Assembly: GCA_023213395.1 (NCBI GenBank)
Contig: CM041465.1
Coordinates: 46,383,741 to 46,447,740, forward strand
DNA length: 64,000 nt
Direction: 5' to 3'
Source: Cycas panzhihuaensis
Lineage: Eukaryota; Plantae; Cycadophyta
Part shown: one piece after another, positions 1 to 64,000 of the stretch
Layout: the number at the start of each line of letters is the position of its first letter
Numbering within the stretch: the first letter of the stretch is position 1
Position numbers and translations under genes: made by a program
The notes under the pieces: model-generated
Told to the model about the DNA's origin: nothing
The model's database searches: none
The model's input: the letters and a program-made list of their open reading frames with translations, nothing else

Positions 1-151
1 GGCTGCTTTATTTATAGCCATCTCTATAAACTAGCTACTAACTCTCTCTCCTAAAAATACCAACTTCATATAAAATATGCATTAAATAATTCTTCATTTA
101 TATTCCTAAAAACCAACTTCATCAATTTGTTCTAACTTTTCGAATGTAATA
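1..151 (-). repeat. Partial 3' LTR of LTR element X (duplicate copy), cut by the window edge
   Basis: Aligns with ~28990-29148 and ~41840-41998 (ctctcctaaaaataccaact...). Followed at ~153-166 by ctctcccctccttg, a polypurine tract on the minus strand. Confidence 0.7.
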
Positions 152-655
152 ACTCTCCCCTCCTTGAAATACTTTATCATTAAAATATAGATAATTGTGT
201 GTGGAGCTTGTTTGGTCTAACTTTGACCAATGGTTCTAGTTGTAACTTGATAATTTTTGAATGTTATAAAAATAGGGTTTAAGTTTGTGGCTTTTATTAA
301 AATTATTGACAAGTAACTTTAATTTATAGATGCTCACTCCTGGGACTAGGTACATGTTATATCTTGTCCTATATTGAACCGATTTTACAACCTATATGGT
401 GCCTTTAATTCTTGGCCTTAATCTTATTTTGTGTTTACACATTTCATCCTTAGATATCATGACAATTGGAACAAGAGGTGATGAGAATACTAAGAAACTT
501 TATGTGGAAAGTTATGATGTAGTTTTGGAAGTCTAGAGAAGAATTGATCATAAGGATTATGAATTGATGATTGCTTAGTATAATAGGGAGTGGGAGAAAT
601 GGGGTTCTAAGGGATGATCAACCATGGATTTGAAGGCATAGAAAATAAAGATGAT

Positions 656-1040
656 TATTAATATCTTGAATCTACGGGTTCATACTAGGAAGAGAAGGAT
701 AGGAAAAGTTACAATTCGATTAATCTATATACAATTCACACCATTTACACCATATATGTACAAATAATCATAGCATGGATATGTAAATAAGAACCATATA
801 ATGTACACAATATTAATTATATTATATCAAAATAAGATGTATAAGAGTTAGATATGATCATCCAAAGCAAGTTCAGAACCATCTTTTAAGGCTAGGATAT
901 GCCACATCGCGTATCCCCCATTTACCTATATTACATAGATATACATATTTAAATCATCATATGTCATTTGATAACTAACTTGAACTAATCCAAAACTAAT
1001 TCTCTTTTGATAACATCATTAACAAAATTGATGCCTAACA
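656..1040 (-). repeat. 3' LTR of Gypsy A1
   Basis: Homologous to 29639-30012 and 38346-38771. Starts TGTTAGG on minus next to the PPT. Flanked by ATGAT at 651-655, the same target site as copy A2. Confidence 0.9.
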
Positions 1041-1059
1041 TCTATCCCTCCCTTTTTAG

Positions 1060-2970
1060 TCCTGAGCATCTCGCTCAGGATTTGCTACTTAATTAGGAAT
1101 AGGAGTTACGTCTGGAGCTGAAGTAGTAGGTGTATTTGAAACTTGACCTAGGGCTAGTCTTGGCGATGCCCTAGAATAAAGTGGGTCTAGTCCTGCCTTT
1201 CAACATCATTTTCAGTTCTCATAACTTACTACTTCAACGCATTGAAGTACTTGTTGTTGATATGCTTTTTCTTCTTCAATGTGGCTTGTTAATTCTTTAA
1301 TTCACTATTCTGAGATTTAGAATTATTCTTCATTTTGATGACAATGTTCTTCTGAAATTTGAAGTCATTCCTCATTGTGGCGAAGGTGATCTTCCAATGC
1401 ATTGATTTTTTATACATGATAAATCTCTCGATTGTACATTTCCTCATTCACTTTCAATAACTAACTATACTCCTTCTCTTTCTTCTGCAATGACTCTTCC
1501 ATTTCACAAGTTGACTTCTTTTCTTGTTGTAAATCTTTTTATAACTATTTAAAATTATCTTTCATTATCTTCAAAAAGGATTCTTGTGCTTGTAGTACTA
1601 TTTGATATGTAGTGATGGGGTTTATTACTCTTTCTCCATTCCCTGATTCTAGTGGATTTTCTTACTCTAGCATCACGACCCCTACATTTATTTCTCCCAT
1701 CAGTTCACATCTTACAGTTTTACTATTAATAGTAGGAGATGCTAGAATATTCAAATATGGTATAATATGCATGTCTTCCTCTTCTCTTGTAGGTATAGAC
1801 TCATTGTCTTCGTCTAGTTCATCAGCCTACCCTCCACTTAAACTAAAGTCCAAGTAATCTGCTACATAGTCTTCATTTGAATCATCTGAATCAATTGAGG
1901 TATCTGATGATTCATCTGTTTCATGTACCATTATAATTTTACACTTCTTCTACTCTGTTTTGACATCCCTTTGAATCTTTAGTTGATTCTTCTTTGGTAT
2001 GGAATCCTTATGGAATATGGCAAGTAATGAAATAGTCAGGCTCCTAACTACCCCTGGTAGGTGAAACTTTTCATAACATAACCCAAGTAAATATAGGGTA
2101 AAATTAAAACTTAATTGTGTTCCCATAGTGAGCTGGTATAGAGATGTTTTCATATTCTTCAAAATAAAAGATGAGTAATTATATATTGTTCCTTTCATGA
2201 GCCCTTGCAAATAGGAAGTCATCCACTATGGTAGTGTATTACAACGTTGTTCCCCTTGTAATCTCATACACATAAGAATTACAACCATTATAATATTTAT
2301 GTACTTCAAGTGAGTTACCAAAATTCTGTGTCCACCATGCTTCATATAAAATTCTCTTTTGCATGTTGTCTGAATGATCTAATCCTTCATTAATGTTATT
2401 AAATTCCTTGCTTTCTTGACTTCATGTCCCTCCTTAGGGAACCCTATCAATCTAACTATGTCCTTTGACTCCATGCTTATAATTTTGCCATTAATTATTA
2501 GTACTCAATCTACCAAGTTATATCCTTGTAATATATCCTGTAGCTTCTTAGAATTCTTAGAAAAAATTAGAAATGATGCTGCCTGAACAACTTTGGCACT
2601 TATTAATTGCCCTCATAATAAAGCATTGCGATCTTCAGCTTTAAGTTATACCCATTTCTGGAGTACTAGGGAATCCAGTAATTGCCACCTGATTTATCGA
2701 CCCCCAATCTCAAATGGTCACTTCAGATCAATTTCCTCTTTAGTCACTTTCTCTAACAAATCTATGAATAGTAGAGTAGTCTAGGCAAATCTTTTAAATC
2801 CCAACATTGTTACTGTCCTCTACCTCATGCTGGCTCTTTGACTACAAATGCTAGCTATTGATCACTGACTACTAATACTAGCTTCTTTAACTAAATCCTC
2901 AACTTCAATGATTGGCTTCTTAAATAGTAGAAGAGGTTGTTTATGCCAATAGCTCTCTTCTCATCCATAT
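1060..2970 (-). pseudogene. Extra 3' ORF of Gypsy A1 (env-like position, same sense as pol): plant-transposon-protein-like domain, acidic tract and coiled-coil tail
   Basis: Reading through stops gives ...LQDILQGYNLVD*VLIINGKIISMESKDIVRLIGFPKEG...WMTSYLQGLMKGTIYNYSSFILKNM...FNFTLYLLGLCYEKF (ORF 1950-2222 is part of it). Conserved in copy A2. Confidence 0.7.
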
Positions 2971-3269
2971 ATATAAGAGGGGAGGGTAATTTTAGCCCAT
3001 GGTTTTGCCCCTAACCATGGGCTATCCATGGTTTTTGCCCATGGTTTTGGGCAAAACATGGGCCCATGGTTGATTAGTTGTCAATGGCTAGTTGATCAAC
3101 CATGATTAGCAGCTAGTTGTCATTCAGTCAATCAATCGTCGTTCAGTCAATCAGTGGTTGGCTGATCAACCACTACCATTTGGTTGATCACTCTTTTTTT
3201 ACCACTATATTTCTCTCTTTCTTTTCTTTTTTTTTAATTATATCTATACTTCACTCACTCTTTCTCTCT

Positions 3270-3374
<105 letters not shown>

Positions 3375-3521
3375 GATATGCTTCTCTTTTTTTTTTCTAA
3401 ATTTAAAATGACTATATTATGTTTCTTGAGTACAATATTAGAAAATAGTATCGAAAGGGAGATCATCATTATTGTGTGATGTTAGCACCACGTAGTCCCT
3501 TCCACTTATGATGTATGATAG

Positions 3522-6500
3522 TTATCCCTGGTGATAGTTACTTGGAACCTTTACTTGAGCCTAGTGATTAGGATGGTCATAGTGTTGATGCTCTTGTCTA
3601 GTTTGGTTGTACTTATATAATTTGAGTTTCGATCCATTGACCACCATTAATATTTTGTCCTTATTGATATGTATTATCACCACTCAGCTATTTCAGAAGA
3701 TTCTTTTGATTGAAAATAGTCTGAGCCAATGAACCTTAAGCTTACAAGGTTTTATGTAGTGTTTACCATCATATTGGAGAACTAAATCTCCTTCTATTAA
3801 TGTTTGTAGATGTAATTTCTTATTATGCCATCCTTTCCTTTGTTGCTATATTGCGTTCATCACCCATTATGCCTACTGTCATTTTTTGTCAAGGTTAAGA
3901 ATAGCTTCTAATCGATTCTAGAGACTCATTTCATCTTGCCATCTTTGTTGAATCACGACCTTTAGACTTAGTACTATAAATTTTATAGGGAGTACTGCTT
4001 CAGTCCCATAAACTAACTGAAATGGTGTATGATTTATTGAAGTTTTGTAAGCCATCCTAAAAACTTATAATACTGAATATAGGTGTTCTGCCTAGTCATT
4101 TCTATTTATATTACATAACTTTGTTAGCATTGTTACTATTATTTTATTACTTGACTCAGCTTGTCTGTTTGCCCCTCGGGTGTTAATTTATGATGTGTAA
4201 TCATAAAATCTTGAGTTAAACAATAAATTATTTCATTTATAAAATATGTTCCCCTATCGCTTATCAATTCCAAGGGACATCCAAATCTTATGATAATATT
4301 TTCATAGAGAAATACCATTTTACTACGTGTCGAATTATTCTTAAGTGCCTTTGCCTTGATCTATTTTGTAAGGTAATCTATTACTACTATAATATATTTC
4401 GCCTGAGTTGTTCATGTTACATGTTTGAAAGGCCTAATGATGTCTAATCCCTATCACTTAAAAACTCCTTAAGCCAATGATGGTTGCAAAGGCATAAAAT
4501 CATATTCAAGTGGTTGTCCTATTTATTGACAGTTATCGCACTTTGATATAAATTATTTTGTATACTTATGCAATTGTAGCCACTATAATCCTGATAGCAA
4601 TATTTTTCTGGCCATACTTTTGGGGCCTAAATGACCACCTGTGGTTCCTTTATGGGCTTCACTAAGTATTACTAGTATTTCTTTAGCCATTACACAACGT
4701 CTTAGAATGAAATCTTTCCTTAGTTTATATAAAACTCCTCTTATTAGTTGATAAGGTGCAACTTTCTTTATCAACTATTTTCATTGTTGTGAAGGCATAT
4801 TGGTGGGAAAAGAACCCAAACTGAGACATCTTATTATATCCTCATAATTTGGAGGTGATATGATTACTTGGAAAAGTTCTACATCTAGAAAATCATCTTT
4901 TATGCTAGAAGGTTCTTCTCTTATTTGAATTCTCGATAAATGATCAACAATAACATGGGTACGTCTTGGTTGAACTACTATTTTGAAGTTGAACTCTTGT
5001 AGCAACAACAACCATAGACTTATCCTTCCTTGTATTATAGGCATATTGATCATATATAAAAGGGCTTGGTGATCAACAAAGAATATGAAAGAGTTTGCTA
5101 ATAAGTAATGTTAAAATTTTTGTACTACATAGATCATTCCTAATGCTTCCCTCTCTATAGTTGAATAATTATTTTTTGCTTTGTTTAAATGTCTACTAGT
5201 AAAATAAATGGGTAAGTCTAATTTGTGACTTTCTTCTTGAGCAAGTGTACATGTAATTGTAATCTTTGATATGTCTATATAAATATGGAATTCTTTAGTT
5301 TAGTTTGGGTGGACTAATATCGAAGTTGTAACAAGTCTATTTTTAAGGTGGTCAAAAGTTATTTGGTGCTCGTCTCCCCAAGTGAAATTCACACCTTTCC
5401 TTAGCAATTCTTCTAAGGGGTGTGCAATATAAGCAAATCCTTTTATAAACTACAATAATACCCAATGTATCTGATAAAGATTTAAACCTTTATGTTATTC
5501 AATGGTGGTGTTAATTTCATAATAACTCTAATTTTATCTGGATCTATTTTTAGTTTGTAGGCACATATAATGTGGCCCAATAATTTCCTATATGGAACCA
5601 AAAACTGACATTTCTTAGGATTTAGTGATAATCTTGTTTCCCAACAGATCCCCAAACATTCTATTAATAATGGTAGGTGATTTTTAATATTTCCATAGAT
5701 AGATCAATCGTCTAGAAATACTTTTATTGACTTCTAGGATAATTGGTCAAATACGTGCATGATTATTGACATATAATGTGGCCTAATAATTTCCCATATG
5801 AAACCAAAAACTAACATTTCTCTAAATTTAGTGATAATTTTATTTTCTGATAGATCTCCAAACATTCTATTAATAATGGCAGGTGATTTTCAGTATTGCC
5901 ATAGATAGACCAATAATCTAGAAATACTTTTACTGACTTCCAGGATAATTGGTCAAACACGTGCATGATTATTCGTTGAAAGGTAGCAAGTGCATTACAC
6001 AAACCAAATGGCATCTAATTGTAGGCAAATATTCTAGTTTGAGTAATAAAAGTAGTTTTCAATTTTATTTTTTTTCTGTAATACTCATTTGATTGCATCC
6101 CAAAAACCCATCCAAGAATGAATATACCTCGTTTCCTACCACTTCTTCCAATATCATATTAGTAAATGGTATAGGAAATGGGTCCTTACAAGTTACTATA
6201 TTTAATTTTTGAAAATCTATATAGGTACATAATTTCCCATTTTTCTTAGGAACTACCACTATTGGAGATACCCAGTCACTAGCCTCAACCTTAAATATAA
6301 TGTGCGCATCTAGTATTTTCTTAATTTTAGCATCCACTTGTTTTGCATATTTGGGATTCATTTTGTATGGTCTATATTTTATGGGTTTTGATCCTGGTAT
6401 TAGTTTAATTTTATGCTCACATAACTATTTTGGTATTCCTTTTAGATCCTTGTATGTCCACGCAAAAACATTTTTGTATTTTATAAAAAAATTATTGTTG

Positions 6501-7812
6501 CTGCTACTAACATTAGATCCCATGTTTTTCCTAATATAATCTTTTGCTTGCTCTGTTCAGTTCCCAAAGTTATAAGTTATTGTGGTACTTCTTCATAACA
6601 TATTTCATTCTAAAATTTATGTGCTAGATCTTGTGATATTATTTAATTTCCTTTAGTAATCTCATAGAAGTATCATGGATATTTGGGTTATTCATTAATA
6701 TTTTGGATATGATAAATAGTTGCATTATCAAGAGGTTCTATGTGAACAAGATAACATAAACATATTTCATATTTTTGCTATTGCCAATGAAATAATCCAC
6801 TATTTATGTCTAATTCATCTTCAGAACATGCGTCCAAGTATAAAACACCTTCAATAGGTTCACATATATTATCATGGTCAAATATTGTACTCAAAGGATG
6901 TTCCTCTTTAGTATTATTAGTATAACCATTCTCATCAACATTAATATCATTATCATCAGACGAACTAGAACCTACTAATTCTTTGCTTATAATATGATGA
7001 TTTAGATTAATTAGTTACTTCTTCCCCTTTTGTTTAATTGTCAATGTGTTACGTCCCTAATTCTGGAGTACGTGTGCATTTCGTAACCAAGGTCAACCTA
7101 GTAGGGAATCATAAGGTGGAGGTGTTGCATTAATCAGAGGTATTATAACAAAATCTATTATAAACTCTTGATTTCCTAATTTTATTTTCTATGCTCATAT
7201 CATCCCTAACAGTTATATACCATGTTGATCAACCAGTCATAACCAGAATGTGGGAGGCCATAGTTTAGGTCTACCGATTGCTTCCCAAGTTGTAACTGGA
7301 ATAATGTTTACTACAACCCCACCATCAATCACTGTCTTCTCCAACATATGCCTTAGTATATTCATTGAAATAATTATGTCTTAATCGACCTTAAGAGATC
7401 GTACATGATGGTATTCTATGTCAGATTATTACATGGGAGCTCTACATTCTTTTGTTAACATTCTCTCTATTCTTATTGTCTTGATTTACTATATGTAGTC
7501 CTTAAATATTTGTAGTAGAAGCCCATTATTCTTGAGTAATGCTAACAAGTTGATTGTTATCTCTTTTTATAGGAGTTGTTCTATAATTAAGGTAACAATA
7601 TACTTATGTGTTGTATCATCTTTTGTTGTTGTTAATTCTATCGATCCACTTTTTGTTGGTTTTGTGAGTGATGGCTTAGTCAAACTCAGATCATACTCCT
7701 ATTTTTATAGTGCTTATACCAACTTGGTGGCCTGACTCAAGCATTCTTTTTCATTCTAAGGGTTAGGATATATTGATTGCTTCTTGTATACACCGCATAT
7801 ATTGGTAATGGT
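3522..7812 (-). pseudogene. pol: Decayed pol (PR-RT-RH-INT) of Gypsy A1
   Basis: ORF fragments 6065-6361, 5811-6014, 4781-5053 and 4583-4774. Protease-like VIDGGVVVNII near 7300-7335. Many premature stops. Confidence 0.92.
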
Positions 7813-7839
7813 GGAGATCACTGATGATGAAACTGGACA

Positions 7840-8362
7840 TCCATAGATTCCTCCTTAGAGAAAAAGAACCTAAGGGCTTCGTAAAGATGAGGGATTTATT
7901 CTATAAGAGATTAAGAGCCAGCAACTATCCTAGAAAGTTTCTACTACATTACTTCAGTCAAGTATCTTTGAACGACCACCCTAAGCTACTTAAGAAGTAT
8001 TGCTCTGATGCAATACCTAAGGGTAAGAGGCCCCTTTAGTGCTCAAACTAGACTATTCTTAGTTTACAAGGGAGTTTAACCTAGGGGCCACCCTAAACCC
8101 TAAACTCTTTAGGCTTTGCCAATAAGACCTTGACTTGAGGCATATTCTGAGAGCTATGATCTACTGGAAAAATCCCAATAAACTTGAAACATTTCTAATA
8201 AGGAGTAAATTCCTTCCTAATCCTTATGTCAACACGGTTACAATAGTTGATGAGCCTTTATCTATGGACCCTAATGATTGCATTTTGGAGGGTACTAATC
8301 TTGGAAGACTAATTAACATCATGTTAGAAATGGAGTAAGAGGAAGAAGAAGTTAATGAGTAA
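7840..8362 (+). pseudogene. C-terminal (thumb/linker) part of the PLE RT ORF, upstream partial copy
   Basis: HRFLLREKEPKGFVKMRDLFYKRLRASNYP continues the peptide cut at 12420. Then ...WKNPNKLETFLIRSKF..., an acidic tail and TAA at 8360-8362. No GIY-YIG motif follows. Confidence 0.85.
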
Positions 8363-8603
8363 TTATATTATAGGCTTGGTGATGGGAGACTTAGACCCCA
8401 CACTTTGCCCATCTTTCTCTTATATTTTTTAAATTTTTTAGCTTTAGCATTGGCATGATTCCTGTGCATATCTATGCAAGGCACTTGATTGCCTCAAGGT
8501 ATTTTTAGTGAGGATTTGTTGTGCACTTGGTGTTGGCATGATTCCCATGCTTATGATTTATCCCACATTCATGAGCATAAGGCACCCAACTACCTTATTG
8601 TCC

Positions 8604-8613
8604 CTATATATAA
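8604..8613 (+). promoter_or_regulatory. Candidate TATA box in the PLE pseudo-LTR
   Basis: ccTATATATAAc, ~30 bp upstream of the hammerhead motif and ~330 bp upstream of the ORF1 ATG. Confidence 0.45.
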
Positions 8614-8640
8614 CTTCCTTGGGGAGTTAAGAGTTCATAC

Positions 8641-8680
8641 ATCTGCTGATGAGCTCATAAAGAATGAAATGCATTTAGAT
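8641..8680 (+). ncRNA. Decayed minimal type I hammerhead ribozyme motif
   Basis: atctg-CTGATGA-gctc-ataaa-gaat-GAAA-tgca-tt-tagat. Reversing transitions only gives atctg CTGATGA gctc...gagc GAAA cgcg TC cagat, the typical PLE-associated layout. Confidence 0.78.
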
Positions 8681-8937
8681 TCTCCTTTTTGTACTTTTAT
8701 GAAGTTTATAATGCAAAGAAGATATTTGCTTAAATCCTAGCATTCTTTATGTTTTGGTGTTGAAGTCTCTTCCCTTTTTTGCTACATTGTTGTCATTTCT
8801 ATTTCAGAATACATTATTTACTGCATGCTTGTTATCTTGTTATTTTTAGATCCTAAAACTTAGTTATCAGTTATTGCCAAGTAATATTTTTTGGAAGAAG
8901 AGTTAATTGATCTGCAAGAAATCTAGAGGTATCGAGA

Positions 8938-10890
8938 ATGCCTCATAGTTCATCCATTGATTCTGCCAGGGAAACCACTAGCAGGAAATGTGTAGTAGTT
9001 TCCTTACTACTTAATTCATCTAGAACAACCATAGTTGAGGTTGCAAATGTTCCTTCTATTGAACTCCAACAAATCTAAGACCAAACCAATACCTAAAGAT
9101 TCAACAAGTTAGTTGAACTAGAGGTCTAGAATTGCACCAAGGTTATTATAAGGGAAAATGACCAATTAAGAGGAAGGAAATCAACTTTCTATATAGAAAA
9201 TGATCGATTAAGAGCAGAGAAATCAACTTTTCAAATAGAAAAATCAACTTTTCAAGCAGAAAAATCATCATTTTAAGAAGAAATGTCCAGGCTCCAAACT
9301 ACCATCACGTTGTTTGAAAAGGGAAGGGAAACAATAAGGATCATCAGGCAAGAAGAATTATGGGAATTGGAGGACTCATTATGAACTCATGAAGAATCTT
9401 TGTGTCTGGACTTTGAGAGGAGAATTAATGAGTATCTTGCAGCTTAAAGAGCTGAGTTTGATTGCTAACAAGCTAAGCTAGACACATGCCTTGTTGAAGC
9501 CATCTCCATTGCTAATGAGCGCAATGCTAACCCCCCTCCCATCTAGCCTCCTCTCCCTCCTCATCCTCAACCCAATGTCAATTTCTCCATCCCTCTAATC
9601 ACCCCCCTACCTCAGACCCTTCTTTCTTAATCCCTACATCCTCTTTTTCTTTACCCCTACAGATCAATAACCTTATTTCTAAAGCCTTGATAGAGTTTAA
9701 AAAATAAACTGGGAAACTAGATAGATCTGTTAGAACTTAATTTTGGATGAGAGAGCTTAACACTGTATGATCTCTTCCTCCCATCCTCAAGATCACTCCC
9801 TTAAAACCAAGATTGTTGATGAAGTTATCTAAGCCCAGATGTTTGCCACCTTCGAGCAAACATAGAATGAGTCTAATGAAAAATTTTTAGATCTATATAT
9901 TAACTCCTTAGCAGCAGCCAAGGATAAGTTTAGGGAACATGTTTCTTCCAGCTCTTCCCAGTTAAGAGAAGTTATTAGGACCCTATGTACCTCCCTATCC
10001 CAAATCAGTTTCCTTAGGGCTACTAATCACATGAAGATTGCTAGTTCATGGTTCAAAAAAGCTGTGGAGGATTTCAAAAATAAGTGTAATCACTGGCTCA
10101 TAGAAAAATCAATTAGAGATAGTTTGAGATAGGTAGCTAATAATGCCTGCCAGGAAGCGTGTGACACTACCATGAATGATGTCGATACCATGTAGGTCAA
10201 ACCTTCGTTCACTGAATTGGTGAATTTAGCCATTAATCAAAAGTGTACCACACTCTAGGACCAAATCAAGGAACTCAAATAGCTCCTCTCTAGTAACACC
10301 TCTACCTCCTCTATTGCACTGGCCTTAACTTTAGCTGGTAATAATAAGAAGAAGAGGAGATGTAGAAATAGAAGAAAGAATAGGCAACATAACTCTCAAT
10401 CTGGTGAATAATAACAAGGCCCAGAAAATGAGCCTTCTAAGGGTGGAGGAATGAATAACTCCACTCCTAGTGTTGCATAGTAGTTACCTTAAGAACATAA
10501 ATTAAACCAGCATGCTCATAGCAAAATGCCTGCTTGATCTATCTCATGGTAGCCTTCCTCAAATAGAGGGCAATATCAGCCTTTGTCAAATCAACTGCAA
10601 AATTAATCGTATAGGAGATTTCATTAGAGGAGAGGACTGTGGAAGATGTATCAACCTTTTGGATAATAAATGAATTATCAGATGTAGTTCCAGAATCCTT
10701 GGGGTATACAAAACTAGTTCTAGCCATATCAATAGATGTAGATGCCTCAAATGTTACAGATGCCTCAATGGAGTCAATAGGGTAGTGGGCACCCTATCCA
10801 CTAACAGTCTCAGAGGAGAAGTAGAACCCCCCTAATGTGCTTCAAACTAAACTAATGGGGTCTGGCCCTTGATAGGGCCTATTTTTCTCT
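8938..10890 (+). pseudogene. PLE ORF1 / N-terminal extension: coiled coil, Pro-rich, basic (NLS-like) and Gln/Met-rich regions
   Basis: ATG at 8938 (MPHSSSIDSARE...). Heptads ENDRLRA EKSTFQI EKSTFQA EKSSF*E. PPLPPHPQP near 9540, NNKKKRRCRNRRKNR near 10340. Most stops are TAA/TAG, restorable to Gln codons. Confidence 0.72.
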
Positions 10891-10893
10891 AGG

Positions 10894-12420
10894 ATGATGC
10901 CTTCTCAAGTGGAGTACAAGGCTACTAACCTTTCCATCCATAATCTCTCTGATAGAAGGCTCTCCTATCATGAGAGTAAGTTTCTAGACTTGGGACTCAA
11001 GTATATCCCTTGCCTGCCCCCTATGAAGGTTGATGAAATTATCAAAGAGTTTAACAACTTTGCCTGCCTTCTTTGGTTACATCATTTCTTTGGAAAGGAG
11101 GATGATAATAAGCAAATCGATCCTTTCAAGATACCTAACTCTAACTGGAACCCCCCTAGCAATTATCCTCCCTTAAAGAGGATAATCTAGATTGGAAAAG
11201 TAACTCTTTTAAAGAGGCTATATGACACAAAGAGAAAGGATATCGTTCCTTTCTCCCCTAAACTCAAGAAGGCTCTTTCCTCTCTACAAAGGGATAAGAG
11301 TATTTTCATCAACCCAGCTAATAAGAATCTCATAATGGTGGTGCTTAACAAATCTTAGTATGTTGAGGAGGCTATGAGGCAACTTTTGGATATGTTGGTT
11401 TATCAACAAGTAGATCAAGTTCCTTGGGACCACATGTGGTAGAGTTTACATCAGATCATCTATAGGTATCAGTCTATTCTGAGTAGTAAGATGAAGTTTC
11501 TCTTAAAGTATCCCCCCCAATCTACCCACCCTTGTGCCTTCTATCTCTTACTGAAAATCCATAAGCCTATTCTTGTTGGTTGTCCTATCTACAGTTACTA
11601 CCAATATCCCCTAGAACCTACCTCTAAATTTCTCCACTATATGATTCTTCCTATCCTCCTTCATTAGAAAAACCACCTTCCTAATTTTATTTCCCTTCTT
11701 TGATCTCTTTCAAATGTTAAATTTCCATCGAACATCCTTCTTTTCACCTTCGATGTTGTGTCCCTCTACCCTAGCATCCCTACCACTGAAGGCTTTTTTT
11801 CCCTCAAGGAGATGTTGACCAACTACTTTATTATAGATTAGGGTCAAAATCCTTCCTTTGTTATCTTCCTCTTAAAGCTATCAGAAATTGTGCTCAGGGA
11901 ACATTACCTTGAGTTCAATAGTCTCTATTTTAAATAGATCAGAGGCACAACCATTGGTAGTAACTTTTCTTTAATGTATGCCTACCTATTCCTCTGCCAT
12001 CTTGAGAAAACCTTAGAAGAAAAACTTAACCATCAAAACCTCTTATTTTATAAGCACTTCATTGATGATGCTTTTGGGATTTGGGATGGTTCAACTTCAA
12101 AGCTTCAAAATTACTTTGATCAGTATTAGTAAGTGTATCATAATAATATTAGGATCATCCGTATTGTCTCCAATAAATCCATCAACCTATTGGATATTAT
12201 TTTCTACAAGGATGATTATTTTGAGTCAACCAACCTTCTTTCAACCAGCTATTATTAGAATCCATTGAATGTGTATCAATACATCCCCTTTAGTTATTGG
12301 TACCCTAGGTACCAAAAGTCCAGTTTCATCATCAACGAGCTCCACATATTCCTCCTTAGAGAAAAAGAACCCAAGGGCTTCATAGAGATGAGGGATTTGT
12401 TCTACAAGAGATTAAGAGCC
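10894..12420 (+). pseudogene. Penelope-like reverse transcriptase
   Basis: IHNLSDRRLS..LDLGLKYIP; INPANKNL (DKG-motif variant); FYLLLKIHKP; TFDVVSLYPSIP (motif A, ~11746); *IRGTTIGS (motif B', ~11935); KHFIDDAFGIW (catalytic DD, 12058-12069); INLLDI; YQYIPFS. Confidence 0.92.
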
Positions 12421-15400
12421 TACATTTGAAGATCTGGTAGATTATCAAGCAATGCGAGGGTGAGGAGCATATAGATTCTAATATACATGAATTGTCCTCA
12501 TTTTGGAATGGAGATGATCCTTATCTACATGTATAAAATTATGTTCACTCATGGATAACTAATGAAATCTCAAAAACGAAATGGGCACAATGATAGGGGC
12601 TAATGTTTAAAGGAATTTTTGTAGTCTAATATAACTATTATGAGAAAGTAAAGTTAGTAGATTGAGATATAATGATCCAAAAATTTTATTAGACTTTTGT
12701 ATACCGCAATAAAGATAGATAAACTAAAGGTATTCTATAGATTTCTAAAGAAAACATAGTAGAAGAAGAAAAGAATTGCTTCTACAAAAATAGAGAAGAA
12801 GAAGAAGAGAATCAAACTTTTTCCCTAGGCTATTCTATAATAGAATATGGGGAATGCACCATAGATGATATTCCAACATGCAAGGTGAGTCTAGATGGAA
12901 AAATAGTAGAAGGGGAGAAGCTTAAATAACAGGAAATTAATATTGTAATAAAGGAGCAACCCTAAATCATTAATTTGCAAGATTATTAGGATGCAGAGAT
13001 GGTATAATAAGCTACCTCATTGTTTCTAGAATATAAAGATGTTTTTGCATTGTCTTATAAAGATTTAAAGGGCATTCTACATGAATTAGGAGAACATAAG
13101 ATATAATTAATAGAAGGGGCTAGACCTATAAGGCAATAATCATACCACATGAATCCAAAATACAAAGAAAATGTTAAAGTAAAACTCAATAAGTTGATTG
13201 AAGAAAATTATATTTTTGAGGTAGAGAATAACAAATGGGTGAGTTCAATTGTAGTTGTTTTGAAAAAGAATGGGAAACTTAGAGTCTGTGTGGATTACAG
13301 AGCTCTAAATAAAGAAAAAAAAAATAATCCATTCCCAATTCCATTCATTAAGGATATTTTAGAAAAAGCTATAAGATACAAAGTTTATTCATTCACAAAT
13401 GGATTTGGTGGATATAAGCAAGTGCATATTACCTTTATCATAAAATAGAGCATGCATACATTTATAGTTATATCATTCAGACTAACCAATGCCTTAGTTA
13501 TGTCTCAAAGAGTAATTTTCAATATTTTTAATCAAACTATTAGAAAAATAATTGAGGTATTTTTAGATGATTAGATATTATTCACTTTGTTAAAAAATCA
13601 TCTTGGCTATTTACATTTAATGCTCAAAACCTACAGAAAGAGAAAATTGTATTTGAACCTTGCAAAGTGTACATTTATGGTTCCTTTTAGGACTTTATTC
13701 AGTCATATGGTATCACAAAATGGATTGCTTATAGACCCTAATAAAGTAGCTGTGATCTTAAACTTTCACGTGCTTGAAATAGAAAAATAGATCAAAGGGT
13801 TCTTAGGAATAACAAGATATTAGTGAAAGTTCATAAAAAAATTTATACTCAGATAGCTATTAGAAGCCTTGCTGAAAAAGAAAGCTGGGTGGCAATGGAA
13901 ATTACAGTAATAACTTGCATTTAAGCTTTTAGAGGAGAAGATCATCTAGGCACTAATACTATGATTTCCTAATTGGGACAAACCATTCCATATACATATA
14001 GATGCCTCTTTACTTACTATTGCATGTGTATTAACACAACTAGAAGATAATAAAGTAGATTTGTCGATATACTTTATAAATTACAAGTTAATAGAAGTAG
14101 AACAAAATTATTCAATAACTGAATGAGAAGGCTTGGGTATAATCTATGCCCTTCAAAAATTTAGGCATTATTTACAAGTTAATCTAGTTTTTTTTTTTTT
14201 TTTTTTTTTTTGTAGACCACTAAACCTTATAGCACTTGGTTAATAAACCCATTTTACAAGGAAGAATCAGCCAATGGTTGATGTTATTCCAAGAGTTCAA
14301 CTTTAAAATTATGGCGAAAAGAAGAGATAAGTATGTAATCCTAAACCTTTTATCAAGGGACTCAAAAGGAGAACCAGCTATGGGAATTTAGGATAACTTT
14401 CCAGATGTAGAATTATTCTCTATTGAAGTAGTACCTAAATGGTACATATAGATTACATAATATTTGTCTACAGGATAAACACCATCAGGCATGGAATGCA
14501 TAGAATGACAAAGTTTTATTCCAAAAACATTTCCCTTTCAATTAATTCAAGGGATGATATACAAGTTAGGACCATACCATGTGTTGAGGTGATGTATAAT
14601 GGAACATGAAGTAGAAGTTATCATCAAAGAAGCCCATAAAGTTGTGACAATAAAGCATCAAGGTGTCAAACCCATAGCTAAAAAAATTTTATTAGCTAAA
14701 CTTTAATGGTCTACATTAATTTAGGATGTGGAAAATTAGATTTATAATTGTGACACATGCTAATGAGTTAAGAAACCAACATAGAATCATTTGATGCCTT
14801 TATATCCCATTCTAGCCCATGTACCATTTAAAAAATGGAGACTAGATTTTGTCAGACTTATTAGTCCACTAGTTAGATGAACAAATGCAAGATATATTTT
14901 AGTGGCTACGGATTTCTTGACCAAATGGATAGATGTAAAACTAATGAGAATATGCAATGCCCAAAGTACAACTTAATCCTTATATGAAATTATCATCATT
15001 TGATTTGGTTGTCCCTTAGAAATTGTTTCTAATCAAGGAAGTAATTTTTTAAATGAGATAATCGAGTATCTTACAAAGGAGTTTATGATTTAACATTCTA
15101 AATATTCTCCATATTATCCTCAAGTAAATGGATAATTGGAGAGCATGAATAAAATTTTAAAATTAACATTATCTAAAATCTGTAATAAAGGGAGAATAGA
15201 TTAGGTAGAGTGACTCTATTTGGTATTATGGACAGACAAAACAACAGTAAAAAGACCACATAAAAAAACACTATTCCAGTTAGTTTATGGTTTAGAAATA
15301 GTACTTCCTCTTGAATTCCAAATAGAAAGCCTAAGAGTGGCCTTACAGTTAATACTACTAGAGGAAGATTTAAGGGAGTAGTGACTTACTGAATTAATGA

Positions 15401-15735
15401 GAATGGATAAGAAAAGAACCAGGGTTTTATGAAAGTTGAAAGTAAAGAAATGAAGACGCAAAACATGGCATGATCGATATCTCAAAGTATCTAAGTTCTA
15501 AGATGGAGATCTTGTATTTTTATAAGATAGTAAATTTCATATAAAGTAAAAAAAATAAAGTTTCGATGGCTTGGTCCATATAAGGTAAATTGTATTAGGC
15601 CTAATAGAGTAATACAACTCCAATAACTTGATGGAACATTACTCGAAAAAGTAGTCAATGGAAGTTGACTAAAATGGTACATGGTAAGTTATATATATAT
15701 ACATACAGACACATGAGGGAAAACCATGGGAGCAA
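12421..15735 (+). mobile_element. pol: Gypsy B, non-chromovirus pol fragment (RT-RH-INT); no LTR seen
   Basis: MNPKYKENVK...WVSSIVVVLKKNGKLRVCVDYRALN (13149-13448), RT end 13587-13790, GRISQWLMLFQEFNF near 14260, integrase to ~15690. Related to, but distinct from, Gypsy A. Confidence 0.88.
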
Positions 15736-17079
15736 ATATTTCTTAATCATTTCAAAATATGGAGACTTTATTACAATATTAACAGAAACTGATTACAACT
15801 TGGGATATGGTATGAATGTAGGACGATAGATGTAATATATGAGACACTTATGGATCTATTTAAAGGGATCCAAAGTCCATTATATATTACAATTTTGTAT
15901 CAATATAATCTATATTTCTATCAAGGGATTTTATCAAAAGTTTTTCCATATCAATTTTATTATTGTGTGCTTATTGTATACATAAATGATATATTTATCT
16001 ATGGTTTCTAAAATAAATCTTATGAAAGTTAGAAAGAATAAAATATATTTATGACAAGAAAATACTTACAATTATGTATACCATCCACCAATAGTGACAA
16101 TACTTATTAGATAGTAAATTCTTCATCAAGACAATTCATGATAGCCTCAAGCATTTCTTTAATCAAGGCTTCTTATCAGATGAACAATAAAATTGGATAA
16201 GTGAGCTACAATATTTTACTTTTTATGTCATCTATAAGAAGGAAAAAGAGAGCATGGTTCCAAATTTATTATCTAGGATTTTGGAATAATTGACATGCTA
16301 GGTTATCTCAGTGGTCAAACCTAACTAGATATAAGAATTAGCATGATAGTACAAGGAAGATCTAACATTATAATAGGTACTCTAGAAGGTTTAAGAAGGA
16401 ATACATATAGACTATAAATTACAAAATGATTTGACATTACATTAGGGAAATATCGATATCCCTTATGCCTGAACACTCAAGGAGAAGTTTCTTTAAGAAG
16501 TTCATGTGACACTATTGATGGGAAGCATAGGCATCAATAAAATATATTATTAAATCTATAATATACATTTTTGGAAGGGATTAAAGGTAGATGTCTAAAG
16601 TTGATTTTTTAGTGTGATATTTATTAAAGAAATAAAAGGAAAAATGATAAAATTCTAGGATTACTTTAACCATTATATATGCTAAAATAAAAATAGGAAG
16701 ATTAATGAATTTTATTGTAAGTCTCCCTAAATTAGAGGGTAGAGATTTAATATTTATTATAGTATATTGATTGACCAAGCATGCATACTTTAAAGGTTTG
16801 TAATCCATAATTAAGGCTAGTCATGTCATCAATTTATTTGTTAAAGAAATCCATAGACTGAATGGTTTTTCCAAGGTTATAGTAAGTAATCATGACCCAA
16901 AATTCACAGGAAACTTTTGGGAAGAGATGTTTTAACAGGTAGGAACCAAACCCATTATGAGAACAACATATAATTCCTAAACAAATAGATATATAAAAGT
17001 AGTAAATAAATGTTTGGAAGGCTATTGATGATTTTTTTCATCTAATAAACAATAATTCTAGCACAAGTGGTTACATCTC

Positions 17080-17512
17080 TATTAGATTGTATAATGTAAA
17101 CTTATGTAATTATTTATGTCACATGTCTAAAATACAAATTAAGTCATTATAATATTTTTATCTTAGGTAGATTTAATTAAACTTGTGGAAGGTCGTTGAA
17201 TTTGCGAAACTACATTTCAACGAACCTCCTTGGTACTTAACCTCCTAAATTCCTGGAATAGGTCAGCCAGGAATCTAGGAGGGCTGTCCTAATGCCTCAA
17301 GGCTGGTCTGCATTTCTGGTGTAGTTTCTTTACATGGTTTTATGTTCTATATTTTCATTAATAAAATTAGATAACTTAGGAGGTGGTTTTTTCTTCACCA
17401 AAAGGGGTTTTTCCACCTGTCAATCTGTGTATATGTGCAGTGTCATTTGTTGCCTGTAATTGCTTTACTGTGATCCTGTCATGACATTGTTCATATGCCT
17501 ATTTTTCTTACA
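17080..17512 (+). repeat. 5' LTR of Copia 1
   Basis: Highly similar to 24226-24653; termini TA...CA; followed directly by the PBS. Confidence 0.95.
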
Positions 17513-18547
17513 TGGTATCAGAGTGTAGTATGCCTGTTTTTTATCTTATGCCTCTTATTTGATTTTTTTTTATTAACAATTCAAAATTTTTTTTTGGTCA
17601 ACTGATCATGTATTCAAAACCAAGTCTTTTTTAAAACCACCATTAAGGCAAAAAACCCTCATTCAACAATAGTTTTTTCAGACAAATAGCCTTTTATACA
17701 AACAAGTCCTTTATTTAAACTGCCATTAAGACAGATTTTTTTTTACATATCAGTCCATAGATTTTTTTTTTACATCAAAACCTATACAGGCAGAGCTGAA
17801 CAAAAACGAAACCTGCCATTAAGGTAGAGTCAAACAAAAAGAAACTTGCCATTAAGGCAGAATTGTACAAAAAAAAAAAAACACGCCATTAAGGCGTAAC
17901 TGCATAAAAGAAACCATCACTGAAAGTAATATGTCTAGTGCCCTATTCAATTCTCCTTTCTTTTTTATACTCTATTTTCCTATGACGGCAGAGGTGTAGT
18001 AGGTCCTCGTATAATAGGGTTTATAACCATGCAACAGCCCCATGTATAGCAGCACCGCCAAATCACGTATTCAGCAACTTTGTTTTTAGGCCATTTCTTT
18101 CCAAATCTTGGCCAACAAGGTCTTACAGTTCCTCCGAGGGATAAAGTTGTCATCCTTGGAGACAAAAATACTAAAGTTATGTATGTGAAGGAAGATGATC
18201 CTCAGAATTTGAACAAGAACTTTTTCTTAAAGCTTTTCTGCCAACATCTGCTCCTTTAATGAGCTTGTAGCCCTGTGGGAGAAAAAGACTGGGAAGACTC
18301 TTGAGAAGGTCTATGTACCCGAGGAGCAAGTGCTCAAATCTTTTGCAGAAACCCTTTACAGAAACATCAATCCTCCTCCTGTCAGAACACTAAAGAAGGG
18401 CCACAACATTCAACACATTCTATAAAATAAAAAGGGGAACAAAAACAAAGAAGGGCCACAGGGTTGCTTCAAGCCCCAGATACCAAAATTCTAAAGCATG
18501 AGCCAGACGGAGAATCCCTGAAACGTCTGGCCGTCAAAGCTTGTCGA

Positions 18548-18720
18548 AGTTTGGACAGTGAAGAGAAGCCTAGACAGAGAAGAGAAGTTTGGATAGTGAA
18601 GAGAAGCATGGACAGAGAACAGAAGCCTGGACAGAGAAGATAAGCTGTGCTCTTACAAAGTCTGGACAGTGAAGAGAAGCTTGGACAAAAAGGATAAGCT
18701 GCGTTCTTACAAAGTCTGGA
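18548..18720 (+). repeat. Degenerate ~18-20 bp tandem repeats in the Copia 1 leader
   Basis: Recurring gaagagaagcctggacag / aagtttggacagt units. Confidence 0.8.
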
Positions 18721-19935
18721 TGCTGGATGCCATCATCGAACCTGCACAGACAAGAATCACGTTGCCTCGAATGCGATGAGGAGAAACAGGTAGGGCTTTT
18801 AACCTAACCCCCCCTCCCAGATTTTAATTTGTATTACTTTTTAACTTACTTTGTTAAAAACTAAATTCCCGTCAGGTCCGCCGACCTTTCTTTTCTAATT
18901 TTCTTTATTTTTGATTTTATAAATAATACCCCCCCCCCCCCCCCTTTATATTATATCTTGATTAAATTCAAATACCCCCTTTTAACTTTATAAAACACCT
19001 TTTATTTTTTTGATTCAAATGAATCAAAACCCTCCCTCTTAAATTTTATAAAGTTTTTTATTTTTTTCTCAAATCAATTTGTTGATTTCAACTATAATGA
19101 CTTAATTACTTTGATTTCAATCAAAGTCTTACCCCTCTTATTAAGTTATTTTTTAATTTATCTTGATTCAAATGAATCATTATTGAGAATTTTATACTTT
19201 AATATAAATCAAAGTTTTCCCCTGTCAAAGTTAACACTTTGATTTAAATCAAAAATTCCTTTTATATTAATACTTTAACCCCCCCACCTCATGTTGTATT
19301 TGACACTTCGATTAAAACCCCCCCACATTATATACTTTGATTTTAAGGAAATCCCTCCCCCCCCTCCACATTATATTTCATATTTTAATTATCCCTTCCC
19401 TTAGATTCTTTTTTATTATTTTAACAAACTTTAAAACCCTTCCTATAATACTTTGTTAAATTAACTCAATACCCCCTTTATTTGTAATACAAACATTGTT
19501 TACAAAATCCTATGCTCTTAAGCCTACCTCCTATAAGATATATATAAATCTTTTTATTACCACTCTTTAAAACTTGTTAACGAGTAAATTTAACCATAAT
19601 CTAATTAATCCTTCACCATTATATCTTTTATTTTTCTTTTAACACCTAATCTATAAGATTCAAACTTAATTTTAAAATTTTATACACTTTTGTTTATAAA
19701 AAGGGGAAACAATTTATTTTTTTTTCTCTAAAGGGATTTTTCCTAAGAGGGATTATTTTTTCTAAAAGAAATTTTTTTTGTCAAATATAATTGCTTAATT
19801 GTTGTCTGTTTCTGTGTAAAAACCTATGATTTTTTTTTTTAATGAAGATGTCCTTGTAAAGATTAGTGTTTTTTAAGTAGTTATTAGGTCACCTTCATAA
19901 TTTTTAATCTTTAAATACACCTCAACATTCCCAAT

Positions 19936-22900
19936 ATGGCAGTAATGCCAGGGGCAATCACCTGTGTTCTAATTCCAGTGTTAACTGGCTCAAACTATGC
20001 CGACTGGAGGAATCGCATATCCCATAAGCTTAAATAGCAAAAAGTATGGCGATATGTAACAAGTGAATTTCAAAAACCAAAAGCTGATGCTACTGAGAAT
20101 CTTATGGTATATCTGATGAACTCAGATGCCGCATTAGGCACCATATTAAATTCTCTTTCACCAAAAATCAGTCGGTAGTTTTTTGAAAAAGATGACTTAG
20201 CCACTGTCTGGAAAACCTTGGAAGAAAAATATGACAAGGTTGATACACATCAAGTAGCAATCCTAGAAGAGCAACTATATAATCTTACCTTTGATGACTT
20301 TACAAATGTTGAGGATTTCTTAACAAAAATTTAATCAATCAATAAAGATTTAGATAATTGTATTAAATCAAAAACCAAGGAAGGTGATATAGAAAAAATA
20401 ACTACGCATGTCAAAGATGATGACACTCTCGTATGTCTTGCAGTCAATAAATTACTAAAACACTTCAATCTTTACCAAGCTGCCAGACAACAAGCTGGTA
20501 ATCCACCCATCACATTCAATTAGCTGACAAATCAGCTGATTGAACATCAAATAATGTTAATCAGAACCGATGCAATAAAAGATCAATTACAGGCTTTATT
20601 TTCTAAAACTAAGCCACAATTTAAACATAAACAATAGAATAATAATATTCATAATAACAATAAAAAATACCAGAAACCTCATCGAGGTTCACCTTATAAT
20701 ACTCACAATAATGTTAAATATTCTGGTCCAACTAAAAACCAGAATACTTCTAATCAATACGTTTCTAATAGAAACAATGCATCTTCTTCTCAGAACTCTA
20801 GTTATGCCTAATGTCATAAAAGAGGCCATACTATTGATATCTGTAGAAGTAGAATAGCCTCAAAAGCATGGAAAACTTCCAAGGGACTGCAAAATAAACA
20901 GCAATCCCATCCTCAATCTCATTTCCAATCAAACTCTCAAGCACAATCACAAAATCGTCAATTTCATAACCGTTCCTTAGCAGCAACAACTTCTGCGTTT
21001 GTTGCTTCTTCCAATCAACCACCTCAATAGATCATTGACTTTGGTGCATCCCATCATATGACTGGACACCAAAAAAACTTATCCACCTATTAATTTGAAA
21101 CGAACTCTGAAGAAGAAATTTCATTTGGTAGTGGTAATCAACTCAAAGTTAAAGGATCTGGGGACGTTATCCTGAAGGATGATTCAATCAAGGACATTTT
21201 TTACGTACCTGGTTTGTTACCAAACCTTCTCTCAGTATATCAAATTTGCCAAAAAGACCTTGTAGTCGAATTCTAGAAAAATAAATTTGTCATTAAAGAT
21301 CCATTACACAAGTTCAAATGTATTACTTCAGGACTTGTTAATCATAATACAGGTCTCTATAGCATGATTAGTTTTTAAAATAATAAATCAAAATCATTTA
21401 GTGCCTTCATTGCGAAATTTGACTATGTCAACAAACTTTGGCATGCAAGATTTGGCCATACTAGTTATGGCAAATTGTAATATTTAATCAAGCATGAAAT
21501 GGTTCATGGTTTACCACCATTAAACACTATTTATGGTGTTTGTGAAGCCTGTGTGACAGGCAAACAACACATGGATCTATTTCCACATAAAACTTAATTC
21601 TGAGCTACTGTTCCACTAGAACTTGTCCACTCTGATATATGTGGACCTTTTTATATTCCATCATATTCAGGATCTCATTATTTCATTATATTCATTGATG
21701 ATTATTCAAGAAAATGTTGGGTTTATATGCTCAAAACACGCAGTCAAGTGTTTGACATTTTCATTGAATATAAAACATTAGTGGAAAATCAATCCAATTC
21801 AAAAATTAAAATATTCCAATCTGATAATGCTAAGGAATATTTAAGTAAAAATTTCATCTCTCTCTGTAAATCAAATGGAATTAAATTCCAACATTTAGTT
21901 GTATATACAGCTCAACAACACGGTGTTGCGAAATACAAAAACTGTACTCTTATTGAAATGACTCGTTGCATGTTACATGCAAAGAATCTCGATATAAAAT
22001 TATGGGTAGAAGCAATTAACTGCTCTAATTACTTATTAAACTGTTTACCCAGTAAAAGTATACAAAATGTCACTCCAGAACAAAAATGGTCTGAAAGGAA
22101 ACCGTCTGTTCAACACTTACTAATATTCGGTAGTATCGCCTAGGGACATATTCCTCATGAAAAATGTAAAAAGCTAGATAAAATAAGTCAAAAATACATC
22201 TTCATTAGCTATAGTGAAGAAAGTAAAGCATATAGACTTTTAGATCTAATCACGTATAATATTTCTATTTTGCGTGATGTAGTATTTGATGAAGAAGGAT
22301 CTACTTCAACATCTACTTATGTAGAAATCCTTGTTAAAAACTTATTAACCAACACTCATTTGGTTGATGATTCTGAAAAACAAGTTGATTCAAACATCAT
22401 AGATTCTTTATCAACTCAAGTCCAAAATTAGCCTTTATTAGAACCAGCTGATATAGATTCTTCTCTTCAACCTAGCACATCGAATCAACCTACAACCTCA
22501 GATTTAGTTACTCATAAGCAATCAACTTAGGCAACCAAAATGCTTGCTGATGCTGGATCTAATGTAGGTAATCCTACTAATACTAAGTGCACATGTGCGC
22601 AAAAACTTTATGCAAATTTTGCTTTAGTAGCAAAAATAATGGAAAACAATGATCCCAAAACCTTTAAACAAGCCAGCAACAATCTTGTCTGGCAAGATGC
22701 TATGCAAACCGAATTTGCTGCCTTAATAAAAAATTCTACCTAGGATCTTGTTCCACTTCCACCTAGAAAAAATATAGTTGACCGTAATTGGGTTTATAGA
22801 ACTAAATATAATTCAACAGGCGAAGTGGAAAAATATAAAGCTCGTCTTGTTGCCAAAGGATTTTCCCAAATAGATAGCATTGACTATAATGAAACCTTTG

Positions 22901-24180
22901 CACCTATTGTAAAAATGAACACAATCAAGACCATCATTGCTCTTACAGCAAAATTTGGTTGGGAAATCCACCAAATGGATGTTAAGAGTGCCTTCTTGAA
23001 TGGTGATCTCAAAGAAGAGATCTACATGTCACAGCCACCTGGATTCATTGAAAATCCTAATTTAGTCTGTAAACTAAAAAAATCCATTTATGGTTTAAAA
23101 TAAGCTCCTTAAGCTTGGTATACTAAAGTTGATGATTACTTAATCCACATTGGATACACTAGATGTATTAGTAATCCAAATCTCTACTTTAAACACATTC
23201 TAATTATTTATGTTGATGATATTATTATCACTGGATCATCAACTCACAATATTCATCAGCTCAAATCAACCTTAATGAACAAATTTGAAATGACAGATTT
23301 AGGACTATTACATTATTTTCTAGGTTTACAAATTTATCAAAATCAATCAAATATATCACTATCTCAACCTAAGTATATTCTTGATTTACTCCAGAGGTTT
23401 AACATGGAAAATGCTAAACCTGTAACCAATCCTTTACAATCAGGAGTTAAACTAACTACTAATTGTTCAACTCTGTTATGTGATCAAACTCTTTATAGAC
23501 AACTTATTGGTAGTCTAATTTATCTTACACACACCCGCCCTGACATTTCTTATGCTGTTGCTTTATGTTCCAGATACATGTAACAACCACATGAATCTCA
23601 CTAGAAAGCAGCTAAATAAATCTTACGTTATCTAAAGAATACCATATTTTATAGTTTAATTTATAACTTTTGTACTAAACCATTAACATTAACCGGATAT
23701 ATTGACTCCGATTGGGCAGGTGATTCAAATGATCGTAAATCTACTTTTGGTTATGTATTTTTTATTGACTCCTCACCTATTACTTGGTCAAGTAAAAAAA
23801 TGCAGGCACTGACATTATCAACAACTGAAGCTGAATATCGAGCATTAGTCGAAGCTGGTAAAGAAGCACTTTGGCTAAAATCTTTACTCAATGAAATTGG
23901 TCTGACTCTAAACTCTTCAATTGAAATTAAAGTTAATAATCAATGTGCAATTGTTATTACTTCTAATTTTGTTTCACATTTTAGAACTAAACATATAGAA
24001 TTACATTAACATTTTATATGTAATTTAGTTACTAATAATATTATTTGTTTGTCTTATTGTCCAATAGATTTACAGATTGCCGATATACTTACAAAGTCTC
24101 TAACTGAAGTGAAGTATTTACATCTTAGAGATTTATTAGAGATAAAAGAAGTCTCCATCAAAGGGGGATCATCATGCTGA
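19936..24180 (+). pseudogene. gag-pol: Copia 1 gag-pol (gag, zinc knuckle, PR, INT, RT, RH) with premature stops
   Basis: ATG 19936 (...LTGSNYADW), CHKRGHTIDIC ~20810, IIDFGASHHMTG ~21030, VHSDICGP ~21625, KYKARLVAKGF, HQMDVKSAFLNG, YVDD ~23210, DSDWAG, RTKHIE. Confidence 0.95.
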
Positions 24181-24225
24181 AGATCTTCTTTTCTCTCCAG
24201 TACAAAAGGTTACATTAAAGGGGGA

Positions 24226-24653
24226 TATTAGATTGTATAATATAAACTTATGTAATTATTTATGTCATATATCTAAAATAAAAATTAAGTCATTGTAATA
24301 TTTTTATCTTAGGTATATTTAATTAAACTTGTGGAAGGTCGTTGAATTTGTAAAACTGCATTTCAACAAACCTCCTTGGTACTTAACCTCCTAAATTCCT
24401 AGAACAGGTCAGCCAAGAATCTAGGAGGGCTATCCTAATGCCTCAAGGCTGGTCTATTTTATAGGTAGTTTCTTTACATGGTTTTATGTTCTATATTTTC
24501 ATTAATAAAATTAAATAACTTAGGAGGTGGTTTTTTCTTCCCCATAAGGGGTTTTCCCACCTGTCAATCTGTGTATATGTGCAGTGTTATTTGTTGCCTG
24601 TAATTGCACTGTGATCCTGTCATGATATTATTCATATGCCTATTTTTCCTACA
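24226..24653 (+). repeat. 3' LTR of Copia 1
   Basis: Follows the PPT, matches 17080-17512, followed by TSD ATCTC. Confidence 0.95.
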
Positions 24654-26369
24654 ATCTCATTGAATGATGGTATAACACTACCTATACTATACATTAGCTA
24701 AAATGATGCATTTTCAAGCATTTTATGTATACAAACCTCCATTGCTCCTCATATGGGTGAGTAACTCTAATATATCTATTGTACAAGATTAACAACAATA
24801 AATTGCTTTGACATTATAAATTTTGAAGAACAATCTTAAAAAAGTGTGATAAATATTGGCAATGGTCACTCATCAAGGCATGCTATATTAGTATTTATAG
24901 TGGGATCTTAATAGTCAACCTTGAGAACATTCATAAAGGAGATGGTACATTTGATCAATGTGGCTACATAGGAGAGGCAAAGATCCCTTAGATTGAAATA
25001 TGAAAACTTGAGCTTTAAGTGAAATCTTCATATGTTTCCCTAAAACCCTATAGTTACTAAGGTAAATAATGTAGTTAAAGTTCCTATTTTTATACCAATT
25101 CTAGGAGATCAAGGTAAATGAGGATGTTTTGTTAATAGGAACAAGAAACCATTGATATTCATTACAATATAAATATGTATACCTGTTTAAGCTACAAGAA
25201 CATTGTAGCTATATCCCAAGATCATGTTCCTATAATCTTAATTTGTACTTACTCCAATAATACTACAAATCCCCATTAAATCTAAAGGCCTACCTTGTTA
25301 ATCATAGAGAAGGGAAGGTACAAGTCTATAAGTTGCAATAACACTTTATTTGTTACAACTACTATGAGCCATAATTGAGCATAAAGTGGCTTAGGCCCCC
25401 TTCCTTAACAAGCTTACTTGTACAAATCTAGAAAAGTATTTGATAAAGGTAATTAAGTTTTTCTAAGGCTTCGAACATATAAACAATATACTTTGAAATA
25501 AGGAGGGAGATATAAATGACAACCATGATTTGATAGGCCTTATTAAATCTTCTAAAAGGTAGGAGAAGTAGCTAATCTACTTGATCTATTATCATCTAAT
25601 AAAGTATACAATATGTTCCATATTTCCTATTTTAAACCAAAGTTGGGATAAACTATAAAAATATAATTAAAATTTTTAAAATTAGATAATAAAAGGAATT
25701 TAATGATAAAACCTGAAGGCATCCTCCAAATTCAGACTAAACAACTTTATTCTAAGGAGATTCAAAAGTATTTGATTAAATGGATGAACCTTAACAAAGA
25801 AGACACCATATGAGAATATGAAAAATGGTACCAATAACATTCTCTCATCCTTATGATTTGATAACAAAGCATGTTATTAGGAGATGGGGGGGTGGAGGAG
25901 AGGACTTATATCATGTCTTTTCTCTCTATAAGAAACTAACTTCCTTTTTTCTAAAATTGACTTTCATTTGTGGTAAATATTACATGTAAATACTCTCTAT
26001 TTAAAAAATTAGATTCCTTTCTCCTAAAATCAACTTATATTCATGGATTTTATTACATCTATATAGGGACTTCTTGTCCCATTTGTAATCATTATTTTTA
26101 GAAGAGATTCAGGGCTACCATTTTCAACTCCTACTTGAAGACTGCAACTCAAGAACACCTCGTCTCAAAGAGGGTATTTTTTATAAAATTAAATATTTGT
26201 TATTTTCATTTGATACTAAGGACTATTTGGTGTATTTCTAGAGTTTTACTTTAGATTTGTACATCTGTGGATCTTTATTATTGTTGTAAATTACTTTTAA
26301 GTAGCATATACCTATGTCACTTCGTTGATTTTAGTGTGAATTTTGATTAGAGTTCCTACATGGTTTACC

Positions 26370-27960
26370 ATTGAATTAATCTTCTAAGACTATCTCATAG
26401 TAGTCTATTTAGCATGTATTAATAATTCAAATGTTTTACACCATGTAAGAATTATCCATGTAAAATCTCATAAATATTAGATTACCAACATGGCACCCTT
26501 GATCATGGTTACCAGCATAGTCCTTCAATTAGTATGTCATATTACCAACATAACACTTTCAGTCATAGTTATCGATAGAGTCTCTTAGTCATTCTATCAT
26601 ACCAACATAATATCTCTATGATGATTACTAGAAGAGTGCCCATAGCCATTAAATCTCACAATCTCAAAAAAGGATACATTATGAAACAATTCATTTCAAT
26701 AGATAAGTAGGATGAGTTTATAACACTCACACCCTTTCAAACATTGTACTTATTAATATAGTCTTGTGAGATTGAAATAAAAATTTACATATAGATTTAC
26801 GATACTTACTGATCAAGCTCCATACATGAGTTGAAGGTGATCAATGAAATGATATTATCCATAACAAATAGTCCACTTCAGAATTATAGTTTTGCGATAT
26901 GATTTTATATACCAAATAGTCCACACTAACCACTTTAGATCAATTGCCTAAGACTAGATTCAAGTTTCATGTTTATTCAATTATGGGAATGTAAAGAAAC
27001 TAATGCCATTATATTCGAATACCTCCCCTTTATCAACTTCATGAAACACATACTTAGAATTCAAATCTAATGCCTCCATAAATCATTTGGTTGCTTACTA
27101 GCTCTCTATGCCGTTTTTCCACACCAAAACTTGCACATATATCAAAACTCTCTTCCTACAAATGACTTGAGATGATTTTTGTAGGAAGCATAATGACTCC
27201 CTTTGTCTTTCTCCTCCCAAATTAGAAATTCCCTCCCCAACCATAAGTTGGTCCACTCTCCTCAATGCCATTACAACATATTAAAATATCTAGGCAAGGT
27301 TTTTGCAATAGTGACGACAATTATGGAATTTAATGAAACTATTAGTTGTTATTATGTTTGATCAACAATTGTTATTATGTTTGATCAACAAAAATATCTT
27401 CTTATGAAGGATTCCATAATAGTCTCAATTTACATAGGTATATAGATGCCTTCATTATAACCTTAGAAAGACTAGTTTGGCCTACATCTATTAATAAATA
27501 AGAAGGTTATGAGTGAAAAATATGAGGTTGTGTGCTTGGAAGCTCCTCACTCATAACCCTCTTTGTGAACTCCAACTTATAAGTAGTTATCATGTGTCAT
27601 GTATTAATTGGTTTCATGACTGAACCACTTGCAAACTTTTCATTCTTTTATATTTGCACATACTTGTGAGGTCTTTTTCTTATGAGGCCCCTCGATGCTC
27701 ATTGTATATATAAGTCTAATAGTGATATTTCTATCGCAATTCACTTCTCCACACTCGCAAACTTTTAACTCCTCCCTCAAGTATCTTCTTATAGTTTCAT
27801 TCAATGTGAGTTATAAGTTAAAGAATCATGCTTCTCAACTCATGCACACAACCTTTAACACATAACAACTACCTTTCTCCTTCACAACTGACATGTTAAG
27901 AGTTGTGAATAATCTAAAAAAACTTACATTTCTACAACTTCTCTCTTTATATCCTCTAGT
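26370..27960. repeat. Old non-coding dispersed repeat, copy 1 (possibly part of a long LTR)
   Basis: Colinear and strongly diverged match to 46920-48450 plus 59183-59230. Both copies contain short subrepeats of the ctcttagtcatggttac type. Confidence 0.8.
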
Positions 27961-30029
27961 GAATGTTACATTTGTGATGTGGAAGTTGTACAATGTGGAT
28001 TGCCCACTTATGAATCTTCTAACTCATGAGTACTCCCCCTTGTGACTTCTCACTTGCAAATCTATGAGACACGAAATTGTCAGGACTTATAGATGTTATG
28101 GCTTGACAACTCAACTTCAATTGCCCAAATCTCTTGTACCTAATGTCTATTTTTGGGCTTCCACCACTCATTTTAAAGTTAGTATTGATTTCTTTAATGT
28201 GGTGTACTTTTTTCAAATAGATTGTAATTTAAACATAAAATATAATATACTAAATAAGTCATACATGTTTTGATATATATATCTACTTCTCTTACAATGT
28301 TTTCCCCTTTATTTTTTTCTCATTCATATCATGTGCTCCTTTATATAATACTATCCTATATGAGTAATTTAATTTCCTTTCTATAATAGAGGGAACATCA
28401 AAATAATTTACAAGATTATAAGTATTAGAGTGCATTCATACATGAATAGAAAGGCTTTAGCCTTGGATATACTCCTATAAACTGAATAATACAGTTGATG
28501 GATCCTTACACCTAATGGAGTGTAGAATAAGTATCCATATTAAAATAGGATGTTCTATGCTAATAAAAAAAAAAAAATGCATCTTTAATGTGTTCAGCAT
28601 ATCCCAAGTATTCTAAATTTGGGATCTTACATTACCTTTCCATTTTCAAAAATATCATCCTTAATGTGTGTAGGGCATTCATATAAAATAGAATTGATAA
28701 CATTTACAATAAAATATCTCTAAATTGTTATGATTTAGAAAAAATATACCATATTCATATAATAGATTTCCACCTTAAGCATAAATTAAATCATCCATAG
28801 AACAATATCAAAAATCACTATAGTAACATGTAATAATAATAATGTAATAACCTAATAAAATATCCAACAATAGTAATACCCTCTTTGAGATGAGGGATGT
28901 CCTTTAATTTTTCATAGTGCTTCCTAATTGTGTAAGGCCATTAGTCTAGAAATATTAAATTCTCTAAGATGCTTAAAAATGACTAAGGCTTCTTTATTTA
29001 TAGCCCTCTTTTTCTCTCTATAAACCATCTCCTAACTCTCTCTCCTAAAAATACCAACTTCATATAAAAAATATACATTAAATAATTATTCCTTTATATT
29101 CCTTAAAACTGACTTCATCTATTTCTTCTAACTTTTCGATTGTAATAACTCTCCCCTCCTTGAAATACTTTATAATTAAAATATAGGTAATTGTGTGTGG
29201 AACTTGTTTGGTCTAACTTTGACCAATGGTTCTAGTTGTCACTTGCTAATTTTTTAATGTTATAAAAATAGGGTTTAATCTTATGGATTTTACTGACAAG
29301 TGACTTTAATTTATAGATGCTTATTCCTCGGACTAGGTACATGTTATATCCTATATTGAAGTGATCTTATAACCTATATGGTGCTTTTGATGCTTGGCCT
29401 TAAATATTGTTTTGTGTTTATACATTTCATTCTCAAATAACATGACTCATGGAATAAGAGGAGATGAGAATACTAAGAAATTTTGTATGGAAAGTTATGA
29501 TGTAGTTTTGGAAGTCTAAAGAAGAATTGATCATAAGGATCATGAATAGATGCGTGGCTAGTATAATAGGGAGTGGGAGAAATGGGGTTCTAAGAGATGA
29601 TCAACCATGGATTTGAAGGCATAGAAAATAAAGATGATTGTTAATATCTCGAATCTCTAGGTTCGTACTAGGAAGAGAAGGATAAGGAAAGTTATAATTC
29701 AATTGATCCGTACATAATTCACATGATTTACACCATATACATACAAATAGTCACATCATGGACATGTAACGAAGCATCACATAATGTACACAATATTAAT
29801 TATATTATATCAAAACAAGATATACAAGAGTTAGATATGATTGTCTAAATCAAGTTCAAAACCATCTGCTAGGGCTAGGATGTGCCACGTCACATATCCC
29901 CCATTTGCCTGTATTACATAGATATACATATTTGAACCATCATATATCATTTGATAACTAACTTGAACTAATTCTATTTTGATGACATCATTAACAAAAT
30001 TTATGTATAACATCTATCCCCCCCCTTTT

Positions 30030-31950
30030 TAGTCCCAAGCATCTCGCTCAGGGTTTGCTGCTTGATCTGGAATAAGAGTTGTGTCTAAAGCTAAAGTAGT
30101 AGGTGTATTTGAAACTTCACCTGGGGCTGGCCTTGAAGATTCCCTAGAATAAAGTGGGTCTAATCCTACCTTTTGATGTCATTTCTGGTTCTCATGACTT
30201 ACTAATTCAGTGCACTGAAGCACTTGTTGTCGACATGCTTTTTCTTCTTTGATTTGGCTTGTTAATTCCTTAATTTACTGCTATGAGATTTAGAACTGTT
30301 TTTCATTCTAATGACAATGTTCTTATGAAATTCAAAGTCATTCTTAATTGTAGTGAAGGTGATCTTCTAATGCATTGATCCATTGTACATGATGAATCTC
30401 TTTATTGTATATTTCCTCATTCGCTTTCAATAACTGATTATACTCCTTCTCTTTCTTATGTAATAACTCTTCCATTTCGTAAGCTAACTTCTTTACTTAT
30501 TGTATATCTTTTTATAACTATTTAAAATCATCTTTCATTATCTTCAAAAAGGATTCTTGTGCTTGTAGTACTATTTAATATGTAGTGATAGGGTTTATTA
30601 CTCTTTCACCATTCCCTGGTTCTAGTGGATTTTCTTACTGTGGCATCATGACCCCTACACTTTCTACTCACATCAGTTCACATCTCGCAGCTTCACTATT
30701 AATAGTAGGAGATGCTAGAATATTTAAATTTGGTACAATATCTATGTCTTCTTCTTCTCTTATAGGTATAGACTCATTGTCTTTGTCTAGTTCATCATCC
30801 TCCCCTCCACTTAAACTAAAGTCTAAGTAATTCACTACATAGTCTTCATCTGAATTATCTGAATCAATTGAGGTATCTGATGATTCATCTATTCCATGCA
30901 CCATTACAAGTTTGCACTTCTTCTACTTATTTCTAACATCCCTTTGAATCTTTGGTCGATTCTTCTTTGGCATGGAATCCTTATGGAATGTGACAAGTAA
31001 TGAAATAGTCAGGCTCGTAGCTACCCCTGGTAGGTGAAACTTCTCATAACATAACCCAAGTAAATATAGGGTAAAATTAAAACTTGATTGTATTCCTATA
31101 ATAAGCTGGTGTAGAGGTGTTTTCATCTTCTTTTAAATAAAAGCTAACCAATTATACATTATTCCCTTCATGAGCCTCTGCAAATAGAAAGTCATCCACC
31201 ATGGTAGTGCACTGCAACATTGTTCCCCTAATAATCTCATACACATAAGAACTACAACCACCATAATATTTGTGTTCTTCAAGTGAGTTACCAGAATTCT
31301 ACATCCACTATGCTTAGTATAAAATTCTTCTATATATTGTCTGAATGATTTGATCCTTCATTAATGTTATTAAATTCCTTAGTTTCTTGACTTCCCGTCC
31401 CTCCTTAGGGAACCCTATCAATCTGGTTATGTGCTCTAACTCCATGCTTATAATTTTATCATTAATTATTAGAACTTGATCTACCAGGTTATATCCTTGT
31501 AATATATCCTATAGCTTCTTGGAATTCTTAGAAAAAAATAGAAATGATGATGCCTGAACAACTTTGGCACTTGTTAATTACCCTCATAATAAAGCATTAT
31601 GATCTTCGACTTCAAGTTCTACCCATTTCTAGAGTATTGGGGAATCAAGTAATTTCCACCTAATTTATCAACCCCCAATCTCAAATGGTGACTCCATATC
31701 AATTTCTTCTTTAGTCACTTTCTCTAACAATTCTATGAATGATATAATAGTCTAGGGAAATCTAGCAAATCCTAACATTGTTGTTGTCCTCTACCCTGTG
31801 AATAAACTACAATCCAAATTTGAATGTTGGCTCTTTGACTATGAATGCTGGTTGCTATTCGCTGACTACTAACATTAGCTCCTTAGTTTCAATCATTGGC
31901 TCCTTAAATAGTAGGAGAGGCTACTTATGCCAATAGCTCTCCTCTCGTTC
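30030..31950 (-). pseudogene. Extra 3' ORF of Gypsy A2
   Basis: ORF fragments 30923-31126 and acidic 30668-30904; homologous to 1060-2970. Confidence 0.7.
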
Positions 31951-32251
31951 ACATATATAAGGGGGAAGGGCAATTTTAGCCCATGGTTTTACCCTTAACC
32001 ATGGGCAAAAACCATGGGCTACCTATGGTTTTGCCCATAACCATGGGATACTTATGGTTTTTGCCCATGGTTTTGGGCAAACCATGGGCCCATGGTTGAT
32101 CGGCCGTCAGTGGCCAGTCAATCAACCACGATAGATGGCCAGTCATCGTTCAACTAATCGGCCACTATTATTCAACCGTCATTTTTTTTTTTACCACTAT
32201 ACTTCTCTCTTTCATTTTCTTTTTCTTTTTTCTTTTTTTTATTACAACTAT

Positions 32252-32254
<3 letters not shown>

Positions 32255-32306
<52 letters not shown>
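32255..32306. repeat. (CT)n microsatellite
   Basis: Directly visible. Confidence 0.98.
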
Positions 32307-32310
<4 letters not shown>

Positions 32311-32509
32311 TATATATAACAACTACATTTCTCCCTTTTATTTTTTACATAAATAATTATACTTTTTCTCTCTCTTATCTTTTTTTAAAATTTAAAATGA
32401 CTATATTATGTTTCTTTAGTACAATATTAGAAAATGGTTTCAAAAGAGAGATCATCATTTTTGTGTGGCATTAGCACCATGTAGTCCCTCCTGCTTATGA
32501 TGCATGATA

Positions 32510-35500
32510 GTTATCCCTAGTGATAGCTACTTGGAACCTTTGCTTAGGCTTGGTGATTAGGGTGGTCACAATGTTGATACTCTTGTCTAATTTGGTTGTA
32601 CTTATATAATTTGAGTTTCGATCCATTGACCACCATTAATTATTTATCCTCGTTGATATGTATTATCTCCATTAAGCCATTTAAGAAGATTCTTTTGACT
32701 AAAAATAGTTTGAGCTAGCAAACCTTACACTTATAAGGTTTTATGTAGTATTTACCATTGTATTGAAGAACTAAATCTCCTTCTTTAAATATTTTTGGAT
32801 GTAATTTCTTGTCATGCCATCCTTTCCTCCATTGCTATATTGCATTCATAACCCATTGTGCCTATTATCATTTTTCTTCAAGGTTAAGAATAGCTTCTAA
32901 TCATTGCTAGAGACTCATTTCATCTAGCCATCTTTGTTAAAACGTGACCCTTAGACTTGGTACTATAAATTCTATAAGGAGTATTGCTTTAGTCCCATAA
33001 ACTAACTTAAATGGTGTATGACCTATTGAAGTTTTGTAAGCCATTCTAAAAGCCCATAATATTAAATGTAGGTATTCCACCTAGTCACTTCTGTTTGTAT
33101 TATATAACTTTGTTAACATTGTTACTATTATTTTATTACTTGACTCGGCTTGTTCGTTTGCCCATCAGTAGTAAGGTGTCGATTTATGATGTGTAATCAT
33201 AAACTCTTGAGTTAAATAATAAATTGTTTCATTTATAAAATATGTTCCCCTATTGCTTACCAATTCCAAGGGACATCCAAATCTTATGATAATATTTTCA
33301 TATAGAAATACTATTATACTACATGTGAAATTATCCTTAAGTGCCTTTGCCTTGATTCATTTTGTAAGGTAATCCATTACTACTATAATGTATTTCATCT
33401 AAGTTATTTATACCACATGTTTGAAAGGCCCAATGAATTCTAACCCCCATCACTCAAAAACTTCTTAAGCCAATGATGGTTGCAAAGACATAAAATTATA
33501 TTTGAGTGGTCATCCTATTCATTGACAGTTATTACACTTTGATACAAATTCTTTTATATCCTTATACAATTATGGCCACCATAATCTTGATATCAATATT
33601 CTTTTGGCCATACTTTTAAGGCCTAAATGACCACCTATGATTCTATTATGGGCTTCACTAAGTATCGCTAGTATTTCTTCATCCATTACACAACATCTTA
33701 GAATGAAATCTTTCCCTAGTTTATATATAAGTACTCCTATTAGTTGATAAGGTGCAACTTTCTTTATCAACTCTTTTCATTATTGTGAAGGCATATTGGT
33801 GGGAAAAGAACTCGAACTAAGATATCTTGTTATATCCTTATAGGTTGGAGGTGATATGATTCCTTGGAAAAGTTCTACATTTGGAAAATTATCTTTTATG
33901 CTAGAAGGTTCTTCTCCTATTTGAATTCTCGATAAATGATTAGTAGTAACATGGGTATGTATTGGTTAAACTACTATTCTAAAGTCAAACTCTGATAGCA
34001 ACAATAGCCATAGACTTATCGTTCCTTGTATTATAAGCTTATTGATTATATATAAAAGGGCTTGGTGATCAACAAGGAATACAAAAGGGTTTGCTAACAA
34101 GTAATGTCAAAATTTTTGTACTGCATAGATCATTCCTAATGCTTCCCTCTCTATAGTTGAATAATTATTTTCTACTTTATTTAAATATCTACTGGAAAAA
34201 TAAATGGGTAAGTCTAATTTATGACTTCCTTCTTGAGCAAGTATGCACCCAATTATGATTTACGACATGTCTACATAAACATGGAATTCTTTGTTCCAGT
34301 CTAGGTGGGCTAATATTAGAGCTATAATAAGTCTGTTTCTAAGGTGGTCGAAAGTTGTTTGGTACTCATCTCCCCAAGTGAAATTTATATCTTTCCTTAA
34401 TAATTCTTCTAAGGGGTGTGCAATATAAGTAAATCCCTTTATAAACTGATGATAATACCTTATGTGTCCAAGAAAGATTTACACCTCCGTGTTGTTTAAT
34501 GGTGGTGCTAATTTCATAATAACTCTAATTTTATCTGCATCTATTTTCAATCTATGGGCACATATAGTGTGGCCTAATAATTTCCCATATGAAACCAAAA
34601 ACTAATATTTCTCCAAATTTAGTGATAATTTTATTTTCTGATAGATCTCCAAATATTCTATTAATAATGGTAGGTGGTTTTCGGTATTACCATATATAGA
34701 CCAATCATCTAGAAATACTTTTACTGACTTCCAGGATAATTGGTCAAACATGAGCATGATTATTTATTGAAAGGTAGTAGGTGCATTGCACAAACCAAAT
34801 GGCATCCCATTGTAGGCAAATATTCTAGTTTAAGTAATGAAAATAGTTTTCAATTTGTCTTTTTCTACGATATTGATTTGATTATATCCCAAAAACCCAT
34901 CTAAGAATGAATATACCTCGTGTCCTGCCACTTCTTCTAATATCGTATCGGTAAATGGTATAGGAAATAGGTCCTTACAAGTTACTTCATTTAATTTTTT
35001 ATAATCTACACAGATGCATAATTTCCTATTTTTCTTAGGAACTACCACTATTGGAGATACCCAGTCGCTAGTCTCAACCTTAAATATAATATACACATCT
35101 AGCATTTTCTTAGTTTCGACATCTACTTATTCTGTATATTTGGGATTCATTCTGTATGGTCTATGTTTTATGGGTTTTGATCCTAGTATTAGTTCAATTT
35201 TATGCTTATATAATTATTTTGGTATTTCTTTTAGATCCTTCTATGTTCAGGCAAAAACATCCTTGTATTTTATAAAAATTTTCATTGTTGCTACTACTAA
35301 CATTAGATCCCATGTTTTTCCTAACATAATTATTTGCTTGCTCTTTTTATTTCCCAAATTTGTAAGTTGTTATGGTACTTCTTCATAACAGATTTCATTT
35401 TGAAATCTATGTGCTAGATCTTGTGATATTATTTGATTTCCTTTAGTAATCTCATAGAAGTATTCTGGATATTCAAGTTATTCATTAATATTTTGTATAT

Positions 35501-38100
35501 GATAAATAGTTGCATTGTTGAGAACATAAAAATATTTTATATTCTTGCTATTGCTAATGAAATAATCTACTATTTGAGTCTAATTCATCTTCAGAACATG
35601 CATCCAAGTATAAAACACCTTCAATAGGTTCACATATATTATCATGGTTAAATATTGTACTTAGAGGATGTTTCTCTTTAGTATTGTTAGTACAACCATT
35701 CTTATCAACGTCAATATCATTATCATCAGATGAACTAGAATCTACTAATTCTTTGATTATAGTATGATAATTAAGATTAATTAGTTACTTCTTCCCCTTT
35801 TGTTTAATTGTTAATATGTTACGTCCCCAATTCTAGAGTTCATGTGCATTTCGTAACCAAGGTCTACCTAATAGGGCATCATAAGGTGGAGGTGTTTCAT
35901 CAATCATAGTTATTACAACAAAATCTATTACAAACTCTTGATTTCCCAATTTTATTTACTGTGCTCACATCATCCATAGTACTATGTTGATCATCTAGTT
36001 GTAACTAAAATGTAGGAGGCCATAGTTTAGGTCTACTAATTGCTTCCCAAGTTGTAATTGGAATAATGTTTACTACAACCCCACCATCAATCACTATCTT
36101 TTCCAATATGTACCCTAGTATATTCATTGAAATAATTATGTCCTAATCGATCCTAAGAGATCTTACATGACGATATTCTATGTGGGGTTGTTGCATGGGA
36201 GCTCTACATTCTTTTACTGACATTCTCTCTATTCTTGTTATCTTGATTTGCCATATGTAGTCCTCGAATGTTTGTAGTAGAAGCCCATCATTCTCGAGTA
36301 ATGCTAACAATTTGATTGTTATCTCTTTTTGTAGGAGTTATTCTATAATTGAGGTAATAATATCCTTATATATTGTATCATCTTTTATTGTTGTTGTTGA
36401 TTTCATCAATCCACTTTCTATTGGTTCAGCGAGCTGTGGCTTGGTCAAACTTACATCGTGCTCCTATTTTTATAATGTTTATACCAACTTTGTAGCTTGA
36501 CTCAAGAGTTCTTTTCCATTCTGAGGGTTAGGATATATTGATTGCTTAGGCCTTCTTGTATGCACCACATATGTTGGTAATGGTTGTACTTCCTCTGTCA
36601 TTACTCCTACAAGGTTGACATTTTTATTTTGTTACTTCATGCAATGGTTATCATCATGGTCACCTGGTTCACACCATAGATATAGTGTAGAGCCATTATT
36701 TTCTAGATTGGGATAGTCTCTATTAGAGTGCCCCTATAATTTGCACTGAAATCATTGTACCATCAGTTGGCCTTAAGCATCTCATTGTACTGGTCATCCT
36801 CCGTGCCCCCTTCTAAAAGGTGGTTTATTTATTTCTTGCTGAGTAAAGAAGACATCTCGTTCTTATCTTCTGCATGCCTGAACATTGAATTTGCATTCGT
36901 CAGTATCATGATTACTCATTTTACATATATAGTAGTATTTGAATCCCTGATTGTCTGGACACTCTAACTCCAAGTGGCCTTCTGTATGAAACTTTTCACA
37001 CCATATGTGACATCATTCTTTCAGTTGATTTTGTGTAAAATCTTTAAACATCCTCATAAAATCTTCCCTAAGTGCTTATATGGAAGATTTGTCTCTTATT
37101 TTCATGTCACTTATCTTTTCTTGGTGCCATGCCTCTACTTTCTCTTCGATTTCAAGACTCATTACTCAGTCTATTACTTCTTGATATGATGCAAGTAGAA
37201 TGACTCATAACTTCCTTCTATATTTCAGAAGTAATCCTTCTAGAAACCATCTTTTTCTCAGTGCATCCATCACTTCACTTTCCATTTCCTTTATTAGACT
37301 TTTTATCTTTGTGTTATAACTTCTTATTGTTTCCTTGGGTTCTTGCTTTAGGTTGTAAATTTGATTTACCACCTTACTATCATCTCACAAAAGTCTGAAT
37401 TCCTTTTTAAATGCTTTGTGTAGGGAAGCCCAAATTTTAAAATGTCTTTTGAATTCCTTGAACCAGTGGTTTACAACGTCTTGCAGTATGGCTAGAAATG
37501 ATTGTACCTAAATATCTTTGTCAATCTTGCCATTGACCATCCATATTATTTTGTATACATTATAATGTCAAGTTGGATCCTCGTTTACCTTCCCATTGAA
37601 TATTGGCAATTTCTACTTCGCTCCTCCTTTCCTTGTTGTGGATGATGTCACCATTGTTATTGTTGCTACTTCCAATGACTTTGTTGGTGTTTTTACATGA
37701 TTAAGTTGTTGTATTCTTCGTTATCAAAATCCATCTATAGGATTCTTCTTCTTTCTCTGTTCATAATAATTTTTGAATCTTACATTTTTTTATCTTCAGA
37801 CTGGGCTATTATTCTTGATCTTGATCTTGTATGCCACTTTCTCCTTTTCACATAAACTCAAATATGTAGAAGCTTCCTCAATCTCCCTTAAGTTTGCATT
37901 CAAATTGTATTTCTATTTCTAAGTTTACCAAACTTCCCATCCTTTTTCAATTATCGACTAATCAATCTATGTTAATGCTCTTAACTTTTGTTATTTTAAT
38001 GTATGCAACCAATCAAATCATCTTAATTATACTGATTGGTTCTTTTCTTGCCAAAATATGTATGTTTCTTATTCTATGCCGTGCATTAAATCAAAGGTAT
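32510..38100 (-). pseudogene. gag-pol: Decayed gag-pol of Gypsy A2
   Basis: RT fragment 34830-35105, integrase HHCC fragment 33570-33770, gag ~37250-37620. Start is approximate. Confidence 0.9.
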
Positions 38101-38345
38101 TTGATGATATTCACAAGCATTACTAGTTCTTGGATGACAATATCATCAAGATACTACTCGATGCTGCCTTTTCACAACAAATAAGATTTCAACTAGAGTA
38201 TGATCCTAAAATCTTCTTCAGACCACTACATGAGATTTAATTTACCTAGTGCAGCATGTTTCCCAAAATGATTATGGATCATCATCTATTTTTATCTTAT
38301 CTTCCTCATCTTTCCCTTCATTCCTAGGTCATCAACAATACTAGA

Positions 38346-38617
38346 TGTTAATCTCTCAAATATATGGGTTCATACTAGGAAGAGAAGGATAGGGAAAGTT
38401 ACAATTCACTTAATCCATACCCAATTCATACCATTTACACCATATACATACAAATAATCAAAGCATAGATATGTAATAAAGCACCATATAATGTACATAA
38501 TATTACTTATATTATATCAAAACAAGATATATAAGAGTTAAAAATGATCATCCAAGGCAAGTTCAAAATCATTCACTAGGGCCAGGATGTACCACATCGC
38601 ATATCCCCTATTTGCCC

Positions 38618-38690
<73 letters not shown>

Positions 38691-38771
38691 TTGAATTGTC
38701 ATATGTTATTTAATAACTAGCTTAAACTAATTCCTTTTTTATGACATCATTAACAAAATCAATGCCTAACA
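38346..38771 (-). repeat. 5' LTR of Gypsy A2, containing a (TA)n expansion at ~38623-38684
   Basis: Matches 29639-30012 and 656-1040. Confidence 0.93.
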
Positions 38772-40380
38772 ATGATAAAGATATATTATGATAAGTATAT
38801 TAAGCTTGGAAGTTAATTCAAGCAGAGGTAGGGATTAGTAAGGTGTTAGTTAGACCACTAGAATTTTCTAAGGAAAAAGATAGATGTGGGATTAGTGATA
38901 AACACCTTTTTATAGGATAAATAATTTAATGGGTGTTGATAAATGAGAAAGTAACTATATAAAATATTTAATGGAAAAAATAGTATTGGTGGTATATAAT
39001 TGTGGGAGGTTAGAATAGACAAGATGAATTTTTATAAGGGGTAACTATTATACTAGTAGATGAAACTTAATAAAGTGAGGATGGAAGGTTTAAAATATCC
39101 CATTGAAGAATGTCTCTAGGGGATGAAATAATGCATAAATATAGAATTAAGTTATGGTTATAAAGGAGGGATATAAGTTGTCCTACAAAGAAACTAGAGT
39201 TAAGGAGACCAGGGGTTTGGCTAGCTATAGGATAGTGGAAAGAGGGTTTCTCTACCACTATTAAGTATGGAAAAGAAAGAGGGCAAATAAAACTACCAAA
39301 CAAAATGTGCATATACAAAACAAGATTAAGAATTGTGTTGAGTACCTTGTAGGGTTTACTTGGGTTTTCAACTCCTTCTACATCCTTTGTAGGCTCTCCT
39401 TCAAACTCTTCCTTGCTCTCAACTAGCATCTTATTAGTTTCTTCTATCAAATGGTCAATCATGATTTACATCTACTTAATCTACTTAGTGCTACTGTTTT
39501 ATTCCCTCTAAACTAGTTCCTCTTCATGTTCCTACAGGGATTCCTAAATCTTCTCATTAATAGTTTATTTTTTCTCTTCTTATTTGTATTTGTCTTTTTG
39601 CTTGACTTCTTTGACCTCTTAAATTTTCTCCTGCACTTACTTCTATTACTTACCAACTAGTTGGAATAACACTTGAAACCAAAACTAATTGAGGGATGTT
39701 ATTACTCTATTATGGCTAAACCAAACCCTTAAATAATCTAAAGCTTCTCTTACCAATGATTATTGGATATGAGGTTTATAAATATTAAATTCTACAACTT
39801 CTAAGAAATCATGATATAATTTGATATGATTAAGCCACTATATGGTTGATGTACTTCCTCCAAAGAAGAATTTTAGACATTTTTCTATTAAGAAGATCCT
39901 TTATAATAATCTTGCAAAGTTCCCTTTTTTTTTCCTATGCCAATAAGAATCACAACTTTAAGGACTAAAATATATACCATGTTTCAATTAAAACTTTACT
40001 ATATAACCATTCAAATCAATTATCTCTGAACTAAGATTCTAATAGTTTAGATGATATTGAAATTTGATACCTATAGTACAAGTTATAGATGAAAATGTTT
40101 AGATACCCTACTTTGAAAAATAAACTAAAAAATAATTAAAAGGTTTAAGCCTCTTTGAACACCAATGCTTGGTCACTTGAGCACTCTCATATAACCAACC
40201 ACCCACTTATGGGAAGGGGGGTTATAAATCTCAAAAAAAGTCCAATCAACTTAAATATATTAAAACATCATAAAAATAGAATTAAATAATCACCCCTTTA
40301 TTTTCTTTGATGTAAGTTTTTAGGCTTCTATTTTTTCCTTTGTTGTTAATTTTAGATTGCTCCTTGATCATTACCTTTGT

Positions 40381-40793
40381 TGTATTCTCCAGGGTTTCCC
40401 TATGATGGACTTCATCTATGTGATCACTTCATTGCATGGTTGAAACACCTTAACTCTATCTCTCGATCAAGATTCTTATTTAAAGGTTATTACTTGATAG
40501 ATCCTAGTAGTTAAAGGATGCATTCTCTAGGGTTTCTGCAGGATGGATTCTATCTTTGTGATCACTCCATTGCATGGTTGAAACACTCTAACTCCATTGC
40601 TCAATTGCGATTCCTATGCAGATGTTATTACTCGATAGCTTTTGATAGTTAAAGGATGAATTTTATAAGGTTTCCCTATGATGGATATTGTCTATGTGAT
40701 CACTCCATTACATGGTTAAAACACACTAATTCTATCACTTGATTATGATTTCCATGCAGATGCTATTTCTTAATAGCTCTTAATAGTCAAAGG
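40381..40793. repeat. Three diverged tandem copies of a ~138-bp unit inside element X
   Basis: Units start at ~40381, 40519 and 40657 and share gtgatcactccattgcatggttgaaacac and tagttaaagga. Confidence 0.92.
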
Positions 40794-42003
40794 GAATATA
40801 TATTCATAAAAAACATTATTCCAGGCATGCCACTCATACAAGGGAGTCACACCCTTCTTTTCATGATGTTAGGTACCTACTACATGCATGTAGATAGGTG
40901 TATATCCTCACTAATTTATCTAGTAGTATCTCCTCTATAGACTCATTACATGTCATCCCTTAACATAGACCCATGATCACTCCTCAATCGATGTAATGGG
41001 CTTATGTAATCCTACTACTATGGGTTTTACTCATGACCACATAATGAACACCACTCGTAGGCATGTAAACACTGCCTTGGATTCCTCTACTAAGGGTTCC
41101 CTTGTATATTATGTAGAAACCAATAATCTTTATAGTATATTACAGAGACCCCACCCATGCAACATGAAAATGAATAGGTACTAGACCATAGCTTTAGACA
41201 AATGTAGATTAGGTAGAAAAATGTAGATATGGCTTACCTAAATTTTATTGCTAATCAATGCTATGAAATACTTTATAGAGATGACATTGAGATAATATAC
41301 TTTTACTTGGGTTATAATTCCATAGAAGTAATAGTTAACCCAGTATACCAGGTATTCCTTTAGTATGTAAGAAAAGGGACATGTTATCACCAGAACTTAT
41401 GAATGATAGATTTTTGAACTTCCTCTAATAAGAAATTAGATGTAATTTCCCACAATGTAAATTTCTATTCTTTGATGGAAAATCCAGGCTCTTTTTCACC
41501 TTGGTTCTCATACCAATTATAGTAGAATCCATTCACATAAAATAGAATTGATAATATTCATAACAAATATCTCTAAATGGTAATAATTTAGCAAAAATAT
41601 ACCATATTCATCTAATAGATTTCCATCCTAAAAATAAATTAAATCATTCCCATACTAATGTCATGAAGTACAATAATAACATGTAATAAGAGTAATGTAA
41701 TAACCTAATAAAATATCTAGTAGCAATTATTCCCTCTTTAAGGGGAGGGGTGTCCTCTAATTTGGCACAGTGTGCCCTAGTGGCATAAGGCTATTAGTCT
41801 AAAAAGATTAAATTCTCTAGGATAATTACAAATGACTAAGGCTCTTATATTTATAACCTTATTTTTCTCTACTTAAACTATCTCCTTATTATCTCTCCTA
41901 AAAATACCAACTTTATATAAAATGAGTATCAAATAATGCTTTCTTTATCCTTTTAAAAATTGACTTCATCAACTTCTTCTAATTTTTAGAGCATAATAAT
42001 ATG

Positions 42004-45000
42004 GCTTCCTCTTATTTCAAAGAGATAGGGGTATTGTTATTGTATTTTACTTTTTAACTCGCATGTTGCCTCTTTTAATGTTAAGTGCTTCTATTATACT
42101 TTGACCTTCTTGATGTTCCTATTACTTAATATCTTTTCTCTTTGATCCAAGATCCTTAAGGGATTTCTTTAAAATTTATGATTGATCTAGCTATGATATT
42201 AGTCTAGTTGAATGAATGCTTTGAATTTCATATGTATTTCTTTAGTAATAAGATATTAAACAGATTATAAATTTGAAGATTTAGGGGTAGGGAAATCCTA
42301 TAGGTGACTTTTCCTATTCTCTCTAAGATCTCAAATGGACCATAGTACCTTGGTGATAGTGTTTTGTGCTTACTTAAGTCAAATAAACTATTCTTAGGTC
42401 TTACTCATAGGAATAAATGATCACCAACTTGAACTCTTGTGCTATCCTTTTTAGATTTTCATAGCTCTTTTACCTATCTTGAACTATCTTTAGCTATAAT
42501 ATAATGTTAGTTGCTTATCTATCTTCTATAATATTTTAGAGCCTAATATGTGTTTATTCTCAATATTCTCCCAATGAATGGGTTTGTTATATCTTATTTC
42601 ATTTAATGCTTTAAAATTAATCATACCCAAATATAAATGAATGCCATTATTATAGCTAAATCCATCCAAGTGGAGATGGTTCTCCCAACCAAATGGTTAT
42701 TTCATTATGTACATTCATGTTAAATCTTTAAGAACTTAATTTTCCCTTTCTGTTTACCCATGAGTTTCTAGATGGTATGTTGTACTAAATTTTAGCTTTA
42801 GTCCTAACTCTTGAAATATGGATTGCCAAAATTTTGAAGTGAATTTTAACATCTTTATATGATATAATGGCTTTTGAAATACCTTGTAATCTCACAATTT
42901 ATATCATAAAAGTAGAAGCTATATTAGAAGAAATATAAATAGTGCATATTAGAATAAAGTGTGTTAATATTATTAACTTATCCACTACTACCATAATGGT
43001 ATCATGTTGTCAGAAACGCTTTGGTAAACCTATGGTAAAATCCCTAGTAATTATTTCCCATGTCTATTTTAGAATTTCTAATGGTTGTAGCTTTTTTTTT
43101 TTTTAATTCTTGTTCTCTATGTTAACTCTTTGGTGTGATAGACACTTCATTATAAAACTCATAATATCACTATTTATACTTGGCTAATAAAACAATTTTT
43201 TCACTAATGCATAAGTTTCATGATAACTAAGATGACCTAAATATAATATAACATGGGCCTTGTGGATGATTAAATTCCTAATTTCTAAATCCTAAGGCAT
43301 ATAGATTCATTGTTATAAGATTAGTATATCACTTTTTGCTAATTAGAAATCTATGTACTTTCTCAAGAGTTTGACTTTCACATTGAATTGAGCATGTTGA
43401 CTTTACAAGAACTCCTTAACTTGCCCATATAATTCATCTTTCCTATGTGCTTTTAAAATGGAGTTAATAAAGTCAAGTTATTATATACTCATTGCAACAA
43501 CATACTTATGTTGACTTAAAGTATCAACCACTTTTTTTTTGCCCTTAATATATTATGGTTGAAAATCATACCCATATAAACATTCTGTCCACCTAAGCTA
43601 TGTTGCATTAAGGTGTAGTTGTGTGACTATATGCTTGAGACTATCATAATTTATATGAAACTTAGAAAGCTTTTTCCTAGTGAGTAATACCTTCATACTT
43701 TAAGTGATTGTATAACTATTACAAGCTTTAAAACATGAATAGGATATTTTCTTTTGTGATTCTTCAATTTTTTAAACTCATAAGAAACAACTTGGCTGCC
43801 TTGTATTAAAATTACACTAAAACCTTTGACACTTGTATTAGTAGAAACTAAGAATTCCGCACTCAAATTGAGTATAATAAGTATGGTAGCAATTATTAGT
43901 AACTACTTTAATAGCTAAAAGCTTTCTTTATGCAAATTTATCCATATAAAATTTATCCCCTCATTTTGTAAAGAAGTGATAAGACCTACATTTATGGAAA
44001 TAATTTCAACATAGTTTTGGCAATAACTTGCAATATCCATAAGATGCACCTCATAGGTGTTCTTAGGTGGCAACCAATTTATGATTGCTATGATCTTTTG
44101 TAGGTCAATAAAAATACATGCTTCTAAGATAATATGTCCTAAGTAATGCACTTCTTCTTTATAAAAATCATATTTTCTTAACTTGGCATATAACCTATGT
44201 TCTCTAAGAAGTTATAACACAATATGAAAATGCTCTTTATGTTCTTCTTCAGTCTTCAAATAGATTAAGATGTGATTAATGGATATGATGATGAATTTGT
44301 CCAAGTACTTTCTGAATATGTTATGCATTAAGTACATGAATATAAAAAGTGTATTAGTTAAACTAAATGGCATTACCAAAAATTTATAATGCCTATACCT
44401 TATCTTAATAGTTATTTTGATGATATTATCCTCCTTGATTCTAATTTAATAATAGTTGGATCTTGAATCTATTTTGGTAAAAAACTTCTCTCCTTTCATT
44501 TGAATAAATAAGTCTAAAATTCTATGAAAGGGATATTTGTTATTGATTATTTCCTTATTTAGCCAATTAAAATTTATATATAGTATTTCTTCACAAATAA
44601 AACATGTGCTCCCTATTATGAAATAACAAGTTTAATGAGACCTTTGTTAAGTAGATCTTACAGTTTCATCTTCAATTCCATTGCATTGGAGAGTAGCTCC
44701 ATTTTTAGCACAAACTCAATCACATAATCAATATCCTTCTTGGGTAGCAACCTTGGAAGCTCATTTAGAAACATACCCTTGAACTCTTAAATAATAGGGA
44801 GATCTTCAAGTATGTGTCCCTTAAGAGTTTCTCCCTCATTAACATGTGAAACATGTGATTGGAATCCCTTCCTTGAGAATTTATTCACTTGCCTTGAACT
44901 TTATTGTAGTGCTTATACTATGATAAATTGATGATAAACTTACCTCCCTTTGATTACTACATGTACTTATATATCACCTTCTTCCTAAATCATATTTTAT

Positions 45001-46307
45001 AGTATAGGCTATATTTTAATATTATGGTCTCTACCTTATAATCCTAATCCTTAAAAAAATTTTTTTGGTGAAATGCCCCCACTCATTGCACTAATAGGAT
45101 CTAGCATCTCCCACATTCATAGGACCATTACTATTTGGTAATTTAGGTCTTGGGTTACCTATTAGGTGATTGAAGATACCTATTCCTTGATTGTATGGTG
45201 GGGATTTATGTGGTAGAGGACTAAAATTTCCCCTTCATTAGTCATACCTTTTATGGAATTTTTCTTTCCATATAACTTGATTATCATAAGACTTCTTGAT
45301 GCAATCTTTAAAATGCCCAACCTTGTAAATTGCTCCATTTAAGGTCTTAGTTTTTTGAATCCCCATTGATTTCTGGATAGGATCATTTATACCTTGAAGA
45401 AAGCTTTGTGTCTTTATCTTTTATTATTGGACATAAGTTATATATTAAAGGAGTTCCGTGAATTGCATTTTGTATTCAGTAGCAGACATCCTTCCCTATC
45501 TTAGACAATGTAAGGAGCTAGCCTTGTTATTAAAATATTATTCTAAGAGGTATATCTTTAAGTATTTAATATCCTTCACCCTCTTATGGTGCTCTCACTA
45601 TAATACTATAAACTATAATTCTTAATTTCTTATTAAAACTATATTAATTTAATCTAGAGTACTTTTTAAAACCAAGCAACCATGCTTCTACTTTACCTTC
45701 ACTTTAAGTTTCTCCATTGAAGGTAAGATATTTTACCTTTCTTATTTTTAATAGAATCCCCTTTCTTCTACCTTTATGCTCTCCTTGTGTTACTCTTAGG
45801 GTACCACTAGAAGACTTAATACTAATGGAATGATGCTCCCCATCACTATTGAGGGTCCTTCTCTTTTGTCTTCTACTTAAATGCTCATGAGTTTATGGTT
45901 ATTACATTCTACCTCTCCTTCCATTGCTCCTAGTGGGTTAATACCACTTATCTTACCTATCTTGATCAATGGTTTATTAAAAGTTATGGAGCATTGCCTT
46001 ATGGTTCTTCATAATAATGTCATACACCCTTATAATCCTTTCATTATCTTCTTTGTATTATAAGCTAAGCATAGTCCCTACTAAGTTAATCAAAATGTCA
46101 TTATATTGATTCTCTCCATGTCATTAAATTTATTTAGCTCTAACATCTTTAGTGCTCTCTTTATTTTCCTTGAGCTACCCTTAAATTAATCGTATACTAG
46201 ATTCTTCCTCTCCTAATGATGATTTCTATTTACTTGTGTGATCCCTTTCTAAATCTTTGATAATTTCCTATTAATGTGCTTGTTATTAACCTTATGCTTT
46301 AATACTA
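42004..46307 (-). mobile_element. Gypsy Y, Tekay/Del-like chromovirus internal region (gag-RT-RH-INT), heavily decayed
   Basis: Gag LTFNGET*SEGKVEAWLLG ~45660-45730, RT HYLGHII...INWLPPKN 43915-44151, integrase LSPRYYGPFEILERIG ~42310-42360. Decayed PBS (TAGTATTAAAGC on minus) at 46296-46307. PPT-like ~42004-42020. Confidence 0.85.
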
Positions 46308-46919
46308 GCTATAAGGGTCTAGTCCCTTTAGACTTGAGTCACCCTTACCCTTCCTAGCTAGAACTCACTTGAATTAGCCAACTAAGGCTAGCACCTACTA
46401 TCATAACTTGAAATGAAGAAGCTTAATTAGAGTATCTCATGTACATTAAAATATATTTTTCCAATAGATGTAACAAGTCTAAGTGGATATGGATGCTTTA
46501 AAATTATGACTAGATTACTTCTAATAATATTATTAATAAATACAAATAACAAGCTAATATGAGTCAAACACTAGACCAACTTGTAAGAAATGCCTTAAGG
46601 GAAAAAATAACTAGATTGCTTAGGTGGATTCACTACCTAAAACCATTTAAAATCTTGAGAATGAAGTCACCCTTGTACTAGAATATGTGATATGTACAAT
46701 GGAGTTTTCATAATTCTATCAACATGCAATCCTAATTCTGCTTCAATGACTGCTCTATTTACTCTATTGTAAATATAAGCTACTATAATATTCAAATTTT
46801 CTACATAATAGTTCACCTTTTAAATCTTTAATATGTAATTAGAATTTTTGTAATATTAAGTCTCCCACTTAACACTTGTATTTTAAGACTTAACCATATA
46901 ATGCCATATCATATATGGT

Positions 46920-48450
46920 CCACCACTTAATCAATCTCCTAGAACTATCTCATAGTATCCTATCTTGTATGTCCCACTAATTCAAACGTGTTTCATACCA
47001 CATAAGACTTACTCATACAAAATCTCATAATTATTAAATTATTAGAATGGCACTCTTGATCACGGTTACTAGAAAAAACCCTCAATCATTTTGTCAAGAT
47101 ATTAGTAGAGAACTTTTGGTCATGGTTACTAATAAAGTCTCTTAGTCATTCTATCATACCACTAGAGTCTCTTAGTCATGGTTACTAGTAGGGTATTCTT
47201 GGTCATTTAATCTTATAATCTCAATGAAGGATACCTTATGAAATAAGTTCTTTCAATAGATAAGTAGGGCAAGGCTATAAGACTCACATATTTTCAAACA
47301 TTATGCCTATTAACATAGCCCTATGAGATTAAAAAAATAATTCATATACATATTTATGACACCTAGTAATCAAGACCTTTTCATGGTTTGAACATAATCA
47401 ATTAAGAGATATAGTTCATAATGGAGAGTGCCTTCTAGAATTGTAGTTCTAGGATATGATTTCATATAGTAAATAATGCACATGAACCTTCTTATATTAA
47501 TTGCCTACCTCTAAATTTAATCTTCCTACTCATTCAATTGTGAGAATTCAAAGAAACTAACACCATTAGATTTAGATACCTCCCTTTTATGAACATGGTG
47601 AAACTCAAATTTAGAACTCAAATCTAACCCTTATAAAAATCATTTGGTTGCTCACTAGCTCTCTACATCATTTTCCTATACCAAAAACTATATGCATCAA
47701 AACTCTCTTCTTATAAATGGCTTAAGATGATTTTCATAAGAAGAATAATGACCCCCTTTGTATTCTTCCTCCTTAGACTAATACTCCTCTCCCTAAGCAT
47801 AAGTTGGCCTACTCTCATTAATTCCATTAAGATAGAGTGAAAATATTAGAGCAAGGTCACTACAATAGTTATCAAAGTTATGGAAGTTAGCAAAACTATC
47901 AGTTGTTATTATGTATAATTAGTTAAAACATCTTCTTATGAAGAATTCCATAATTGTCTCTACTTACCTAAGTATACAGACACCTCTATTGAAACTCCAA
48001 CAAGATTAGTTTAACCTAAAACTATCAATAAATGAGAAAGTTATAGATAAAAAAGCATGAGGCATTATGCTTGCAACCATTCTTGCTCTTAGAACTCTTT
48101 GAAAACTTCCCAATTACAAGTAGCATTTAGGTGTCATCTATTAATTGGTTTGGTAGATTTCTCTCTCATAAACTCTTTGTTCATTCATACTTTCATATAC
48201 CTATGAGTTCCCTCTTTCACTAGGCCTCTCAATGCTCATTGTATGCTTAAATCTATCTGTGGTGTTTTAATTATATTTTGCTTCCTCATACATGCAAATT
48301 TCTAACTCATCCCTCAAATATTTTCTTATAATTCTATGAGATATAAGTTGTGAGTTCAAGACTTGTGCTTCCTAACTCATGCTTGCAACCTTCAATAGTT
48401 AACAACTACCCTCTTCCTTCACAAGTTAGGACTTACAAGTTAATGAGTAA
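46920..48450. repeat. Old non-coding dispersed repeat, copy 2 (resumes at 59183 after element Z)
   Basis: Homologous to 26370-27910; the continuation 59183-59230 matches ~27910-27960. Confidence 0.8.
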
Positions 48451-51400
48451 TATGGTAAGCTTTCACTACATGTTAGAGGGTTAATATATCAGGAGGTTAA
48501 GTGTTAAGGAGGTTAAAGTTAAGAGTATTTAATAATAGGGGAAATATATGATTGGTTAGCTTAGTGGTAGAATAATATAATAATGGGGAGATCCTCCTAT
48601 AAATATAATACACCCACCTCATATAAGGCTATGTTACTTAATATAATTATATTAGGGTTCACTTTAGTGTCCTTTGGTTCTCTTTTAGTGCTCTTCACAT
48701 CCATCAACCACTCCATCTACCTACATCAAATTTTCACTTATCTTTCTCTTATTTTGTATATTGTATGGGTAACAAAGGCAATCCTACTGTATATGGTATT
48801 AAAACAACGTTAGATGGTAATCTTTTTTTCTATTATAGTGTAGGGTTTGAAGGCATATCTAGGTGTACGTTGGGATAATGGCCATCCTCAACATGTGTAT
48901 GCATGCACCTAGGGCCCCCAAAAGCCACCTAGACCCGCCTAGTACCCACCAGATCTAACATCCAATCATTTATGAGTATACCAAGGTAGGTACTATGTTT
49001 ATTTTATTTAATTTATTATTATTATTTTGAATTATTGAGTAGAGGTATTTACCACCTATCTCCCTAGTGTTTTTTAACACCACCAACCATTCAGAAGTGA
49101 TTATTAACTCAAATATGTATTCTACTTTGTAATCTACAGTCTGCTCTACTCCTTGCACCTTCATTTAGTATTAGAGTGTTGATCTACCTTCATAGTAAGC
49201 ATATATTTTGATAATACATCACTTTTATATAGTTTTATTAATATTTTTTATATAGTTTTTGTTAATATTTAGCTATAATTGATATGTATGCTCCATTTGA
49301 TTAGCATTTCTTTAATTTTTATAGCTATAGTATGTGAATTCATCCCAGTAGTCATTTGGTGTAATTATTTTAAAGTTTCATTTGATATTTTTTGAGATTT
49401 TAATCATTTTCCATCAATTTTTTTAAGGATTTTTTAAGTTCTTGAACTTTGGAAGGCTACTGTAAACTCCAAGCTACTCAGAACCACATCAAATGACCAC
49501 TTGTTGGATTCATATCTAAGTCCTCTATGCTCCAAAAAAGACAGTTTGAAAAACTATCACTCATATAGTGAGTTATAGCTCTTAGAAGCTCAATGTATCA
49601 TGTTGTCTCCTAAAACCCCCAGACATTAAAGTTGACATCACTTCGTTTAGATTTATTTCTCACAAGTTTTCTCTAAAACTTAGTAGAAAGGTATTTTTGA
49701 GCATGTAGAATCTATTCGTGATGTTTTTTTTGCCCAGTTTTAGCCATATGAACCCTACACCCTCCTTAGTCTCTCGATATTTAGTAGGCTCATTCTTATT
49801 CTGTGCTTATCTATTTCTCTTAAAATTTTAGGGACACCTAGACATCGACAAGATCAAGCCACCTCTATGTTTTTGTCATGTTTTATTACTCTAGTGAGAA
49901 TAATGAGCTCCTAGAGTGACCACTATTTATGTGCTCTTCATTCTGTTAGTTTTCAATAGTATTTATTAAAAAATTATATTTTTTTGAGATATTTCTTAGT
50001 GATTTGCCCTCTATGTCCTCTATCCACTGTGTGACTTATGTGGGCTTCTCTTCATCAAAATTCCATTTATTTTTGAAGTTTTTTTCTCTGTTCTTCATCA
50101 AAGATCTGTTGCACCCTCCTCTGCATCAATCTGGATCGATTTCAGGTTAATTTCATTGAGTTTCAACAAACGTTTTTGCCTCTACATCACCTTTTTTTTA
50201 TGGCCAAGTATTTTCATTAAAATTTTTAATTTTTTTTAAAGGTTTCAATTAAATTTAATCCTTATTTAAGATACATTATTTTTGGGTTTAAGTCCCCTTC
50301 ATCCACTAGCTCAGGGTCCCATTTGGGATCCATACGATCCTAATCTTTGGTAGATTTCAATTTTGAATAAGTTTGTTTGATTTTTTTTTGGTATTTCCAA
50401 AACTTTTATTAGTTATTTGATAAATTTTAAGATTCATGACCCCCTTAGGGTTATAGTCGCTAGTCCCGTGCCTCCTCATATGACTAGTAGTCCATTTACA
50501 AAGGGGCTAAACTTCAATATATTCATTTTTTAATTTTTTACCTAAATAAGACTACTTACATTTTTAGCCATATCCCAGCGCCAGGGAGTCAGATTTTTAA
50601 TTTGCTAGACCCGTTGGATTCTTGACTTAGAGATATATAACTTATAGTCCTCATTTGCTTGATTTGAGCCACTATTTATAGAGTTTGATCATGTTAAAAT
50701 TGACCTTCATTTATTGTTAATATTACATTAGCCATAAATAGATCTTTTTATTGTTTCATTAATAACTTGAGTTCTATAGCTATGTTTCTCAAGCTATCTA
50801 AAATGTTAGAAAGTTTTTTTAGAGATCTTCGTAATAGAATAGGTTTCATCTTATTCTAACATCATTTTATAGGTCATCGATATCCTTAAAGTGAAGGCTT
50901 TGTTTCAATCATAGTTTGACATTTTTAGAGATATTTTGAGCCAAAATTTCTTTCCAACTAAATAGATTTGATTGATATTTATATACTAACTAATTATTGA
51001 CAATATTTTCTAGTGTTTATAAGATTTTCAAGCTATTTTGTACCTTTTTAGCATCTTTTTTGGCTTCTAGAGTAGCAAGAGCCCTATTCAGACAAAAAAC
51101 TATAAACGGGTACCTCTTACCTTATTATTTTCTTTCCACTACATCTAAAAGTGAATCTAAGTAGGTTTTGTGTTTGTTTAAGGAGTTTTCCTAGAGGATT
51201 TATGCCTATTTAAGTCTATTTACCTTTTTAAATGCTTCAAAAGATACACCTTATTTACAAAAGAATCCAACTAAAGAGCTCACTTACCTTTTACTTACAT
51301 TACATCCAAAAGTATTTACAAGTAATCTTATTCACTTTAAGGTCATTATTTCATAAGTTGAAGGAAATTTTATTTGCTTTAAGGCCCTCATACTTCTTAA

Positions 51401-52752
51401 AATCGTATAAGTACATTACATTGCATAAATTATTAGTTTTGATCCTTTTAAAGCTTTAAGGCTCCCTTTTATTCAAGGATATCATTGCACATTTATATAC
51501 ATCATCTTTCATTATAAGGTTTCTTATATACATCCTTGTCAAAAATATTATAAGGCCTCTTATATTCATCTTTGTTGGAAAAGATTGTAAGCTATACATT
51601 GGTCTCCATTTCAAATCTTATTAGCTTTAAGTATTAATTAGCCATCTTATTGAAAGAAGATTGAAAGGTTCATCTCCTTGATTTATTTCACTTATAGTTT
51701 CAAATTGATTCATTGAAATAATCTCATTCAAGGTGCATATAGTCATTGAAAGCTGTTTAAAGTTATTTTTGTAAGGATCTTCTTCATTTAAAAGATAAAT
51801 ATTGCATAAGAAAATCTTGCTTGTATTTCATTGTTAAGATATCTTTGCATTAAGGCATTCGATTGAAAAAACATACGTACAATTTTTAGCTTTCCTTCTT
51901 TACAAGCAAGTTATTTTATTGTTCAAGGAGAATTCTTTAAAATTGAAAAAGAATAGTTGCATACTTATATCCATTGAAAGGAAATAGTTTAATCTTTGAT
52001 TTCATTTATCAATAGTGAGTTGATTTTAAAGCATTGATTATGTTTTCATTTGAAATTACATTTAGTCTTACTTATTTCAAGTTCATTTATTTCTTGATAT
52101 CAAAAGGAATCTCTTATTATTTAAGCAAGACCACATCTAATATATTATTTTCACATTAAATAAGATAATCACCTAAATCAACCACTCATTTTTCCAACCT
52201 TGTAAGGGGAATTGTTAGGACCCCTAAAGTTACCACCATGCATACGCCTTTGGCCTACTCATATTAGATGAGGAATGTCACTAGCTAGCAGGTGTATTAG
52301 GTGGTAGGCTAAGGTGTAGAATTTATCTATATTTCTAGAGTTTGGAGACCAAGGCTAGACTTAGAGAGGGTGAGTGCCTTGGTTAGCAAGTCCATCATCA
52401 TTAAATCTATCGCTAGGCATAAGATTAGTATAGGTAGACACATAAATTAAGGGGGTCTTAACACCTTCTTAACACCCTATATGCTGAGGTATATTGAGCT
52501 TAAAGCTCACATACTAGTATATTAGGTCCTTGGTTTTCCACTTGTAGGTAGGCACCACTAGACAGGATAGTAACTGTAGGATTCCCTTGGGACTTGGAGC
52601 CTAGAAAGCTTTGTAAGGATGAGGACACTCATTAAACACTTGGGAAAACTTTAAAACTTTATTTTTGGGTCAAGTTTTTAAAACCTTATTTGGACATTAT
52701 ATCTTTAAAGGTATTCTTATTAGAGGACTTAACAAAACCTAATTGAGACATA

Positions 52753-55700
52753 ATGGCATCCAACTTTGGTAATATGATTATCCCCAAATTTGATGGTTCT
52801 AATTTTCTAAATTAGAGTAGGAGGATAAGACCCATCCTCATAGCTAATGAAATGTGAGATATTATGATAATAGGATATACCAAATTAGGTCAAAACCTAA
52901 TAGATCTTAAGAAGCTAGCCTACAAAGCAAATGTCAAGAAAGATAATGAAGCACTTGTATTGATATTCTATACACTTGAAGACCATATATTTCCAAGAGT
53001 TAATAAATCAGTGACTTATAAAGAGGCTTGGGATACTTTGTAATTAATCTATGAAGGGGTTTCCTCATCAAAATTATAGACCTTAAGAAGCAAGTTTGAA
53101 AATCTTAAGATGATTCCAAATGAATCTATAACCAATTTTATGACCAAATTGTAAGATATAGTCAATCAGATGAGATTACTTAGGGATACATTAAATGAAC
53201 AAAGAGTAGTTGAATGAATCTTAAGATGTGTTAGTTCTATTAAGAGATTTGAAATGGTAGCTATTAGCATTAGTGTATTAAATACGTAACTGTATTGAAA
53301 TTAGAGCAATTAAGTACCCTCCTAATGGTAGTAGAGGAACAACAAAATACCAATGAATCTCTTGAACATGTTTTTGCTACTAAAGTAATAATACAATCTA
53401 ATTTTCAAGTAGGTACCTCCAAGACTAGGAATCAATCCCCAAAAGGAAGGAACAAGAACCCTAGATAGATGTACATTAATAAAGACAACCTAAATATCAA
53501 GCTCTACAACAAAGAAGATAAGGAGCTAATCCAAAGAATACTAGCCATGATAGGTACCAAAGGCAAGAAAGAAATCATGGGATAAGCTAATATTATCCAA
53601 ATTATCAAGGGGACATACCACCTCAAAGGACCAACCCTACTTATCCAAATAATATACAAAGGGAGACTCAAGATCCATTCATGGAAAGAGGGAGACCCTC
53701 TCATGTTGATAGGTCCTATCCTCATAGCAGGAGTCTAAGTTTTGGCAGAAGAGACTCACCTTATTATACATTGTATAATTATCTTCGCCATATAGAAGAT
53801 AAATTCTTTACTAAACACAGTCCACCAAATAAGGGAAGTGTTAATATTATTGTGGAAGTAAGGGAAAATAATCATCTTTTTCTATCTAGTTTCATTGCCC
53901 ATGAAGACAGGGATGATAGTTGATATATTGATTCAAGTTGTTCCACTCACATGACACATAAAGAGCATCTATTCAATACTTTAGATAGAACCAAAAATGT
54001 ATCAATTATGTTTGGTGATGATACCTCCCATGAGTCCATTGGAAGAGGTAATATAGTATTATAAATAGAATTAAGAAACTCTAGATACATTGATGATGTA
54101 CTTTATATGCCAGCCCTTAAGAAAAACCTTCTATCTATAGGATAGATGATGGGCTAAGATTACAAGGTAATATTTAATAATGGAGAATGCACTATTAAAA
54201 ACAAAAAATGAAATAAGGTGGTTGTAGCCAAAGGGAAAATTACTAAGGATAGACTCTTTAAATTAGTCCTTACTCCTTTTAACAATTATATTTTGAAAAC
54301 ATTAATAAAGCTTGATAGTGACATGTGGCATAAGAGATTTGGCCACTTGAGTTATAGAAGTCTGACACTAATGAAGAGGATGGATATGGTAGACGGGTTA
54401 CCACATATTGACATTGATAAAAGTATTTGTGAAGGATGCTTTCTTAGAAAACAACATAGGGAAACTTTTATAGACAATAGCCATAGAGCCAATGGATCTC
54501 TCTAATTAGTATATACATATATTTGTGGTCCCAGGGATCTCTCTAATTAGTATATACATATATTTGTGGATCTCTCTAATTAGTATATACATATATTTGT
54601 GTTCCCTTATTGGTAAGAGCCAGATATTTTAGTACATTCATTGATGATTTTACAAGGAAAATTTGGGTTTATTTTCTCAAATTCAAATTAGATTCTTTCT
54701 AATGCTTTGTTGATTTCAAAACCTATATGGAAAGACAAAGTGGATGTAAAATCCTCTCCTTATGATCAGATAATAGGGGAGAGTTCATTTAAAATAAATT
54801 CAAATCTTATTGTACTCATCACAAAATCAGGAGGTAACTTATGAACCCCTACACCTGCTTGTAAAATGGTATAGAAGAAAGGAAGAACCACACTATAGTC
54901 AAACTGGCTAGGTATATATTAAAAGATAAGAGACTAAGACATGAATTTTGGGTTAATGTAGTTTACATAACTGTCTACTTAATCTATAGATATACTACCA
55001 AGACACTAAGATGGAAAACTCCTGAAGAAGCTTGGATTGGATACAAGCCTAGTATTCATCACTTAAGAGTCTTTGGATTCTTAGCCTATGCGTATGTACC
55101 TCAATAAAGAAGATCTAAGCTTTATGATCATAGCATTAAATGCATATTCATTGGGTACAATAACGTCTCAAAATCTTACAAAGTTTATGATCCAAAATCT
55201 CGAAAGATCATAGTGAGTCGAGATATTAAATTCTAAGAAGATGACTATTACCATATTGATGATGCTCAAAATAAAGGGAATAGTGTGATGATTAATCTTC
55301 ATTCTACTAAGTCTAAATATATTCCACCTAGGCACGAATCAAGAATAACTATTGATGTATCAAGTAGGGAAGGAACCTCTTCTTAACCTCTACCACAACG
55401 GCTACCAAAATGAGTTTAAAGAAATCATGACATGGATAACATCCTGGATAATAACTACAATTGGAGATCTACTCATGTACATAGGGTAAATTTTTCCCTC
55501 ATGAGTTAACTTATGGAAACCCATGAGCCTCAAACCTTTAATGAGGCCAATACACATGATTTTTGGAGAAAGGAAATGGAGGAAGAATATAACTCCATTA
55601 TTATGAATGATACTTGGTAATTGGTTGACTTACCTCCCAATAAAAAGGTAATTGGTATCATGTGGGTTTATAAAACTAAGTTTTGATTATAGTGAGACAT

Positions 55701-56980
55701 TTACCCCTGTTGCATATATGAAAACCATACATATAATGATGAATTTGGTAGCATAAATGAGATGGAATGTCTGTCAAATGGATGTTAAAATTTCCTTCCT
55801 TAATGACTACATTGAAGAGGATATTTATGTCTCTCAACCCCTCAGTTTTGAAGTCAGTGGGGAAGAAGATGAAGTGTATAAACTTAGAAAGGCACTTTAT
55901 AGTTTGAAGCAAGCACCCAGGGCTTGGTATTCCTACATTGACAAATATTTTAGAGATCAAGGTTTTGAAAGGTCTTAATAAGATCCAAACCTATATATCT
56001 AAATCAAGGGATATTCTATTCTAATTATGGGACTCTATATAGATGACCTTATCTACACTTGAAATGATCCCCACCTTTTACAAACCTTTAAGGTATCTAT
56101 GTGTGAAGAATTTAAAATGATAGATTTAGGATTAATGCATTACTCCCTAGGTTTGGAAGTATGATAGGATAAAATGGCATCTTCATCTCTTAAAGGAAGT
56201 ATACTTGGACTTATTACAAAAGTTCAAGATGAACCATTTCAAACCTTTAGCAACTCCAGCTAAAATTAGGATCAAACTATATAAACTTGATGATTTGGCA
56301 TTTGTTGATCCTACACTTATAGATAGTTAATTTGTAGTTTGATTTACTTATTTCTACTTGACCAGACATCATACATTTAATCAACATAGTATCTAGATTT
56401 AAGCAAGACCCAAAGACTATTTATTAGCAAGCAACCAAAAGGATTCTATGATATCTCAAAGGCACTATATAATATAGGTTATATTATAAAGCTTCCTCAA
56501 ATTTTAGATTAATAGGTTATACAGATTTAGATTGGGCAAGTGACATCGATAATAGAAAATCTACTTCAAGTTACACTTTTAGTATGGATTCAACAACCAT
56601 AACTTGGAGCACTAAGAAGTAAAATATAGTTTCTCTATCTATAGTTAAAGCAAAATATAAAGAAACAGTCTCTAGTGCATGTGAAATAGTTTAGCTTTGA
56701 TGACTCCTATAAGACTTTTAGATTAAACATAAGGGATTAACTAAAATATGGTGTGACAATCAAAGTACTATTTAGATGACTCAGAACCCTATATTTCATA
56801 GCAAAATAAAGTACATAGAAACTTAGCACCACTTCATTAGAGAATTAGTTTAAGCAAGTGAGATCGAATTGGCATATTATAGTACATAAGATCAAATAAC
56901 AAACATATTTACAAAGGCATTGGGAAGGATCAAATTTTATAAATTCAAGGACAAGCTTGGAGTTCTATACAATGGCCATT
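52753..56980 (+). pseudogene. gag-pol: Copia 2 gag-pol, decayed, with a small deletion in RT near 55680
   Basis: MASNFGNMIIPKFDGSNF, YIDSSCSTHMT ~53925, WHKRFGHL (54218-54505), [11 protein letters not shown]...[18 protein letters not shown] (55757-55978). Confidence 0.93.
54494..54600. repeat. Three identical 33-bp direct repeats in the Copia 2 integrase
   Basis: ggatctctctaattagtatatacatatatttgt at 54494, 54535 and 54568. Confidence 0.97.
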
Positions 56981-59900
56981 ACAGAGGAGAATGTTAGGAT
57001 AATGGCCATTCTCAACATATGTGCACATGTATCTAGGACCCCCCAAAGCCACCTAGAGTCACCTAATACCCACCAGAGCTGACATGCAGCCGTTTGTAAC
57101 TATACCAAAGTAAGTACTATGCTTATTTTATTTAATTTATTATTATTATTTTGAATTATTGGGTAGAGGCATCTACTGCCTTCCTAAAACTATTTATACT
57201 ATGGGGATACCTCCTTGGTATTTTTTAACATCGCCAATCATTCAGAAGTGATTATTAACTCAAATATGGATTCTACTTTGTAATCTATGGCCTAGTCTAC
57301 TCCTCACATCTTTTGAGTATCAACATTAAAAATTTTAAAAAATAATGGTAAATTTGAAACAAAAAATCCTAATCTATAAATTTTGAGTGGCTACACTATA
57401 GATTTTAGGATGAAATTATAAAAATTATAATATATTTAAATTCAACCTACATTCTATCACCAGCTTTAAAGCCAAATTTACTACTTCAACTTCAAATGAT
57501 AATAAATTTGGCTATATGTATCTAAATGACCTCAAAGTTTTTTTTTTATGTTATGCATTTAAAGTTTACTTTCTAATGGAAGTGATCTTAAGTCAATTAG
57601 AGCTCTGAGAAAAAAGCTATTAATATTTTATTAAAAGGTATTATTGTTATCCTAAAACCCTAGGAGTGAACCTCATTAAATTATGTATATCTTTTAATAT
57701 AGGTATGAAAATCTATTTTTTTCTAAACTATTAGAATTTAATTTAGAGACCATTATTTTAAGATATGTTTTATATATATTTAAAGCCATCATTTACCAAA
57801 TATTTAAAATTAAATTTAATCTTTTTATTTTGTAAGGGTTTATGCTAGTATTTCCTTTGGTATTATTTTAGGTCATTCAAACTTTGGCTTGCATGCCATT
57901 GTTCTTTAGGGCATAAGTATTCTACTTGTACTAGAAAAAAAAAGGTAAATAGAGAGAGAGAAATAAAAAAATAGACCTAAAGGCTTATAGGAATTTACTC
58001 TTATACTATGAAAAAATGGGTCTTATTGATTGGTTCTTTAACTTTAAACAATTATTTTCCTCTTATTATGATCACCTCAACCTCCTTACATTTGGAATGG
58101 ATATTTATATTTCACTTTATTATTAGGTTACAATTTTTAAATGAGTCCTTGAATAATATTCTGAAGTTTATTACTTCAAGCATGACTATGCCAAGGTTAT
58201 GTTTGCTATGTTATACTTGGAAGTGGATCTCTGTTGAAAGGCTTGGGTATAGTGTGACTCATATTCATAACTAGATTGGGAATCCTTCAAGATGGAACTT
58301 AAAAGTGAAATAAGATCTCACATAACTATTAAAGCTTCCACAAAAGTAGTTTTAAAGGACCAAGATCACTTAGTGATGTAGAGGACCAGAATTAATCAAA
58401 TAAAGAGGAAGTGGAGAATAATGTAGAAGATTACTCAATTGAAGACGAAGTGAAGAATAATGTATAAGACCACTAAAGTGAGGAGAAAATAAAGGACCTT
58501 GTTTAATCCTCCATACATCATGAACCAAGAAGTATCACTAAGAAACCCAAGTCTATTTTCAATGGATTATCATTACTTAGGTTATAGGAATATTTGGGAT
58601 CTTATTTTTATGGGTACCTATATTATTACACCATGTCGCCTCATTTCTTTGATAATAATATTTATCCAAAAGGGCCACGCTTCTTTAGTACCTATTCCCA
58701 CCTAATGGGATATGTCTTAAAAATAATTTCTATATTTTAACACAAGGATGATATATTTATTTATGAGATTCAAGCATTGATAGGTGGTGGACACATATAT
58801 TTTTATATTGAGATGCTTTGAGGGCAAAACACCTAAGAGGGAGGGCATGTGGTGAGCCTTCACCATATGTTAAAGGATTAATATATTAGGAGGTTAAGGG
58901 TTAAGTAGGTTAAGGTAAAATGTATTTAATAATAGGAGAAATACATGTTTGGTTAGCTTAATGGTAGAATAATATAATAATGGGGTGATCTTCCTATAAA
59001 TATGATACCCTTACCACATGGGAGGTTATGTTGATTGATATAATTCTATTGGGGTTCACTTTGATATCCTTTGGTACTTTTCATATATATCATTTACTCC
59101 ATCCACCTCTATCCATTTTTAGATTATCTTACTCTCATTTTGTATATTATATCAGTAATAAGGGTATGCCTATTATAAGTAATCACTAAAAATTTTTACT
59201 CTTATAACTTCTTTCCTTATGTCCTCCCATAATTATCACTCACATAATACTCTCAAATATCTGCCATGTGTCTTGCAATATAATAGTTGTCATATAATAC
59301 TTGCAAATAGTGAAGTGCAATAAATCTATGTTTGTTGAATCCTAATTAAAAGAATAGAAACTAAAATCTTATGATCGAGTTATCCTCAAACAATTCCACT
59401 CTTTTAACTATGTCACTAGTTCTCATGCAAATGATACAATTACTTCAAAGAAGATCTAGACTAAACAAAATTTAACTATAAAGGGTCAACTATCCTATTA
59501 GATTTGTATTTGCAACTACATATCATTCTCTTATCCTAATCCAATGGGCTTAGAGTTTGGACAATAAGGCATCCATAAGCTAAAGTTCCTTAGTGAAAAC
59601 CACTTCTATTTGATTTCATTTTATATAAGTCTATTTATACATGTGTTGGAAATAATAGGAGCCAACTCTTAGATAGCCAATAGTTAAATCTTTATATTGG
59701 TGACATTTTTTTATTCTGTGTAGTTCTAAATGATGTTTCATTCAAATTAAGCTAATGGGAAAGTTCCGTTTAGGATGAACTAAAGGGAAATTCCCTTTAT
59801 ATCAATTTTAAGAGATAATAGAACTCGTAAATAACTAATGACCTTTATATGGAACTAAAGGGACTTGTTAATGAGTATCCACCTTATATAGGATGGTCAC

Positions 59901-61093
59901 TAAAAGTACATGGTCACTCCACATAAGATTTATTAATCAACAACACTCAAATGGATTAATAATGGAAAATGTCTAAGAATAATCTAGTAGTGCTTTATTG
60001 CATAAAAGTTCCTTCTTATTATAATGGAATAAAGGATCATTTATACATATAAAGGAGTGTATTTAGATCCCATGGTTGTAATAAAATAATGGGCCCAAAT
60101 CCATAGGATTGGTTCAAAGGTTTAAAGGAAAATTAATAGCTATTTGATGGAGGCATTACGTAAAATTCTAAATAATGAGATAGATTCAAAGTTTGGGTTG
60201 AAACCATAGGCTAAAAATCACAAATTTTGACCCATTGGGGGGGTGGGGAGAGGAGGAGAGAATGGATAATTAACTCTTTGTCCCATTCTATATAATCCAC
60301 TATAAATTTTAATTGAAAAAAATAGAAGAGTAGTGTAATAAATCTAACAAGATAGTTCTCTGCCATTTTATAATAGTCTACTACATTCAATTTTAATTTT
60401 TAGAATAGGGCATAATTCCCTATTAGGAATTAGAATGGTATGCCACATATTATTATAATTTTCAAAGCCAGACGTGATATTTAACTATAAATTTTATAAT
60501 AAGATGTGATGTCTAGCTATGAACAAGATACATCCTAGTTCATAATATGACATGATGCAACATTCTAATTTTATAACGGTGTGTCACATTTAGCTCTAAA
60601 AATTCTAATGGAGTAAGACTCAAAATGGAGTCAACAAAAATTAGATAATAATAAAAAATAAAGTAAATTTTTAAAAGTATACAGTGATAACATTCATTAA
60701 TAATAGAGGAAACAGGCCTAAAAGTGATTTCAAAGGTATTAAAGGGCCATTTCTTCATAAACAAGGCTTAAGTGGATGATGTTATTATGTCATTAATAGA
60801 TGTATATCATCATAGGTTGAGTTACGTTTGCACCCATTACCAAAACAATAGGTAGATGTTAGTAGCATGTGCATAGAAGATCAAAAGTAAATTGAAATTA
60901 AAGATACAAATGCATACTTAGCTTACCTATTCCATAATAGATATTGGAATCTTATTTTCTAGGAAATAGAGTGTTATGGCTCTTAGACATTGGTATGCTT
61001 TACATAAGGACATGTAAGTTTTAGGTCCCAAAGGATGTCATTAAGAACTAAACACCTTTGTATAAAATTCCCTTTTGTTTGATCCAAAAGGAA

Positions 61094-64000
61094 TGTTAAC
61101 AAGCATAGCTAAAGTTTAACACATGGTAGCTGTCAATGCTTCATGTGTTGGTAAGTGGAGTTGAGGAACAAAGAAGTTTCATTCAAAAGACATAACCTTT
61201 TAGAAGAGTCTTGAACCTATTTGAAGAGTTGTAGCTCTTGGATGGATATTCCTTTTAGAATCCTATAAAAAAGATCTTAGGTAGGATTGTAAATCATTTA
61301 TTTAGGTTTTAAAACATCCAATGATGTAACATTAATATTTCTAATAAATTAAAAATCTTTAAAGTGTGGATCTTTTGCTAAAAGGATTTTCCACATAAAC
61401 TTGTATCTTTTGTATATTTATTCTCCTATTTGATATGTTATCTTATCCTATGTAAATGATAGAAAAATATGGTACAAATTCATATCACTCAAGGTAAGCC
61501 TAAGAATGTATGAATTTTCACATGGTATTAAAGTTGTCCATGATTATACATAGCATTGTAAAGTTATTAAAAACTAGATCAAGCGATTGATAAAGTTGGT
61601 AACATAACTAAGTTAGAAAAATTAACCTTAATTATTTTTTGATGACTTGGAGAACAAAAATAGTAAAAATAATTAATTGTATAGAGAAAATAAGCCATGT
61701 TGAGCTCATTTTATATCTATTTTTTATGGTTTTTTATCATTGATATTTTAATATATGCAAGTTTCCATGTTTAGGTAGTGTACAATAATGTTTGGCTAAT
61801 TAATAACCTCAACAAAAGTTTGGGATTATTTTATTGGTAAGAGGCTGAAGATTATTAATTTTTTCACTATCTACAGGTTATCTTTTGCTTATTAAAAACC
61901 TATGGGATCTTGTTTATTAAACCTATCTAATGTTTATATCTAAGCAACTAAGGATTTTGAAAGAAATAAGGATCATTTCAAAGGTCTCACAAAGGATTAT
62001 GAGTCATCCTTTAAAAAACAAAGCTTATTCTCTTCATTTTTGGTCATTTTTTCTTTATTGGCTTTATAATAATAATATTAGGTATGCTAGAAATGTGCCT
62101 AGATCTTATTCTTCTCATTCTATCGAGATTTTTTAGTGTATTAAGCCTTTATTTATACTTGTAAAATCACACAACTAATGTGAAGTGTCGTAACTCTTAT
62201 GAACTTATGCATCTATTATAAATAAAAAAAATTAACTTTATTAATTATTTTTAAGTTGCCTAAAGTTAAAATTTAGTGTAAAATATATATTATGATGTTG
62301 GGTAGCTTAATAAAATAAATAATATTCATATATTATCCATTGAGATCATGTGAATGGTGGTAACCCTTTAAAGATTCCCAACACTTTATTTCACATAAAA
62401 AACTCAAATTTTCAAATGATCTTTTGATTCTAATTATGGTGTAGAGTCAATATTTATCTACTACAATAATTTTCATGAAAATTTTCCATTATATGGAGGA
62501 GAAATAGGTGATTTTTAGAAAAAATTTAGTATTTTTTAGCCTTCAAAGTGTTTTAGGTATGTATGGTGCTATGTAGATATTGTTTGATGGTTGTTGCAAC
62601 CTTGTGATAATGTTTGTTAGCTATTGAAATGAAAAAAATAGAAGTTTATAGATGGCCAATTATAAACTATGATCTCAATTGATTTATACCATATTTATTG
62701 ATGTTGAGGTAATTTTTTAAGTCATTTAATTTGTGGAGGTGTTCTTCTTAAAAATTGCATTTATATTTTCATCAAATTTCACCATAGAGAAGTTATTAAT
62801 TATTATTTTTAGTGGTAATAACTTTAATGAATGAACGACTAGTATGGAGTCACAATTAATGGGGAATTAATTATAGATAATAACTAAGGATTCAATTATT
62901 TCTAATCCATTTAATGAGAAGGAAATAACATAAATAAAAGAGAAAAAGTTTGTGGCAATTTGTTTATTGACTATATATCTTACCCTAAATCAAAGAATAC
63001 TAATTATTCAAAGAGAACCTAAGTCATTGAACAAAATCAAGATTAAGATGTTTGAGACCTTTGATATGATAAAATTAAATCACCGTATTGCTCTATTGAT
63101 GAAGTTCTTGAACACTACCATTAAAGATGAGAATAATATTAGTTCTTACTTTAACAAGGTGGTGGATTTGAGAAATAAACTTAAAGTAATTAAATTAAGA
63201 TCCATTGATGAAGAGTTATTATTTTCTATTATCAAATGGGGGTTACAAACTACATTCACTACAGTTTAGATTACATATACAAAAAGAAATGAAATTTGAT
63301 GAGCTAAAACCCTAAATTTAAATGAGGATACTAATCTAAAGCATCATGGATTACTTCAAAGTTCTGAATCCAATTGTAACTGAATGATAAAAATATAGAG
63401 ATTAAGAGGGAATTAAAAGGAGAAATGCTTATAAAAATGTAGTAATTTAAAAAGCTAGAATCTAAAGAAGAAAAGGCTCAAAGGAACCTATAACTACTAC
63501 AAGAAGGTTGGCTATAAGGAGGTAAACTATTATAAAAAGAAGCAAGATATTCACAAGGAAAAGTAAAAGGATATTAAAGTCTATTATGCAAAGATAAAGT
63601 TCTTGCTATCAAATAATATGACTCTTAATTTTAATGCATAATAGTATATACTTAAAAAGAAAAAAAGGTTTACAACATAGAAAGTTAACCCCTATGATTA
63701 TAAAATTAGACTTGGTGATGTACTTATTATACCTATTAAGGGTGTTATAATAGTTAATCTTCTAGGGGAGAATTTTATCCAAATGTACTATGCACTATAA
63801 GTAAAGGAAAATCTTCTATCTACTTAAAAAATCTACGAAAAGGGTTTGAAAATCAAGCTTTATAAAGACAAGTTCTTAGTTAAGGATCCAAAGAAGCAAT
63901 TTTCTATTATTATAACTAAGAGAGTGAAGAATGATTTTTGGGTGTTTAAAAATTTTTTAAATCCAAATCAGTCATATACCTTCATTGCCAATGCAGATGA
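61094..64000 (+). mobile_element. 5' part of a third Copia element (LTR, PBS, leader, gag, zinc knuckle, PR region), running off the window
   Basis: ...ttttcaCA followed by tggtattaaagt (decayed Met PBS) at ~61522. UBN2-like gag 62952-63269. YNYYKKVGYKEVNY (decayed CCHC) at ~63490. LTR start is uncertain. Confidence 0.75.

Follow-up and report, generated by a model that had tools for sequence, protein, structure and literature searches.

No mobile elements are closer relatives of telomerase than the Penelope-like elements (PLEs) lacking an endonuclease (EN), which have been thought confined to chromosome ends, where attachment to the telomere and formation of head-to-tail chains are their known way of life. 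EN-deficient, telomere-associated PLEs are described in Selaginella moellendorffii and in the 'Coprina' group (Gladyshev & Arkhipova 2007, as presented in PMC8557442 and PMC4209133), and EN(-)PLEs of Pinus taeda and Picea abies are given in a review (PMC9033089, citing Lin, Faridi & Casola 2016). Through analysis of a 64-kb stretch of Cycas panzhihuaensis DNA, taken as a whole and called here the window, a long-dead copy of an EN-lacking PLE clade has been identified at 7811-12420; this clade extends through the streptophytes (Closterium, Selaginella, Ginkgo, Cupressaceae and Pinaceae). The features of the element, and the Ty3/Gypsy pol beside it, are given on the plus strand.

The copy comprises one unit of 4501 nt plus 80 nt and is circularly permuted: its parts run from the 3' end of ORF2 through a spacer holding a decayed hammerhead candidate and ORF1 remnants predicted to be helical to the ORF2 N-terminus and reverse transcriptase (RT). 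The 3' end of ORF2 (7840-8335) thereby precedes ORF1 and the RT, and its first 80 nt (7840-7919) repeat the terminal redundancy at 12341-12420 with 91% identity at a spacing of 4501 nt (repeat search). Contigs of other copies connect 12344-12419 straight to 7860-7926. The family unit is formed from ORF1 (predicted helical, with a basic tail), ORF2 and a spacer with a type I hammerhead, in this order; ORF2 encodes the PLE N-terminal motifs, the RT, the thumb and a short C-terminal block before its stop. The partial tandem and inverted insertion structure of PLEs is present as the unit plus 80 nt and a 28-nt inverted piece at the 5' side.

The larger part of ORF2 (10876-12420) contains the PLE-specific N-terminal motifs (IHNLS..LS..E..L.LGLK[FY]IP and the 'DKG' block ADKN.G), the RT motifs and the thumb; it possesses 10 in-frame stops (8 TAG), no frameshift, and ends abruptly at 12420. 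Blastx against full-length relatives aligns more than 510 residues in a continuous frame at about 45% identity (E values 1e-131 to 1e-141), which bears out the PLE-type RT proposed in a preliminary description of this DNA. The 3' part (7840-8335) encodes the thumb end and a conserved C-terminal block (PLVLKLDYS...TLNPKL...YWKNPNKLETFLIRSKF), with blastx matches to the last residues of the proteins P0074, P0076, P0016 and P0063. In-frame stops occur here at 8060 and 8123, and the frame is shifted in the C run 8031-8034, which has lost 1 nt (other copies have an extra C at 8030/8035), so that the total decay of ORF2 amounts to 12 in-frame stops (9 TAG) and one 1-nt deletion. Since insertion the copy has apparently decayed mostly by transitions, which predominate in the differences between the window stretch and the aligned contigs, a count that takes in flanking repeats. 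Pfam gave no match on the stop-free pieces of the element because these are too short. From end to end ORF2 is collinear with intact proteins of 580-626 aa from Cryptomeria (P0074, residues 5-623 of 626), Selaginella (P0016, residues 2-578 of 580), Picea and Ginkgo, and likewise with P0076 and P0079; the invariant columns of the read-through alignment to 14 family proteins include ADKN, GT.MGSNF and IDD. The same N-terminal motif is found in the EN+ PLE P0154. It had been stated that the ORF ends soon after ...FLIRSKF, and indeed every intact relative stops a few residues past that block. The window ORF2 extends 37 codons beyond the block to a terminal TAA at 8336, where other copies have CAA.

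The preliminary description found no GIY-YIG motif on either side of the RT, and this agrees with all searches: Pfam on the pieces was negative, a six-frame HMM scan of all 64 kb reached a best score of 0.5 bits, and neither an N-terminal EN nor a CxC motif is present in the window ORF2. The HMM represents the linker, Zn-finger and GIY-YIG region of 53 EN+ PLE proteins from one animal EN+ clade only, and it matched 53 of 53 held-out EN+ proteins at E<1e-5 as a positive control. The window ORF2 protein begins at the N1 motif, and the spacing of motifs A and B is 57-63 residues (63 in the window). No CxC motif occurs in P0074, P0079 or P0002, and the sole one in P0016, at residue 418, is not N-terminal to the RT. 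The lack of a GIY-YIG domain could have been peculiar to this copy had its intact relatives possessed one, as the preliminary description recognized; GIY-YIG is found in none of them (Cryptomeria, Picea, Ginkgo, Selaginella), and the absence is therefore not a copy-specific deletion. The missing EN is a trait of the clade, whose intact members possess no nuclease. A second copy is also without an extra domain, since its contig runs 12015-12424, 71 nt, then 7995-8352. The C-terminal block was considered as a relic of GIY-YIG and rejected, because EN+ proteins carry the same block behind the thumb, ahead of their EN: they continue for about 170 aa into the Zn-finger and GIY-YIG, whereas EN-minus proteins end there.

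In the phylogenetic tree the window RT is sister to Ginkgo within a gymnosperm clade (98 and 100 SH-aLRT), outside of which come Selaginella (99) and then Closterium (97). A union with the sampled EN+ clade is rejected by the AU test (dlnL 119, p 2.4e-6), that clade being sponge-type, with 17 rows, in a tree without labelled Coprina, Athena or Dryad references. Placement of the RT, which had been named as a check on the element, thus sets it outside the sampled EN+ clade, among EN-minus proteins of gymnosperms, Selaginella and Closterium. Annotated full-length proteins of the window clade come from Cryptomeria, Picea glauca, Ginkgo and Selaginella, and include Picea glauca KUM45112.1 and Cryptomeria japonica LOC131042973. 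The Selaginella proteins grouping with the window RT are taken by us to be the EN-deficient elements of 2007. Given these annotated members and the conifer EN(-)PLEs of the review, the view of the element as an undescribed EN-minus family, and as the best candidate for a novel system, is not supported. Protein searches find the lineage in a zygnematophyte alga, in Selaginella, in Ginkgo and in the Cupressaceae and Pinaceae, with no flowering-plant proteins among the named matches. Horizontal transfer has been proposed for conifer Dryads; the distribution seen here fits long vertical descent instead.

The non-coding spacer from the ORF2 end to ORF1 (8336-9129), the pseudo-LTR-like part, contains no long ORF and is laid out as in the relatives, where ORF2 is followed by 250-1100 nt, the hammerhead, and ORF1 or the 3' end. 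A hammerhead motif common to 22 relatives (99% of cells paired, 7 of 9 pairs covarying) was used to build a model, R1. The decayed type I candidate at 8633-8687 has the following features: (i) CUGAUGA at 8646-8652, GAAA at 8666-8669 and a cut site after U8675, the conserved core being complete; (ii) helix II GCUC/GAAU (GCUC/GAGC in relatives), with two of four pairs broken; (iii) a palindromic helix III, AUGCAU; (iv) helix I AUCUG/UAGAU. Its R1 score is 9.9 bits, which window-wide (E 4.3, fifth in rank) is not significant on its own, and within 8225-9325, the 1.1 kb where relatives have theirs, it is the top match (E about 0.07). The top R1 match in the window, 7808-7839, is a chance CUGAUGA..GAAAC within the inverted piece and was discarded. 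Rfam found no hammerhead in the window at the gathering threshold, nor at E<=10 on 7000-13500, nor in 20 related loci; the hammerheads of this family are detected only via the pattern and the purpose-built model. The hammerhead-bearing spacer of the preliminary description has in its favour an intact core in the expected place; helix II is half broken, the window-wide E value is high and Rfam is negative.

The remnants of ORF1 (9130-10477) lie in two frames (9130-9543 and 9866-10477) with several stops in the translations. Internal repeats of 21/42 nt occupy 9154-9263, and the basic tail reads NNKKKRRCRNRRKNR. The section 10013-10369 aligns at 29-33% with the N-terminal part of the Ginkgo model P0003; ORF1 has no Pfam match and no similarity to the ORFs of 80 related loci. 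AF2 gives a low-confidence model (pLDDT 61) with three long helices, and heptad periodicity did not reach significance. Of the upstream coiled-coil ORF described earlier, the remnants are present and predicted helical, and a coiled coil is plausible.

A telomere-like tract lies within ORF2 itself. At 8091-8104, CCCTAAACCCTAAA, two reverse-complement units of the plant telomere repeat, encodes T-L-N-P-K; it is the sole perfect match in 64 kb, where 0.04 are expected, and its codons are identical in a Picea-like locus (L001). Metagenomic relatives are joined to telomeric G-overhangs, where they are arranged in head-to-tail chains: L039 terminates in (CCCTAAA)9, L038 consists of (CCCTAAA)n and then a 5'-truncated copy, and in L010 the next copy directly follows the same 3' end. 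The 64-kb window contains no telomere array and no tract after the hammerhead; a degenerate tract considered at 9064-9098 was not supported.

The surroundings of the copy confirm the interstitial site given in the preliminary description. The left flank (1-7812) is a direct repeat copy of at least 7.8 kb, of which the second copy, at 28996-36584, continues past the breakpoint, in agreement with a contig loose end at 7812. Beyond 7812 this paralogue and other genomic copies of the left flank continue differently, and the right flank does not correspond to that continuation. The right flank is a decayed Ty3/Gypsy pol (12990-15300, read from translation) in the order RT, RNase H, integrase, with no gag or protease seen upstream and no Pfam match on two short RT pieces. 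The 5' junction is formed by the inverted piece (7811-7838), the reverse complement of 12318-12345 (25 of 28 positions complementary, repeat search); its source lies just upstream of the 5' truncation point, overlapping it by 5 nt. GT at 7811-7812 is common to flank and inverted piece, a 2-nt microhomology, and flank homology reaches 7812. At the other end the 3' end of the copy is truncated, and a filler of about 50 nt (12421-12470, approximate boundary) separates the PLE from the start of Gypsy-family homology; it has no source elsewhere in the 64-kb window, and loose ends of many contigs lie at 12485-12500. No target-site duplication (TSD) is found at the PLE junctions, and target DNA is missing.

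These junctions (no TSD, 5' inversion, filler, lost target DNA) fit the suggested entry at a DNA break, and the copy is probably the product of endonuclease-independent, target-primed reverse transcription that took place at a break within a giant LTR retrotransposon. Reverse transcription would begin inside the RNA, at 12420, and proceed along a template longer than one unit, either a circular RNA or a transcript reading through a tandem pair, copying ORF2, ORF1 and the hammerhead spacer and going 80 nt beyond one full unit. A short template switch would end the copying and give the 28-nt inversion, and end joining would follow, using the 2-nt microhomology at the left junction and adding about 50 nt of filler at the right one, while several kb of target were lost. 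The matching of the breakpoints within 80 nt is weak evidence for this route (chance roughly 2-6%).

A possible but less favoured course of events is that a PLE of the usual structure, with pseudo-LTRs and a 5'-truncated copy upstream of a full-length one, inserted into the long repeat in the ordinary way. A single later deletion, repaired with filler, would then have removed the 3' quarter of the downstream copy along with what remained of the repeat and with the gag-protease region of the Gypsy element. Break repair in plants commonly leaves filler DNA and kb-scale deletions, and the copy is old, with its 80-nt overlap only 91% identical. The arrangement of ORF2 3' end, hammerhead spacer, ORF1 and ORF2 is moreover that of a normal PLE partial tandem (PMC8557442), seen also in the relatives L001 and L016-L036. 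This course nevertheless obliges the right breakpoint to land within 80 nt of the point matching the left truncation, and a break is needed anyway, because an EN-minus element requires a free 3' end to insert.

Break-primed synthesis may be given a wider, and doubtful, sense: the gymnosperm EN-minus PLEs may have left the telomere and spread on their own in giant genomes from longer-than-unit RNA, produced by tandem read-through or circularised by the hammerhead. CCCTAAACCCTAAA might then be a priming or annealing site at the nucleotide level and not a protein motif, its TLNPK codons being kept in the Picea-like family of about 45% identity. Still less probable is capture at the DNA level, in which synthesis-dependent repair or ectopic recombination would have copied 4.6 kb of a pre-existing (sub)telomeric PLE array, its units head to tail, into a double-strand break without new retrotransposition. 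The chains of relatives (L010), the resemblance of one unit plus 80 nt to a tandem-array excerpt, the missing TSD and the filler would suit it; on the other hand, a 28-nt inversion of sequence lying immediately upstream of the 5' end is the classic mark of template switching in reverse transcription or of twin priming, and telomere repeats are absent between the two partial units. Finally, although PLE families can lose their EN (PMC8557442) and conifers have EN+ Dryads, derivation by deletion from such an EN+ PLE, or mobilisation by an endonuclease supplied in trans as the preliminary description had allowed, is very improbable and largely refuted, since in four plant groups the proteins of intact relatives stop at one and the same point and have no EN, union with the sampled EN+ clade is rejected by the AU test, six frames show no EN trace, and the lack of a TSD, which leaves the trans route unsupported, and the truncated 3' end are unlike an endonuclease-made nick.

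Among known systems, the EN-minus PLEs of Selaginella and the Coprina group resemble the element in lacking GIY-YIG, in an upstream ORF1, in collinearity to the last residues and in a spacer hammerhead of type I (a candidate in the window) whose helix III is short and palindromic, and metagenomic members of the window clade also end in (CCCTAAA)n. The window RT groups with the Selaginella proteins (XP_024523476, RT 37.5% identical over 490 residues), whereas the named Coprina clade is compared by description only. In contrast to both, the window copy is interstitial, and in place of a telomere tract beside the hammerhead it has a 14-nt dimer that lies in ORF2, some 540 nt ahead of the hammerhead candidate. 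The conifer EN(-)PLEs are likewise seed-plant PLEs without EN; protein identity to the conifer relatives is only about 45%, and the window element is therefore a separate, old family. With Dryad and Chlamys/Naiad/PLE-X the element has in common the PLE RT, the pseudo-LTR-type tandem structure and the hammerhead (again a candidate in the window). However, it lacks the C-terminal Zn-finger linker and GIY-YIG of Dryad (EN+ Penelope/Poseidon) as well as the N-terminal GIY-YIG, CxC motif and insertion-in-fingers domain of Chlamys/Naiad/PLE-X. Endonuclease-independent L1 insertions, which Morrish et al. reportedly observed at DNA breaks in 2002, share the missing TSD, 3' truncation, target loss, filler nucleotides and 5' inversion; they belong to another retroelement class, and in the window, by contrast, the template would exceed one unit and no poly(A) is present. 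The element is a further example of the kind described in Selaginella and, according to the review, in conifers, and not a new kind of system. Here a plant EN-minus lineage has left a relic deep inside a chromosome, with junctions that look like break repair, which widens what is already described for EN-minus PLEs.

The region 7811-12420 holds one circularly permuted segment of a Penelope-like element (PLE) on the + strand, and no further PLE copy is found within the 64-kb window. An inverted piece of 28 nt (7811-7838, the reverse complement of 12318-12345) is followed by the 3' end of ORF2, the frame bearing the reverse transcriptase (RT) (7840-8335, +), a non-coding spacer, remnants of the putatively helical upstream ORF1 (9130-10477, +), and the ORF2 N-terminus, RT and thumb (10876-12420, +). 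An 80-nt direct repeat (7840-7919 and 12341-12420, 91% identical) has a spacing of 4501 nt; the segment thus equals one unit plus 80 nt. The comparison runs were used as assembled contigs only; in four public runs from three species, 12344-12419 is joined directly to 7860-7926, so ORF2 is contiguous in other copies. Summed contig depth is highest over 8048-8234 (C-terminal block) and 11975-12161 (RT motifs B-C), the two most conserved coding blocks, suggesting that the three species harbour several diverged PLE families. ORF2 is interrupted by 12 in-frame stops (TAG in 9/12), 10 of them in the RT part and two in the C-terminal part, and by the loss of 1 nt from the C run 8031-8034, which keeps the extra C in other copies; it was translated through these breaks with X at the breaks only. 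Tandem repeats of 21/42 nt within ORF1 (9154-9263) encode repeated EKSTFQ-like units.

A stop-free RT piece of 63 residues gave 56 matches among 1.84 billion representative proteins, the best being Ginkgo biloba models, a Logan protein and Selaginella moellendorffii proteins. By blastx, ORF2 and its intact relatives are collinear over their full length: residues 5-623 of 626 of Cryptomeria japonica LOC131042973 (P0074; ~45% identity), residues 2-578 of 580 of Selaginella XP_024523476 (37.5% identity), and likewise the relatives P0076 and P0079, the 90% cluster of the latter including Picea glauca KUM45112.1. The ORF1 region aligns to the Ginkgo model Gb_11119 (N-terminal part). Among the matches listed, the named plants are Cryptomeria, Ginkgo, Selaginella and Closterium, with Picea through the cluster member, and no flowering-plant protein is present. 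Angiosperm proteomes are by far the best sampled. ORF2 begins at the canonical PLE N1 motif, has no CxC motif and separates RT motifs A and B by only 63 residues; the Chlamys/Naiad/PLE-X type, whose diagnostic features were taken from PMC8557442, is therefore ruled out.

The endonuclease (EN) is absent from the element, and its absence is a trait of the clade. The preliminary description had seen no GIY-YIG motif on either side of the RT, and this holds: an EN HMM of 171 positions, covering the linker, Zn-finger and GIY-YIG region of 53 EN+ PLE proteins, matched 53/53 held-out EN+ proteins at E<1e-5 and reached at most 0.5 bits in six frames of the whole window, and on the N-terminal side ORF2 starts at N1. 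Scores on 17 EN-minus relatives were at most about 0. With hmmscan, GIY-YIG was found in the EN+ proteins P0154 and P0163, and none in P0074, P0002, P0016 (Selaginella) and others, so the lack of an EN is not a deletion peculiar to this copy. Of the relatives of P0002, the closest 80-odd have only PF28514, PF26215 and RVT_1 in precomputed Pfam annotation; the first match bearing PF01541 is P0154, at 33% identity. A contig of public run X4 reads 12015-12424, then 71 nt, then 7995-8352, and that copy has no extra domain. The EN-minus proteins end in a C-terminal block (PLVFKLDYS ... HIP.P.ICW.NP..L...LV.S), which was considered as an EN relic; this was rejected, since EN+ proteins carry the same post-thumb block (PPIFKCLPPP ... 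SPRFISLRHPTL..LVRA) ahead of the EN. The EN+ proteins extend ~170 residues beyond this block into the endonuclease; EN-minus ORFs thus stop where the EN would begin.

A phylogeny was computed over 73 rows and 610 columns (IQ-TREE, LG+C20 PMSF, quick search). The window RT is sister to Ginkgo (support 93); the clade around the two also takes in Cryptomeria and Logan proteins (98) and a Picea-type pair (100); Selaginella (99) and next Closterium (97) lie outside this gymnosperm-type clade. The sampled GIY-YIG clade of 17 rows, with Dryad outside the sample, is separate (100), and forcing the window RT into it costs 119 log-likelihood units (p-AU 2.4e-6). The tree was built without Dryad sequences and without labelled Coprina or Athena references, so a named PLE clade can be given only as a putative assignment.

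A hammerhead had been proposed for the spacer. In a metagenome contig scan of 80 related loci, nearly all contain CTGATGA-helix II-GAAA-palindrome, placed 250-1100 nt past the ORF2 stop, ~2.7 kb ahead of the ORF2 start, or both. In 22 of these loci, nine pairs were compared: standard pairing holds in 99% of cells and seven of the pairs covary, unmatched by any shuffle or slid register. The window at 8646-8669 reads CTGATGA GCTC ATAAA GAAT GAAA (CTGATGA GCTC ATATA GAGC GAAA in the related locus L018), and it retains the helix III palindrome ATGCAT, the cut-site U and a helix I of 5 bp; helix II is broken by two changes relative to the relatives, both transitions. The Rfam search of the window found no hammerhead, and model R1, built from the 22 relatives, gave 9.9 bits, not significant window-wide (E 4.3); within the 1.1 kb where a hammerhead is expected, this is the best R1 match (E 0.07). 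We take it as a decayed hammerhead from position and homology rather than score. The top R1 match, itself non-significant, falls on the inverted 28-nt piece (7808-7839, CACTGATGATGAAAC); as this piece is complementary to coding sequence, the match is taken as chance.

Positions 1-7812, the left flank, belong to a direct repeat at least 7.8 kb long, whose first copy is clipped by the start of the window; the other copy (28996-36584, 87-91% identity) lies about 29 kb away and a third, partial copy starts from about 41874. They may be the giant LTRs of a Gypsy element resembling Tat/Ogre. Beyond the breakpoint, the copy at 28996-36584 and contigs of public run X3 continue with TGTACTTCC..., a sequence that the right flank does not carry on. 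The right junction has ~50 nt of filler, with no source found within the window, and then a decayed Ty3/Gypsy pol from about 12990 (RT, RNase H, integrase), with no gag or protease seen upstream. GT is common to both sides at the left junction, and neither junction shows a target-site duplication. Elsewhere lie a nested Copia-type element (17080-24653; 433-bp LTRs, 92.6% identical; integrase core, Pfam rve, 21727-22140) and a 138-nt unit in three tandem copies (40381-40794, 75-78% identical).

The proposed entry at a DNA break fits the missing duplication, filler, inversion and target loss; the route itself is our inference. A broken chromosome end would have served as primer in place of a telomeric 3' end. 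Synthesis would have started within the RNA, giving the 3' truncation at 12420, and copied a whole unit, plus 80 nt further, from a template longer than one unit; a brief template switch would account for the 28-nt inversion, and end joining would have sealed the junctions at the cost of target DNA. In the main alternative, an ordinary PLE insertion of partial-tandem structure was followed by one later deletion; the 80-nt coincidence is the only point against it. For the break-primed route, a parallel is offered by endonuclease-independent L1 insertions, which are defined by the same junction marks.

The element is dead, and EN-minus PLEs are already known as a kind, so the claim of an undescribed family is not upheld: they are described in Selaginella (PMC8557442; PMC4209133) and, according to the review PMC9033089, in Pinus taeda and Picea abies, and the relatives' proteins stand in public annotation as 'uncharacterized'. 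A literature search of a limited library found no paper on EN-minus PLEs in Ginkgo, Cupressaceae or Closterium.

No telomere array occurs within the window. ORF2 contains a telomere-complementary 14-mer, CCCTAAACCCTAAA (8091-8104), that is translated as T-L-N-P-K; at the Picea-like locus L001 (2144-2164), F-L-N-P-K is written TTC CTA AAC CCT AAA, the same synonymous codons despite a protein identity of only about 45%, and (T/F)LNP is kept at the protein level in Selaginella, Cryptomeria and other relatives. The window element lacks an EN, and its kin use free telomeric 3' ends as primers. In locus L039, (CCCTAAA)9 immediately follows the 3' end of the element; in L038 (1-110), (CCCTAAA)n is followed by a 5'-truncated copy; in L010, the 5' region of the next copy abuts the same 3' end. 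Relatives carry a CCCTAAA-rich degenerate tract 150-470 nt past the hammerhead (L010 5600-6400; L039 5700-6302), beyond which comes either a genuine (CCCTAAA)n array or the 5' end of the next copy. Telomere attachment and chain formation have been described for EN-minus PLEs (PMC8557442; PMC12477314), and the metagenome relatives of the window element behave alike.
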